In this document: positions 1 to 64,000 of the stretch, in pieces
Layout of the letters: each line of letters begins with the position of its first letter
How positions within the stretch are numbered: the stretch's first letter is position 1
Translations under genes and position numbers: made by a program
Assembly (NCBI GenBank): GCA_039815375.1
Contig: JBCBZJ010000006.1
Location: forward strand, 1-64,000
Length of the DNA stretch: 64,000 bases
Direction: 5' to 3'
Source of the DNA: Verrucomicrobiota bacterium
GTDB lineage: Bacteria > Verrucomicrobiota > Verrucomicrobiia > Opitutales > Coraliomargaritaceae
Notes under the pieces: generated by a model
Told to the model about the DNA's origin: nothing
Database searches by the model: none
The model's input: only the letters and a program-made list of their open reading frames with translations

Positions 1-21
1 AAAATAGTATCCATAATACCT

Positions 22-63
22 CAGTTCGTAACTTCTAGGGTGTTACTCATAATACTGTTGGAT
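22..63 (+). promoter_or_regulatory. Putative attI-like recombination site and cassette promoter (copy 1)
   Basis: GTTGGAT at 57-63 complements the first R'' (ATCCAAC 942) and is not preceded by an attC hairpin. 22-57 matches 58278-58313 at 31/36 positions, ungapped. Contains TTCGTA-N17-CATAAT. Confidence 0.65.
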
Positions 64-70
64 AACAAAA

Positions 71-937
71 ATGAACGAACAGGACACTACAATGAATCCA
101 CGCCGTTGGATTGGCGTCCTACTAAGCCTGTTCGTCCCAGGGTTTGGTTTAGTTCGCGCAGGAAGAATCAAACGAGCAGCAATCTGGTTCATTACGCTAA
201 TCTTAGTATCACTTCTTACTGGCATACTGTTGGCACAAGAAAAGATCCCTTTCTTCATCGCAGTGGCCTCGTTCATTTCTGCGATAGGCGTTCAAATTGC
301 CATGCTGTGCGATAGTTTTCGAGCAGGTCGAATGACAGGGAAACTATGGGCGATATACGTCGGCATATTTACACTGCTCTTATTGGCTCCGCCACCTATA
401 TCAGTTCTAGTCAAAGCCTTCAGTATACCAACGAACTCAATGGCGCCAACACTAATGGGCACGAATTCAAGCACTGGATCGGATCACGTAATTGTCGACC
501 GCATCAGTTATCTCTTTGGTAGCCCACAGAGGGGTGATCTTGTCGTTTTCAAAACTTCAGGGATTTCAGGGATACAGCAATTCCGAGGTGAAGAACAAAG
601 TGAAGTCTTCTACGTAATGCGACTCATTGGCCTACCTGAAGAAAGTATTTCTATTTCCGACGGGGCTATATTCGCAGACGGAGTTAAGTTAGAAAGTAAG
701 AATGGAATCCTTCCCTTCACTAAGTATCTGACGGCAGCGGAGATTCCAGTTTCAGGATTTGACGAAAAATCGGACTTCAGGGTGAAGGAGAACGAATATT
801 TTGTCTTGGGAGATAATAGCCCTAACAGCCTAGACAGCCGTTTTTGGGGCGGTGTCCCTGAAGATGCTATTATCGGCAAAGTAACCACTATTTATTACCC
901 GTTTAGTCGAGCTGGAAGGATCACTCAATCTGAATAA
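71..937 (+). CDS. lepB: Signal peptidase I family protein with N-terminal TM helices (cassette 1)
   Basis: Motifs FSIPTNSMAPTL, PQRGDLVVF and YFVLGDNSPNSLDSRFWG; the catalytic Lys position reads M (YVMRLIGLP). Confidence 0.85.
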   Translation: MNEQDTTMNPRRWIGVLLSLFVPGFGLVRAGRIKRAAIWFITLILVSLLTGILLAQEKIPFFIAVASFISAIGVQIAMLCDSFRAGRMTGKLWAIYVGIFTLLLLAPPPISVLVKAFSIPTNSMAPTLMGTNSSTGSDHVIVDRISYLFGSPQRGDLVVFKTSGISGIQQFRGEEQSEVFYVMRLIGLPEESISISDGAIFADGVKLESKNGILPFTKYLTAAEIPVSGFDEKSDFRVKENEYFVLGDNSPNSLDSRFWGGVPEDAIIGKVTTIYYPFSRAGRITQSE

Positions 938-945
938 AATAATCC

Positions 946-980
<35 letters not shown>

Positions 981-1022
981 ACGCGCTACTCTCCGCGCAT
1001 CCCCTCTACGTTCTAGAAGAGA

Positions 1023-1475
1023 ATGTTTTACCAAGTCACATCAGAACTCCAGAGCGAGAAGATCGCAAAGATAACGGAATACGACAAGAACTGCACATCT
1101 GTTATCGAAAGCTGGGACATCAACCTAGACCTAAAAAGAACACTTCAGTGGTATTGGTTCGCTAAACCAGTAAACATCCTCTGGTGCATCAAAGAAGTCG
1201 TAGAAACAGAAAAAGAAATGAACAACATTTCTAATGGATTGCTGGCAATCGGCTGCGGCCCAAATGGTGACGACCTTCTCGTGGATACAAAATCAATGGA
1301 AGTATATTTCTGGCAGCATGAATCTGCGGCAGACTACGAAAAGAGAATCAAATCAGACTGCATAAAGGTTTATGACCATCTGTTAGCACTACTCGTAAAT
1401 CTGAGAAACAGAAATTATATCCCCTGGGATTCACACGCAGCAGAAGAATATTACCCACTCTTCAATGGAAAGTAA
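1023..1475 (+). CDS. SMI1/KNR4 (SUKH) family protein, possible toxin immunity (cassette 2)
   Basis: LLAIGCGPNGDDLLVD...EVYFWQHE resembles the SUKH core. Confidence 0.6.
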   Translation: MFYQVTSELQSEKIAKITEYDKNCTSVIESWDINLDLKRTLQWYWFAKPVNILWCIKEVVETEKEMNNISNGLLAIGCGPNGDDLLVDTKSMEVYFWQHESAADYEKRIKSDCIKVYDHLLALLVNLRNRNYIPWDSHAAEEYYPLFNGK

Positions 1476-1526
1476 GACTAGAACCAGTCGATCGTCTCAA
1501 TTCCTTTCGCGCTCCGCGCTTCAGTC

Positions 1527-1838
1527 TTGAGACATCTTCACGATCTACAGAAAATAAAATTTGTCCTGATCCCAAAGAGCATTCCGTGGCTGAGTATTTT
1601 TCTAGCGGCACTTGTCTCATTTATGCTTGTTGGAATCGGCATCCCCGTTGGAGGTGGGCAAGAAATGGTCTGGTTCGCACGATCAAGCCTAACCCTCTTT
1701 GCGGGGATCACTTTTTTGTCCATCTACGAGAAAATAAAAGGGAATGAAGGAAAGGCAGCGGTGTGTGCGATTATGAATGCGACTTTACTCGTTTGGTGGA
1801 CTCCTCTAGCAATGCTTACATGGAAGGCAGCACAGTGA
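1527..1838 (+). CDS. Small membrane protein (cassette 3); start uncertain
   Basis: Three hydrophobic segments; the track start lies inside the upstream attC and the first in-cassette in-frame ATG is 1623. Confidence 0.5.
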   Translation: MRHLHDLQKIKFVLIPKSIPWLSIFLAALVSFMLVGIGIPVGGGQEMVWFARSSLTLFAGITFLSIYEKIKGNEGKAAVCAIMNATLLVWWTPLAMLTWKAAQ

Positions 1839-1881
1839 ATCCTAGACCAATTGACAGAACGAAGCGTAGATCCAGACGCAC

Positions 1882-1925
<44 letters not shown>

Positions 1926-1946
1926 TCACGATCTACAGAAAATAAG

Positions 1947-2138
1947 ATGACAGGCCCACTAACACTAATCGGATTAAGTCTACTCTGTTTTATAACACTT
2001 TGGGGCCTAAAATTCGTTCCTGGTGTTTACAGCGAGATGTCGCCACTTGGTTTTCTGATTGTAGGCATTGGAGCGCTGGGAGTTCTGTTCGGCCTAGTTG
2101 GCATCATTTGGGGGATCGTAAAAACTGAGTCTGAATAG
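1947..2138 (+). CDS. Small 2-TM membrane protein (cassette 4)
   Basis: ATG 17 nt after the cassette start; two hydrophobic helices. Confidence 0.6.
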   Translation: MTGPLTLIGLSLLCFITLWGLKFVPGVYSEMSPLGFLIVGIGALGVLFGLVGIIWGIVKTESE

Positions 2139-2210
2139 AAAAAAGAATCAAATTAGACGAATGAAACCTAATTCACCTACAGACCAAATGGAGCGTAGAT
2201 CCAGACGCAC

Positions 2211-2255
<45 letters not shown>

Positions 2256-2275
2256 AACGATCTAGGAAATTAAAA

Positions 2276-2548
2276 ATGAGAGAGACCATCAGTCATCCAA
2301 AATACCCGGAACAACTATATCATTTGGATGAATCGGCAGCTCGAAAACTGAAGGAAGAGAAAGAAGCAAAATCACCATTCGTTCAGGGCATCACCGAATT
2401 ATTCACAGCCCCTCGAGTTAGATGCTCTAAGTGTGGCAAGGATATGAAAAAGAAATGGATGAATGAGTTTGGAGGGTCGACAGAACAGCTGTTTTTGGTT
2501 TGCGATGACTGCCATCTTTTTGTGGATTGCATGAGATGGAGAGATTAA
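2276..2548 (+). CDS. Zinc-ribbon-like protein (cassette 5)
   Basis: CSKC...CDDC motif pair. Confidence 0.6.
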   Translation: MRETISHPKYPEQLYHLDESAARKLKEEKEAKSPFVQGITELFTAPRVRCSKCGKDMKKKWMNEFGGSTEQLFLVCDDCHLFVDCMRWRD

Positions 2549-2579
2549 AAATCCACGAGTCTAATGCCATGGAAGGTAG

Positions 2580-2611
<32 letters not shown>

Positions 2612-2652
2612 TCGCGCTTCACTCGCGATAGTGCTCAACGTTGGGTAAGAAA

Positions 2653-3159
<507 letters not shown>

Positions 3160-3219
3160 GGGCAAAGGATAAGAATGAATCTTCAAAGCCAACCACACAC
3201 CAAATAAAGCACATGCTAA

Positions 3220-3654
3220 ATGAGTGAGAATCTTCAATATGATCTTATTACCCACGGCATCACTATCCTCATTAGCGTTTGCGGGACGTTGATTTACATC
3301 TTCTATCAATCCAGAAGAGAATTTAAAAAGACCATAGGAATGCTTAAAGCAGAATTGGCAGACTGCGCCGACGCTAGATTGATTGAATTTTTCTTGAACC
3401 ACAAAAACAGCGTCCGAGATGTCTGCTCTAGACACAGCATCGACGTTCCTTTCTGGAAGAGAAAGAAGTTCATCACGACATACACAGAGTTTTTGAACCT
3501 CCAACCCGAGGACATCATCATTGACCGCGTGCGCGACAAATTGAAAGAGCAAGGAAGCATAACAGATACTGCACCGCACACACCACTTGCTAAGTTTCCG
3601 GGAAGAGAACGAATGAACGACCTCTTGACCAATCTTAATCGACTGGCAGGCTAG
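3220..3654 (+). CDS. Hypothetical protein with N-terminal TM helix (cassette 7)
   Basis: ORF fills the cassette and ends just before R'' at 3657. Confidence 0.65.
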   Translation: MSENLQYDLITHGITILISVCGTLIYIFYQSRREFKKTIGMLKAELADCADARLIEFFLNHKNSVRDVCSRHSIDVPFWKRKKFITTYTEFLNLQPEDIIIDRVRDKLKEQGSITDTAPHTPLAKFPGRERMNDLLTNLNRLAG

Positions 3655-3761
3655 GGATCCAACCAGTCGAGCGAGACAACCGATTAACGCCGCAAGAAGT
3701 CCGAGAATCATTTGCACGATTTTAGTCATTGGTTCGGTGTCTCCTCTATACGTCGGAAAAA

Positions 3762-4163
3762 ATGAAAATGTATAGCGTCAGATCGGTCCTTGAATGGAAG
3801 GGCCGGAAGGACATCCAAAAGAAGCATCTTTACGAGGAGCGGATCACGGTCTGGAACGCCAATTCACTTGATGAAGCGATAGCTTTGGCAGAGAAAGAAA
3901 TCGATGCGTATGTGAACGAGGAGTCTTCAAAGAAAGAGAAGATGTCCCCTCTCGGGTTTTACCAAGCGTTTGCGGGTTTCAAAGAAGTTCGACTGGACCT
4001 CCAGGGAGAGGAAGTGTTTTCTTTACTCCGGCAAAGCAATTTAGAGCCAGATGATTACCTTGATAGCTTTTTCGATACGGGGGACGAACACCAGCAAGGA
4101 AAGGAGCCTGATCAAGGCGCTGGTATCAATTCCGTTACGTCGCTCCGCGACGCTACTACATGA
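3762..4163 (+). CDS. DUF4288-like protein (cassette 8)
   Basis: YEERITVWNANSLDEAIALAE and EVFSLLRQS patterns. Confidence 0.6.
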   Translation: MKMYSVRSVLEWKGRKDIQKKHLYEERITVWNANSLDEAIALAEKEIDAYVNEESSKKEKMSPLGFYQAFAGFKEVRLDLQGEEVFSLLRQSNLEPDDYLDSFFDTGDEHQQGKEPDQGAGINSVTSLRDATT

Positions 4164-4187
4164 TACAGCTTCACGTTCTGGGAAAGA

Positions 4188-4562
4188 ATGCTCTCCTTTC
4201 ACCTAAAGCATCTCTTACTAGCAATAGCGATTCTTGCGGCTGTTGTTCTTCTTTTCGGATTAAGGAAAGAGAAGGTCTATGCCGCAGTTGCTCATGTGGA
4301 ACTTATCCGTGATGAACCAAAAGAAAAAATAAAATCACCACAGAAAATCGAAGCCGATGAGACTATCACCCGAGAGGCAATTGCGGAACTCATCGAAGCA
4401 AAAGAAGGAAACAGAGAATCTTTGATGATGAATGTGATCTATACTCACCCGGATAAAGAAATCCGAAATAAGGTGAAAGAACTGTTCGAAAAAGAATTTC
4501 CAGATGTCTCTCTCGAATTGCGAGAGCCCACACAAAATGAAAGTCAGAACCAAGCAAGATAG
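4188..4562 (+). CDS. Hypothetical secreted or membrane-anchored protein (cassette 9)
   Basis: N-terminal hydrophobic helix; fills the cassette. Confidence 0.65.
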   Translation: MLSFHLKHLLLAIAILAAVVLLFGLRKEKVYAAVAHVELIRDEPKEKIKSPQKIEADETITREAIAELIEAKEGNRESLMMNVIYTHPDKEIRNKVKELFEKEFPDVSLELREPTQNESQNQAR

Positions 4563-4616
4563 CCAACACCGAGGCTGACGCCTCGGCGTCGGCTACTCTA
4601 TGCGTTGTGCAAAAAT

Positions 4617-5030
4617 ATGATCTATGCCATTATCGCAGTTATAGCAGGAGCCATTGGCTTCTTTGCTGGTAAATTCCACTCAGTAGATGTTGATGAGCTA
4701 GAAGAAATGACGGAAAACCTCGAAGGAGCTACGGAAGGTCTTGAGGATTTTACGAAACAAATGGATGCATTTAACTCTGACAATGAAAGACACCTAAAAG
4801 AGAAGTATGAACTATGCATTCCACTTCTGGATGCGTTGGAAGAAAACGACATTGAATTCGCGAAAACGCATCTAATTGAAGAGTTCGGCCGTTTCTATTA
4901 TAACTACACTTATGAGGATGAAAGATATATGAATACTGATACGGTAGAGGATTACCTCAAACAGTTTGAAAATAAAGCAAAGCACTCACAAAGCTACCAG
5001 CTCATTGTCAGCTATCAATCGGAAGACTAA
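4617..5030 (+). CDS. Hypothetical membrane-anchored acidic protein (cassette 10)
   Basis: N-terminal TM segment; stop adjacent to R'' at 5032. Confidence 0.7.
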   Translation: MIYAIIAVIAGAIGFFAGKFHSVDVDELEEMTENLEGATEGLEDFTKQMDAFNSDNERHLKEKYELCIPLLDALEENDIEFAKTHLIEEFGRFYYNYTYEDERYMNTDTVEDYLKQFENKAKHSQSYQLIVSYQSED

Positions 5031-5035
5031 AGCAC

Positions 5036-5067
<32 letters not shown>

Positions 5068-5090
5068 CGCCAGAGCTCGACGTTCTAAAA

Positions 5091-5402
5091 ATGAAGAAGC
5101 TAATAATGGAATGGAGCATCACTATTCTGTCCGCAGCTATTCCGTTTTGCTTTGGATCGATCGTTTCCAAGTTTTTCGAAGGAAAGGTTCAAAACAGTGG
5201 AGAGTTTCCAGCCGCGACAAGCTTAACATTCGACATCTGGAATATATCAATCATTGCAGCACCCCTTGGAGCCTTAATCCTATGCGGAGTTAGTTTTTTC
5301 ATAGTAAAAAGAGAATATCGGACGATCATTGCACTGATCTACTTGTTGCCATGGAAGCTAGCACTTGGTTTCTCATATTTCGGATCTACCTTAATCAAAT
5401 AA
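5091..5402 (+). CDS. Hypothetical membrane protein (cassette 11)
   Basis: Three hydrophobic segments; fills the cassette. Confidence 0.65.
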   Translation: MKKLIMEWSITILSAAIPFCFGSIVSKFFEGKVQNSGEFPAATSLTFDIWNISIIAAPLGALILCGVSFFIVKREYRTIIALIYLLPWKLALGFSYFGSTLIK

Positions 5403-5472
5403 ATAGAAATTAGAATAAGCCGTGCTGGGCAACGCCTTTGGCGTCGCCCACATCTCGACGTTAGCAATAAAA

Positions 5473-5998
5473 ATGAAATCCATCGCTACGATTACCCTTT
5501 GCCTACTTCTATCAGTTTCAGCTTTTGCCAAAATGGCTTCAAAAGTTGAGATTCAGGACATTCAGGAAGTAAAAATAGAAGAGAATAGAATCACCATCGT
5601 TGGGGATCGTTTTTTTAACTCCAGAATGGTTACAACCGAAGAAAAAAAAGATTCAAACTTCGTCATCATGGGGCAGCCTAGTGCAGAATATACAGCGCAG
5701 GGCTATTCAGTAGAGTTTACCATCACACCCTATACTTTAGAGTTGAATGATCCGAACGGAGAACTCTCTCAGGATTCGGGGATTCGGGGATTCGGGGATT
5801 CGGGGATTCGGGGATTCGGGGATTCGGGACATGAAAAAGCAATTTAAGGAATATTGGGTTCAGACTATGGAAACTGCAAAAGCGTTGAGGGTAGGTGATC
5901 AGGTTGAGATATCGATACAAGGAAGTGATATCAGATTTACCGGAGGGCAGCTTAAGTCTGTGACAGGCCAAGGCATGATCATAAACCCAAAGAGCTAA
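5473..5998 (+). pseudogene. Secreted hypothetical protein frameshifted by an octamer repeat (cassette 12)
   Basis: The signal-peptide ORF from 5473 stops at 5847; the natural continuation (MKKQFKEYW...INPKS) is in the next frame and ends at the attC. Confidence 0.75.
5773..5828 (+). repeat. Simple sequence repeat (GATTCGGG)x7
   Basis: Perfect units at 5773, 5781, 5789, 5797, 5805, 5813 and 5821. Confidence 0.97.
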
Positions 5999-6060
5999 CC
6001 AGGCGTGGGTGGCAACGCCTTTGGCGCGCCGTCGCCAGAGCTCCACGTTCTACAGAAGAA

Positions 6061-6249
6061 ATGAGCAAATCTACCAACTACACATTCGTTCTGACTTCGG
6101 TAGTTTTGCTAGCAATTGTTACTGGGTTGGTAGTTCTTTGCATGCCTCTGATTTGGTCACTCTATCTCACTCTTCCACTTTTATTTTTCGTAGCCATTGG
6201 CATGCTAATCATCTGGCGCACCATGAGATACTTTCGACCAAAAGAATAA
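6061..6249 (+). CDS. Small 2-TM membrane protein (cassette 13)
   Basis: ATG 14 nt after the cassette start; two hydrophobic helices. Confidence 0.6.
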   Translation: MSKSTNYTFVLTSVVLLAIVTGLVVLCMPLIWSLYLTLPLLFFVAIGMLIIWRTMRYFRPKE

Positions 6250-6363
6250 GAAAAGGAATGAAGAGAACCAACTCTGACAGAAAAAGAATCTTAGGATACG
6301 AAATTGAATCGACTTCGATGAAACAGAATTCCTCAGACATTCAGAACACCCAGAATCGACTGG

Positions 6364-6410
<47 letters not shown>

Positions 6411-6441
6411 TCTTGAGACATCTCTACGTTCTGCTAAGAAA

Positions 6442-7071
6442 ATGAAAGCCCTACGATCAGTCACGTTCCTTGTCCTTTTCGCAATTCTCGGAGCTAAGGA
6501 GAGTCGAGGCGAGACATGGCCAACATTGGAGATGTATGTCGATTGGTGTGTATTGATCGTTCTGTGTGAGACGGAAGAGTTTGATGAGGGCGTGCGCTAT
6601 AAAGTCAAGGAGCAGTGGAAGGGTGTCTACTCTCCAGATCTCTTTCACCACAAGCCCGAAGAAGGCTATCTTTACGCAAACACTTGGCACGGGAACGAAA
6701 AGCCAAAAGCTGGAGAACAAACAGTCTTTTTCTTTACCGCTGGCAATCACCCTGTCTGGACGAAGGGGAGGTTGTTAGACCACTCTACCTCTTTTCGAGT
6801 TATAGATGGCAAGGTGATTTACGCTTCAACTGGCAATTGGGGTGTTCGCAAGGAATACAGCATTAATGATTTTCGTAAGGAAGTGGCTAGGCATTTGAGA
6901 GCACAGTATGCGGAAAGTGTCAGACTGAAGGTTACAGGGGGCGAGACGAGTATTGCAGCAAAACCAAAACGAGCAGAACAAGACGGCGCTGGCCAACCCG
7001 CTACCGCTTCGGAGTCGAAGCCGGAGGGTGAATCGAAAACCAAACCAGAATCGGAGGGTCGCTCCCAGTAG
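6442..7071 (+). CDS. Secreted hypothetical protein with attC-encoded C-terminal tail (cassette 14)
   Basis: Signal peptide; the last 32 codons lie inside the long attC 6973-7097. Confidence 0.75.
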   Translation: MKALRSVTFLVLFAILGAKESRGETWPTLEMYVDWCVLIVLCETEEFDEGVRYKVKEQWKGVYSPDLFHHKPEEGYLYANTWHGNEKPKAGEQTVFFFTAGNHPVWTKGRLLDHSTSFRVIDGKVIYASTGNWGVRKEYSINDFRKEVARHLRAQYAESVRLKVTGGETSIAAKPKRAEQDGAGQPATASESKPEGESKTKPESEGRSQ

Positions 7072-7100
7072 CGGGTGGCAGGCCTCGGACGTTATGTAGA

Positions 7101-7511
7101 ATGAAAACCTTTTTCACAATCTGCACACTGATAGCAACGAGCTGCTTCCTCCAGGCTTTATCCGTTGTTGATAGAAGCCTAGAAGAAGTCATCCAAGACG
7201 CCGAACTAATCGTTGTCGGTTATATCGAGTCATACGAAGGAAGAGAGAAAAGCAAAATTGGAGGTCCCAAGTATGATTGGCGCGCGGAGCTAGTGATCAC
7301 CAAGACGCTGAAACAACCGATCAAAGCGAATAAGAAAATCTCGATTCGTTGGCTCGAACTACACACAGAAAAGGAATACGAGGCGAAGACTCTACAAATC
7401 TGGATTCTAGAGAAAACAAGAGGCAATGATTATTACTTCGTAGCGATACCTCACGGAACATATCCTCTTTCGCATGAAGCCGAAATACTTGAACACATAA
7501 CCAGTCGGTAG
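7101..7511 (+). CDS. Secreted hypothetical protein (cassette 15)
   Basis: Signal peptide; SLEEVIQDAELIVVG pattern. Confidence 0.7.
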   Translation: MKTFFTICTLIATSCFLQALSVVDRSLEEVIQDAELIVVGYIESYEGREKSKIGGPKYDWRAELVITKTLKQPIKANKKISIRWLELHTEKEYEAKTLQIWILEKTRGNDYYFVAIPHGTYPLSHEAEILEHITSR

Positions 7512-7564
7512 TGGCAAAGCCGGCTAGCGCCGCCGTCGCCACACCTCGGCGTTGTGCAAAAGAA

Positions 7565-8059
7565 ATGAAAGCGACCTTTATATTACTTTTCGTTATTTTC
7601 CCCTTGTTTCTTCTTGGATACGACATTGATCGAATTGTAATCACTGCCTCGGAAGGGAAAGAATTGAATGTCATTGAAGACCCAAAAGAGATCGTAAGAT
7701 ATGTTAAGCTATTGAACGCACCCGACCGTCCGTATGGAAAGCTCACAGACCCAATTTCACTCCCAGGTCCGCTTGTTGTTCTAGTATTCTACAAAGAGAA
7801 TCATGTGATAGGAGCCTCAGGGATTTTGATTTACGAAAGCTGGGTGACCAAACACCAAGCTATATGGAGCAAAGTAAAAGAAAGAGTGAATATCTCAGAT
7901 GAATTCATCTTGGGGACAAACAAAGGATTGACCGAAGCAGTCATAACCAGAATCGAAGCGAATTTCCCTGATTATCTAGATGAGATTGACCCAAACTATA
8001 GCCTCTCGAAGCATAACTTGAGAGAAAAAGCAAAACTGGCACAACCAATCGGGAGATGA
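7565..8059 (+). CDS. Secreted hypothetical protein (cassette 16)
   Basis: ATG 14 nt after the cassette start; signal-like N-terminus. Confidence 0.7.
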   Translation: MKATFILLFVIFPLFLLGYDIDRIVITASEGKELNVIEDPKEIVRYVKLLNAPDRPYGKLTDPISLPGPLVVLVFYKENHVIGASGILIYESWVTKHQAIWSKVKERVNISDEFILGTNKGLTEAVITRIEANFPDYLDEIDPNYSLSKHNLREKAKLAQPIGR

Positions 8060-8123
8060 CAACTCCGTTACGCGCTCCGCGCTTCACTTCGTGATACACT
8101 TTGACGTTGTGCAAAAGAATTTC

Positions 8124-8942
<819 letters not shown>

Positions 8943-9176
8943 ATCGGCCTGGGAGATTCGAACGACCAATAAGCGAGTAAGGTTTTAAGGAAAAAAGAAG
9001 AATTGAACAAAGACCAGTTTGAGCCATCTTGAAGCTATCGGAATGAGTCTCGGAAAAATGAAAGAATCAGCAACGGACGAGGTCGATCATCTCGGACCGA
9101 ATAGATGGGATATCCAGACGGTCGTATCAACTCCGTTCGCTGCGCTCACTACGTGATACACCTCTACGATCCAGAA

Positions 9177-9740
<564 letters not shown>

Positions 9741-9779
9741 ATCAGTCTTGAGACATCTCCACGTTTTGGCTAAAGAAAT

Positions 9780-10445
9780 ATGAAAACAAAAATCCTCATT
9801 CTTTTTGTGCTGGCTTCTCCCTGCTTGAGAGCAGGCCAAGTCTTCACTATCTATGACTCGAATGAAACAATCTCTCAGAAATTAGTCTCTGAATACATTG
9901 ATTGGGCAGGTCCATACATCCGAGAGTATCCACCACGGTTTCAATCCCAAGAGCATCAGAAGAAAATCATTGCTTCGTCTCTAATGGTCCTAGGCGAGAT
10001 AAAGAAAATGGATCCAGCGCAGATCAAAGACGTATCACTCCTCACCGATTTGGCCTATATTTTGTCGATGGGACATAATTTGGATATGGGAACCGCAGAG
10101 TTGTCGAAGAACTTCTTCGAAGGCGCCCTAAAGAGAGAGCCGAATAATCGACGAGCGAATTATCTCATGGGGATGTTTCTGGTGAGCACCAGAAAGTATC
10201 AGTTTGACAGTGTTCCATACCTTGAGAAAGCACTCGAACTCGGAGAGAAGGATGCAGAATTCACGCTAGGTCTTATCGCAGTGAACCAAGGAAGAAGGGA
10301 TGAAGGCCTTAGGATGCTCAAGAACTATTCGGATGACTATCCCAACAATGAACATGTTAAACAGATCATTGAAGCGATAGAAAAAGAAGAGCTTGAATTC
10401 AAGACATCTGATTCCAAAATAATAGAGGTTGAAATCAAAGAATGA
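9780..10445 (+). CDS. Secreted TPR-repeat protein (cassette 20)
   Basis: Signal peptide; TPR-like helices (ALKREPNNRRANYLMG, YLEKALELG). Confidence 0.7.
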   Translation: MKTKILILFVLASPCLRAGQVFTIYDSNETISQKLVSEYIDWAGPYIREYPPRFQSQEHQKKIIASSLMVLGEIKKMDPAQIKDVSLLTDLAYILSMGHNLDMGTAELSKNFFEGALKREPNNRRANYLMGMFLVSTRKYQFDSVPYLEKALELGEKDAEFTLGLIAVNQGRRDEGLRMLKNYSDDYPNNEHVKQIIEAIEKEELEFKTSDSKIIEVEIKE

Positions 10446-10478
10446 GGAGCCAACAAGGCGATGGTATCAACTCCGTTA

Positions 10479-10511
<33 letters not shown>

Positions 10512-10543
10512 TGGTGGACGAACGCTTCGTGTTCGCTGAAAGA

Positions 10544-11020
10544 ATGAAACTATTCACACAGAGATACGAAAGCAGTTGGCTCTATTATTTCGTATTCAAG
10601 ACTCTTGGCGGTCTTGCACTAGGAGGCGCCTTGCTCGTCTTAGCTCTAATTAGCATCTACGGAACAGAGCCCTTCTTCGAAGGAGAAGAATCCACCATCG
10701 AACTTGTGGCAGTAGCAATCATGATGACAGCTGTAATCTATATGACTTGTCACTTCAGCGTCGTAAAAGCCGACAGTAAAGGTCTCCACATCCACAAGAA
10801 CGGAAAAAAGAAAAAGAAAGAATGGAATGAGGTGAAAGCGATACATCAGATGCCATTCTGCACACCACCTGTATACCGAATTAGCTTCTACGGAAAAGAG
10901 AAGTCATCCTATGTGAGTGTTTTCTCATGGGCTTCACTCACAGTTGGTTTTTGGTCCTGGGATTTCACAGACTTCAAAGAGAATATCGAATACATGATTG
11001 AAACCTCGGAACAAGAATAG
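10544..11020 (+). CDS. Hypothetical membrane protein (cassette 21)
   Basis: Two TM helices followed by a soluble domain. Confidence 0.65.
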   Translation: MKLFTQRYESSWLYYFVFKTLGGLALGGALLVLALISIYGTEPFFEGEESTIELVAVAIMMTAVIYMTCHFSVVKADSKGLHIHKNGKKKKKEWNEVKAIHQMPFCTPPVYRISFYGKEKSSYVSVFSWASLTVGFWSWDFTDFKENIEYMIETSEQE

Positions 11021-11096
11021 AGTAAACGAGGGGTGGTATCAACTCCGTTCGCTCCGCTCACTTCGTCGATACACCTTAACGTTCGGCAAAAAGAAA

Positions 11097-11597
11097 ATGA
11101 ATACAATCAAAGCTTACACCATCATGTTAATTGCTGCGGCTCTCGGAGGCTGCGCTACGACCCCCACAACATATCCGGAAGCGACCGTCACAACGGAACA
11201 TATAAAACGTGTTGGAGGAGAACTCCTTGATGCCCCTGAAGCAATCACTGGAGTGAAATGGAATGAAAAGGAGATTCTCTTTTTCGGTAAGACTAGTCGC
11301 GTCCCACTCATAAAGGAACATGGACTTGGGGTCATTTTCGACCTTCACTCAAGCTTCCCGGAAGTAAGTTTCGTAGACCTAAAGGTCACCTATCCCAGAA
11401 TGTATTCAGAAACAAAGAAATATCCCGGGCTCATCGAAAGAAAACAAAAAATAGAATATGATTCGACCGGACGATATGTAAGTTTCGCTTACTACTTCGA
11501 CGAAGATTGGGAGCTAGTTGAAGGAATTTGGAATGTCACCATCTCACTGGATGACGCCATTATTGGCTCTGCAGAAATTGAGACTTACCACCCATAG
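11097..11597 (+). CDS. Lipoprotein, DUF3859-like (cassette 22)
   Basis: Lipobox LGGC; YYFDEDWELVEGIW C-terminal motif. Confidence 0.6.
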   Translation: MNTIKAYTIMLIAAALGGCATTPTTYPEATVTTEHIKRVGGELLDAPEAITGVKWNEKEILFFGKTSRVPLIKEHGLGVIFDLHSSFPEVSFVDLKVTYPRMYSETKKYPGLIERKQKIEYDSTGRYVSFAYYFDEDWELVEGIWNVTISLDDAIIGSAEIETYHP

Positions 11598-11669
11598 GCC
11601 GAACAGGTCGGAGTGAGCAACGGCTGCGCCGTCGCTCATCCTCGACGTTATGCCACACAAAAAGCAAAA

Positions 11670-12473
11670 ATGAGATACAACAAACTACTAATTATTGTTA
11701 TCCTCGCATTATCTATAACTCGTTTATTTGGCAGCAATATCCAGATTGGCTCCTTCGAAGCTGAAGTTTTAGCAGAATATGGTCAGCCTAAATCCAGCAT
11801 GGAAGCTGGCCGAAAGAAAATCATTATTTACGATGGTTTAAAAATCACTCTGTTAGATGGTGTTGTAACTAGCATCAAGAATACACCCCAACCTACAAAA
11901 CAAAGACCGTCGCCTACTTACAATTCGAGTAAAAAACCAAAGCCAACCACATCAAACCAAGTTAAAAAAGAACATGATGCCCCACTAGTGGTTGGAAGGT
12001 TCACAGAACGATCAATCAGTTTTTCTACTGGCGACACAGTCGAAATAGAAGCACCAATCAATTTTGAACCGCTTAAAAAAGTAGACTCTCTTGTCCAACC
12101 CGCGAGCATATACGCTTCGAAAGCCTTCAGTAGTAAATTCATGCTCAACATATCCACAATGCCTCTTGATCGAGAGCACAGGAAGCTAAGTGCTTCTGAC
12201 GTGGCCAAGGAGTCGATTGTTGCCGCTGGCATAGCCTATACAAATTATAATCTAATCTTTCAGCGAAACATCACAGTTGATCGCCGCAAAGCATCCTACC
12301 ACAGAACAGAGGGCATCCCAAAATATGGAATAAAGGAACTCACAAGAAATGATGTTATTACGATAAAAAAAGGATCAAATCTCATTTTCGTAAGTGTAGA
12401 AGGTCCAGCCAAAGAATTTGATTCAATCGAATCCTATATCACTCAGATACTAAACAGTATCAAATTAAAATAG
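11670..12473 (+). CDS. Secreted hypothetical protein, C-terminal PsbP/DUF1795-like fold (cassette 23)
   Basis: Signal peptide, Pro/Thr linker, C-terminal FDSIESYITQILNSIK helix. Confidence 0.6.
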   Translation: MRYNKLLIIVILALSITRLFGSNIQIGSFEAEVLAEYGQPKSSMEAGRKKIIIYDGLKITLLDGVVTSIKNTPQPTKQRPSPTYNSSKKPKPTTSNQVKKEHDAPLVVGRFTERSISFSTGDTVEIEAPINFEPLKKVDSLVQPASIYASKAFSSKFMLNISTMPLDREHRKLSASDVAKESIVAAGIAYTNYNLIFQRNITVDRRKASYHRTEGIPKYGIKELTRNDVITIKKGSNLIFVSVEGPAKEFDSIESYITQILNSIKLK

Positions 12474-12550
12474 GGCCATAACCTGACGATCGTGGCAACG
12501 ACTGTGCTGCGCACAGTCGTTGCCACATCTCTACGTAAGAAAAGAAACTC

Positions 12551-12859
12551 ATGGAAATACTAACACACCCTGGATTCATCGGAGGGATACTTGGCAGCAT
12601 ATTCGGGCTCATTGGCGGCGGCTTTGGTATCTATTGCACATTAAAGAGAGCTCAAGATGCCACACTGAAGAAAGCCATATGGATTTTTTCGGGATTAATT
12701 GTAGCTCTCGTCGGAGTTTTTATCACTACAACGTATCTTATGCCTCAGCCGTATAAGTATTTTCTATTTCTGCCTTATTTAGTGGTTCTTTTTTTGTTAA
12801 TTTTCCGTTTCAACAAGATTTATCAAAAATCGAACAAATCAGGAGAGCCAAGTCGCTAA
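12551..12859 (+). CDS. Small membrane protein (cassette 24)
   Basis: Gly-rich TM GFIGGILGSIFGLIGGGFGIY; three TM segments. Confidence 0.7.
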   Translation: MEILTHPGFIGGILGSIFGLIGGGFGIYCTLKRAQDATLKKAIWIFSGLIVALVGVFITTTYLMPQPYKYFLFLPYLVVLFLLIFRFNKIYQKSNKSGEPSR

Positions 12860-12955
12860 CGTTCATGGCTCCCTTGTAACGTGGACGAAAAAATAATTTC
12901 TTCTTGTGTGACATGCAAGCCGAGGGCCTGAGGGCAGGCCTCACTGCTTTCCTGC

Positions 12956-15187
12956 CTAACTTGTCACGGCCAACATCACCTCGTCGATTGAGCCGGATGA
13001 TGTAATCAAGTCGCGCTTGTGCTCGGCTCGGCAACAGCGGGCAATCTCTGAAAGCGCTGTCAGGTGGCCCTCGGTGTCGCCTTCAGGACTGAGAAGAAAG
13101 AAGACGAACTGCAGGTCTTGCTGGGTCTCACTCAGTGTCAGCGGATCACTCAATTTCGCGACGTAGCAGACGCGTGACTCGAGTGCTTCGCTGTAGACGT
13201 GGGGGATGGCAATACTTCGCTTGTAGAAGGCGGGCTTGGTGCTGCCTTGTTCGGTCAGATCACTCAGGATGTCTTCCTTCGATAGGGTCTCGTTCCGGGA
13301 ACAGGCGACTTCAACCAGAGTCTGGTAAAGTTCGACGACGCTGTCGCAGTTGATCTCAATATAGTCGCCGCTTTTGAGTGCTCGAAGAAGAAAGCCTTCG
13401 GAACGGCGCAGGCAGATGATCTCGTCCTCGGGCTTGGCCATTTCCTTCAGCGCTGTATCTTGCGGGACTGCCTTGAGCTGTTTGCCGCGTCTTAGATAGA
13501 GCGGATGCCAATCGCCTGAGGGCAAAGTCATATCTTCCTTCCAGACGACTACCTCAAAGTTGCTCTCCCCCTGCATGAGTTCGGTGCTGATAAAGGCAGG
13601 GCGGGTGAGGTTGCCAAAGACGGACTGACCTTTGAGTTGATCTTCTGAGGTCGGGCTATCCTTAGGTATCCAGCCAAAGACTTTTTCGTTGTCGATTTGT
13701 TCGGCCCAGCGCTGCATTAAAATCTGGTTGAGCTCGACGTTGTCGGTGAGGGCAAGGACGGTGCCGGTTCCGTAGAGCCGTTCTTCTTCTTCGTAGAGTT
13801 TCTCGGCTTCCATGCCATCGGCATGGATTGCGTTTAGAGCATCTTTTTGTGCCAGTGAGATGTTGCGGGAGTTGAGGTCTAACAGAATGACATCCTGCAC
13901 ATCCTCCCGTGTGAGTTTTTTTGCCAACTCGCGACCGAAATAATGTGCACCGATAATAACGATATCATTTGGTGCAGGACGCTTAAGGCCGAGCAGCTTG
14001 GCGAACATGCCGGCTGAAAGGCCCTGGAGTAAAACAGTCGCGCAGATCACTGAATAGACGAATGACTCCAACAGTGCAGGGTCTCCGACCGGGTTTTCCT
14101 GTTTGCTAAGGGAGAGCGCAAAAAGCGAGGCCATTGAAGCGGCGACGACCCCACGTGGCGCGACCCAGCTGAGCAGGGCTTTTTCACGGATATTGAGTGA
14201 TGTGCCCCATGAGGAGGCGATAATACTGATCGGGCGTATCAGCATAATAACCGCAAACAGGATCCATCCGCCTCCGATTTTAAAGAAGTCGATAAACTGC
14301 TGAATTTCCAGCCGGGCAACAAGGAGTAGGAATAGCATGCCGATCAATAGATCGACGATTTCGGCTTTGAATGCCTTGATCTCGCGGAGCTGGCGGGGCT
14401 TCTTAAGGCCGACGATGAGGCCGGCAATCGTGACTGAGAGAAGGCCTGCTTCGGGCTTGATGATTTCTGTGGCACCAAAAATCAGCATAGCACCAGCGAC
14501 TGCGAACGCATTGACGATGTTGTCTGGAACCCAACCACGCTTCATCATCCAGTAGATGGCATAGCCACCGCCAAAACCGATTCCGATGCCGCTGATGACA
14601 CGGATCATAAAGTTCGGTAAAGCAACTGCTCCTCCGCCTTCGACGACCCACTCGAAACAGAGAATAGCAATGAAGACGCCGATCGAATCGATCAAGACGC
14701 CTTCCCAGTGGAGGATGCTACTGATTTTCTGGTGCACCCGGACTCTTCTTAGCAATGGAACGATGACTGTTGGTCCGGTCACGATGACACAGCTGCCCAT
14801 GAGCAAGGCGTAAGAGGGTGAGGTTTCGAAAACGATCCAAGCTGCCAAAGCGGCACCAAACCAGGTAATCAGAACACCGACTGTAAGCAGCCGTTTTATA
14901 ACCGTCGAGGTCTGCGCAAATTGCTTCAGGTCCAGAGTAAGGCCGCCCTCAAAGAGAATCAGGCCCACGGCAAGAGAAACAATCATCGGGAGATATTCTC
15001 CGAGCGCATCAGGCTGGAGTATCCCGATCCCTTCCGGGCCGAGCGCGAAGCCGCCCAGAAGCAGCAGCACGATCGTTGGTAAATGCAGCCGCCGTGAGAG
15101 GACGGTTAACAGGCAGCCGGCACCAACCGCGAAACAGAGGCTCCAAAGAGCACCCTGTGTATCGGCAAGTGCTAGGATTGAGAGCAT
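12956..15187 (-). CDS. NhaP-type cation:proton antiporter with RCK/TrkA-N-like and C-terminal PTS EIIA-like domains
   Basis: ILFEGGL, TGPTVI and APRGVVAA (CPA1 motifs); IIGAHYFG; IAIPH. Confidence 0.85.
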   Translation of the reverse strand: MLSILALADTQGALWSLCFAVGAGCLLTVLSRRLHLPTIVLLLLGGFALGPEGIGILQPDALGEYLPMIVSLAVGLILFEGGLTLDLKQFAQTSTVIKRLLTVGVLITWFGAALAAWIVFETSPSYALLMGSCVIVTGPTVIVPLLRRVRVHQKISSILHWEGVLIDSIGVFIAILCFEWVVEGGGAVALPNFMIRVISGIGIGFGGGYAIYWMMKRGWVPDNIVNAFAVAGAMLIFGATEIIKPEAGLLSVTIAGLIVGLKKPRQLREIKAFKAEIVDLLIGMLFLLLVARLEIQQFIDFFKIGGGWILFAVIMLIRPISIIASSWGTSLNIREKALLSWVAPRGVVAASMASLFALSLSKQENPVGDPALLESFVYSVICATVLLQGLSAGMFAKLLGLKRPAPNDIVIIGAHYFGRELAKKLTREDVQDVILLDLNSRNISLAQKDALNAIHADGMEAEKLYEEEERLYGTGTVLALTDNVELNQILMQRWAEQIDNEKVFGWIPKDSPTSEDQLKGQSVFGNLTRPAFISTELMQGESNFEVVVWKEDMTLPSGDWHPLYLRRGKQLKAVPQDTALKEMAKPEDEIICLRRSEGFLLRALKSGDYIEINCDSVVELYQTLVEVACSRNETLSKEDILSDLTEQGSTKPAFYKRSIAIPHVYSEALESRVCYVAKLSDPLTLSETQQDLQFVFFLLSPEGDTEGHLTALSEIARCCRAEHKRDLITSSGSIDEVMLAVTS

Positions 15188-15279
15188 GTTTTCAGTTGTT
15201 TGTCGGATCTTGCGGGCTCTTGGTGTTTCAGGGCTGCGCTTTGCATCTATGCGCAATGATCAGCTCACAACATTCAACG

Positions 15280-16068
15280 CTAACTGTCAATTTGGTGGCA
15301 CATGTCATGTGCGGGTGCATCAACACCCATCTTGCCTACGATCTTGGCAGGCACGCCTGCGACACTCACATGTGGCGGCACATTCTTGAGAACCACGCTG
15401 CCTGCGCCAACTTTTGCACCCTTGCCGATCTCAACATTGCCGAGAATCTTGGCTCCTGCGCCAAGAAGCACTCCCGAGCAGACTTTCGGGTGACGATCGC
15501 CGCGCTCCTTTCCAGTCCCTCCAAGAGTCACTTCATGGAGAATGGAAACATCATCTTCGATCACAGCAGTTTCACCTGCGACGAAACCGGTTGCATGATC
15601 AAGCAGAATGCCGCACGAGATTTTCGCAGCAGGGTGGATATCTACCGAAAAGGTTTCTGCAATCAGACTCTGGAGGTAGAGCGCAAAGTCACGACGACCT
15701 GCATTCCAAAGGTAATGCGAGACACGGTAGCAAACCAGAGACTGGAAGCCCTTGAAAAAAAGCAGTGGCGTGAGCACGTCCGGGCAGGCCGGGTCGCGAT
15801 CATTGGCAGCGATCATGTCGCAGGCGATTTGATCCAGAATCTTGGGTTCGTTCTCGAATGCCTCCAGGAAAACGCCGTGCAGCACCTCGACCGAGGCAGA
15901 ATGGCGCGCCAACTTCCGGGCAATTCGATAGGTCAGACACTCAGCCAGTGAGTTTCGGTCCAGAACAGTTTCGTTGAGCAGGACAGCCATTGCAGGCTCT
16001 TTGTTAACAATTTGTGTGGCGCGTTCGCGGAGCTCTTCCCAATGCGCCTCAAGATCAATAGGTTTCAT
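15280..16068 (-). CDS. cysE: Serine O-acetyltransferase
   Basis: DIHPAAKI..GILLDHATG, GGTGKERGDRHPK and hexapeptide repeats. Confidence 0.95.
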   Translation of the reverse strand: MKPIDLEAHWEELRERATQIVNKEPAMAVLLNETVLDRNSLAECLTYRIARKLARHSASVEVLHGVFLEAFENEPKILDQIACDMIAANDRDPACPDVLTPLLFFKGFQSLVCYRVSHYLWNAGRRDFALYLQSLIAETFSVDIHPAAKISCGILLDHATGFVAGETAVIEDDVSILHEVTLGGTGKERGDRHPKVCSGVLLGAGAKILGNVEIGKGAKVGAGSVVLKNVPPHVSVAGVPAKIVGKMGVDAPAHDMCHQIDS

Positions 16069-16278
16069 GAAATTAAGAGGATTGCTTCGTAAACTAGACC
16101 CGATGTGTAGTTTCAGGTAAAGCCTTCCTTTTGAATTTAGTCTTCTGCGAGTAAATTGGGAAGGGAATACTTGGTATTAGTTTGAAAGCTATTCGGTCCA
16201 CGCACGACAAAGCTGCTATTTCGTATTGATTCACTCAGATCGGGCCACAATTCTTCACTTTTCCTCAACAAAACATCT

Positions 16279-17184
16279 ATGGATACAGGACTTCTTTTCT
16301 CCGGACAGGGCGCGCAGCAGATCGGCATGGGGCGCTCTTTATATGAAAACTCTGAGATCGCCAGGTCGCTCTACGACAGGGCAAATGAAGTGCTTGGCTG
16401 GGACCTGAAGACAATCTGTTTCGAGGGCCCTGATGAGGCCCTGACGGAAACCAAGGTCTGCCAGCCGGCACTCTATGTCCAGGGCTATGTCATCTATGAG
16501 ATTCTCAAAGAGCAGGGTAAGCTTGAGGGCCTGAAGGCAGTCTGTGGACTGAGTTTGGGTGAGTTGACGGCTTTGGCAGTTGCTGGTGTCTATGATTTTG
16601 CCACCGGACTTCAATTGGTTGCTGAGCGCGGGCGCCTCATGCAGCTCGCCTGCGATGCCACCAGAGGCGGAATGGCCGCTGTGATCGGTGGAACTCCTGA
16701 GGAGGTGCAGGCCTTTTGTGATGAGTTCGACATCGAGATCGCCAATCTGAATTGTCCCGGCCAAATTGTAATTTCCGGCGAAAACGAAAAAGTGCTGGAG
16801 GCGGTTGCTGCCTCAAAGGGCCGTTTTAAACTCTGCAAACCGCTCAACGTAGCCGGCGCCTATCATAGCCGTCTCATGGTTTCTGCGCGCGACGCGTTTG
16901 CGGGCTTCATCAAGGACTTCGATTTCAAGGCACCGGAGCTTGCGGTTTATACCAATGTAACGGGTGCTCGTGTTATCGAGGTGGACGAAATTAAAGACTG
17001 TTTGGTCAAGCAGGTCGTTTCCTCGGTTCGTTTTGAGGACTGCTTGCGCAATATGGCTTCAGAGAACGGCCTGAGCGATTTCTATGAGTGTGGTCCGGGC
17101 AAGGTCCTTGCCGGTTTTGCGAAACGCACGGATAAAGCACTCACGGTGTCTCCAATTTCTGAATACGGAGATATTCCGGACTAG
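16279..17184 (+). CDS. fabD: Malonyl-CoA:ACP transacylase
   Basis: FSGQGAQ, GLSLGE, GAYHS and ECGPGKVL motifs. Confidence 0.95.
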   Translation: MDTGLLFSGQGAQQIGMGRSLYENSEIARSLYDRANEVLGWDLKTICFEGPDEALTETKVCQPALYVQGYVIYEILKEQGKLEGLKAVCGLSLGELTALAVAGVYDFATGLQLVAERGRLMQLACDATRGGMAAVIGGTPEEVQAFCDEFDIEIANLNCPGQIVISGENEKVLEAVAASKGRFKLCKPLNVAGAYHSRLMVSARDAFAGFIKDFDFKAPELAVYTNVTGARVIEVDEIKDCLVKQVVSSVRFEDCLRNMASENGLSDFYECGPGKVLAGFAKRTDKALTVSPISEYGDIPD

Positions 17185-17188
17185 GCTG

Positions 17189-18613
17189 ATGCGGATCTAC
17201 TTCATGGGCATATGCGGCACGGCCATGGGTAATGCTGCTCTTCTGCTCAGAGAGCAGGGCCACGAAGTGCTTGGGTCTGACAGTGGCGTCTACCCGCCCA
17301 TGTCGAATGTGTTGGCTGATGCAGGTATCGAGGTTCTCGAAGGTTTTGATGCTGCACGTCTGCTCCAACTGAAACCGGATCGGGTTGTCGTCGGCAATGC
17401 CATGAGTCGCGGTAACGTCGAGGTGGAGTGGCTGCTGAATCAGTCCGGTATCCCTTATGTTTCATTGCCGCAGCTCTTTCATGGTCTGGTTCTTCCGGGT
17501 CGTATTCCGGTCGTCGTTACAGGAACGCATGGGAAGACCACCACGTCGACAATGACGGCTTTTCTTCTTCAGCGTTCCGGAGTTGAGCCGGGTTGGTTGA
17601 TTGGAGGGGTGCCGAACGATTTATCGAGCGGTGCCTTTCTGGGGCAGGGCAAAGCCTTTGTTATCGAGGGCGATGAATATGATTCAGCCTTCTTTGATAA
17701 GCGGAGTAAGTTCATTCATTATCGGCCACAGGTGGCTGTGCTGAACAACCTTGAATTCGATCATGCGGACATTTTTCGAGACCTTGAAGATGTGAAGCGG
17801 ACCTTCCGGCATTTCCTCCGAATTATCCCCAGTTCGGGATATGCTCTAGTCAATGGAGACGATGAAAACCTCGCTTCTCTGCTGCCGGTTGATTGGACAC
17901 AGGTGATCAAAGTGGGGATTGGAGAGGATAATGATCTTCGGATCCTGAATTTCACAGATTCGGCATCGGGTGCCTCCTTTGATTTAATATGGAAGGGTAG
18001 GCTCTGGGAACATGTATCTTTGCAGCTGCACGGTTTGTTCAATGCAAGGAATGCGGCGATGGCCGCATTGGCCTCGGCCTGTGCGAGCGGTTTGGAGGAT
18101 CCGAGGGATTTTGATCTTTCATCACTTTCGAAATTTTCCGGAGTGCGTCGCCGTCAGGATGTTCTTTTTGAAAACGATGCGTGGATTGTGATCGAAGATT
18201 TTGCCCACCATCCCACTGCCATTGCTGGTGCAATCGAGGCGCTGCGCTCCGCCTATCCGGATAAGAAGATGACGGTTTGTTTCGAGCCGCGTAGCAATAC
18301 TGCAGTCACTGCAGTTTTTCAAGATGGGTTTACTCAGGTTTTATCTGCCGCGGATCGCGTTTATCTGGGTGTGGTGCATCGCGCAGAACGAATCAAAGAT
18401 TCGGAACGCCTCGATACTTCAAGGATGGCTGATGCGATTAAGAACTCGGGAAAGGTGGCTTATGCCTGCACAACCCACAAGGAACTGGCGGATCGACTTT
18501 TTCAGGATATCAGCGAGGCGGCCGGCGGTCTAATTGTATTCTTCACCAATGGTTCTTTTGACGGGGTGCCCAAAAAAACCGCTGACCGAATGGCCAGCGG
18601 TTTGAAATTCTAG
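17189..18613 (+). CDS. mpl: Murein tripeptide ligase (Mur ligase family)
   Basis: GICGTAMG, GTHGKTTT, EGDEYDSAFFDKRSKF and DFAHHPTA motifs. Confidence 0.9.
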   Translation: MRIYFMGICGTAMGNAALLLREQGHEVLGSDSGVYPPMSNVLADAGIEVLEGFDAARLLQLKPDRVVVGNAMSRGNVEVEWLLNQSGIPYVSLPQLFHGLVLPGRIPVVVTGTHGKTTTSTMTAFLLQRSGVEPGWLIGGVPNDLSSGAFLGQGKAFVIEGDEYDSAFFDKRSKFIHYRPQVAVLNNLEFDHADIFRDLEDVKRTFRHFLRIIPSSGYALVNGDDENLASLLPVDWTQVIKVGIGEDNDLRILNFTDSASGASFDLIWKGRLWEHVSLQLHGLFNARNAAMAALASACASGLEDPRDFDLSSLSKFSGVRRRQDVLFENDAWIVIEDFAHHPTAIAGAIEALRSAYPDKKMTVCFEPRSNTAVTAVFQDGFTQVLSAADRVYLGVVHRAERIKDSERLDTSRMADAIKNSGKVAYACTTHKELADRLFQDISEAAGGLIVFFTNGSFDGVPKKTADRMASGLKF

Positions 18614-18625
18614 GTTGATTACAAC

Positions 18626-18943
18626 TTAAGCAATCTTGGCCTTCAGATCTTCCTTGGAGGAAAGACCTACGACTGTTTCAGCGACGGCGCCACCTTTGAA
18701 GATAAGGATAGTAGGTATTGCCCGGATCTCATACTTACCGGCGATCTCGCTGTTATTGTCGACATTTACCTTACAGATTTTTACGGAATCCCCCAGCTCA
18801 TCAGCCAGTTCTTCGAGAATAGGCGCAATTGCTTTGCAAGGGCCGCACCAAGGTGCCCAGAAGTCTACGACGACTGGCACGGCGCCATTGGTTACGGCTG
18901 TATCAAAACTGGAGCTGTCTAGTTCGGTGATTTTATCGGACAT
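18626..18943 (-). CDS. trxA: Thioredoxin
   Basis: WCGPC active site. Confidence 0.97.
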   Translation of the reverse strand: MSDKITELDSSSFDTAVTNGAVPVVVDFWAPWCGPCKAIAPILEELADELGDSVKICKVNVDNNSEIAGKYEIRAIPTILIFKGGAVAETVVGLSSKEDLKAKIA

Positions 18944-18969
18944 GTATGGTGTGTTGTTGTTTTATATGA

Positions 18970-19323
18970 TTATTTTAAGAATGGTAGTGCGTCCTGTATC
19001 AAGAGGACTGTAAATGCGATCGCAATCGCCGCTGCTGCTGCATCCAACACAAGCGCAGGAATGGTGATAGAATCTTTTTCTTGTTCATCATCATCTTCGT
19101 CTTCTTCGTCGAAAGTTATTGAAGAGTCCGCGTTTGTGGTAGCGGGCTCTGCAACAGGATCCTCCTTTACCTCGTCAAAGGTGATCGGTTTCGCAATGGG
19201 TTTTGGGGGTGGCGAAGGCAATGCCGAGTTTTTTGTTTCGGCAGCAACTTCGGGTGTGGCTTCGGGTGCCGATTCAGCGAGGTCCTCGAAGGACGGAGAT
19301 GGTTTTTCCGGGGTATCACTCAT
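18970..19323 (-). CDS. Hypothetical acidic low-complexity protein with C-terminal TM
   Basis: ORF in operon context; C-terminal hydrophobic helix. Confidence 0.65.
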   Translation of the reverse strand: MSDTPEKPSPSFEDLAESAPEATPEVAAETKNSALPSPPPKPIAKPITFDEVKEDPVAEPATTNADSSITFDEEDEDDDEQEKDSITIPALVLDAAAAAIAIAFTVLLIQDALPFLK

Positions 19324-19367
19324 AAGTTTGGCAATCTAAGTCAGCTATTCCTACTGTCAAGCGGCGC

Positions 19368-19634
19368 TTAATCAGGTTTGTTTTTGTGAATAATCTCGGC
19401 GAGTTCGTTACTCTCGACCTCATCGAGTGTTTTGCCTTTACGATTAAGGGTTTCAAAGGTCTTGACCACGGTTTCCGTCATGCGGCTGTGGGTTTCTTCC
19501 GATCCACCCACAATGGAAAATTGCTCGGCTTGAGTAATGCGTTTGTGGCCATCTTCATTGTCCAAACCAAGACCGATCAAATGCTTCTTCGGCGGCTGCT
19601 TCGGTTTCGAGGATGTTTTCTCTATTCTGTTCAT
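19368..19634 (-). CDS. Hypothetical protein
   Basis: Protein-like LIGLGLDNEDGHKRIT..FSIVGGSEETH; follows scpA. Confidence 0.7.
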   Translation of the reverse strand: MNRIEKTSSKPKQPPKKHLIGLGLDNEDGHKRITQAEQFSIVGGSEETHSRMTETVVKTFETLNRKGKTLDEVESNELAEIIHKNKPD

Positions 19635-19662
19635 TCGAAAAAATGGGTGCTTGTGTCTGGTA

Positions 19663-20409
19663 TTACTCGACACGTTCGCATCGTATGTCCGCAAATGCGG
19701 AATCTTGCTGCAAGCTGATTTTTCCCAGACGTGTGAGCTCCAGAACGGCAAGGAAGGAAGCGACAATCGTCGTCAGAGTGGTGGTTGATTCAAAGAGTTC
19801 GGAGAAAAGAAAGTAAGGCTCATGTTCAATACGCTTGAGAATAAGCTCCATTCTGTCGGCTACCGTGACCTGCTCGGCGTGGATTTCGCCTTCTGTAATG
19901 CGCTCTGCAAGGCGTCGAAGCACCTGATTAAAGGTGTTCCAGAGATCTACCCGATCAACCGGCCTGAGTGGGCGCTCAATGACTTCAACAGCTTCTCTTG
20001 GACCGATGCGTGCGATCAGATCATTACTGTTCAGGATTAGCTTTTGAATGTCCCCGGCAGCCTCCTTGAACTTGCGGTATTCGAGCAGCTGTTGAACCAG
20101 TTCCCAACGTGGATCCAGCTCTTCGTCTTCATTGTCTTCGTTGATGCCCTGGTCTTTCTTAGGGAGGAGCATGCGACTCTTGATATACATGAGCGTGGCG
20201 GCCATGACGAAAAACTCAACGGCGATTTCCAGATCGAGTTTTTCCATCGAGCCAAGCACTTCGATGTATTGGCCGGTGACCTCCTCAATTGGGATGTCGT
20301 AGATATCGACCTCGTTGCGCCGGATCAAATAGAGCAGTAAATCCAGAGTCCCTTCGAAGGCGGGCAAGCGGATCGCAAAATCGTTACTGGGGATGAGGGC
20401 TTCTTCCAT
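19663..20409 (-). CDS. scpA: Segregation and condensation protein A
   Basis: FEGTLDLLLYLI, AATLMYIKSRMLLP and FLAVLEL motifs. Confidence 0.93.
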   Translation of the reverse strand: MEEALIPSNDFAIRLPAFEGTLDLLLYLIRRNEVDIYDIPIEEVTGQYIEVLGSMEKLDLEIAVEFFVMAATLMYIKSRMLLPKKDQGINEDNEDEELDPRWELVQQLLEYRKFKEAAGDIQKLILNSNDLIARIGPREAVEVIERPLRPVDRVDLWNTFNQVLRRLAERITEGEIHAEQVTVADRMELILKRIEHEPYFLFSELFESTTTLTTIVASFLAVLELTRLGKISLQQDSAFADIRCERVE

Positions 20410-20414
20410 CTTCA

Positions 20415-20591
20415 AAGAGGACGTTTAATCAAATCTAAATATGGCTATTTTTAAGGCAGGGTGGACGAAATCGAACTCCAAATCTGGGTCACAATCAATT
20501 TGAATGACAATTCCCGCTTTGTTGGCTTCGATTTTGCGGCATATAAGAAGTAAAATAGCGTTTTTATCAATTTATTAGATCAATCTCTCTA
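20415..20591. repeat. MITE-like interspersed repeat, copy A
   Basis: Shares AGAGgACGTT..AAATCT.A..AT.G.TA..., GGTGGACGAAATCG and ..AGAAgTAAA..A.CG.TTTTA..AATT blocks with the copies at 26291 and 51606. Confidence 0.8.
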
Positions 20592-22739
20592 AAACTGAGG
20601 ATCGACGAGACGCAATCTTACACCGAATTCAACATCACTCTCCCGACGCGCATCTTCGCGAAAGGTGATTGCGTAGAGCAGCTCCCAAGTCGTCCCGATT
20701 CGACTTTTTAGACCAAGTTGAAAACGCGTAAATTCTCCGGTTTCAGCATCCAGGCGAAGATCGCTGAGAAGGGCATTTCTCTCGTTCAACCTGTAGATGA
20801 AATCGATCCGGTATTGATTAATACGATCGTTCAGGAGGTCGGTTGAAAGCCCAAGCTCCCAAATTTCTCCGCTCGTAAGTGTGGTGCGAGTTCGGAGCTC
20901 TTCGAGTGTTAAATCCTCTGTGCGGAAGCGACTGGCGAATTCAAATTTCAACCAGGGTGCCGGTTCCATGATCAGCTCAAGCCAGGATGCGTTGAAGGTA
21001 TCTTCTTCCGATCCATCGTAGCGAATATCCCGTTCAAAAAGGACATCCTGATAAAAGTTCAAAGCAGCAAGCGTCCGCGAGCCATAATCTTCGGCACGGG
21101 TTTGGAAAAGATTTTCAAATCCGAACCGCATGAGGTGGGTTTCGGAGAGATCGTCGATGTTACGTATATCGCTAAGATCGAGTGGCGAGCGCTCAAGGTT
21201 GAAAACTTCCCGGTCGATTGCGGCAATCGTATCACGGTCGTCGGAGTCGGAGAAGTAGCGGTAGCGAATGACTGGGCGTATGATGTGACGTAAACCGCTG
21301 ATGTCCCATGTGCGGTTTACTGTCTCATTGATGCGGTAGGCCTGCATTTGTAGATCGAATCCAAGTTCATAGATCGTATTGTCTGCGCTGCCGTCGCTTA
21401 GCACATCCCCTAAAAGGTCCGATGTGATTTCCTGTTGCTCGTATCCCGTGAAGCGAGCTCCGCCAAGCGGCGTAAAAGTGAGCCAGGGTGTGAGATGGAT
21501 AGGCCGCTCGACTCGATAGCTGAAATCATATCGGGTCGATTCGCGTTCTTCGTTGAAGTTTGGCAAGGGAGAGATGTCATATTCTTCACGGAGCTGGGCA
21601 AAGCTTGCGGAGGCCCTGTGGTAGGCGCCGGTGGAAAAGACAGGCTGAGGCAGGACATCGACGCGGACTTCAGGTAGTCTCTCCTGGACGAACTGAAAGT
21701 CGTTTGGGCTAAAACGCCCGAAAGCGGACACGATATAATTGTCTCCTGCGTAGGCAGCCTCGGCAAATGTTGTCCGCTCTCGATTCGCTCTATAGTGTTC
21801 TTCGCGAAAATCACGTGTTACTTCGGAATCCGACCAGTATGAGGCTAAAGCTGTTAAGGTGATGCGCTCGCCGATTTGATGTTTGTGGCGCCACTCCGCA
21901 AAACCGCGCTCGACATCAATCGGATCGTTCAACTGATCAACGCCACGCGCCTCATCGTCACCCTGATCGCTGATATAGCCTGTGCTGACCGATCCGAGGA
22001 TGCGCTGGCTTTCTGAGTTGTAAACATATTGCGCTGTCGGTCCGGCAAGTCCTCCCCGGTCCGTATAGAAATCCAGGTTGGCGCCGAGCCGAAGGAAAGA
22101 TCCGACCGGAAAAAGCGTTGTAGTTTGAAGGTAGGCACCCAGTTCGCCGTCGTAGCCGCCACCAACGTCAAGATAGAAGGGTGCGTTATTAAGGTAGTAC
22201 GTGTAGCCCGGGACGTAGAAAACAGGCACGGATCCGACACGAAGTGTTGCCCCCTTCATCTCTACATAGTCGGTTTGGCCCTCGACATACTGGATCTCAT
22301 CCGAGCTGACATTGAGCGTCAGTGGTCCGGGGTCTCCGTAGTAGACTGTAGCGCCTTGAATGATGATATCCTCTTCGGTTCCACCAGCAGAAACGCCGCT
22401 TAGATTAACGGGCCAGAGCCCTGTTCGCAAAAGATCAGCAGAAAAAATACGTTCGTTTGTATCAAAACTAAGACGATCGGCAATTAGGCGGTAGCCCCCT
22501 TGGCTCAGGGCAATATTACCCTTTGCATCGGCTAGCGAATACTCTTGGTAATAGGTGATCTCGTCGGCCTGCATACGCGTATCGCCAAAGTCCAGACGTG
22601 CGTCCCCACGTGCAACGAGGCGCTGAGAGGCCTCATCAAATTCAAGCGGTTCGATTGAACTTAGTTCGGGCAGGGCAGCATCGAGCGTCAGGGCAGCTGA
22701 AGACAGGGCAAGGAGTGTAAACCGGGCAATTTTTAGCAC
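20589..22739 (-). CDS. lptD: LPS-assembly outer membrane protein LptD
   Basis: Signal peptide, OstA-like N-terminus, VPVFYVP, beta-barrel-like C-terminus; 716 aa. Confidence 0.8.
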   Translation of the reverse strand: MLKIARFTLLALSSAALTLDAALPELSSIEPLEFDEASQRLVARGDARLDFGDTRMQADEITYYQEYSLADAKGNIALSQGGYRLIADRLSFDTNERIFSADLLRTGLWPVNLSGVSAGGTEEDIIIQGATVYYGDPGPLTLNVSSDEIQYVEGQTDYVEMKGATLRVGSVPVFYVPGYTYYLNNAPFYLDVGGGYDGELGAYLQTTTLFPVGSFLRLGANLDFYTDRGGLAGPTAQYVYNSESQRILGSVSTGYISDQGDDEARGVDQLNDPIDVERGFAEWRHKHQIGERITLTALASYWSDSEVTRDFREEHYRANRERTTFAEAAYAGDNYIVSAFGRFSPNDFQFVQERLPEVRVDVLPQPVFSTGAYHRASASFAQLREEYDISPLPNFNEERESTRYDFSYRVERPIHLTPWLTFTPLGGARFTGYEQQEITSDLLGDVLSDGSADNTIYELGFDLQMQAYRINETVNRTWDISGLRHIIRPVIRYRYFSDSDDRDTIAAIDREVFNLERSPLDLSDIRNIDDLSETHLMRFGFENLFQTRAEDYGSRTLAALNFYQDVLFERDIRYDGSEEDTFNASWLELIMEPAPWLKFEFASRFRTEDLTLEELRTRTTLTSGEIWELGLSTDLLNDRINQYRIDFIYRLNERNALLSDLRLDAETGEFTRFQLGLKSRIGTTWELLYAITFREDARRESDVEFGVRLRLVDPQF

Positions 22740-22891
22740 GGAAACGGACTATGGCGGGGCGATTTGGGTGGACAAGTCTTTTATCGTCCAGCCGAAATGA
22801 GCGGGGTTGTTCGAGGCATTAGAACGTAAATCATTTTCAGTGACAGATTAACGGTTCTTGCAAGGCGGTTTCCATACTCTTTTCTGAGGTT

Positions 22892-25117
22892 GTGATCACA
22901 TCTAAATCTGACTTTGAATCAATCATTCGGGTTGCCTGCCCCAGGCCCCACGGAATCCTTGGTATGCATCCGCGGCAGAAGGGGAGGGGTGGTTTGGTGG
23001 TTCGAGCCTATCTTGACGATGCCAAAACCTGCGAGGTTGTTGATGTGGAGAATCCCGACGGTCCACGCTATGCACTCGAGAAGAGGAGTGAGGATGGTTT
23101 CTACGAAGGTCTCATTGAAGATCGGGATAAGGTCTTTCGCTATCGACTGAGAATCGAGCGCTACAATGGAGAGATTCGTCAATTTTATGACCCCTACAGC
23201 TTTCTTCCGACTTTATCCGATGATGACCTTTATCTGATTAGCGAGGGCACGGATATTCGAGTGCACCATAAAATGGGATCTCACCTACGTGAGGTTGATG
23301 GTGTTCCGGGGGCATCATTTGCAGTTTGGGCACCAAACGCCGAACGGGTATCTGTTGTCGGTGATTTTAATCACTGGGACGGTCGCTACCATCCCATGCG
23401 CCGTATCGGTAGTTCAGGAGTTTGGGAGATTTTCGTTCCTGGCCTGGAAACTGGTATGAAGTATAAGTTCGAAATTGGTAATCGCAGCGGGATTCCGCAG
23501 TTAAAGACCGATCCTTATGGCACATTTTTTGAAGCGCCCCCGCATAACGCCTCTATTCTGTATGAGGTAGACGACTACGAATGGAATGATGCAGAATGGG
23601 TTGAGCGTCGTGCTACCACCAAATGGCACAAAGAACCTCTTTCGATTTACGAAATCCACGCGGGCTCCTGGAAGGCGATTGTCGAGGATGCGAACCGCCC
23701 TCTGAGCTATCGTGAATTGGCCACTGAGCTCGTCGACTACGTCAAGGAAATGGGTTACACCCACGTTGAGTTTATGCCACTCTCCGAGCACCCGTTCGAT
23801 GGTTCCTGGGGCTATCAAGTGACAGGCTTTTTTGCGCCCACCCAGCGTTTTGGCTCTCCGAAAGATTTCATGTATTTGGTCGATACCCTTCACCAAAACG
23901 GAATTGGCGTAATCATGGATTGGGTCCCGGCTCACTTCCCAACAGATAGTTTTGCGCTGGCCCACTTTGATGGCACCGCTCTTTACGAACATGCTGATCC
24001 GAGGCAGGGTTTTCACCAGGATTGGGGCACCCTGATCTTTAACTATGGCCGTGACGAGGTGCGGGGTTTCCTGATCGCTTCAGCCCTGGCTTGGTTGGAG
24101 CGCTATCATATTGACGGTCTGCGGGTCGATGCAGTGGCATCGATGCTATACCTCGACTATTCGAGGGAAGAAGGCGAATGGATCCCCAATCAATATGGCG
24201 GACGGGAAAATCTCGAAGCGATAGATTTCCTTCGACAGACCAATGATCTGGCGCACAAGCACTTTCCCGGCACGCTTATGATTGCCGAGGAGTCCACTGC
24301 CTTTCCAGGCGTCACGAAACCAACCAAGGAGGGGGGGCTAGGCTTCGACTTGAAGTGGAACATGGGTTGGATGCACGACACGCTTCAGTATTTCAGCAAG
24401 GATCCAGTCTATCGGAAATACGAGCACGACCAACTCTCATTTGGCATGCTCTACCAGTATTCCGAGAACTTTACCCAAGTCTTTTCGCACGATGAAGTGG
24501 TGCACGGAAAAGGCTCTATGATCATGAAAATGCCTTGTGAGCCAATGTCACAAAAGGCACACCAGCTTCGTCTTCTTTATGCCCTGATGTGGCTTTGGCC
24601 GGGCAAGAAGACACTGTTCATGGGAAGCGATTTCGGACAGTCGTCGGAATGGAAATACAGCAACAGTCTGGACTGGCACCTACTCGAATACATCGACCAC
24701 AGCGGCATACATTTGTTGATCCGCGATCTCAATGCAATCTATCGAGGCATACCTGCGCTGGCAGCCTACGACAATGATCAGCGCGGTTTCGAGTGGATTA
24801 ACTGTAGTGACGCGGATAACAGCACGTTGACCTTTATCCGGAAAGCACGAAAGAAAACCGATACGCTTGTCGCCGCCGGTAATTTCACGCCAGTTCGCCG
24901 CGAAGATTACCGGGTCGGTGTTCCTTACCCGGGATACTGGAAAGAAATCCTCAATACGGATGCCAAGGACTACGGTGGGCAAGGCTACGGCAATTGTGGA
25001 GGTGTCGAAGCCGACGAAATCGAATGGGATGGACGCCCTTACTCGATCAAGCTCAATCTATCTGCTTTCGCGATGAATGCGTTCTGTTATCAAGGACATT
25101 CGAAGGCAGGCTCTTGA
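22892..25117 (+). CDS. glgB: 1,4-alpha-glucan branching enzyme
   Basis: SWGYQVTG, DGLRVDAVASMLY, IAEEST, WNMGWMHD and SHDEVVHGK motifs. Confidence 0.97.
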   Translation: MITSKSDFESIIRVACPRPHGILGMHPRQKGRGGLVVRAYLDDAKTCEVVDVENPDGPRYALEKRSEDGFYEGLIEDRDKVFRYRLRIERYNGEIRQFYDPYSFLPTLSDDDLYLISEGTDIRVHHKMGSHLREVDGVPGASFAVWAPNAERVSVVGDFNHWDGRYHPMRRIGSSGVWEIFVPGLETGMKYKFEIGNRSGIPQLKTDPYGTFFEAPPHNASILYEVDDYEWNDAEWVERRATTKWHKEPLSIYEIHAGSWKAIVEDANRPLSYRELATELVDYVKEMGYTHVEFMPLSEHPFDGSWGYQVTGFFAPTQRFGSPKDFMYLVDTLHQNGIGVIMDWVPAHFPTDSFALAHFDGTALYEHADPRQGFHQDWGTLIFNYGRDEVRGFLIASALAWLERYHIDGLRVDAVASMLYLDYSREEGEWIPNQYGGRENLEAIDFLRQTNDLAHKHFPGTLMIAEESTAFPGVTKPTKEGGLGFDLKWNMGWMHDTLQYFSKDPVYRKYEHDQLSFGMLYQYSENFTQVFSHDEVVHGKGSMIMKMPCEPMSQKAHQLRLLYALMWLWPGKKTLFMGSDFGQSSEWKYSNSLDWHLLEYIDHSGIHLLIRDLNAIYRGIPALAAYDNDQRGFEWINCSDADNSTLTFIRKARKKTDTLVAAGNFTPVRREDYRVGVPYPGYWKEILNTDAKDYGGQGYGNCGGVEADEIEWDGRPYSIKLNLSAFAMNAFCYQGHSKAGS

Positions 25118-25321
25118 ATGCGAGTAATTTTAGCAGTGCATCGGCTTTTGCGAGCGTATGCGCCTGCTCCACGAGTGCCTGCTAGCCAGTAAATGTCGTG
25201 CGTCATGTTTGGTAGAATATTTTCACAGCAAATACAGCACACTCGTTAATTTATAAATACGTTACTTTTTGTTACATTTATGGATTCTTGATTACGTAGG
25301 TCCGACTGATATTGAAATACC

Positions 25322-25519
25322 ATGGATCAAATTCACATCTTACAGGAGCGAATCACCCATTTGGAGAAACATATCTCTGAACAGGACGCCGAAATGTATA
25401 AATGGATGCGTTGCCTTGAGTCGCTGCAGGGCCTGATCAAGAAACTCGAACTGCGTTTGGCAGCACTGGAGGAGGGCAACGGGGATATGCCTGCCAACGA
25501 AAAACCTCCACACTATTGA
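25322..25519 (+). CDS. slyX: SlyX family protein
   Basis: Coiled coil ending in EKPPHY. Confidence 0.85.
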   Translation: MDQIHILQERITHLEKHISEQDAEMYKWMRCLESLQGLIKKLELRLAALEEGNGDMPANEKPPHY

Positions 25520-26283
25520 ATCTTCTTGGCTCGAATCGCCTCTGTCAGCTCTCCATGAAAGCTGCCGACGACGACTTCGCTTTTCATTTTTACGGGTATG
25601 GCAGGCTTCTCCTTGGAAAGCCATAGAACAATGCTGGCATCGGGGCTTTTATCGAAAACTCCGTTCAGCTCTTTGGTTGCAACGTCGAGTTCATGAGTTT
25701 GGAAGTGACCTGTCCGGGTTTTTATTTTCCGGTCTTTCTTATGGCGCACTTCGATTTGCACGACATCGTCGCCGTCAGTTGTAGCGAAAGACCGCATGTC
25801 TTCATTGCTGAAATTTGTTTCTGCAATGGCCAGGATCAGTGAAAGTGGATCATAGGTGTCTTCGGATATTTCGATCGTTTCTCTCAGCTTTCCGTTCCTG
25901 TAGTAAGTGGCAGACATGTTGACCCAGTTGAAATGGAGCTCCTCATCACGCTTCGTTTTACCTTCACGCTGCTTTTTTTTGTAGAGAATTGGCCTCCCGG
26001 TCTCCAGATCGACCCACGATTCCACCTTGTCCCGCACCTTGAAGATTTTATCCGCCAATCCACTTGTTCGAACTGTCAGTATGGTGTGAAGGTATTCTTT
26101 GTTCTCCGGTTCAATAGACGATCGTTCGAATTGTAGGGTAGCGTTGCCGACTTTGATAAAGCTCCAGTGTAGATCGTAACCGAAACGATCTCCCGGCGAG
26201 AAGGGCAGTTCAGCGCGAAGCGAGCTCAGAGGAATCAGAAAAATCCCGAAGACTGCGATTCGTAGTAACAGATTGATTCTCAC
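25513..26283 (-). CDS. DUF3108 domain secreted protein
   Basis: PFSPGDRFGYDLHW...DPLSLI...IPVKMKSEVVVGSF pattern. Confidence 0.75.
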   Translation of the reverse strand: MRINLLLRIAVFGIFLIPLSSLRAELPFSPGDRFGYDLHWSFIKVGNATLQFERSSIEPENKEYLHTILTVRTSGLADKIFKVRDKVESWVDLETGRPILYKKKQREGKTKRDEELHFNWVNMSATYYRNGKLRETIEISEDTYDPLSLILAIAETNFSNEDMRSFATTDGDDVVQIEVRHKKDRKIKTRTGHFQTHELDVATKELNGVFDKSPDASIVLWLSKEKPAIPVKMKSEVVVGSFHGELTEAIRAKKIQ

Positions 26284-26290
26284 GATTCAT

Positions 26291-26484
26291 TAAGAGGACG
26301 TTCAGTGAAATCTAATTATGGTTACTTTACAAGGCAAGGTGGACGAAATCGATATCCGAATCGAGGTCGCAGTCGATTTGGATGTCAATTTGCTACGCCA
26401 TCTTCATTTTATTACGTTCGCTTCGATTTCGAGACACATGAGAAGTAAAGCAACGCTTTTAGAAATTTATCAGACACACTCTTA
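26291..26484. repeat. MITE-like interspersed repeat, copy B (longest)
   Basis: TAAGAG...CTCTTA terminal inverted repeat; homologous to copies A and C. Confidence 0.8.
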
Positions 26485-26573
26485 GAGCCAAGGCTACAGT
26501 TCTCGATTTTTTTGTAGCCTCGAAACTCTGTTTCGGGGATTCGCGCACCTACTCCTGGACAGTCTCGGGTTGT

Positions 26574-27809
26574 TCAATCCGATGTCATTGCCATACCGGC
26601 GAGCCGCCCCGTCGTCCAGGCTGCCTGAAAATTGAAACCTCCGGTTACGCCGTCCATGTCCAGACACTCGCCGGCAAAGTACAAGCCAGGCACTGAACGG
26701 CTTTCCATCGTCTTAAAATTAACCTCTTGAAGTCGCACACCTCCGCAGGTGACGAACTCCTCCTTATTTGTCGTTTTGCCCTGCACAGAGAACTTTGCAT
26801 TGATAAGCTCGGCGATCAGCTTCGATTCCTGAGCTTTTCTGAGCTGCGACCAGCTTCGGTCTTCAATGCCGCAAATTTCGATAATACGCTCCCAGAGCCG
26901 CCGTGGTAGGCCAAAGAAGGATTTGTTGCGGATTAAAGTTTTCCCTTGGCTGGCACGTAGATCGTTGCATTGGTGACGTAATTGATTTTCGGATACATCA
27001 CCCAGCCAGTTAATCGAAATATCGAAATGGTAATTTTCTGTTTGAAGCTGACGTGCCTCCCATGCCGACAAACGTAGGATGGCCGGGCCGCTCAGTCCGC
27101 GATGCGTGATGAGGATCGGGCCTTTTTGCTCGGATCCTTTGCGTGTTGTTTTCACCCGTGCGTTCTTGACAGAGATGCCGGATAAGCCGTGCGTGCGTTT
27201 GTCAGCAATATTGAAAGCAAAGAGCGAAGGTGCCAGTGGTTCTACGCTGTGTCCGAATCCTACTAGGATTTTTTCGATGCGTGAACCTTTAAGCGAGCCT
27301 GCTGCGATGCAAACTCTGTCGGCATGCGCAAAGCTGCCATCCGAGAGTTCCAACGAGAAGCGGCCCTCTTCGTCCAGAGCCAAGTCGTCTAACCCGAGAT
27401 TCTTCCTCACCTGGATGCCCGCTCTCGAAGCATTTGTCTCGAAGCAATCAATAATGGTTTGAGAATCGTCGGTAGTCGGGAACATACGACCATCCGGCTC
27501 TGCTTTAATTTGCACGTTTCGTTCGGCAAACCACTGAATCGTGTCACTTGGTTGCCAGCGGTGGAAGGCACCCAGAAGCTCTCTATTGCCGCGTGGATAG
27601 TTGCGTATGAGGTATCTTGGTTCGAAGCAGTTATGGGTGACATTGCATCGCCCTCCACCGGAGATTTTGACCTTGGTCAGGGTGCGGCGCCCGGATTCAT
27701 AAATAGTGACTTTGGCCTCGGGATCGGCCTCTGCCGCAGTCAAGGCTGCAAAGAAGCCGGCAGCTCCACCGCCGATAACAGCTACGACCTTTGGGGGCTT
27801 TTCGGACAC
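26574..27809 (-). CDS. HI0933/BaiN family flavoprotein
   Basis: GGGAAG, KVKISGGGRCNVT, GRMFP and GGFNFQAAW motifs. Confidence 0.93.
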   Translation of the reverse strand: MSEKPPKVVAVIGGGAAGFFAALTAAEADPEAKVTIYESGRRTLTKVKISGGGRCNVTHNCFEPRYLIRNYPRGNRELLGAFHRWQPSDTIQWFAERNVQIKAEPDGRMFPTTDDSQTIIDCFETNASRAGIQVRKNLGLDDLALDEEGRFSLELSDGSFAHADRVCIAAGSLKGSRIEKILVGFGHSVEPLAPSLFAFNIADKRTHGLSGISVKNARVKTTRKGSEQKGPILITHRGLSGPAILRLSAWEARQLQTENYHFDISINWLGDVSENQLRHQCNDLRASQGKTLIRNKSFFGLPRRLWERIIEICGIEDRSWSQLRKAQESKLIAELINAKFSVQGKTTNKEEFVTCGGVRLQEVNFKTMESRSVPGLYFAGECLDMDGVTGGFNFQAAWTTGRLAGMAMTSD

Positions 27810-27812
27810 TTC

Positions 27813-28859
27813 TTATTTCGTGCTAAAGCGGAAGATTGTAGTTGATTGAAAAGTCGATCCGGACTTCAGAACTGCGCCTCCCATATCTGGATAGTTGACA
27901 CTGTCGGCATAGTCCTGCGTCTCAAGGCAGAGCCCACTTAGGGCAGGGTAGTCACAGCCGCCTTTTCCGTGCTCTCGACCATCCGCAGAAAGGGCAAGCC
28001 CTGCATAGAACTGAACGCCGGGTTCAGTGGTTAAAACCTCCATGTAGCGACCGCTCACCGGTTCGTAAACGCTTGCGATCCATTTCGGGTGGTTGGTTCG
28101 CCCCTCCGGATGGTTGAAGTGTATATCGGCGTTACCAGTCTCGAGAACTTCCCGGTCTTTCAAGGCAACTGCTTCACGGTAATCGTTGTAACCAATTTCA
28201 ACCGGATCTTTGCGTCCGACCAAAGTTGCATCCGAATCGACGCTTGCGACGGTGTCGGCTATGATTTGAAGCTCGTGATCAAGGATGTCGCCCGAGTCGT
28301 GTCCAGCCAGATTAAAATAGCTGTGGTTCGTCAAGTTGAGTGGTGTGGTCTTATCAGTCGTTGCGGAATACTTGATCTCAAAACTGTTGTCCTCAAGGAG
28401 CGCGTAGGTGACGGTGCAGTCGAGCGTGCCGGGGAAGTTATTATGTCCATCGGGATCTGATAAGGTGAGTCGTAGCTTCTCAATCGAGTCTTCTTGAATG
28501 ATACTTGCGCGCCAGACCATTTTATCGAAGCCTTCTTCGCCACCATGGAGACAGTTTGATCCGTTGTTTTGGACGAGTTTGTAATCGATACCATCGATCG
28601 TGAACCTTCCTCCGCCGATACGGCCGGCAACGCGGCCGGTTATGGTGCCAAAGCATGGGTGTCCGGCCAGATAGTCCTCCAAGCTATCTTTCCCGAGGAC
28701 AATGTCCGCCAGCTTTCCGTTACGGTCAGGCGCATTCAGGCTTATGACGATTCCTCCGTAGTTGGTGATGTTGACATTGAGACCGTTGCTGTTCTGAAGC
28801 CTGAAAAGGCTAATCGGTTCGTTTCCATGATGCCCGAATGGCGTTTGAGTAATGCGCAT
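27813..28859 (-). CDS. galM: Aldose 1-epimerase
   Basis: GRVAGRI, LHGG, NLTNHSYFNL and GLCLETQ motifs. Confidence 0.92.
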   Translation of the reverse strand: MRITQTPFGHHGNEPISLFRLQNSNGLNVNITNYGGIVISLNAPDRNGKLADIVLGKDSLEDYLAGHPCFGTITGRVAGRIGGGRFTIDGIDYKLVQNNGSNCLHGGEEGFDKMVWRASIIQEDSIEKLRLTLSDPDGHNNFPGTLDCTVTYALLEDNSFEIKYSATTDKTTPLNLTNHSYFNLAGHDSGDILDHELQIIADTVASVDSDATLVGRKDPVEIGYNDYREAVALKDREVLETGNADIHFNHPEGRTNHPKWIASVYEPVSGRYMEVLTTEPGVQFYAGLALSADGREHGKGGCDYPALSGLCLETQDYADSVNYPDMGGAVLKSGSTFQSTTIFRFSTK

Positions 28860-28919
28860 ACTTCTCAGATTTAATCTGTCAGCAGGTCCGACTAAACGAA
28901 CAGTTTCTTGTTGGGGGGA

Positions 28920-29010
<91 letters not shown>

Positions 29011-29140
29011 ATACCAATGCAGGTAGCAAAGATCGCTATCCTGAAAAATCAACTGTTTATATTGAAGAGTTTTGTGGCCGACGCTGCGCTTGTTCCGGTT
29101 CGCGCTGCGACCGGTCTTGTCGTCGCGTTGCTCCTCGGGA

Positions 29141-29204
29141 CGGCCACTCAGCCACGTCTCCATACCAATACAGGTAGCAAAGATCGCTATCCTGAAAAAT
29201 CAAC
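29141..29204 (-). repeat. 64-bp direct repeat of the tRNA-Ser 5' end (21 nt) plus upstream region
   Basis: 63/64 identical to 28990-29053. Confidence 0.95.
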
Positions 29205-29298
29205 CCCTGATTTTGCCCAGTCAGTAAAATTCGTGATGTTGATTTAAGTTTGCGCCGTCGTTGACGAGTCGTTGTTTTCCTCAGCTTTCCAATTTTGA

Positions 29299-30879
29299 AT
29301 GATGAGCCAGTCCATCCAAATCTACGATACTACTCTGCGTGACGGCACGCAGGGCGAAGGTGTTTCATTTACCGTCGCGGCGAAGCTTCGGGTGGCTGAG
29401 AAGCTAGACCAGTTTGGTATTGATTACATTGAAGGCGGCTGGCCCGGGTCGAATCCGCGTGATATGGCGTTTTTTGAGGAAGCTCAGAAACTTGAGCTCA
29501 AACACGCCAAAATTGCTGCATTCGGTTCGACGCGTCGTGCCAGTCTGAGCGCGGAAGAAGATCCGCAGTTGAAGTTGCTGCTGGATGCAAACACGCCGGT
29601 TGTGACCATCTTTGGTAAAACCTGGCTCCTTCATGTCACAGAAATCCTACGCACCACTGCTGAGGAAAACCTTAAGATGATCGAAGATTCGGTCCGCTTT
29701 CTCAAAGAAAATGGGCGTGAGGTCATCTATGACGCCGAGCACTTCTTCGATGGTTATTGCGACAACCCCGAGTATGCGCTGCAGACCCTTGAGGCGGCAC
29801 AACGCGGTGGCGCGGTCAATCTGACACTCTGTGACACGAATGGCGGTAAGCTGGTTGGAGAGGTCAACAAGATCGTCGGTAAGGTCGTGGCTCATTTTCC
29901 TGAAACACCGATTGGTGTGCATTGTCACAACGATTCCGGTCTCGGCGTCGCCGTTTCACTGGCCGGTATCGAATCCGGTGCTTCACTTGTTCAAGGCACC
30001 ATGAACGGAGTCGGTGAACGTAACGGTAATGCCAATCTGACAACCATTATTCCGAACCTCTCGCTCAAGATGGGTAAGGAGATGAACTGTTCGGGCCATC
30101 TAAGTAAGTTGCGCGATCTTTCGCTCTTCGTTGACGAAATGGCCAATCGCTCTTCCGACATAAAGGCGCCCTTTGTGGGAACAAGTGCTTTTGCTCATAA
30201 GGGTGGCGTGCACGCTGATGCTGCTGCCAAGGTGAAGCACAGTTATGAGCACATCGAGCCGGAGCTTGTTGGCAATCGCACACGCGTGCTGGTTTCCGAT
30301 ATGTCCGGCCGAAGTAGTGTGATGATGAAGGCCAAGGAAATCGGCGTAGAGCTGGATGCTCGTTCACCCGAGCTCAAGGAATTCCTTAATGAGCTGAAGG
30401 AGCTCGAATTCAAGGGTTACGAATACGAAGCTGCTGACGCTTCCTTTGAGCTCCTGCTCAATCGCTACTTAAAAGAAAAGAAGGACGACTTTGAGCTCAT
30501 CGGCTATCGTGTGATGGTTGGTCGCCAGACTGCTTTGAATCGCACAGTATCTGAAGCAACGGTTCAGTTGAAGGTTGGCGATGAGGTGCACCACACGGTT
30601 GCAGAAGCCACGGGTCCGGTTGGTGCGCTTGACGCCGCTCTACGAAAGGCCATTGCACCGGTTTTTCCGGAAATCGGTGAAGTTGAACTGATCGACTTCA
30701 AGGTGCGCATTCTTGAGAGCCAGCACGGCACTGACGCGATCATTCGTGTTCAAATTGAATCTACCGACGGTCAGGAAATATGGGGCACGGTTGGTGCGAG
30801 CGACAACATTATCGAGGCCACTTGGGAGGCGCTTGTCGATTCAGTCGAGTACAAGATACTTCTCGATTCCCGAAAGTAG
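29299..30879 (+). CDS. cimA: Citramalate synthase
   Basis: DTTLRDGTQGEG, EGGWPGSNP, YDAEHFFDG, HCHND and AFAHKGG motifs. Confidence 0.92.
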   Translation: MMSQSIQIYDTTLRDGTQGEGVSFTVAAKLRVAEKLDQFGIDYIEGGWPGSNPRDMAFFEEAQKLELKHAKIAAFGSTRRASLSAEEDPQLKLLLDANTPVVTIFGKTWLLHVTEILRTTAEENLKMIEDSVRFLKENGREVIYDAEHFFDGYCDNPEYALQTLEAAQRGGAVNLTLCDTNGGKLVGEVNKIVGKVVAHFPETPIGVHCHNDSGLGVAVSLAGIESGASLVQGTMNGVGERNGNANLTTIIPNLSLKMGKEMNCSGHLSKLRDLSLFVDEMANRSSDIKAPFVGTSAFAHKGGVHADAAAKVKHSYEHIEPELVGNRTRVLVSDMSGRSSVMMKAKEIGVELDARSPELKEFLNELKELEFKGYEYEAADASFELLLNRYLKEKKDDFELIGYRVMVGRQTALNRTVSEATVQLKVGDEVHHTVAEATGPVGALDAALRKAIAPVFPEIGEVELIDFKVRILESQHGTDAIIRVQIESTDGQEIWGTVGASDNIIEATWEALVDSVEYKILLDSRK

Positions 30880-30892
30880 CAGGATTTGCTGA

Positions 30893-30922
30893 GGAGGCGA
30901 GGGCAGGTCTTCCTCGCTTTCC
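30893..30922. terminator. Hairpin between convergent cimA and VOC genes
   Basis: GGAGGCGAGG / CCTCGCTTTCC stem. Confidence 0.5.
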
Positions 30923-30929
30923 AATCTAC

Positions 30930-31316
30930 TTAGTGTTCCAAAATCTCGACCTCGTAACCGTCCGGGTCGGTGATAAAGGCCATTTTCTTACCATCGACAA
31001 ATTTCTCACGCCAACTGCCCGGCCAGAGGTCGATCGTCAGGTCGAGACCTTCAAGCATTTCGCAGTAGGCGATGATATCATCCACGCGGATGCAGGTGTG
31101 AACCAAGTCCTCCGGGAACTTCACTTCGAAGTCGGGCGAGTAGGTGAGCTCGAGCTTGTGCTCACTGCCGGGAATTTGGAGATGAGCGAGTTCGTTGCCG
31201 CTTGGGGACTTGTCGGTGCGCTTAAGTACTTCAAAGCCGCAAGTCTGGCAATACCAGTCGATGGACTTTTCAAGGTTGGAAACGCGGATACGGGTGTGGT
31301 CGAAGGTGACAGGCAT
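30930..31316 (-). CDS. VOC/glyoxalase (lactoylglutathione lyase-like) protein
   Basis: HTRIRVSNLEKSIDWY and FITDPDGYEVE motifs. Confidence 0.88.
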   Translation of the reverse strand: MPVTFDHTRIRVSNLEKSIDWYCQTCGFEVLKRTDKSPSGNELAHLQIPGSEHKLELTYSPDFEVKFPEDLVHTCIRVDDIIAYCEMLEGLDLTIDLWPGSWREKFVDGKKMAFITDPDGYEVEILEH

Positions 31317-31420
31317 GGTAGTTAGATAATGTTTGCTGGTTGATTTGCTGTTGAGTCCTAGCCTTAGCTAAGTCGAGGCAGAGTTCAACTTGCAACAGGT
31401 AACATTTCCCAAACAAGCAC

Positions 31421-32062
31421 CTACAAACTTCTCACCACCGCTTTGGCCACACCTTGCACGCTGAGTTCGTTGACAGGATAGAGCTCCGGGTAGAATTTAT
31501 TTTCGGCTTTGAGGTAGGGTGGCTCGCCAGGCTTCTGGATGTATCGCTTGAGGGTGGTTTCACCGTCGATCAGCGCGGCTACGATGTCGCCGTCACGCAC
31601 GTCACGTTGCTCGACCACGACCATATCACCTTCGTAGATCTCGGCGTCGACCATACTGTCGCCACGGACCTGAAGTGCGAAGGTGCGGCGGCGGTTGCCG
31701 AAGCCGACATGTTCGATGCCGACCTGTAGGCGTCCGATTTCTCCACCGGACTCAACCCGGTCGGGGTAGCCGGCGGCGATGTCACCCAGAATTGGAATGT
31801 CAACAACTTCGCTGGCATCCTCAGGAATTTCATTGAAATCAGGCTTGTTAGGACGATTTATACGGAAAGTTCGAGCCTGGCCGGCTATCCTTTCAAGTGC
31901 CCCTTTCTTTTCAAGAGCACGGAGATGGCCCATCACAGCATTGGTGCTTTTGAAGCTGAATTCGTCCTGTATCTCGCGAATACTGGGCCAGTAGCCATTC
32001 CGCCACTCGTGGTTTTCAATGAAAGTGAGGATTTCTTGTTGGCGTTTGGTCAGGTCTTTCAT
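31421..32062 (-). CDS. lexA: SOS repressor LexA
   Basis: LTKRQQEIL..PSIREI wHTH, AAG cleavage site, GDSM and TLKR. Confidence 0.95.
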   Translation of the reverse strand: MKDLTKRQQEILTFIENHEWRNGYWPSIREIQDEFSFKSTNAVMGHLRALEKKGALERIAGQARTFRINRPNKPDFNEIPEDASEVVDIPILGDIAAGYPDRVESGGEIGRLQVGIEHVGFGNRRRTFALQVRGDSMVDAEIYEGDMVVVEQRDVRDGDIVAALIDGETTLKRYIQKPGEPPYLKAENKFYPELYPVNELSVQGVAKAVVRSL

Positions 32063-32072
32063 AGTGAGCAAT

Positions 32073-32086
32073 TGTATAGGTGAACA
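32073..32086. promoter_or_regulatory. Putative LexA (SOS) box, autoregulatory
   Basis: TGTAT-AGGT-GAACA, 8/10 match to the Verrucomicrobia consensus TGTTC-N4-GAACA, 10 nt upstream of the lexA ATG. Confidence 0.7.
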
Positions 32087-32188
32087 ATTGTCCATTGTCA
32101 AGTCTGTGAATAAGCTGTGGATAAAGAGGGCTATCTTGTAACAATTTGATTTGAACAAGTGCCACACCCCGCTTTCGTAGGTACTTTG

Positions 32189-34045
32189 ATGTTGCGAAAT
32201 AAAGCCGACAGACACCGCTGGTTGTTTCCTTTTGGGGCGGCTTTTTGGGCTCTGGTTTTTTCGGGTTGTTCGGGGAAGGAAGAGATTGTTCCACCCGAAG
32301 CGGTGGTTGCACCTATCCCGGAAGATGCCGCAGTGGCGGATTTTTCACCTGGCGAGTATGGGGCCAGTTTGATCGAGACCATCCCAGGTGATATCGCGAC
32401 TCTAAATCCACTCCTGAATGAGTCGGCCAATGGTTCGGCGGTGATCGGTCGTTTTCTGAATGGTTTGATTACCTTACACCCTGAGACAGGTGAGATCATT
32501 CCAAATTTGGCGAAGTCCTGGGAAATCTCGGAGGACAATTTGGTCTATACCTTTCATTTACGCCGTGGTGTGCACTGGAGCGACGGGCATCCGTTTACGG
32601 CAGAGGATGTCATTTTCACCTGGAATTGCTTTTTTGCGAAGCAAAGGGACCCGGATACAGGCAAAGTCCTCACCGATGAGAACGGATCCCCAAAATATCG
32701 CTATGTCTCCAGATCGACTTTCGGGCAGCTGATCAATGGACAAGAACCGATCTTTGAGAAAGTAGACGACTACACGGTTCGTTTCACGACTCCCGAAGTG
32801 TATGCTCCGTTTCTTCTCTTTGGTGGCGGCGAAGAGATACTACCGAAGCATATTCTTGGCTCGGCGTTTGAAGACGGAAGCTTGATGGATCAGTGGAGCT
32901 TGCAGACTGCGATCAACGAGCCATGGAAAATTGTCAGCTTGGGGATGTATGTGCTTGAGTCCTATCGTCCGGGTGAGCGGATTGTTTTCGGGCCGAATCC
33001 GAACTACTGGAAAGTAAATCCCGATGGCGAGCGTCTGCCCTACATCAAGCGAGTCATTACCAAGATCGTGCCCGATTATAACAGCAGTAATGTAGCTTTT
33101 GCTCAGGGACTGACAGACTTTGAATCGGTAACGCCGGACAATGTCGCCTGGATCAGGCGCGGTGAGGAACGTTACGACTACACTGTTCTGGACATGGGGC
33201 CATCAAGCCGGACGAACTTTATCTGGTTTAATCTGAATCCCGGCTCCGATGCCAATGGCAAGCCCTTCGTCGCGCCTCATAAGTTTGCGTGGTTTTCGGA
33301 TAAACGCTTTCGGCAGGCAGTTTCCTATGGGATTGATCGGGAAGGCATTGTGCGCGGGGTTTATTTTGGAAGAGCTGAAGTGCTCCACGGTTATGTTTCT
33401 CCCAAGCGCCGTTTCTGGTATAACGACAATATTCGGAAGTTTCCTTACAAACCGGAAAATGCCCGGGCGCTTTTCAAGGAAATGGGCTTTCAGTATATTG
33501 ACGAGAAGTTACACGATGCGGAGGGGCGTCCGGTCGAGTTTTCCATCATGACGAATGCCGGTAATGGGCTTCGGGTCGAGATGGCCACAGTCTTCAAAGA
33601 GAATATGGCCGACCTCGGTATTGAGGTGGAGCTGCAGTTTTTAGACTTCAATACAATCATTACCAAGACCTCGGATTCCTTCGATTACGAGGCTTGTATG
33701 CTCGGTCTCGGTGGCGGCGCACCGGATCCCTTTGCCGGGAAAGACATTTTGATGAGTGGGGGACGTCTGCATCAGTGGTATCCTTCACAGCCGGAACCGG
33801 CCACTGAATGGGAAGGCCGTATTGACGAGCTGATGATTGAAATCGGTCGGAACACCGACACGCAGAAGCGCAAGGCATATTTCTTCGAGGTTCAGGAAAT
33901 TATGGCCGAGCAGCAACCACTTATCTTTCTTGTCAGTCCGAAGGATTATGTCGGTCACAAGAATCGTTGGCAGAATCTGCAGCCTACTTTGCTGGGTGGC
34001 GTCACCTGGAATGAAGAGTCCCTCTGGGCGGAGCCGGAACTATGA
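32189..34045 (+). CDS. Peptide/nickel ABC transporter substrate-binding lipoprotein
   Basis: Lipobox FSGC; family 5 signature LAKSWEIS..YTFHLRRGVHWSDGHPFTAEDV. Confidence 0.93.
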   Translation: MLRNKADRHRWLFPFGAAFWALVFSGCSGKEEIVPPEAVVAPIPEDAAVADFSPGEYGASLIETIPGDIATLNPLLNESANGSAVIGRFLNGLITLHPETGEIIPNLAKSWEISEDNLVYTFHLRRGVHWSDGHPFTAEDVIFTWNCFFAKQRDPDTGKVLTDENGSPKYRYVSRSTFGQLINGQEPIFEKVDDYTVRFTTPEVYAPFLLFGGGEEILPKHILGSAFEDGSLMDQWSLQTAINEPWKIVSLGMYVLESYRPGERIVFGPNPNYWKVNPDGERLPYIKRVITKIVPDYNSSNVAFAQGLTDFESVTPDNVAWIRRGEERYDYTVLDMGPSSRTNFIWFNLNPGSDANGKPFVAPHKFAWFSDKRFRQAVSYGIDREGIVRGVYFGRAEVLHGYVSPKRRFWYNDNIRKFPYKPENARALFKEMGFQYIDEKLHDAEGRPVEFSIMTNAGNGLRVEMATVFKENMADLGIEVELQFLDFNTIITKTSDSFDYEACMLGLGGGAPDPFAGKDILMSGGRLHQWYPSQPEPATEWEGRIDELMIEIGRNTDTQKRKAYFFEVQEIMAEQQPLIFLVSPKDYVGHKNRWQNLQPTLLGGVTWNEESLWAEPEL

Positions 34046-35016
34046 TTTCATTTGTCATACGTCGTTTGTTTACGTTGCTTCCGCTACTTTTCGGGATCAC
34101 CATGCTCGTCTTCGTTCTAATGAGCCTGGCACCGGGTGATTTCCTCACCCCGGTTCGCGCACAGCGTGATGTGCCTGAAGAGCTCATCCGTTCAATTGAA
34201 GTCGAGTTCGGTTTGGATCAGCCCTGGTATGTACAGTATTGGAAATGGCTGACGAATGTTTGCCAGGGTAACCTGGGTCACTCTTGGGTTTATAAGCTGC
34301 CTGTGACCGATTTGATTGGTCAGCGCGCGCTCGCCACCTTCCTGCTCTCGCTCAGTGCCTTGCTGTTTTCCTGGTGTATCGCTATTCCACTTGGGGTTTT
34401 GGCAGCAATTTACAAGGACTCCATCTTCGACCGGATTTCTGCGGCGCTGGCTTACGCAGCCTTGTCGATCCCCGAGTTCTTTCTCGCGCTACTGCTGGTT
34501 TTCTTTGCGGCCCAGACGGGTTGGTTCCCTATGGGTGGAGCAACCTCGTTCGGTTACGAATACATGAGTCTATGGGGACAAATTGTTGATCGTGCACAGC
34601 ATTTACTATTGCCCACGCTGGCGCTGGGGATCGGCTCAATCGCAAGTATTATGCGTATCATGAGAGCAAACTTCCTTGACGCGATGCGTGCGCACTACGT
34701 GCAGACGGCACGTGCCAAAGGCCTTTCCGAGTTCATCTCAATGTTTCGTCATGCTCTGCGCAATGCAATCAACCCTCTACTGAGCGCCTTTGGTTTTGCC
34801 TTTTCAGGACTTCTTAGTGGTGCGCTGATGGTGGAGATCGTGCTGCAGTATCCCGGTCTCGGTCAACTGATGTATCAGTCGATCCTGCGGGAGGATCAGT
34901 TCGTCGTGCTCGCATCGGTTATGCTGGGCTGCACGATGCTGGTAGTCGGTAATCTGCTGTCGGACATTCTCCTGGCCTGGTCTGACCCACGAATCCGTTT
35001 GGAGCAAAAAGACTGA
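34042..35016 (+). CDS. Peptide ABC transporter permease (OppB/DppB-like)
   Basis: YVQTARAKGL..HALRNA EAA-type loop. Confidence 0.93.
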   Translation: MISFVIRRLFTLLPLLFGITMLVFVLMSLAPGDFLTPVRAQRDVPEELIRSIEVEFGLDQPWYVQYWKWLTNVCQGNLGHSWVYKLPVTDLIGQRALATFLLSLSALLFSWCIAIPLGVLAAIYKDSIFDRISAALAYAALSIPEFFLALLLVFFAAQTGWFPMGGATSFGYEYMSLWGQIVDRAQHLLLPTLALGIGSIASIMRIMRANFLDAMRAHYVQTARAKGLSEFISMFRHALRNAINPLLSAFGFAFSGLLSGALMVEIVLQYPGLGQLMYQSILREDQFVVLASVMLGCTMLVVGNLLSDILLAWSDPRIRLEQKD

Positions 35017-36068
35017 TGAATTTAAGGCAGATCTTCATTGAACTCTTTAGCCGCCCCCTCGGTATCGCTTCGGCATCTGTTTTGGGCTTGTTGTATTTTT
35101 CAGCAATTTTTGCAGGCTTTCTGGCGACACAGGCAACCAATGAACAGGATCTCGAAAGAACTTACCATCCGCCCACGAAGATCTTTTTCAAGGAGGGTGG
35201 CTTACGTGTGCAGGCCTATCAATTGGTCGATCCAAGCACCGCAGCATATGAACCGGTTGAGGGGAAATCCTATCCTTTGCAGATCTTCGGTCGAGGTTTC
35301 GAATACCGACTCTTTGGGTTGATTCCTACGGATCGGCATCTGCTTACGCTTGCAGACGAAGCGGGTAGTTTCTATCTACTTGGAAGCGATTCTACAGGAC
35401 GTGATGTGTTCTCCAGGTTGCTCTATGGCGCTCAAGTGTCTCTATTTATCGGGCTGATTGGAATTACCATCACGACGACGCTTGGCTTTTTAGTCGGTGG
35501 GCTGAGTGGTTATTTTGCAGGTCGGACCGACTTCGTTGTGATGCGTTTGGTCGAGTTCCTCATGGCTATACCGGGTCTTTACCTGTTGCTTTCACTGCGC
35601 GCTGCACTTGCGCCATATTTCGAGTCCGACCAGATGTTTTTCGTTATCGTCATCATACTAGCATTTATCGGCTGGGCGGGCACGGCACGTATTCTCCGTG
35701 GCATGACGCTCTCGATTCGTAAGCACCAATATGTGGCCGCAGCCGAAAGTATGGGGCAGCACCCGCTTCGTATTCTGCAAAAACATGTTCTGCCGAATCT
35801 GGTTAGTTATCTGTTGGTCGCAGCAACGCTTTCGATCCCAGGCTATGTTTTGGGTGAGGCAGCACTTTCCTTTCTCGGATTGGGCATTCAGGAGCCGGCT
35901 GCGTCATGGGGACTGATGCTCTCCCAGGCTCAGGATGTGAAAGTCTTTTACCTGAACTTCTGGTGGATGCTCGCGCCGGGCTTTGCAATTTTTGTGACAG
36001 TGATTGCCTACAACGTGCTCGGTGATGTGCTGCGCGATATCGTCGACCCGAACATGCAGACACGCTGA
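35016..36068 (+). CDS. Peptide ABC transporter permease (OppC/DppC-like)
   Basis: LGSDSTGRDVFSRLLYG and EAALSFLGLG motifs. Confidence 0.93.
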   Translation: MNLRQIFIELFSRPLGIASASVLGLLYFSAIFAGFLATQATNEQDLERTYHPPTKIFFKEGGLRVQAYQLVDPSTAAYEPVEGKSYPLQIFGRGFEYRLFGLIPTDRHLLTLADEAGSFYLLGSDSTGRDVFSRLLYGAQVSLFIGLIGITITTTLGFLVGGLSGYFAGRTDFVVMRLVEFLMAIPGLYLLLSLRAALAPYFESDQMFFVIVIILAFIGWAGTARILRGMTLSIRKHQYVAAAESMGQHPLRILQKHVLPNLVSYLLVAATLSIPGYVLGEAALSFLGLGIQEPAASWGLMLSQAQDVKVFYLNFWWMLAPGFAIFVTVIAYNVLGDVLRDIVDPNMQTR

Positions 36069-36107
36069 TTTGGAAAAACTATAATGAAAACCATCATTCC
36101 AGTTGCG

Positions 36108-36172
36108 GGTAGGGGGCGGTCCTGGGACAAGCCATCACGGCTTCGCAGCTTGCGTGGACGCTGCGCCCAACC
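36108..36172. repeat. Degenerate GTAG-type REP doublet (REPIN-like) hairpin
   Basis: GGTAGGGGGCGGTCC ... GGACGCTGCGCCCAACC imperfect inverted pair, intergenic within the ABC operon. Confidence 0.45.
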
Positions 36173-36257
36173 TGTGATATCGAAAAACTCGCATCGATTT
36201 ACCACCTCCTGCTGGTATTAACTTTCACAAGCCTCTATTTTAACTGTCGAAGAATCT

Positions 36258-37103
36258 ATGCCTGAGTTACTTGAAGTCAAAGACCTGCGAATCGCCTTTC
36301 ACTCGCGCGGTGAAACGAATGAGGTGGTCCATGGAGTTAATTTCTCGGTCGAGGCCGGTGGAAAAACGGTGGCGATTCTCGGCGAAAGCGGTAGCGGTAA
36401 GAGCGTAAGCTGCCTCTCCTTGACGAAGCTCTTGCCCGGCGAGCCGTCCTGCACCATTGAGGGGCAAATTCTATTCGACGGGAAAGACGTCCTCTCTATG
36501 TCGGCGGATCAGGTGCGCCGGATCAGAGGCGAGGGCATCGCTTACATTTTCCAGGAGCCCTCTGCTTCATTGAATCCGGTCTTCACTATCGGCTATCAAA
36601 TTGCGGAAGCCGTAAAGCTGCATCGGTCGGACATTACTGATGTAAAAGCGCGTGTGGTCGAGCTACTGGATTTGGTCGGTATTCGTGATGCCGAGAAGCG
36701 CTACAAAGCCTATCCTCACGAGATGAGTGGGGGTATGCAGCAGCGCGTCATGATTGCGATGGCACTGGCCTGTGAACCTAAGCTGCTGGTAGCAGACGAA
36801 CCGACAACTGCACTGGATGTTACCATTCAAGCGCAGATTATGGATCTACTCCGGGAGTTGCGTGAAAAGCTCGGCATGAGCATCGTGCTGATCACCCACA
36901 ACTTCGGTATCGTCAAAGGTTTCGCTGACGAAGTGATCGTCATGTATCGTGGCAATATTGTCGAGCAAGGTCCAGTCGAGGAGGTTCTCAATGATCCACA
37001 GCATCCATACACCAAAGCACTCATTGCCTGTATTCCGAAGCTTGGTGCCAAACAGCACCGCCTGACGACCATCGAGCAGGAGATGGCTGCTGTCGATGAC
37101 TAG
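36258..37103 (+). CDS. Peptide ABC transporter ATP-binding protein (OppD/DppD-like)
   Basis: GESGSGKS, MSGGMQQR and DEPTTALD motifs. Confidence 0.95.
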   Translation: MPELLEVKDLRIAFHSRGETNEVVHGVNFSVEAGGKTVAILGESGSGKSVSCLSLTKLLPGEPSCTIEGQILFDGKDVLSMSADQVRRIRGEGIAYIFQEPSASLNPVFTIGYQIAEAVKLHRSDITDVKARVVELLDLVGIRDAEKRYKAYPHEMSGGMQQRVMIAMALACEPKLLVADEPTTALDVTIQAQIMDLLRELREKLGMSIVLITHNFGIVKGFADEVIVMYRGNIVEQGPVEEVLNDPQHPYTKALIACIPKLGAKQHRLTTIEQEMAAVDD

Positions 37104-38884
37104 TCAGGGAGCGTCAAAAAGATTGTGAATCGAGCGCTCTGGAAGCGATCTCCTTGGCTGTTCAGCTGGGCATTGGTGCATCCGAAAGTAAAGGCCCAAT
37201 CCCCGGCATTGGCTTGCCAAAACACGGGCTCAGTCTGATCGGGACCGCTTGTCTTGATACGGTCATGCAGTTCATTGGCCCATTCATTGGTATCGATCTC
37301 AATGATTGATGTGCCGTCAGCAGTGATGGTGAGACGGCTCTCTTCCAGATTCGTCGTAAAAAGCAGCTCTCTGCCATCGACGGTAACGCTTCGCGATGTC
37401 TCGTTATTTCGGTAGCTGTAGACATCTAGATCGACCATCCACTCATGGCCGTGAGTTGGCATGACGTTTCGATTTGCGTAAAAGTTCTTTCTGGAGCCTG
37501 ATAATTTATCATTCAGCTCAAGATATTTCATAACTCGGCTAGTCATGTTGTAGCTGCGCTTCGAGCTAAAGTCCGATTGATTGTTTTCTTTGTAGAAGCC
37601 AGCCAACTCAGCCTCCAATGGTTGAGGTCCGAAATTCTCGAAGAGATAACGAAGGGCGCTCTGAAGTTCAGCGACTCTTTCTGATTCAAAATCTCCAGTT
37701 GAGGGCACGAGGATGCCATTTTTGAGGACGCCGAATTCCTCTGCCATATTCTGAATTCGCCCCATTTGTGCACGCTCGCTCCAGCCGAAAGCGCCGATCG
37801 GCCCGGAGTAGATTGAGAGCAGGGCGATCAAGAGCAGGCTGAACGGCATCCACGCGATCTTCAGTGCCGGGCGAATGATATAAGCCAGCGAAAGCCCGAA
37901 AAGCCAGACTGCGAGGGCCAGTCCAAGATAGCGGTTGATCGTCATGCCATAGTCCCCGAGGCGAACTTGAAGCGCGAGGAAGAGCACGACCGAAAGTGGC
38001 AGCAATGCACGGAAGAGCCAGCGATGGAAGAAGCGGGCCCAATTTTCGGTCTTTGGCAGGGGCAGGCTCAGGACAAAGGTGAGTAAACTAATCACCGCGA
38101 GGACGAAAATCGGCATGGCGACCCAGCCATTCGGCCAGCTCCATTGAATGCCGATCTTGGCAATGTAAGCATAAAGAATAAGGAGATAGAGCGCCACTAA
38201 TGGCAGGCCGATAAAGCAAAGACTGAAACGTAGCGGCTTGGGAAAATCGGTGGCTTCTTCCGGACTGTCGATCCGTGGCAGTCCACTCAGGAAGAGCATC
38301 GGATGTGCGAACAGTGCGCAGATCACCCAAAGTTGCGGGTAAAGTTCATCGTCGAGGCCGAGCTCGAAGAGCTTATCAACGCTGAGCAGTGCCAAAGCGA
38401 GTCCCCCGAAGAGCAGGGCGGCATTGACGCTGCTGAAGAAGTAGCGCAGGAAGCAGTTGAGATTGAAACGCCAGAGTTTCTCCGAGCCTGACTTTCCAAT
38501 GGCCGGGACCAGAGCAATGCCCAGATGAAGGGCGAACAAGAGGATGAAGTATCCATACCAAAAAGGAGGGCGTGCTTCATCGAGGAACTCTGGCATGAAA
38601 AAGCGACCGTAAAGAAGGAGCAGAATCAGGATGCCGGTATGGCCGATGAGGCGGTTACGTCCTGAAGCGCCACGAGCTTCTGCAACTAGATCGCAGAGCA
38701 GGCTCGCGACAAAACCAAGCCCAGTCAGGAAGGCCAAACGGAAGATGTGACTTTCATCAAAGTCTTCACCGATTGCTAGGACCAAGAGAGCCGTAGTGAG
38801 GGCTGCAACTGAGGTCGGAATCGGAAATCGCACGAAAGTCGCACGGAGCCCCAGTGAGATGGTTTGGAGAGTAGGCAAGCGCAT
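37100..38884 (-). CDS. DUF4153-like polytopic membrane protein
   Basis: Many TM helices; LYLLILYAY..WPNGWVA and RLGDYGMTINRY. Confidence 0.75.
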   Translation of the reverse strand: MRLPTLQTISLGLRATFVRFPIPTSVAALTTALLVLAIGEDFDESHIFRLAFLTGLGFVASLLCDLVAEARGASGRNRLIGHTGILILLLLYGRFFMPEFLDEARPPFWYGYFILLFALHLGIALVPAIGKSGSEKLWRFNLNCFLRYFFSSVNAALLFGGLALALLSVDKLFELGLDDELYPQLWVICALFAHPMLFLSGLPRIDSPEEATDFPKPLRFSLCFIGLPLVALYLLILYAYIAKIGIQWSWPNGWVAMPIFVLAVISLLTFVLSLPLPKTENWARFFHRWLFRALLPLSVVLFLALQVRLGDYGMTINRYLGLALAVWLFGLSLAYIIRPALKIAWMPFSLLLIALLSIYSGPIGAFGWSERAQMGRIQNMAEEFGVLKNGILVPSTGDFESERVAELQSALRYLFENFGPQPLEAELAGFYKENNQSDFSSKRSYNMTSRVMKYLELNDKLSGSRKNFYANRNVMPTHGHEWMVDLDVYSYRNNETSRSVTVDGRELLFTTNLEESRLTITADGTSIIEIDTNEWANELHDRIKTSGPDQTEPVFWQANAGDWAFTFGCTNAQLNSQGDRFQSARFTIFLTLPD

Positions 38885-39102
38885 GGTGGTTTCAGACTGA
38901 AGCACCAACTGGCCGGTTCAAGCTGCCTTTGCTGCTAGCTACGGTTTTGCTTCAGAAATCGAAAAGCCCCGATAGGGCTGAACCTTAAAACTTTTTCTTA
39001 CACTAGCGTATTTTTATGTCCAGCAGTGGTCTGAGGTCTGTCTTGTTCGTTCGTTGTGCTCACTTTTTACTCGTAATTTTATAAGCTTTTAGTAGCACTA
39101 TA

Positions 39103-39200
39103 CAAAATAAGATGCGCCGGAGCGCACCTTATCAATTGTCGCGATTAAATCACTTGTTTGAACGAATGTTAAGATCGCTGTCTCTGATTTTCAAAAACTA
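39103..39200 (-). ncRNA. tracrRNA (ends approximate)
   Basis: 21-nt perfect anti-repeat at 39176-39196. On the minus strand it is followed by AACAAG and a terminator-like hairpin ATAAGGTGCGC/GCGCATCTTAT plus a T tract. Confidence 0.85.
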
Positions 39201-39224
39201 TTCCATCAAACTAGCTAAATAGTA

Positions 39225-42200
39225 ATGAGCAATAGTAAAATGGATTTTGTCTTAGGTTTGGATCTGGGCTCTCAATCAATTGGGTGGAGCGTATGCCCTT
39301 GTTCAAAGGAAGGTGAAGTTTCTGGTCTTTATTCTTTTGATGTTCGGATATTTGACGATGGGCGTGATGCAAAGTCGAATGAGCCCTTGGCTGTGGGTAG
39401 GCGTCTTGCTAAGCAGACAGCTCGCCGGAGGCAACGTGCCTTTGGCCGTCGGCAGGCTCTTTTGAAGTGCCTTAGAAAACATGACCTGCTGCCGAACTCG
39501 ACTGAGGAAAATCGGACGCTTGTGAGTAAAGATCCTTACCGATTGCGAGCAACTGCCGTAGAGCAAAAAATCGATCGCCACGAAATTGGTCGCGCCATTT
39601 TACATATCAACAAACGTCGTGGCTTCAAATCGACGCGCAAAGATTATCAAGCCGAAGATGCCGATCTGAAAGGTATGAAAAAAGGGATCGAAGAACTGAA
39701 GGAGGAGCTTGGTGATAGCATGACTCTTGGGCAGTTTCTATATGCGAAGAAGCAGAAAAATGACCGTGCTGTGCTAAGATTCAAGTCTGTTACCAAAGGC
39801 AGTACGAATGAATGGTCTATCTATCCTGAACGCAGGATGTATGAGCATGAAATTGGTCGTATCTTCGAGGAGCAACAAAAGCACTATTCTGATTTGGATG
39901 ATACATTGCTTAATCGAATATTGTTCATTGTCATTGAACAACGTCCCTTAAAGAAGCCGAAGGTAGGCTCTTGTCGCTTTCATGTTGATCAAAGGAGAGC
40001 ACCGCTGGCATTGCCTAGTCAGCAATCGTTTCGTATTTATCAGGAGGTTTCAAATTTGGAGATTCGCCAAAACTCAGAGTTCAGACGCCTAAGAGATGAC
40101 GAGCGGCAAGCGATCGTTGATCAGCTGACCCTGAAGGCGACTAAGTCTTACCGAAATAAGAATGGAGTTGGTCCTGAACTGACATTTGCCAAAATTAAAA
40201 CCAAAATACTCGGAGATTCTTCTATTCGATTTAATCTTGAAGAGATGGGACGTAAGTCCCTGTCAGTGGATGTAACTGCCTTGGAACTCTCGAGTAATGC
40301 ATGTTTTGGAGATCGATGGTTTAATATCCCATTGTATGAGCAAGATACAATTGTGCTTAAGCTCACAGGGACCGAAGATAAACAAATTCAAGATAATGAT
40401 GATGCTGTAATAAAGTGGTTGATGAAGACCTACAGCATAACAGGAGCTAGTGCTACAGCATGTCTACATGCTAAATTAGCCGATGGTTATGGGCGACTCG
40501 GACTTCGTGCGCTATCTGAGATTTTGCCATTTTTAAAGGGCGGGATGCATTATGCGGATTCAGTTCAGGCTGCCGGATTGAAAGATCCTCTCGCAGAAGT
40601 GGAGCTACACGAGAAATTGCCGTATTACGGAGAGGTGTTGGAAAACTATACCATGCCGCATCCCTCAGACTGCAGTTATGGGAATACGGATAATCCTGAA
40701 ATACGCTATGGCCGTATTCCTAACCCGACTGTGCACATAGGCCTAAATCAGATTCGGAAGGTCGTTAATGCATTGATTGAGCGCTATGGGCGACCAAAAG
40801 TAGTTCGTATTGAATTGGCCAGAGATTTTGCCTTTAGCGCAAAACAAAACAGTGAAGAGAAAAGACAACAGGAGAAAAATCGAAAAAGAAATGGGGAAGC
40901 GCGTGATGCAATCGCCAGAGCAGGGCATGATCCGAGGAATCCCAAAAATCTCTTACGCTATAAACTTTGGACTGAGTTGAATAAGGATTGTTTGCAGCGC
41001 TCATGTCCATTTTCAGGGCGAAAGATTAGTATCGAAAAACTTTTTTCATCCGAGGTTGAGATCGAGCATATTATTCCGTTTTCGCGTTCTTTCGATGACT
41101 CATTTAACAATAAGACACTATGCTTTCGTGACTATAACCGACTGAAGTCAAACCTCACACCTTACGAAGCCTTTGGGCAGGTTCCTGAATATGCTGATAT
41201 TCTTGAAAGAGTTCAGTCATTGAATTCCGCTAAACGTTGGCGCTTTAGGGAAGACGCTTACGAGCGTTTTATGAAAGAAAATCCAGATTTGATTGCCCGT
41301 ACTCTAAACGATACGCGGTATTTGAGTCGAGCAGCAGTCGCCTACCTTCGTTCTGTTTGTTCGGATGTTCAAACCATTCGTGGAGCAATGACATCTTCTT
41401 TGCGTCATTTCTGGGGATTGGATCGTATTCTTTCTGATGCGAATGAGAAGGACCGTTCAGAGCACAGGCACCACGCCATTGATGCTTTTGTCGTGGCTTG
41501 TTCAACACCCTCATTCTTGAGGAGATTCCAGTTTTTGACAGAGGCCAATAAACGAAATTTCCCAGATCAGAATCCACTGCATTTAGATGATTTTCCACCT
41601 CCATACAAGGATTACAAGCCTTCACAGATTGCCGATTCAGCTAGTCGCATACTTGTATCACATCGATTAAATCAGATCCAAGAATCGAGAGGGAATATTG
41701 CGACTTCCGGGCAATTGCACAACGAGACTTTCTACGGATTGAACGAAACGAGGGAAAAAGGTTTCTCTCTTAGAGTTCGAAAACCACTACTTGCGCTTAA
41801 GCAGGCAGATTGCAAAAATATTGCCAGCCCACGATTGCGTATCTTCTTCTCTAAGAAAGCCGAGGAAATCTCAAATGCGTCCGAGTGGAAGAAGCTGCTT
41901 GAGGGAATTGTTGCTTCTGGCCGTATAAAACGATTGCGAATGTTGGAAAATAAATCGAGTAACGCGGTAACAGGTTTTTCAGCCAGAGATGGCTCGATCT
42001 ACCGATATGCGATGACAAGTGGAAACGCTTGGGCTGATATTATTTCTTTTAAAGGAAGTAACGAAAATGAGGTATGGAAAGTTCATGTAGCTTCTGTATT
42101 TGATGCTGGATCAGGGGGTGCCCAACAACCAGTTTGGAAGGTGGAGCACCCAACAGCTCGAAAGATTGCGCGTGTCAGCATCAATGACACTATCGCGCTT

Positions 42201-42446
42201 CGAGGTGAGTCGGGAAAATGGTTCTTGTATCGTGTGAAGAAGCTCAATCAGGATGGTCGCGTTTATGTGCGTGATATACGGGTCGCTCAAGAGGATAAAG
42301 ACACGTTATCTATTGGTCTTAGCGCCAGTCGTATGAAGGAATACTCATTTACTAAAGTAGCTATTGGAGTTATTGGCGATTTACGTGCGCCCAAGCATAT
42401 TCGAGAAAATTTATATGTCGGATCCATTTATCGTGATCCAGAGTGA
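39225..42446 (+). CDS. cas9: Type II-C CRISPR endonuclease Cas9 (1073 aa)
   Basis: RuvC-I LGLDLG..SIGW, Arg-rich bridge helix, RIELAR, HNH EIEHIIPFS..DDSFNNKTL, RuvC-III HHAIDA. Confidence 0.97.
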   Translation: MSNSKMDFVLGLDLGSQSIGWSVCPCSKEGEVSGLYSFDVRIFDDGRDAKSNEPLAVGRRLAKQTARRRQRAFGRRQALLKCLRKHDLLPNSTEENRTLVSKDPYRLRATAVEQKIDRHEIGRAILHINKRRGFKSTRKDYQAEDADLKGMKKGIEELKEELGDSMTLGQFLYAKKQKNDRAVLRFKSVTKGSTNEWSIYPERRMYEHEIGRIFEEQQKHYSDLDDTLLNRILFIVIEQRPLKKPKVGSCRFHVDQRRAPLALPSQQSFRIYQEVSNLEIRQNSEFRRLRDDERQAIVDQLTLKATKSYRNKNGVGPELTFAKIKTKILGDSSIRFNLEEMGRKSLSVDVTALELSSNACFGDRWFNIPLYEQDTIVLKLTGTEDKQIQDNDDAVIKWLMKTYSITGASATACLHAKLADGYGRLGLRALSEILPFLKGGMHYADSVQAAGLKDPLAEVELHEKLPYYGEVLENYTMPHPSDCSYGNTDNPEIRYGRIPNPTVHIGLNQIRKVVNALIERYGRPKVVRIELARDFAFSAKQNSEEKRQQEKNRKRNGEARDAIARAGHDPRNPKNLLRYKLWTELNKDCLQRSCPFSGRKISIEKLFSSEVEIEHIIPFSRSFDDSFNNKTLCFRDYNRLKSNLTPYEAFGQVPEYADILERVQSLNSAKRWRFREDAYERFMKENPDLIARTLNDTRYLSRAAVAYLRSVCSDVQTIRGAMTSSLRHFWGLDRILSDANEKDRSEHRHHAIDAFVVACSTPSFLRRFQFLTEANKRNFPDQNPLHLDDFPPPYKDYKPSQIADSASRILVSHRLNQIQESRGNIATSGQLHNETFYGLNETREKGFSLRVRKPLLALKQADCKNIASPRLRIFFSKKAEEISNASEWKKLLEGIVASGRIKRLRMLENKSSNAVTGFSARDGSIYRYAMTSGNAWADIISFKGSNENEVWKVHVASVFDAGSGGAQQPVWKVEHPTARKIARVSINDTIALRGESGKWFLYRVKKLNQDGRVYVRDIRVAQEDKDTLSIGLSASRMKEYSFTKVAIGVIGDLRAPKHIRENLYVGSIYRDPE

Positions 42447-43356
42447 CGGAGTTTTCGTAAGACAACATCGTGGCTTTCTGGAAATACAATTAAAACGTGA
42501 CTCTGGTCAGGAAACACGTCGCTTCCCATTTGATTCGATAGAAGGCGTCCTTGTTGAATCAAAAGGAGTTAGCCTGACTAAGTCAGCAATTACTGCATTA
42601 GCAGAAAAAGGCATCCCCTTAATCTTCACGGACCGAAATCATCAGCCTGAGGCAGCCCTGGTATCATTTAAAGGGCATCACCGCGCATCGGAGATGTTGA
42701 ATGCCCAGAGTGACGCGAAACTGCCCCTTAAAAAGAACATCTGGAAACTGATTATTCAGGCAAAGATTCAGAATCAACATCTTGTCCTGAATGAAACACA
42801 TGAAGACACAACCTTACAGCATTTAGCAGGAAGAGTTCGTTCGGGGGATTCAGATAATAGAGAGGGGGTCGCTGCCAGATTGTATTGGTCGCGTCTATTT
42901 GGTTCTGGATTTACGCGAAACCCTGATTCGCCGGATCTAAATGCCTTACTGAATTTCGGCTATGCGATTGTTAGGTCAGCAATGGCCAAAGAAGCTGCGA
43001 TACATGGCTTACACCCAGCTCTGGGCGTCCATCATCGTAATGCAAGGAATGCGTTTCGTCTCATTGATGATTTGATGGAGCCATTTCGACCTGCTGTTGA
43101 TTACGTCGTGTTTTGCGCTTTGGATGAGGGGCATACGCAGGTCACCAATCATACCAAGCATTTGATGCTGCAGCTTTGCTATGAGCCGATTTTTAGGAAC
43201 AAAGAGTGGGGGCGTTCTTTGAATGGCGCGATCAGGTTGTGCGTGCGAAGCTATGTGGCAAAGATGCTGGATAATACGAGAGTTTTCGTGGCGTGCCCGG
43301 ATGGTTTGATGCCGGCAATTTTTGCCTTGGGACGAAGGGGAGTTCTTACGCGGTGA
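42415..43356 (+). CDS. cas1: CRISPR-associated Cas1
   Basis: EGVAARLYW, NALLNFGYAIVR and LIDDLMEPFRP motifs. Confidence 0.95.
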   Translation: MSDPFIVIQSDGVFVRQHRGFLEIQLKRDSGQETRRFPFDSIEGVLVESKGVSLTKSAITALAEKGIPLIFTDRNHQPEAALVSFKGHHRASEMLNAQSDAKLPLKKNIWKLIIQAKIQNQHLVLNETHEDTTLQHLAGRVRSGDSDNREGVAARLYWSRLFGSGFTRNPDSPDLNALLNFGYAIVRSAMAKEAAIHGLHPALGVHHRNARNAFRLIDDLMEPFRPAVDYVVFCALDEGHTQVTNHTKHLMLQLCYEPIFRNKEWGRSLNGAIRLCVRSYVAKMLDNTRVFVACPDGLMPAIFALGRRGVLTR

Positions 43357-43688
43357 AACGAACACTAACAGGATACAGGCTTATGTGGATGATGATCATG
43401 TTTGATTTGCCCGTAGGGACGAAGAAAGAACGAAAAATTGCGTCCGAATTCAGAAATCTATTGCTGGATAATGGTTTTGAAATGTCTCAGTTTTCGGTTT
43501 ATCTTCGTTTTATTGGCGAACGTGAACGAATCTCCAGCCACACTCGATGGATTGAGCAAAATCTGCCTAGAAATGGAAAGGTTTCGATTTTATTTTTTAC
43601 GGATCGTCAGTTTTCTGAGTCCATTTTCTTTCAGCATACTAAACGAGAAAAAATTCCAAACGTGCCTGAACAATTAGTTTTGATATGA
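43353..43688 (+). CDS. cas2: CRISPR-associated Cas2
   Basis: MIMFDLPV...FRNLLLDNGFEMSQFSVY. Confidence 0.95.
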   Translation: MKRTLTGYRLMWMMIMFDLPVGTKKERKIASEFRNLLLDNGFEMSQFSVYLRFIGERERISSHTRWIEQNLPRNGKVSILFFTDRQFSESIFFQHTKREKIPNVPEQLVLI

Positions 43689-43754
43689 ATCGGCCAAAAT
43701 TATTTTCAAGATGCCTTCGCAAGTTATTTATTTTTAGATACTTGCGAAGGCACT

Positions 43755-44120
43755 AGTTTTGAAAATCAGAGACAGCGGTCAATCCGCAACTCGGCGGATG
43801 ATATATCACGCTCGACTTGAAGTTTTGAAAATCAGAGACAGCGGTCAATCCGCAACTGAAATGACCTATGTGGCGCGTGGGGTAGTAGTTTTGAAAATCA
43901 GAGACAGCGGTCAATCCGCAACCAGTTCGCTTTCGCTCGCGACCCATCGACGAGTTTTGAAAATCAGAGACAGCGGTCAATCCGCAACTCAGCACCACAG
44001 ACATTAAAGGTGCCTCCTAGTTTTGAAAATCAGAGACAGCGGTCAATCCGCAACAACCTCAACGATCTCGACTGGATAGGGAGGAGTTTTGAAAATCAGA
44101 GACAGTGGTCAATCGGGCTA
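43755..44120 (-). CRISPR. CRISPR array: six 36-bp repeats (last degenerate) and five 30-bp spacers
   Basis: + strand repeat AGTTTTGAAAATCAGAGACAGCGGTCAATCCGCAAC at 43755, 43821, 43887, 43953, 44019 and 44085; orientation inferred from tracrRNA pairing. Confidence 0.98.
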
Positions 44121-44137
44121 ATCCAGAATCGTGAAAG

Positions 44138-44842
44138 CTAGACCTGAGCCTTTGCTGCCTCGTGAATCGCTACTATCGAGAAAGTTAGCCCTTTTGCGTT
44201 CACCGTGTCGAAGCCGGCGAGTTTAAGCTGTTCGGCCAGGGCTTTTTTTGAGGGAAAATTTTCAATCGTTCCGGCGAGATAGTCGTAAGCACTCTTATCG
44301 CCGGTAGCAATGGCTGCGACCCGGGGAAGGATGTATTTCAGATAAAAGTAATAGATGGGTCGAAACCAGCTGTCGGGTTGTGAGAATTCCAACACATAGA
44401 GGCGCCCGCCGGGCCGCAGCACACGAAGGATTTCCCGGAGCCCTTTTTGGCGATCTTCGAAATTGCGCACTCCGAAGGAGATCGTAACGGCATCGACCGA
44501 GTTATCGGCCATCGGCAAAGACATGCAGTCGCCGAATGAAAACTCGAGATCGGCATAGTCCGACTTGCGGGTTCTTTTTTCCCGGGCCTCATCGAGCATC
44601 GGCTCGCAGAAGTCGAGTCCGGTGACTGGGATATCGGGCCCGAGACGATCACGCAGCTTGAATGCGACGTCACCGCTGCCGGTGGCCAGATCAACCACGT
44701 CCTTTGGCGCGAAAGCTTTTACCATTCTCGTAAGGACCCTACGCCAATGGAAATCAATGCCACCACTGAGGAGGTGGTTTGCGAGATCGTATCGACCGGC
44801 GATACCGGCAAACATATGGCTGACCGCTTGTCCTTCAGGCAT
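44138..44842 (-). CDS. ubiE: Ubiquinone/menaquinone biosynthesis methyltransferase
   Basis: [25 protein letters not shown] and YDYLAGTI motifs. Confidence 0.9.
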
Positions 44843-45020
44843 AGTGTAAAAATTCGGAGAGTGGAAGGGCGTGAAAGTTACAAAACTCAGGCTTCGATGA
44901 TTTCGAGTTGGAGGCCGTGTCGCTCTTTACAGTCTTATCGAGATAGTCTCTGTAAAAATCGTGGTCTGGTTGGTCTTTGCGAGGTGCGTAGATGGGGATG
45001 TTGGCGTCGAAAATCCTCAT
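44835..45020 (-). pseudogene. Truncated VapC/PIN toxin remnant
   Basis: PIN-like N-terminus (IFDANIPIYA..DQPDH) but only 61 aa; overlaps the antitoxin stop. Confidence 0.6.
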
Positions 45021-45280
45021 TTATTACTGTATGGTTCCATTTCTTCGGCAGCCAACATGTCGTTCATTTCAGCAGGACTGATGTATTTTACCTTAGGCTC
45101 TTCACCTGATGGCGCGTAAACGATAGTTCTATATTTCTTTTCTTTCGAGGCAGCGTAGTCACCCTTCAGGGCGGTCTGCAGCACATCGTTTACGGTGGCA
45201 CTTACGTTGTTCTTTCGACGAGTCGCAAGTTCTTTGGCTTTACGAGGCAATTCGTCATTAATCGTGAGTGTTGTTCTCAT
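45017..45280 (-). CDS. VapB-like RHH antitoxin
   Basis: MRTTLTINDEL..KAKELA N-terminus. Confidence 0.7.
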   Translation of the reverse strand: MRTTLTINDELPRKAKELATRRKNNVSATVNDVLQTALKGDYAASKEKKYRTIVYAPSGEEPKVKYISPAEMNDMLAAEEMEPYSNK

Positions 45281-45299
45281 GCATCAGTATGTCTTAGGG

Positions 45300-46889
45300 T
45301 CAATCTTTCTTGATGCTTTCGATGCTGCGGACGACCCATTGGGAGAGCTCCTTGTCCGGGTCTTCAATAGTGAGTTTCCCGATCTTGAAGACGGTCTGGC
45401 CTGTGTTGCGGTTAATAATGGTCAGGCCATGTTCGAAGTCTTTGAACTTTTCCTCACAGAGCGACTGAATAGTGCGGTCTTTTTCTTGTGATTCAGCAAT
45501 GAGGGCATCGATCGCGAGCGGCTTAAACTCGAGAGCAAATCCGTGTTGCTTTTCAAATGAAGTGGCGAAGCGTTTTACATCCTCGATGAAGACGTCTTGC
45601 TGGAGATGTGCGTTGGTCTCTTTTAATTGGGCTAAATACTCTGCCGGGTTTTTGATCATTTCTGGACTGACTTCGAATTTCTTGATCGCGGTGGAGGGGA
45701 GCTCGAATTTGAAATCCCGAAAGATGCGTTCCAGGACGGTGAGGATACCTCTGGCGCCGGTGCCTTCCTTGCTAGCGGTTTCAGCGATATCCATGATGGC
45801 TTCAGGAGTAATTTCGAAATCGATACCATAACCGTAAAAGTCGTCGCGATATTGGTGCAGTACACTGCCTTCCGAGGTGGTCATGATGTGGGCGAGATCT
45901 TCTCTATTCAGCCCCTGGCAAGAAACCCGAACTGGCACGCGGCCAATGAACTCCGGCTCAAAACCGTATTTGATAAAGTCCCGTGTTTCAGCCTGCGAGA
46001 GGTAAAGTGAGCTATCTTCGTCTTCTGAGGAAACCGGGGCACCGAAACCGAGCTCGTTATTTGCCACGCGCTTTTTGATCGATTCGGCTAATTTGTCAAA
46101 GGCACCACTGACAATGAAAAGAATATTGCGGGTGCTGATCGTGCGTTTCTTCGGCTTGCCACCGCGCTGCATTTCCATGACGGCTTGCATCTGTGACATC
46201 ATGTCAGTCGGGCTGAAGAGGTTGACCTCGGTTTCTTCCATCAACTTGAGCAGGTTTATTTGGACGCCGCGACCTGAGACGTCACGTCCAGCGGCACTGG
46301 GCTCACTAGCGATTTTGTCGATTTCGTCGACGAAGATAATGCCGTTTTCTGCCAGCTCGATATCGCCATCAGCGGCTTTCACGAGATCCCGAACCAGGTC
46401 CTCTACGTCCGAACCCACGTAGCCTGTCTCGGAAAACTTAGTCGCATCAGCTTTAACGAAAGGCACACCAATGAGCCGTGCGATGTTCTTCATCAAATAG
46501 GTTTTGCCGACGCCGGTCGGGCCGAGGAGGAGGATATTCTGCTTACTGTATTCGGTAGCCGTGCCCGCTTTTCCAGTCAGCATCTGCCGGACGTGGTTGT
46601 AATGATCGCAAATGGCTACAGAGAGGACTTTTTTTGCTTCGTCCTGCCTGATGACAAAGCGATTCAGGTAGTCTCGTATTTCCTTGGGCTTGAGGCGGAA
46701 ATTCCGGATCTGCTCCATCACATCTTCAGTGGCCTCAGAGCTTTCTTCCGGCGTCGATTCGTCGCCGGATTCCGGCTCGGTCGAAGGATTGAAGGCGTGC
46801 GCAGAGACCTTGACGTTGGAGTCTTTGAACAGCTCCTTCAACTGTTGCTGAATTTCCTCGAAAGGATTCGGTGGATCTTTTTCACTCAT
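45300..46889 (-). CDS. ClpX-like AAA+ ATPase lacking the N-terminal zinc-binding domain
   Basis: [34 protein letters not shown] and LGF loop. Confidence 0.85.
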
Positions 46890-46983
46890 ATTTTCTAGTT
46901 TGACAGCATTTTCCCGATCAGAAGTATCGCAACAACAGTAACTTTCGATTTTCTTTTATTCAAGTTCTCCAAGTAATCAGAAC

Positions 46984-47304
46984 ATGTCCAACAATCTTAC
47001 AAAACGCGATATCGTGCTCGACATTTACGAGAAGACAGACTTCCCGCAAAAAGAAGTCCGCGAGACAGTTCAGTTGACGCTGGACGCAATCGCTAAGGCC
47101 CTCAGTGAGGGGCGTAATGTAGAGTTGCGTAACTTCGGCGTATTTGAAGTTCAAATTCGCAAGTCACGCATTGGCCGCAATCCGAATAAGCCCGAAACAG
47201 ACGTTGTCATTCCAAAGCGCGCGGTGATCAAGTTCAAGGCGGGTAAGGAGCTTAAGGCTCAGCTTGCAGATCTGGACGTTGATACGGTTGGCAGCGAAGA
47301 CTAA
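46984..47304 (+). CDS. HU/IHF family DNA-binding protein
   Basis: VELRNFGVF..RIGRNP..FKAGKELK. Confidence 0.93.
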   Translation: MSNNLTKRDIVLDIYEKTDFPQKEVRETVQLTLDAIAKALSEGRNVELRNFGVFEVQIRKSRIGRNPNKPETDVVIPKRAVIKFKAGKELKAQLADLDVDTVGSED

Positions 47305-47336
47305 GCTGGCTTAGAGGGATTTCGTTAGACGACCCG

Positions 47337-48683
47337 ATGCAATTTGAAACACTGCCCGGCTTTCGGGAGTTTTATCCGGCAGCTTGCAGCCGTAGAAACT
47401 TCATTTTCTCGCATTGGCGTAAAGTCGCGCGTGCGTTCAGTTTCAGCGAGTATGATACGCCTGTTCTCGAGCCGCTTGAGCTCTATATAGAGAAGTCGGG
47501 TGAGGAGATTGTTGGTCAGCTCTTCAATTTCGAGGACCGTGGTGGCCGTGCGGTTGCACTTCGACCGGAAATGACACCGTCGCTCGCACGCCTAATCGGC
47601 GCAAAAGCAAACAGCCTGAAACGTCCCGTAAAGTGGTTCAACATCGGCGAACATTACCGCTACGAACGCCCACAAAAGGGTCGGTTACGTGCCTTTTACC
47701 AGTTCAATGTCGATATCTTTGGCGAACCCAGTGCGGCTGCAGATGCCGAGCTTGTTAGCCTTCTGGTGCAGACGCTTCAGTCCTTCGGCTTGACGGATAG
47801 GGATTTCAAGGTGCGCCTCAGTGATCGTGACCTCTGGCTACTGATGTTGGCTTCGGAAGGTCTGGATGATGCCGCCAGTGCGAGCGTTCTCTCTGTCATA
47901 GACAAGCTGGAGCGGACTGATCGCGAGAAGTCGATTGAGAAACTATCCTCAGTAGTAGGTGAGGATGCAGAAGTTTTCTTCACTAAAATCGAGCGTGTAA
48001 TTGCTATTCGAGATGCTGAGGCGCTGAAGGAGTTTATCAACGGCCTCCCTCTTGAAGGAGAAGGGCTTAAACAGGCAAAGGCGCGTTTGTCGGATTGGAC
48101 ATACCTTCTGGATTGCCTGGATGCGGCTGGTTTAGGCGATTACATTCAAATTGACTTGGGAATCGTCCGGGGGCTCGCGTATTACACCGGATTTGTCTTT
48201 GAAGCTTTTGAAGCAACCGGCGAAGGGCGGGCCCTTGCCGGAGGCGGTCGCTACGATGCTCTGGTTAAGAAACTTGGCGGACCGGACATGCCGGCAGTGG
48301 GATTCGCAATGGGTGATGTCACTTTGGCGGACTTATTGGAGGCAAAGAATTTGATGCCGGACTTTATCGAGTCTGCCCAGTGTGTCGCTATTATTGGTGG
48401 CCCCGAAGAGCGGAAAGCGGCGCTGGCCGATATAGCCGGCTTGAGATCGCTGGGCTACCAGGTGGATTATCCCTTGAAGACGCAGGGCTTTGGAAAGCAG
48501 TTCAAAGCAGCAAATCAATCCGGTGCACGTTTTGCGCTGATCTATGGTTCTGAGGAAGTCGAGAATGGTATGCTTAAGGTACGCGACCTATCAAGCGGCG
48601 GCGAGATGGAACTGCTGCGTAAAGAGCTTCAAAATGCATTCCCGGAGCTTCTGGAGTCTGGGCTGCCCGCAACTGAGGACTAG
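47337..48683 (+). CDS. hisS: Histidine-tRNA ligase
   Basis: LRPEMT, RYERPQKGRLRAFYQ, RGLAYYTG and GGGRYD motifs. Confidence 0.96.
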   Translation: MQFETLPGFREFYPAACSRRNFIFSHWRKVARAFSFSEYDTPVLEPLELYIEKSGEEIVGQLFNFEDRGGRAVALRPEMTPSLARLIGAKANSLKRPVKWFNIGEHYRYERPQKGRLRAFYQFNVDIFGEPSAAADAELVSLLVQTLQSFGLTDRDFKVRLSDRDLWLLMLASEGLDDAASASVLSVIDKLERTDREKSIEKLSSVVGEDAEVFFTKIERVIAIRDAEALKEFINGLPLEGEGLKQAKARLSDWTYLLDCLDAAGLGDYIQIDLGIVRGLAYYTGFVFEAFEATGEGRALAGGGRYDALVKKLGGPDMPAVGFAMGDVTLADLLEAKNLMPDFIESAQCVAIIGGPEERKAALADIAGLRSLGYQVDYPLKTQGFGKQFKAANQSGARFALIYGSEEVENGMLKVRDLSSGGEMELLRKELQNAFPELLESGLPATED

Positions 48684-48824
48684 TCCTTACAGCGGTTTTG
48701 GCATGGATACCGTATCTCAGTAAATTCTCTATAAATGCCACGCTAAGGCTTTGTTAAAGAAGCTTGAATGTAGTCTAGCATGTTTACTATGTAACTTCAT
48801 TCTCTATTTCAACGATAGGAAATC

Positions 48825-49262
48825 ATGATGCCAGGGATACCTAAACTCATATTCTGGGCGATTGTTCTCGTCGGCGGCTACTATGGTTTGAACTATGTGA
48901 AAGTTCACACCAGTGCCGATGTTGTTGCTTACAAACGCTTCGCGAAAGCAGTTTTGAATGCCGATTCCCATGTTGCCCGGCAAGTTGCCGACAGCGAATT
49001 AGTTGAGGCTGTAATTGAAAAAGATGATCGCCGGCAAGAGCTCTACAACGGAGTGCGCATTCTGCTGACCTATTATAAGGTGCTTAGCCAAAATCTTACT
49101 CCGGACGGTAATAGCTCTATACTCGTAGTTGAACAAATCTCTCGGGTGGACTCTGCAGGCCAGCCCGGTTTCTGGGGTGACCGTGAGATTCGTATGCGGC
49201 ATACCGCAAAGCTCGAATACGAAAACTATCGTTGGCGTGTAACGCATTTCGATGAGCAATGA
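48825..49262 (+). CDS. Hypothetical membrane-anchored protein
   Basis: N-terminal TM segment; 145-aa ORF. Confidence 0.65.
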   Translation: MMPGIPKLIFWAIVLVGGYYGLNYVKVHTSADVVAYKRFAKAVLNADSHVARQVADSELVEAVIEKDDRRQELYNGVRILLTYYKVLSQNLTPDGNSSILVVEQISRVDSAGQPGFWGDREIRMRHTAKLEYENYRWRVTHFDEQ

Positions 49263-49313
49263 CGCGCTGGAGTTTTTCTTTCGGAAGGCATCCACATCAG
49301 TATTGTGTATCTC

Positions 49314-49802
49314 ATGGATGCCGAACGTTACCTACTAATCGATTCACACAATGTAATTTGTGATTCGGATCGTTTGCGCAGGATATTGGACGGCAACCAT
49401 GACGCTGCTCGCGACCAGCTTGCTAAAATAGCTCTGGCAATTCACGATGCGGAAGGGGTTCGGGTGGCGATGATACTGGACAGCAAGAATGATACTCTCC
49501 AGGTTGAGCATCCGTTCGAATGGAAAACTTTTGAGTATCTTTACGCTCCCGTATCATTAACCGCTGATGGGGTGATCGAGCGAATCATCCGCCGGGTTCA
49601 GGATACGAGTAAGGTCACGGTGGTCAGTAATGACAATATGGTTCGCGAAGCGACCCGTTCAGTTGGAGCGATAGCCCTCCGACCCGAAGAGTTTTTTGAG
49701 TGGGCCTCAGCCTGTGAGCGACGCCTGAGACAGGATGCAATACGGCGAAATGCTACAAACGCTGACGCATTTGAGAATAAGATCGATATTGATTTATCTT
49801 AG
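49314..49802 (+). CDS. YacP-like NYN domain protein
   Basis: LLIDSHNVI, TADGVIER and VVSND motifs. Confidence 0.8.
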   Translation: MDAERYLLIDSHNVICDSDRLRRILDGNHDAARDQLAKIALAIHDAEGVRVAMILDSKNDTLQVEHPFEWKTFEYLYAPVSLTADGVIERIIRRVQDTSKVTVVSNDNMVREATRSVGAIALRPEEFFEWASACERRLRQDAIRRNATNADAFENKIDIDLS

Positions 49803-49837
49803 TTGACCGAGTTCTTTTTCGCTCATCTGCTTATGGT

Positions 49838-51022
49838 ATGTCTGAGGCGAAGATTGAGGAGATGCAGGGGCTTTACGGGCCATTCAGTCTATTCGAAACG
49901 GTTTTGCAAAAGATTTGGCAACGTGGTGATTACCATAGTCGGGGAATGAAGACTGTGAGTGGGAGGTCGCTTAAGGTTATCGAACCGGGTAGGTGGAATA
50001 GCAATGAAGGACCGGATTTCAAAGAAGCGGTGCTTGAGATCAATGGGCAAAGGCTTGTGGGTGATGTAGAGGTGCACTTTCGATCCTCGGACTGGCATGC
50101 TCACGGCCATGATAGGAACCCAAATTTCAGCCAGGTCGTTCTGCATGTTTTGCTCTACGAGCCTGATCCTCTGGAAACGTCGATTGAGGGAGGTTTGGAG
50201 GCTGTTTGCCTCTTGCCGATATTGAACTGCGATCTAGAGAGCTATGCGATGGAAGAGGCACTCCTGGAGCTTGAAAGAGTCGAGCACGTGGAGTGGCTTG
50301 ATGCTATCTTGAAGCTACCGGTAGAGTTGCGACTGGAGGCTATCTTGGGATTCGCGAAACGGCGCTGGTCCTATAAAGTGGCTTTCGCAGAAAAGCGACT
50401 CAAAGAGCAGGGCTGGAACCATGCATGCCATCAATTTACCTTAGAGGTTTTAGGTTATGCCAGGAACCGTGCTCCTATGAGCCGGATTGCCTCAAAATAT
50501 AGTCTCACTCAATTTTCAGCCGGTTTGGATACGGATAGGTTGTTCAGTGAGTCTCGAGATCAGTGGAAGCTAAAAGGCGCACGTCCAGCCAATCACCCTC
50601 GACTTCGATTGCAGCAATACGCGGAGATTTGTCGCATTTGCCCATACTGGCCAGAGAAGTTGATGGAGATTTTCAGTAAGCAGGAAAAAATGGACGTTCA
50701 CAGTGGTTCTGCCTTCAGAAAGCTTGCCGCAACAAAGCAGTTGCAGAGATTGCTCGCTAAAGACGTTTTTTGCTCACAGCTCGGAGAGAAACGCCTGAAT
50801 ACCCTTCTATGTGATGCTATCTTTCCTTTAGCGCAGGCGAAGAGTCTTTTTGAAGGTGAGCCCTTCTGGCAAAATTGGTATCCGGGTGATATGCCACTCG
50901 GCTTGGTTCGAGCCTTTGATAGGGTTGGTTTATCTAAGGGGAAATTTCCGAAAACAAATGGTTTGCTACAAGGTATTTTGGAGCTGGCTACAGTTAAATC
51001 TGATGAATTGACGGAGCTCTAG
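49838..51022 (+). CDS. DUF2851 family protein
   Basis: GPDF..GDVEVH..SDWHAHGH..VVLHV and RPANHP motifs. Confidence 0.85.
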   Translation: MSEAKIEEMQGLYGPFSLFETVLQKIWQRGDYHSRGMKTVSGRSLKVIEPGRWNSNEGPDFKEAVLEINGQRLVGDVEVHFRSSDWHAHGHDRNPNFSQVVLHVLLYEPDPLETSIEGGLEAVCLLPILNCDLESYAMEEALLELERVEHVEWLDAILKLPVELRLEAILGFAKRRWSYKVAFAEKRLKEQGWNHACHQFTLEVLGYARNRAPMSRIASKYSLTQFSAGLDTDRLFSESRDQWKLKGARPANHPRLRLQQYAEICRICPYWPEKLMEIFSKQEKMDVHSGSAFRKLAATKQLQRLLAKDVFCSQLGEKRLNTLLCDAIFPLAQAKSLFEGEPFWQNWYPGDMPLGLVRAFDRVGLSKGKFPKTNGLLQGILELATVKSDELTEL

Positions 51023-51069
51023 AATTTTAATTTGGTCAGTTCTAAAAGCTCTTGAAATCGACACAGTGA

Positions 51070-51603
51070 ATGAAGAATTTGATTCTTAGTATCATTTTTT
51101 TGAGTGCTGCTACCTTTCTTGGTCTTCATTTATATAAAAAAGGAAAAGATGTTGAATGGATTGACGTTGAAGAGTCCGCGCCAACCTATCTTTTTCCTGC
51201 TCGCATGGAACTGGAGAGTGCGGATGGTCGCCGTGTCGATGTAATCGTTGTCGCTCGAAATGACAAATACGTTCAATTTGTGCGCAATTATGACAGGGAG
51301 AAGTTTGTTTACTCTTTGAACCAGCTAACCGGCTCCTCGAGAAAAGAAGTCATGCGATACCCGAATACCGGACTCAAGGATGCCGGTCAGCATGTTGCTG
51401 ATGGCTCGTTGACAAAAAGAGAAGCGCAAATTGAGGAGACAAAAGAAGCCCTAAGTGCCATCAACCGGAGAGTGGAGGATTTGAGCAGAGTATTTGAACA
51501 GAGTGAGAATCCGACTAACCGGAGTGAAATAATGCGACAAATTGAAACTTTGGAGCGACAGCTACAAGAGCAGCAATACAAGCTTGAGGCGCTTGTTCTC
51601 TGA
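51070..51603 (+). CDS. Hypothetical membrane-anchored protein with C-terminal coiled coil
   Basis: N-terminal TM segment; heptad-rich C-terminus. Confidence 0.65.
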   Translation: MKNLILSIIFLSAATFLGLHLYKKGKDVEWIDVEESAPTYLFPARMELESADGRRVDVIVVARNDKYVQFVRNYDREKFVYSLNQLTGSSRKEVMRYPNTGLKDAGQHVADGSLTKREAQIEETKEALSAINRRVEDLSRVFEQSENPTNRSEIMRQIETLERQLQEQQYKLEALVL

Positions 51604-51605
51604 TC

Positions 51606-51730
51606 TAAGAGAACGTTCGATCAAATCTGATTATAGTTACTCCTCAAGATAAGGTGGACGAAATCGCAATCGATTCCGCAGCACGCGAGAAATAAAGCAA
51701 CGCTTTTAGCAATTCATGAGACATACTCTA
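51606..51730. repeat. MITE-like interspersed repeat, copy C (internally deleted)
   Basis: TAAGAGAACGTT...GGTGGACGAAATCG...TAAAGCAACGCTTTTAG...ACTCTA. Confidence 0.8.
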
Positions 51731-52726
51731 GGGATACACAAGAATCCGTGTGCCTACTTCAATTGCTGCGAGAAGAGACTCTGCATTCCAATTGGCTAGT
51801 CGGAAGCAGCCACTTGACTCAGTGCGACCTACTAGCTCGGGTTCGGGAGTACCATGGATGCCGTAGCTCGGTAGGTTCAGTCCGATCCAGACGGTCCCGA
51901 CCGGGTTGTTCGGCCCTGGTTGAATGATGAATTTGTCTGTGATGCCTTCTCGCTGAGCTGCTGCACTCAAAATTTTCGGATTAAAGGTGTAATTCGGGTC
52001 CGCTACTCGGACGTCTACTCTAAGTTCCCCGGTAGGACGCTTCTCGACCTTGCGCGCAATACTGACCGGGCAATAGAAGAGAATTTCTCCTGTACGGCTC
52101 AACGCAGTTAGGCTTCGTGCTGAGAGCGTGATTTCTAATTTATCGATGGGTGAATCAATTTTGAAAGGTTTAACCAATGGTGCGAGTATGTGGTCGCCTG
52201 CCTTGAGTTTAGACCAATCGGTTGTTGGATTAAGATTTTTAATATAGTCAGGGTTCGACTGTGTTTTTTCGGCAATCAGTTCGATGATGGAGTGATAGGC
52301 CATACGGCTACGTTCGCCTCTTTCGATCCAGCTCTGTGGTTTCGGGTCGATCGACGCGAGAGAGCTGACTGTAATCTCTATTCTGGCATGAGTCGGGTCG
52401 AGGATACGCAGGATTTCACTCGTCGCTTCGTCAAGGAGGCCTGTGGGCTCTAATCCATTTGCACTTTGGAATGCTCGGAGGGCCTGTCGGCTTTGATGGC
52501 CTTCTACTCCGTCGATTGAGCCTGGAGAAAAGCCTTGTCTCGCGAGCGCGATCTGGAGCTCCGCCGGACCATGGATTTCGCGACCGACGATCTGCGGTTT
52601 ATCGTCGAAGCTTCCACCGAATTCCAGGAATGTATGGGCTGCAACTGCAAGCATGAGTAGGCAGCCGAAAGTGATACTCGTTCGGAAAGCCCGTTCTGTA
52701 TTGCTGAGCTGCTTTTTTCTTGGCAA
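51728..52726 (-). CDS. L,D-transpeptidase with peptidoglycan-binding domain
   Basis: GFSPGSIDG..ALRAFQ; GPNNPVG..YGIHGT..SSGCFRL. Confidence 0.9.
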   Translation of the reverse strand: MPRKKQLSNTERAFRTSITFGCLLMLAVAAHTFLEFGGSFDDKPQIVGREIHGPAELQIALARQGFSPGSIDGVEGHQSRQALRAFQSANGLEPTGLLDEATSEILRILDPTHARIEITVSSLASIDPKPQSWIERGERSRMAYHSIIELIAEKTQSNPDYIKNLNPTTDWSKLKAGDHILAPLVKPFKIDSPIDKLEITLSARSLTALSRTGEILFYCPVSIARKVEKRPTGELRVDVRVADPNYTFNPKILSAAAQREGITDKFIIQPGPNNPVGTVWIGLNLPSYGIHGTPEPELVGRTESSGCFRLANWNAESLLAAIEVGTRILVYP

Positions 52727-52738
52727 AGCTGAGTTGGC

Positions 52739-52948
52739 TTAATCGCTCAAATGCTCAAGTAGTGGAGGCTTTCCGATGAACTTTGTAGAACCTTCGACGT
52801 TTCCGTAAACGCCAATAAACATGCCCCCGCTGAACAACTGCTGAAAGAGTTCCTTTGTCTTTGTAAGCAGTCCTTGAAAAGTGATTTCGCCCTCAATTCT
52901 CTCAATGATGTATCCATACTCGGGAAAGATTGGAATGGAGTAGTTCAT
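52739..52948 (-). CDS. Small hypothetical protein (possible remnant)
   Basis: 69-aa ORF packed between co-oriented genes. Confidence 0.4.
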   Translation of the reverse strand: MNYSIPIFPEYGYIIERIEGEITFQGLLTKTKELFQQLFSGGMFIGVYGNVEGSTKFIGKPPLLEHLSD

Positions 52949-52957
52949 GGAATGTCT

Positions 52958-54325
52958 TCAACTCAAACAAAGATCATAGATCTCGCCGGGTTCAGGGTCA
53001 ATCACGGTTGTTTTCGTATGCCATTCTGATATTTGCTTCTTAAACCATTGTCGCGCATCCGTGTCACCATGGGTCAGGATAATCGTGCCAGCATCGCTGC
53101 CCTCGGCATATTTCAGGAGTTCCTCACGGTCGGCATGACCGCTTAGATCAAACTGTTCAATTTCAGCACGTATCGGAGCATTATAATCAAGTGCATCAAA
53201 GAAAAATCTACCTTCCTCGCGGCTGGCCAGGAGTTGTCCGCCAGGCGTGTCGGGATCGCAATATCCAACGAAACAAACGCCGTTGTTAGAGTGGGGCAAT
53301 AAAGAAGCAGCTATCTTATACGATGGGGTGTGTTCGACCATCATGCCACTACTGACAAGATAGATGCCTTTTTTGGCTAAGTCGCGTCCGGGGCGCATCG
53401 TCGGCTCTGGAGGACGGACCCGCATTTCCTCGAGCATGTTGATATCAAAGTCGATCAGCTGTGTGCGGTGTCTGATTTTATCGAAGTGATTGCAGAGATC
53501 CATGCCCAGGCCTGCGGCGTAGATCGGGCATTTGGGTAAGCGGCCTAAATTTCGGGCCTCGTAGATAATTTTGAAGAGCTCCTGCATGCGTCCGAGAGCA
53601 AAGACCGGGATCAGGCAGCTCCCACCTTGGCCGATGATGGAACTGATGCGATCAATCATCCGGTCAACTTCTGACGCGCGGCTTCTGCCGGAGGTCCGAC
53701 CTTTGGCACCTCGAGTTGTTTCCATGATCAGCGTATCGATCTTACCCTTTGGTAGGTGAGCGCCGGGCAAAGTGCGTTGTGCATCAAATAGCACATCACC
53801 TGTAAATACAATGCGTCGGTGTTTATAGATCAATTCAACCGCTGCTGCCCCGGCAACATGTCCGGCAGGATGAAGAATAACTTCGATTTGATCTTCTTCC
53901 TTTAGGTAGATCTCACCGCGCTCGAAACGTTGAACGGTCAGTTGTTTGCTGGTCTGCGCAACATCGCGGTGGAGGAAGAGGGGGTAATCGCGGATTTCGT
54001 GCTCTTCGCGCTGACGTTTCATCACATTGATCGAGTTACGTAGCATGCGTGGAGCTAGCCTTTGGTTTGGTGCAGTCGTGATGACGGGCGTTTCCGGATT
54101 ATGGGCCGTGACAATCGGAAGAGAGCCAAGATGGTCGAGATGGCAGTGCGTGAGAATAATCAGGTCGAGGTCAATGTCCTCGATCGGCTCAAAATCAGGT
54201 AGGGCGTCGTAGCCTAATTTTTTTGGGTGCAGACCGCAATCAACAAGAATGTTGAAAGGACCAATCTGCACGAAGATCGAGTTGGCGCCGATTTCGCCAT
54301 GCCGGTTCAGATCAATCAGCTTCAT
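52958..54325 (-). CDS. MBL-fold beta-CASP ribonuclease
   Basis: THCHLDHLG, AGHVAG, PVFALGRMQE and LSGHAD motifs. Confidence 0.9.
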   Translation of the reverse strand: MKLIDLNRHGEIGANSIFVQIGPFNILVDCGLHPKKLGYDALPDFEPIEDIDLDLIILTHCHLDHLGSLPIVTAHNPETPVITTAPNQRLAPRMLRNSINVMKRQREEHEIRDYPLFLHRDVAQTSKQLTVQRFERGEIYLKEEDQIEVILHPAGHVAGAAAVELIYKHRRIVFTGDVLFDAQRTLPGAHLPKGKIDTLIMETTRGAKGRTSGRSRASEVDRMIDRISSIIGQGGSCLIPVFALGRMQELFKIIYEARNLGRLPKCPIYAAGLGMDLCNHFDKIRHRTQLIDFDINMLEEMRVRPPEPTMRPGRDLAKKGIYLVSSGMMVEHTPSYKIAASLLPHSNNGVCFVGYCDPDTPGGQLLASREEGRFFFDALDYNAPIRAEIEQFDLSGHADREELLKYAEGSDAGTIILTHGDTDARQWFKKQISEWHTKTTVIDPEPGEIYDLCLS

Positions 54326-54819
54326 ACCGACCACTCACTTTCGGCTTCGGTTGAGCATTGCATCGTGATTGTTGAGATTTCGAGGTGAACCCGTTTTTCG
54401 CTGCGGCCTATACTGTGAAATGATTGATCTGATATACGGTTACGTTTTGTCATACGATAGCTATAGCAGCTGAATACCTCTTTGTATCTAGGTTCTGCTT
54501 CCTTCCCCGCGATGCTGTTTCCTTGGATGATCGATGATGACTGCTAGCTTCTTTTAAGACCGATGAGCGGTCTATTGGGGTGATTGTATTGTACATGTGA
54601 GGGCTCTGAAATGGTGATAAAGTAAATGAATGCACATAGAGTCGCCGGGTAGATGATCGGTAGTGCACAAAGAGACCAGACGGTCGGCTTTGGCTCGCAG
54701 GCCTTGAATCTCGTTTCTTTCTTTTTTCAATTTAAAGAGGGACTATGAGCTTCAAGAAGCTTTGGGAAACCATAAAATAATCGCCAGCGTCCAGCTCCTT
54801 CCGGATAGTATCGAATGTT

Positions 54820-55755
54820 ATGAGACAAAGCACTGAGGGCATACGTGTCACATGGATCGGCTTGGTTTTAAACCTGCTTTTGGGAGTAGCAAAATGCTTT
54901 ACAGGTTTGTGGTTCGGGTCGACTGCCTTGGTTGCTGATGGAATGCATAGTTTACTCGATTTGCTAACCGATGGTGCGGTGCTCTTCGGCCTCTACATGT
55001 CCAATAAGCCGGAGGATGAAAGTCATCTCTACGGCCACCATAAGTTTGCAAGTTTTGCCAAGTTTGGTGTTGGCGGTTGCCTGTTGGTTTTCTCGATTCT
55101 GTTGGTAGTTAGTGCTTTAATGGATTTTAGAGCAGGCCGCGTTGAATGGATCGCCGCCCCCGCTGTCCTGATTGCGATCGTGGGATTGGTGTTAAAAGAA
55201 ACACTGTTCTGGTGGACCCGATCTGTAGCCAAGCGCCTCCGTTCCGACCTCCTCCTGGCAAATGCACTCCATCACCGCATGGACAGCCTTTCTTCGCTGG
55301 CTGTTGCTCTCGCTCTTGGAGCTTTCTGGATCGGAGGGCCGAGCTGGGCTTTCCTCGACGATGCGGCGACTCTGGTTCTCGGTAGCTATCTGATCTTTGA
55401 GTCCTATAAAGTCCTGCGTCGCGGCATTGACGACCTTTTGGATGCGGCTCCTGCGAGAGAGATCATTGAGGATTTTCGTGAGCACATCTTACCTGTTGCC
55501 GGAGTGGAGGCCTATCATGATTTGCGGACCCGTCGAATCGGAGATTTTTTCGAGATCGATTTGCACCTGCAGGTCGATCCTGCGCTTACAGTAGAGCACG
55601 GCCATTCCATTGCCAGGGAAGTCAAGCAAGCACTCCAGGCAAAGCATCCGGAGATCTCCAAGGTTTTGATTCACGTGGAGCCGGCCACGAAGAGCCACAT
55701 TGTTGAACGCGGTATTTCGGGTGCTGGCGGTAAATCCTCCGGTATTTCCGAATAA
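54820..55755 (+). CDS. Cation diffusion facilitator (FieF-like)
   Basis: ALVADGMHSLLD, HLYGH, HHRMD and IHVEP motifs. Confidence 0.92.
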   Translation: MRQSTEGIRVTWIGLVLNLLLGVAKCFTGLWFGSTALVADGMHSLLDLLTDGAVLFGLYMSNKPEDESHLYGHHKFASFAKFGVGGCLLVFSILLVVSALMDFRAGRVEWIAAPAVLIAIVGLVLKETLFWWTRSVAKRLRSDLLLANALHHRMDSLSSLAVALALGAFWIGGPSWAFLDDAATLVLGSYLIFESYKVLRRGIDDLLDAAPAREIIEDFREHILPVAGVEAYHDLRTRRIGDFFEIDLHLQVDPALTVEHGHSIAREVKQALQAKHPEISKVLIHVEPATKSHIVERGISGAGGKSSGISE

Positions 55756-55847
55756 TAGCTTGTCTGGGATAGTTTAACACAATTGAAACAGAGACGTCTT
55801 GCCTCTGACAATCTCACAACGACTTCCGAGGCATATTTGTTTTCTCA

Positions 55848-57761
55848 ATGAGCGACTTTTTGAAGCATGAATGCGGGATTGCACTGATCCGCTTACTTAA
55901 ACCGATATCCTACTATCAGGAGAAATACGGCACGCCCCTTTATGGGTTTAACCAGCTCTTTCTGCTTATGGAAAAGCAGCATAACCGTGGTCAGGACGGC
56001 GCTGGCATTGGCTGTGTTAAAATCAATGTGCCGCCAGGGAAGGCCTACATGGCTCGAGAGCGCACAACCAAGTCGAACTCGCTTTCGCGGATCTTTAAAG
56101 GCCGGATGAAGGATTACCAAAACCTGATAGATTCGGGCACGATCCACCCGGAATTTCCGCAGACGGTGAAGGATAATTTCGATTTCGGTGGCGAAATCCT
56201 TATCGGCCATCTCCGATATGCCACTTCCGGCCTCTACAATCGAGAAAATTGCCACCCTTACGTGCGTGAATCGAACTGGCCGACAAAAAACCTAATGCTG
56301 GCCGGCAACTTCACGATTACGAATGAGAAGGATCTCAACGAAGGTCTGATCAACCGAGGGCAGCACCCGATTTTCGGCACTGATACACAGGCGGTTCTAG
56401 AGCAGATCGGTTTCCATCTGGATGAGGCACATGATGCAATCTACCACCGCATGCGTGATCAAAATATCCCCGGTGCACGTATTCCCAAGATCATAAGTCA
56501 GGAAATCGATCCTGTGCGCATCCTGAAAAATGCAGCATCCGGTTGGGACGGCGGCTACGCGATCGCTGGTTTGATTGGCAACGGCGATACTTTTGTCATG
56601 CGTGACCCGCATGGTATTCGCCCGTGTTTCTATTTTCAGAACGAGGAAGTGATCGCCTTCGCCTCCGAGCGCGTTGCGTTGATGACAATTTTCAATCAGC
56701 CGATCGAAAATGTCTGTGAGCTTGAGCCTGGCTCAGCGACTGTTGTAAAAAGCGACGGCACGATCTACTGCGAACGATTCACGAAACGCCGTGAGGTCAA
56801 GCCATGCTCTTTCGAGCGGATCTACTTCTCACGCGGGAACGACGCGGATATCTACCGAGAGCGCAAAGCACTGGGTGGCGCACTTCTCGACCAAGTGGTG
56901 AAGGCGACCGATAATAACTTTGCCGACAGTGTTTTCAGCTTCGTGCCCAACACCGCTGAGGTGGCCTATCACGGCTTACTCGAGTCCGTCCGCGTCCATC
57001 GCAGGAAAGAGGTCAAGGCGTCGATCTTGAAGGCCAAGGAAGACGACACGCTGGATGAAGCGCTTCTGGATAAGCTTATCATGGGCAACTGGCCGCGAGG
57101 GGAGAAGATTGCTCACAAAGATATCAAACTACGGACTTTCATTTCGCAGGAATCTGGTCGCGCGCAGTTGGTCTCCCACGTCTACGATATTACCTACGGG
57201 GTGGTTAAGGAAAAGGACTGCCTGGTCTGTATCGACGATTCGATCGTTCGCGGCACAACGCTTAAGGAGTCGATTCTCAACATCCTGAGCCGCACCAATC
57301 CCCGAAAAATTGTGGTCGCGTCCACTGCGCCGCAGATTCGCTACCCGGACTGCTATGGCATTGATATGTCTGAGCTGGGGAAGTTTATTGCTTTTAAGGC
57401 GACGATTGAGCTGATCAAAGAAGATGGTAGCACAGATCTTCTGCAGGACGTTTATCAGGATTGTGTTGCTCAGGCTGGATTACCCTCAGATCAGATGGTG
57501 AACCATGTGAAGCGACTCTACGATCGTTACACTGACGAACAGATTTCAAGAAAGATCGCTGAACTGGTTTACCCGAAGCGTGTTCCCTGGAAAGGCGAAC
57601 TCGAGATTGTCTTCCTCACCGTCGAAAAAATGAAGGAAGCGATCCCGCATCATAACGGGGATTGGTATTTTACGGGCGATTACCCAACTCCCGGTGGCAC
57701 AGCTGTCTTGAACCGTGCATACATCAACTACTACGAGAACAGAGTAGGGCGCTCTTACTAG
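55848..57761 (+). CDS. purF: Amidophosphoribosyltransferase
   Basis: HECG N-terminal nucleophile, QHNRGQDG, CSFERIYFSR and DDSIVRGTT. Confidence 0.93.
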   Translation: MSDFLKHECGIALIRLLKPISYYQEKYGTPLYGFNQLFLLMEKQHNRGQDGAGIGCVKINVPPGKAYMARERTTKSNSLSRIFKGRMKDYQNLIDSGTIHPEFPQTVKDNFDFGGEILIGHLRYATSGLYNRENCHPYVRESNWPTKNLMLAGNFTITNEKDLNEGLINRGQHPIFGTDTQAVLEQIGFHLDEAHDAIYHRMRDQNIPGARIPKIISQEIDPVRILKNAASGWDGGYAIAGLIGNGDTFVMRDPHGIRPCFYFQNEEVIAFASERVALMTIFNQPIENVCELEPGSATVVKSDGTIYCERFTKRREVKPCSFERIYFSRGNDADIYRERKALGGALLDQVVKATDNNFADSVFSFVPNTAEVAYHGLLESVRVHRRKEVKASILKAKEDDTLDEALLDKLIMGNWPRGEKIAHKDIKLRTFISQESGRAQLVSHVYDITYGVVKEKDCLVCIDDSIVRGTTLKESILNILSRTNPRKIVVASTAPQIRYPDCYGIDMSELGKFIAFKATIELIKEDGSTDLLQDVYQDCVAQAGLPSDQMVNHVKRLYDRYTDEQISRKIAELVYPKRVPWKGELEIVFLTVEKMKEAIPHHNGDWYFTGDYPTPGGTAVLNRAYINYYENRVGRSY

Positions 57762-57783
57762 CTCTAGCTATTACTTGTCGGTT

Positions 57784-57891
57784 TCAGGGCATCTTTGTCA
57801 GCATCATATCCATTGCGCAGTTGTCAGTGGCACCTGCAAAAACGAGGCCGGCACCTACGAGAATCGGCACTGCCAGAAAACCGCTGTGGAT
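57784..57891 (-). pseudogene. YgaP/DUF2892 (rhodanese-associated TM domain) fragment
   Basis: Hand translation IHSGFLAVPILVGAGLVFAGATDNCAMDMMLTKMP*N; the stop falls at the usual MPWN Trp and there is no intact 5' part. Confidence 0.65.
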
Positions 57892-58277
57892 AGGATGCCC
57901 AGCTTACCAGCTTGTATATGAGATTGTTCTCATGGCAAAGCCAAGTTCCTATGCCGTGTTGCTGTGGTATTAATACTATAAGTGTGATTATGTTCACTTT
58001 ATTTGAGTTAAGAGAGAAGGTTCCAGATTCGTTCTATTGACGTTATGGCAAGAGGCTCGCTAAGTTGATAGTTAGTGATTCTTGCCCAAAATGAATGCTC
58101 TAAAGCCTTAAAATCGCCTTTGAGACCAATGGTGGGAGCATGGTTGGCGTCTACAATAAATATCCGAAAACGTATGAAATGAAGACCTTCATACTTAAAA
58201 ATAAAAAGACTCCTAAATTACCTGTAAACCCTGACGAACTAAGGGTCTATGGGCGGTTTGGGATCGCATTTTTCTCG

Positions 58278-58319
58278 CAGTTCGTAAGTTTTGGGGTGTG
58301 ACTGATAATACTGTTGGAC
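58278..58319 (+). promoter_or_regulatory. Putative attI-like recombination site and cassette promoter (copy 2)
   Basis: 31/36 identical to 22-57; GTTGGAC (58313) complements R'' GTCCAAC (58751); contains TTCGTA-N17-GATAAT. Confidence 0.65.
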
Positions 58320-58328
58320 GAAGAAAAA

Positions 58329-58821
<493 letters not shown>

Positions 58822-58832
58822 CGACGAAAGAA

Positions 58833-59405
58833 ATGGATAACCCAGAACTAGTCATAGCTCTTCTAGCAACTTTCACCTCACTGGTTGCTACCGCTATCGC
58901 TTACTCGGCTTATCGGTCTCAGACTGACCCAGACGTAATAGTCTATTTGGAACACGACGAAAAGAGACCTTCGTTAATCCTTCTTGTTATCGAAAATCGA
59001 GGCAGTGGTGTAGCTCATGATGTCCAATTCGAGATACCCGATGATTTCCCTAGCGATCCGATAGGTATAACCGCTACAGGAAAAAAGAGCTTTGAGCGTA
59101 TGACTGAAGGACCACTTATTTCGGGTATCAAATCTTTACCACCAAAAGGGAAAAGAATTCTTAACTGGGGGCAGTATGGTGGAATCTACGATTACATGGG
59201 TGCTTACCACAAAACAATTAAAGTGAGATTTAAGAGAAGGAAGTTGTTTGGTCTGGACGACCAAACTTTTGAAACCGAATCGGACATTGAAGTCATTTCC
59301 TATTCTCGAACCGACGCCAGCAATAGATCAGAAGCAACTCACTTAAAGAAAATCTCAGAGACCCTCGTGGGAATCGAAAAGCAACTGAACAAGATGAACA
59401 AATAG
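58833..59405 (+). CDS. Hypothetical protein with N-terminal TM (cassette)
   Basis: PDVIVYL..LVIENRGSGVAHDV; fills the cassette. Confidence 0.75.
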   Translation: MDNPELVIALLATFTSLVATAIAYSAYRSQTDPDVIVYLEHDEKRPSLILLVIENRGSGVAHDVQFEIPDDFPSDPIGITATGKKSFERMTEGPLISGIKSLPPKGKRILNWGQYGGIYDYMGAYHKTIKVRFKRRKLFGLDDQTFETESDIEVISYSRTDASNRSEATHLKKISETLVGIEKQLNKMNK

Positions 59406-59537
59406 TCGAACCAATCGCTGCTGGCAGTGTCGCTAACGCGCCATCGCCAGAGCTCGACGTTAGGTGAAAAAATAATAACTCCCTAGGACTAAAAAAAGTG
59501 CAAGCATCGAACCCAAAGCATAAGGAATAAGCACACT

Positions 59538-59930
59538 ATGGAAGACGCTCAATTTATCACTTTCTTGTCTGCACTCATTGGTGGAGGAATAGCCGCTATA
59601 GCTTCGATAGTTACTATCATTATCGGGCGTATATTCGACGAACGAAGAGAAAGAAGAAAAATGGTCTTCGACCTCGCTTCCGCTCACTACAAGGGGAGAA
59701 AGGCAGACGCACAAGTCACTGCAAATGGAACAGGACGGCCCCAGTTCGTAGAACCCTTTGAAGATTTCATCGTCTATGCTGATGAAATGTGTAGAATTGT
59801 CGAAGGAAAGACCTTCAAGAGTAAGAGCTTCTTGCGTCGATCCAGAGGAGCTAAGGAGCTTCGAGAGATTATAAGCCGAAACTCCGACAATAAGGACCAA
59901 AATGGCAAGCAAGACATACACAGCCCCTAG
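59538..59930 (+). CDS. Hypothetical protein with N-terminal TM (cassette)
   Basis: ORF co-oriented with the array and ending before R''. Confidence 0.65.
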   Translation: MEDAQFITFLSALIGGGIAAIASIVTIIIGRIFDERRERRKMVFDLASAHYKGRKADAQVTANGTGRPQFVEPFEDFIVYADEMCRIVEGKTFKSKSFLRRSRGAKELREIISRNSDNKDQNGKQDIHSP

Positions 59931-60241
59931 CCCTGAAAAAACGACCTAACCAGTCGAGAGATACAACCTCTTTCGCTGCGCTAATTTTCAAATTATCTAA
60001 ACGTTAGTAAAATGCTTGAAATCGCTGGATTGGGGTAGGTGGCTTTAGTTCTCTCATTCTGTTTTATTCTAACCGAAGCCGTATAAAACTCCAAATAGCC
60101 TAACGCTGGATGGTCCAAAAAGACTACTCTGGCATTAGTTTAAAAGCGATAATCCAAATAAATTTAATGATTTGTAAAAAAGCCTGTTCTTGATCTTGCA
60201 AAGACGTTTCCCGGGATTACGAGCTGAGGTTTTACTCAGAT

Positions 60242-61027
60242 ATGAAATTCTCTACCAGCTATAAACTGATGATACTCGCCTCGACGGTTCTGGTCCATGG
60301 GAGTGCTGAGGAATCTTTAACAACATTCAGTGATGCTGAGGCAGATGCCATTATCGCACAGCAAGTCGCTGCTAAAGCGCAACGGGAAGCCGAGCATCTA
60401 GCCAACACGGTCGCTTTTCAGGTTTTGGAACGGCGTGAGATGAGTATGGGAGATCGAAAGCTGATTGCTTGCCGTATTGCGGACCCAAAGCTTCCGAAAG
60501 AAGAAGTCCTCGCACCTGTAATCAGTTCCGGCTCCGCCCAGGCGCCCCAGTTTACAAACTACATTCCAAAGGAGAGTGTCACGTTAATGCTGTCTGCATC
60601 CGTATATAATAACAGCGTAACGCAGCTCAAATGGAGGCATGAAAATATCGAGTATGAGGTATGGAGCAGCATCGATTGGAATTTCATGCGCAGCGTGCAT
60701 AGCCTGAAAACGGACACGATGGACTACTCCATCGTTCAGGGAGTTGGCGATCTGCCATTGGCGGATAATGAAATCCCGGAGCTACCCGCCTTCACCCCAG
60801 ATCGTGCCGAGTATTTTGTGTTTCTTGAAGAGGGGCAAGAATTGGACGATACCGCATTCGCGGCGATTGATGCTTTGCACCAGCACTACGAGGCCAACGA
60901 GGAAATGCTAAAGACAGTCTACCAGCGAAATGCCGCCCTGGCAGAGGCAAAGAAGCGGCACAAGGCAGCAAACCCCGAAAAGCCCGGGAATGCTGAAATC
61001 TTCTTTTGGAAGTCTGAAACAAACTAA
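60242..61027 (+). CDS. Secreted hypothetical protein
   Basis: Signal peptide; 261 aa; first gene of an apparent operon. Confidence 0.75.
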   Translation: MKFSTSYKLMILASTVLVHGSAEESLTTFSDAEADAIIAQQVAAKAQREAEHLANTVAFQVLERREMSMGDRKLIACRIADPKLPKEEVLAPVISSGSAQAPQFTNYIPKESVTLMLSASVYNNSVTQLKWRHENIEYEVWSSIDWNFMRSVHSLKTDTMDYSIVQGVGDLPLADNEIPELPAFTPDRAEYFVFLEEGQELDDTAFAAIDALHQHYEANEEMLKTVYQRNAALAEAKKRHKAANPEKPGNAEIFFWKSETN

Positions 61028-61041
61028 CCGGCTGCACAGAC

Positions 61042-63480
61042 ATGCGCTTTCTCAAACTTCCTTTCTTCGCAGCCTCTTTGCTGTCTTTCTCATTTGTGAG
61101 CCATGCACAGACCGCAAACGACCTGAACATGGGCTTGCAGGTTAGTCCCGGCTCAGTCAGTCAGAGCTTTACACTCTCATGGTTCGGCGAGTCCGGCTAC
61201 AGCTATTTTGTGCAAAATACGCCGGACCTTATGGCAGATTGGGGATGGTCGCCTGTGATTGAGAAGCCGACCACCGACGGTGCCATTCACTGGAATTTCA
61301 CCTCCGCCAATCCATCTTTTTTCTTTCGTCTGCAGAGGGTTAGCAATCCCGAAGGTAGTATGCTCTGGCGGATCGATTTTGATGGAGACGGCATGAATAA
61401 TGAGATCGAGTATGAGAGTTCCATACTTGACCCGTTTGTGGCCAACACAATTCCGGCCATCGCATTTTCGGTAGCCCCCGGCAATTACCCGACTGGTGGA
61501 ACCGTATCGATCAACACCGAGTCTGGACTCTATACCTATCTATATTACACAACCGATGGCAGTGAACCGACCATTTTTTCCGATACATTTGATGCAGCTT
61601 CACCGGTCAGCCTGTCGATGGATGCCGTCACGCAGATCAGAGCCAGGATCATCCTGCCCAATGGAAGCGAAGGCGCGGAAATTTCCGGCATTTACAAAAC
61701 AGGGGTAACGACCGGAACCGCACAGACGATCTACTACGGATGGCTGACGGCCACGAATAATTATGGCTACACAGACTCCACGGCCGATTTTGTTCCTCCT
61801 GTATCGAATACCTTCTTTCCAAAGAACTACATCACGATTGGAACCGGTTGGCTTTCTGGAAATAGTTTTATACCGGACACATCGGTTGCCTCACAAACCC
61901 TCTATTACGGACTAACCGCCGCTTACGCTGGAGGAATCTTTCGGATCGTCGAAGGCTACAGCACGGATAACAGTAGCTTTTATGATCCACGCCCAAATGG
62001 CACAGGCTATAACTATCGCGAAACAGGCAAGGGTTGGCTGACCGGCCACAATTCGATACAGGCTGATCTGAATGCAGCCTCGCAGGATATTTATCTCCAG
62101 AATATCTCTTTTTCAGCAAACGGGGAGCTATCGAATGTCTGGCTTTACACCACAGACGGCGGTTCAGCCACTTATGCTGGAAATAGCAGAACTTACGGGA
62201 TTGGCAAAGGCTGGATTACCGCACTTGAAACGATGATTCCCGACCAGACCTTGGCTGCTTCCGAAATCCGTCACTTTCTGGCCACCGCTCTGGGCAGCGG
62301 ATCGAACCGGATGGCAACTACCAACTATACATCCATAAGCGGCTATGGTCCTTTCGCGGACGTTAGTGTGCGTTTGGGGCAGGGCTGGCCAAGCGGCTCT
62401 GGAATGATTCCCGACAAAACTGTCATCCCGAGCGATATTTATTATGGAGGTAAAGTCTTTAATGGTGGTGTTTCCCGTCGGGTTCATTCCACCGTTGAAA
62501 CTGACATTTATCCGAATAACGGCACCGCAACCTGGACCAACCGGAATTTTGCCAACTTTGGCCCGGTTTACATGACATCGGGCGATACTTACGAGCAGGC
62601 ATGGCGCACCATGCCGCAAAGTGTCTATCGTGGCACGGACATCATCTGGCCGAGCCTCAGCAGCCCGGAAACTAATTTTCTGACCTACGACACCGGAGAT
62701 TTGAACACATCCCCGGCTCCTGAATTTCTGGGTGTCGGCTGGATCGAGAGTAATGCATTCCTTGAATACGTGGACGATCAGGACGGGCTCGATCTGACCG
62801 AGGAAATCGCCATCGGCACCAACCCCAACAGCTCCGACACCGATGGCGACGGGCTGAAAGACGGCTTCGAGCACGCCAGCGCCAATCTCGACCCACTGGT
62901 GCCCAATGCGCTGACCGCTCAGGATTTCGACGGTGACGGTCTCAACTCACTCGAAGAAATGCTCTACCGGGGCAACCCCGACAGTGACGACAGCGATGGA
63001 GACAGCCTCAAGGATTGGGAGGAAGTTGACCTTGGTACAGCCCTGCACCTGACCGACACAGACCTTGATGGTGTGGACGATGGAGACGAACGGGCTTTGG
63101 GCACGGACGCACTTAACCGTGACACGGATGGAGACGGCCTCCTCGATGGTGACGAAGCCACCTATGGCACCAACCCGCTTGTTGCCGATGCCTACGAACG
63201 TGATGGAGACAGCAACGCGGACGGGCTTGACGATTCCATCGGTCTAGTCCTCGGCTATGGCCCTTACGTCGATGATGCCGATGGCGACGGCGTTCTCAAT
63301 GCAGTCGAGATCGCACAGGGCACCGACCCTTTTGCCGCCGATAGTGATGGAGACGGCACTAATGACAATGCAGATGCCTTCCCGCTCGATCCGAATCTTA
63401 GCAGCCTGCCCGTCGTCGGTGGAGATACCACGGCGCCGGTCATCATATTGGGCGCACCCCAAAACGCAGTTGCTCTGTAA
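61042..63480 (+). CDS. Secreted protein with chitobiase/FN3-associated domain, internal GxGW repeats and DxDxDG Ca-binding repeats
   Basis: Signal peptide; YYTTDGSEPT; many DTDGDGLxD repeats. Confidence 0.8.
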   Translation: MRFLKLPFFAASLLSFSFVSHAQTANDLNMGLQVSPGSVSQSFTLSWFGESGYSYFVQNTPDLMADWGWSPVIEKPTTDGAIHWNFTSANPSFFFRLQRVSNPEGSMLWRIDFDGDGMNNEIEYESSILDPFVANTIPAIAFSVAPGNYPTGGTVSINTESGLYTYLYYTTDGSEPTIFSDTFDAASPVSLSMDAVTQIRARIILPNGSEGAEISGIYKTGVTTGTAQTIYYGWLTATNNYGYTDSTADFVPPVSNTFFPKNYITIGTGWLSGNSFIPDTSVASQTLYYGLTAAYAGGIFRIVEGYSTDNSSFYDPRPNGTGYNYRETGKGWLTGHNSIQADLNAASQDIYLQNISFSANGELSNVWLYTTDGGSATYAGNSRTYGIGKGWITALETMIPDQTLAASEIRHFLATALGSGSNRMATTNYTSISGYGPFADVSVRLGQGWPSGSGMIPDKTVIPSDIYYGGKVFNGGVSRRVHSTVETDIYPNNGTATWTNRNFANFGPVYMTSGDTYEQAWRTMPQSVYRGTDIIWPSLSSPETNFLTYDTGDLNTSPAPEFLGVGWIESNAFLEYVDDQDGLDLTEEIAIGTNPNSSDTDGDGLKDGFEHASANLDPLVPNALTAQDFDGDGLNSLEEMLYRGNPDSDDSDGDSLKDWEEVDLGTALHLTDTDLDGVDDGDERALGTDALNRDTDGDGLLDGDEATYGTNPLVADAYERDGDSNADGLDDSIGLVLGYGPYVDDADGDGVLNAVEIAQGTDPFAADSDGDGTNDNADAFPLDPNLSSLPVVGGDTTAPVIILGAPQNAVAL

Positions 63481-63503
63481 TATAATCTGATTTTTCAGTT
63501 TCC

Positions 63504-64000
63504 ATGTTTAAACAAGCCTTTCTTAGTTTTTCAGCACTCGCGTTGAGTGCCACCTTCGTGTGGTCGAATGACAGCAATCTGGCACACAATATTGATTCAG
63601 CCAAAGCCAAGCTTGAAGCCGACTGGACACCACCCGCACCCGAACAGAGTGCAACAGCGACACGCAAACGCCGCGCTCCGGCCGGTGTTCGGCATGGTAT
63701 CGCCACCCGCAGCTTGAGCGCTGCACCGCTGGACAAGGACATTACCGCTCTGTCCGCTTTTGCCGAGCCGATCCGTCCTTTGCCCGGCAGTTCCTCCGCA
63801 GCAGAAACCGCTGCCCTGTCCTCCGCACTCGGCGCCTATATAAACACGGCAGAGAGTGAGGTCATCGCCCCTCTGGCTCAATTTACCATAGACTATCCCG
63901 ATTCCCGCTGGACTCCGGGTATTTTGCTCAACCTCGGAACCATCAGCTACAACACAGGCTACTTTTCCAAAGCACTGGAGCACTGGTGGAATGCCTGGGA
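63504..64000 (+). CDS. Partial large secreted protein, probably the N-terminus of an Rhs/peptidase-C39-type protein (runs off window)
   Basis: Hand translation is open to the window end: MFKQAFLSFSALAL...YPDSRWTPGILLNLGTISYNTGYFSKALEHWWNAW (TPR-like). Confidence 0.6.
   Translation, partial: MFKQAFLSFSALALSATFVWSNDSNLAHNIDSAKAKLEADWTPPAPEQSATATRKRRAPAGVRHGIATRSLSAAPLDKDITALSAFAEPIRPLPGSSSAAETAALSSALGAYINTAESEVIAPLAQFTIDYPDSRWTPGILLNLGTISYNTGYFSKALEHWWNAW

Follow-up and report, generated by a model that had tools for sequence, protein, structure and literature searches.

The 36-nt motif that occurs twice in the DNA analysed here is, judging by its sequence and its position in relatives, the attI of one clade (Y) of integron integrases in marine Opitutales. 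We lean towards the view that integrons of this kind multiply, lose their integrase gene (intI) and leave behind attI platforms, some of which stay acceptors for an integrase supplied in trans. The established points from which this view starts are the attI identity of the motif, the intI remnants at three of its copies (A, B and D), multiplication that is lineage-specific, and first cassettes that differ at a site without an integrase gene. For the pair of sites in the window (the whole stretch analysed, 64,000 nt), the explanation is an ordinary one, namely an attI beside a hidden 5′ intI and a deletion remnant; the pattern across the family is less ordinary.

Contig C2, which begins with the window, belongs to a Verrucomicrobiota (Opitutales) genome (G000; 3.56 Mb, 66 contigs). 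An earlier note on this DNA had pointed out two sites, A at bp 22-59 and B at bp 58278-58315, both on the plus strand, and its coordinates and alignment were reproduced: the 36-mers align without gaps and are identical at 31 of 36 positions up to the crossover G, which is bp 57 in A and bp 58313 in B (G|TT in both). By chance, at least 31 matches in 36 positions would be expected about 3e-9 times per 64-kb window. With a 19-nt weight matrix, the whole genome gives five matches of at least 31 bits, which are the five training sites, and the next match scores 13.7 bits; three shuffled genomes give none of at least 19 bits. The five copies are A (C2:22), B (C2:58278), D (C2:71225), E (C11:421038) and F (C9:155), the last being core-only and running, with its cassette, off the contig end. 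In all five, GTT and then a cassette-like start follow.

The proposal that each of the two sites starts its own cassette array also holds. An attC profile has 67 matches genome-wide, of which 21 are at bp 946-12536, in array A (bp 58..12540, plus strand, 44% GC, first cassette encoding an S26 peptidase), and three at bp 58755-59996, in array B (bp 58314..60005, plus strand, first cassette with a PspC domain). Within array B, the attC scores fall with distance from attI, from 43 through 27 to 12 bits. At A, B, D, E and in the metagenome contig L042, the 7-bp core of the first cassette and the R″ arm of its attC are exact reverse complements. Such an exact complement is seen in 15 of the 29 sites that have enough downstream DNA and is absent in 14, with a chance of about 0.016 per site. 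At A, B, D and E, therefore, the crossover is fixed independently of the motif.

The same motif is found in the canonical attI position beside a divergent intI in G015, G018 and L044, where intI starts 403, 339 and 235 nt upstream of it, respectively. The intI of G015 is frameshifted in the assembly; that of G018 is an open frame of 436 aa above the TIGR02249 cut-off. Together with the core/R″ matches, this canonical position upholds the earlier claim that the sites are attI. The integrases of G015, G018 and G010 form one clade (Y), 65-72% identical, and other integrase clades of the family have attI sequences of their own. A strict 34-nt pattern gave no match in a collection of species genomes; a relaxed pattern gave six there, all in records under the names Verrucomicrobiota, Puniceicoccaceae or Opitutaceae, three in metagenome contigs and none in viral contigs. 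One of the metagenome matches, L043, was dropped, as it lies inside an unrelated ORF.

In the clade-Y platform, a direct box lies 33-35 nt ahead of the crossover, and inverted boxes are found mostly 45-47, 56-57 and 116-117 nt further upstream. A step of 10-11 nt is one helical turn, which suggests, by analogy, that the boxes are phased for the binding of a protein, putatively IntI. Site A comprises an accessory box, a simple site and the crossover; it is recognised by the alignment, by its core/R″ match and by identity to L044 over 59 nt. Site B, recognised by alignment to A, its core/R″ match and its conserved boxes, has at bp 58232..58240 (plus strand), 46 nt upstream of the 36-mer, a further box, which repeats in inverted form the one that the 36-mer contains. 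Between B and E, the boxes differ at 1 of 35 positions and the spacers at 12 of 47 (P=0.006). Conservation of the 36-nt core and the boxes extends across genera; that of the boxes could predate the loss of intI. The earlier note had the similarity of A and B ending upstream; in the L044 stretch identical to window 1-59, however, the upstream box in common with B is present. The apparent end is an edge effect, since the window begins where C2 begins, with just 21 nt upstream of site A before the contig break. The layout resembles attI1, in which a simple site is accompanied by upstream repeats, DR1 and DR2, proposed to bind integrase (PMC3146285), whereas here one box is direct and the others are inverted and further upstream, their binding of integrase being putative and argued by analogy.

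Site A is not the stand-alone platform it had been taken for. By exact contig-end overlap, no left neighbour of C2 was found. Metagenome contig L044, identical to window 1-59, places a 5′ intI at the distance given above and has a different first cassette. In run X1, flagged as a possible source of the genome, a 688-nt contig corresponds to L044 273-960 with five differences and ends exactly at the crossover; it follows that site A adjoins a 5′ intI in this genome too, and these contigs indicate that 154 codons of it are hidden by the contig break. After those 154 codons, the intI of L044 is interrupted at GAT by an attC-like repeat, and the same junction is present in X1. A second, unlike continuation in X1 at the junction point continues the integrase frame by hand reading, and the forks on both sides of the junction fit either a mixed population or two platform copies. 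The L044 first cassette is without cover in X1, a weak result since the filter drops contigs, and the intI-attI part of L044 is without cover in runs X2-X4, which is no evidence of absence. An ORF-less repeat of 190-290 bp, which makes up a cassette at site E (G000 C11:421074-421372), also occurs in C4, C12, C28, C33, C38, C58, C62 and C63 and at L044:1-273; in L044, it joins intI at GAT, as if a cassette had been inserted into the integrase gene.

Nor is B a stand-alone platform in origin. The earlier note had named an intI pseudogene at 57.9-58.3 kb as a finding that would speak against its proposal; a 5′ remnant and a promoter region of intI were found there, so that this condition is borne out on a small scale. 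The segment 57892-58003 can be aligned with the start and promoter of the intI in the complete integron of G015, scoring 60, compared with a mean of 24 and a maximum of 33 in 60 shuffles. On the minus strand, nine intI codons and a stop (57904..57933, from the DNA alignment to G015) continue in frame into the 39 final codons of a rhodanese/YgaP-like gene (3′ remnant at 57787..57903, minus strand; Pfam PF11127, E=0.012, below cut-off), and a degenerate LexA-like box at 57982..57997 may belong to the lost intI promoter. Because the nine codons are fused to the rhodanese remnant, B arose by deletion of intI; it is what is left of a complete integron whose intI was lost in one deletion. Intact intI is absent beside site B, and contig C2 has no integrase matches. 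With three attC and no integrase gene nearby, array B is a CALIN (at least two attC, no nearby integrase gene). A scan for the cassette promoter Pc upstream of B gave one sigma-70-like match, compared with 1.1 expected by chance.

The left flank of this island is purF (55848..57761, plus strand). Among eight congeners, the neighbours of purF are a rhodanese-like gene and purH in G002, G004 and G005, in which the rhodanese/YgaP-like gene is intact between the two; purH comes directly after purF in G003, and the remaining four have other neighbours. Here, the purF-purH gap is about 14 kb and is occupied by platforms B (three cassettes) and D (one cassette) and by an RHS-type module. No platform or attC was found in the 0.5-1.5 kb present at the purF loci of the eight congeners, which makes them an empty site and not an instance of array variation. 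At D, the intI remnant consists of about 73 frameshifted codons, 57% identical to the IntI of L044. The DNA between B and D (60242-64000 and L019:27-6766) encodes a TSP3-repeat protein, a 1562-aa RHS-like ORF and the products of small downstream genes.

What, then, would serve these platforms? The earlier note had several platforms served in trans by one integrase. The several platforms are borne out by the five copies, their cassette-like starts and a difference between strains at E; the single integrase is not, as the genome has three integrases above the TIGR02249 cut-off, none of clade Y. Two clade-Y 3′ intI ends lie at the ends of contigs C17 and C30, and with the 5′ part known via X1, they are all of clade-Y intI that was assembled in this genome. 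Since the pieces end at contig ends, an intact clade-Y intI may be absent from the assembly though present in the genome. The same fate of intI is seen on C33 and C4 for two other integrase clades, C33 having the 5′-remnant pattern, and G002 has four copies of one integrase; multiplication of integrons and then loss of intI is common in this group.

As to regulation, lexA (31421..32095, minus strand) is preceded by a palindromic box, a putative LexA-binding site, resembling the one found upstream of the intI starts of several clades; at B, it is degenerate. Since the palindrome has 90 genome matches at two mismatches, we infer rather than assert SOS control of intI, which is probable on this sequence pattern and agrees with known intI regulation as given in passages of PMC8876359. 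A GAGACCAATGG-like word is common to some platforms and the intI 3′ flank, and has 18 genome matches at one mismatch. In the integrases of L014, L084 and L080, the SAM-like domain is preceded by about 110-150 extra N-terminal residues; in G018, this extension has no Pfam match.

Signs of continued use come from site E, which adjoins tspO. Neither tblastn with 19 integrase queries nor DNA alignment found an intI remnant there. Contig L042 is 96.8% identical to site E over 531 nt up to the crossover, with 99 of the last 100 nt the same; beyond the crossover, it carries a DUF6985 cassette that has no match in G000. The first cassettes of both have exact core-to-R″ matches. The two sequences indicate that the first cassette differs between strains at a site that lacks an integrase gene, although the strain comparisons, at E as at A, are made on two short metagenome contigs. 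Whether a first cassette was gained or lost, recombination at attI would be required, which would make an integrase acting in trans the simplest cause; strain differences could also stem from homologous recombination between platforms that are alike, or from change that preceded the loss of intI. Arrays of this genome have no cassette gene in common, apart from the ORF-less repeat and short cassette ends, and this counts against lively shuffling. At site F (L034, G000 C9:137-306), the 19-nt core is accompanied by a perfect LexA-like palindrome and a consensus sigma-70 promoter directed toward the cassette, possibly an SOS-controlled cassette promoter.

In the family, a 50-nt profile is positive in 11 of 101 genomes, from which G066 was dropped on viewing as chance. 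An assembled clade-Y IntI is present in three of the 101, with site counts of 4, 4 and 3, and of the six other accepted positives, five have one site and G017 has one and a weak one; these counts are from draft genomes of kin that are not independent. In an order-wide sample, 4 of 151 genomes are positive. The profile matches G075b, G084, G115, G015d and G004, like G066, were dropped as chance after viewing; G182 and G238 were left unviewed, and G017b, G060 and G089 are weak. No clade-Y integrase was found in G064, G002 or G223, all of which carry sites. In a tree of the copies, grouping is by genome for G010 (99), the stand-alone copies of G018 (97) and G015 (96), while those of the present genome form two groups, one of A and D and the other of B and E, and the deep nodes are unsupported; A, F, G017b, G089 and G060 are given as left out. 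Stand-alone clade-Y platforms with cassettes lie beside phage- or ICE-like genes at L046 (G002:C32) and L103 (G064:C2), a neighbourhood that is a possible route of spread.

The most dispersed platforms are in G223, where eight copies at unrelated loci each head a short low-GC insert. They are three-box platforms of about 160 bp, with 50-84% identity across some 165 nt; identity is 0.90 in the box outside the search model, compared with 0.59-0.62 in the spacers, and the 60-nt spacing is kept in 8/8. None of the eight has an intI match in the 2.5 kb upstream, and the intI-like matches of G223 are confined to two contig ends, where they are frameshifted pieces of another clade. Three of the eight, and G015c as well, have a mutated crossover triplet, so some copies are dead. 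One G223 platform is in the dnaX-dinB interval, which in G248 (L189, G248:C25:78850-80260) contains another attI-like site and a cassette, with no room for intI.

We therefore favour a course of events in which whole integrons would multiply within a lineage and most copies would then lose intI, by deletion or by insertion of a cassette into it. The non-coding platform, with two or three repeated boxes, a simple site and a G|WT crossover, would be kept. At least some orphan platforms would take up or exchange cassettes by means of an integrase encoded elsewhere, which may bind the boxes, would catalyse the exchange in trans and is probably under SOS control. The outcome would be several small landing pads spread over the chromosome. 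A bolder form of this proposal, that Opitutales keep up to eight integrase-free attI modules of about 160 bp and three boxes under selection as acceptors in trans, some of them spread as attI circles made by the integrase, is conceivable, but we hold it only tentatively. If true, many CALINs would be live capture sites and not ruins.

Plain decay would have once-complete integrons freeze when intI was lost, with attI not yet eroded and strain differences that are older or came about by homologous recombination. The remnants at B, D, C33, C4 and G010b, the mutated crossovers of four copies and the orphans in genomes in which no cognate integrase was found are what decay predicts, and intI loss is the standard proposed origin of CALINs in the part of PMC4889954 that treats it. 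Decay does not readily explain why first cassettes differ behind the same integrase-less flank at E and probably at A, why eight dispersed G223 copies only 50-84% identical have kept the sequence and spacing of their boxes, or why the stand-alone copies in G010 start close to the same first box as those in G223. We regard it as unlikely.

Platforms might, alternatively, spread by themselves without intI, either because an integrase, cutting at a downstream attC and at the GTT of the first accessory box, releases a circle bearing attI and a cassette that lands at a genomic GWT, or because a repeat element carries the platform. In G010b, which retains an internal piece of intI, a deletion has brought a GTT within intI up against that of the first box, so the first box can act as a crossover. 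At G223 site e, about 1.25 kb stands where G248 has a 31-nt gap, and its right junction is an attC crossover. The absence of upstream intI matches in all eight G223 copies, and an upstream repeat family common to five of them, would fit as well. The left junction of site e, however, reads G-T-G and not GWT, a counterexample to the idea of a GWT junction at the start of every stand-alone copy; the upstream repeat often occurs in G247 without a platform; short remnants are easily missed, the one at B being invisible to tblastn; and sites B and D clearly derive from whole integrons. We regard self-spread as quite improbable.

That the motif arose by chance, or is merely an attG-type insertion point or a site belonging to some other protein, is hardly credible: permissive thresholds do give weak profile matches without cassettes (5 of 16 viewed loci, 1 of 3 metagenome matches), but the chance expectation, the canonical position beside intI and the exact core-to-R″ complementarity all oppose it, as does the report that attG sites have GWT alone in common (passages of bioRxiv 2022.09.11.507474), for here a 36-nt core and boxes are conserved.

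How does the multiplication and loss that we favour compare with known systems? The origins of CALINs described so far are intI loss, rearrangement and secondary-site insertion, and the excision of CALIN cassettes by IntI in trans has already been the subject of speculation (both in passages of PMC4889954, PMC9668308, 10.1101/2025.06.18.660453, 10.1101/2022.09.11.507474, PMC9229058 and PMC3826837). The closest likeness is with CALINs formed by intI loss (Cury et al. 2016, PMC4889954), which are attC clusters without an intact nearby intI in genomes with IntI elsewhere. In that founding survey, attI could not be searched for in most integrons, and the only pseudogenes sought were C-terminal ones of IntI, present in 15 of 279 CALINs, leaving 95% without a recognisable intI pseudogene. 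The remnants described here are, in contrast, mostly 5′ pieces, which a C-terminal search misses; and whereas those passages treat CALINs as cassette donors, the sequences here suggest that attI is kept, apparently as an acceptor. The attG sites or SALINs of Loot et al. (bioRxiv 10.1101/2022.09.11.507474), as described in part of that preprint, are alike in their G|WT crossover and small dispersed arrays, and attG-like events may be seen here in the GAT junction inside the L044 intI and the right junction of G223 site e; the platforms differ in having the 36-nt core and spaced boxes in common with the attI of complete integrons. Class 2 integrons with a truncated intI2 (PMC8876359) are similar in that attI and array outlast inactivation of the integrase, and Xanthomonas, with a truncated intI and distant CALINs (10.1101/2025.06.18.660453, PMC3826837), in that CALINs occupy several fixed loci. 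According to the described passages, those arrays are largely frozen, and a conserved attI at distant CALINs is absent from these passages. In a literature search that was thin on subscription journals, and in the parts of the sources covered, neither several conserved attI copies at dispersed CALINs nor Opitutales integrons were found.

To the question of the origin and status of CALINs, this lineage brings a searchable attI motif and the observation that remnants as short as nine 5′ codons occur. Because it offers natural orphan sites as well as intact cognate integrases in relatives (G018 and G010), the question whether orphans are acceptors becomes a direct experiment. If they are, there would be many loci for cassette capture, each having a first position of its own, and not one queue.

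Some further features of the arrays deserve mention. A structural attC scan gave 83 candidates, many of them false positives, of which 27 were used as seeds. Three attC of array A (1870-1932, 2199-2261 and 9112-9170) have complementary ATC/GAT cores instead of AAC/GTT, and several attI junctions in relatives read G|AT. The first attC behind A (946-1012), B (58755-58821) and D (C2:72083) are about 96% alike, and the same family occurs in C5, C28 and C30. Finally, a cassette ORF contains about six repeats of a 9-nt unit at 5770-5830, with a change of frame.
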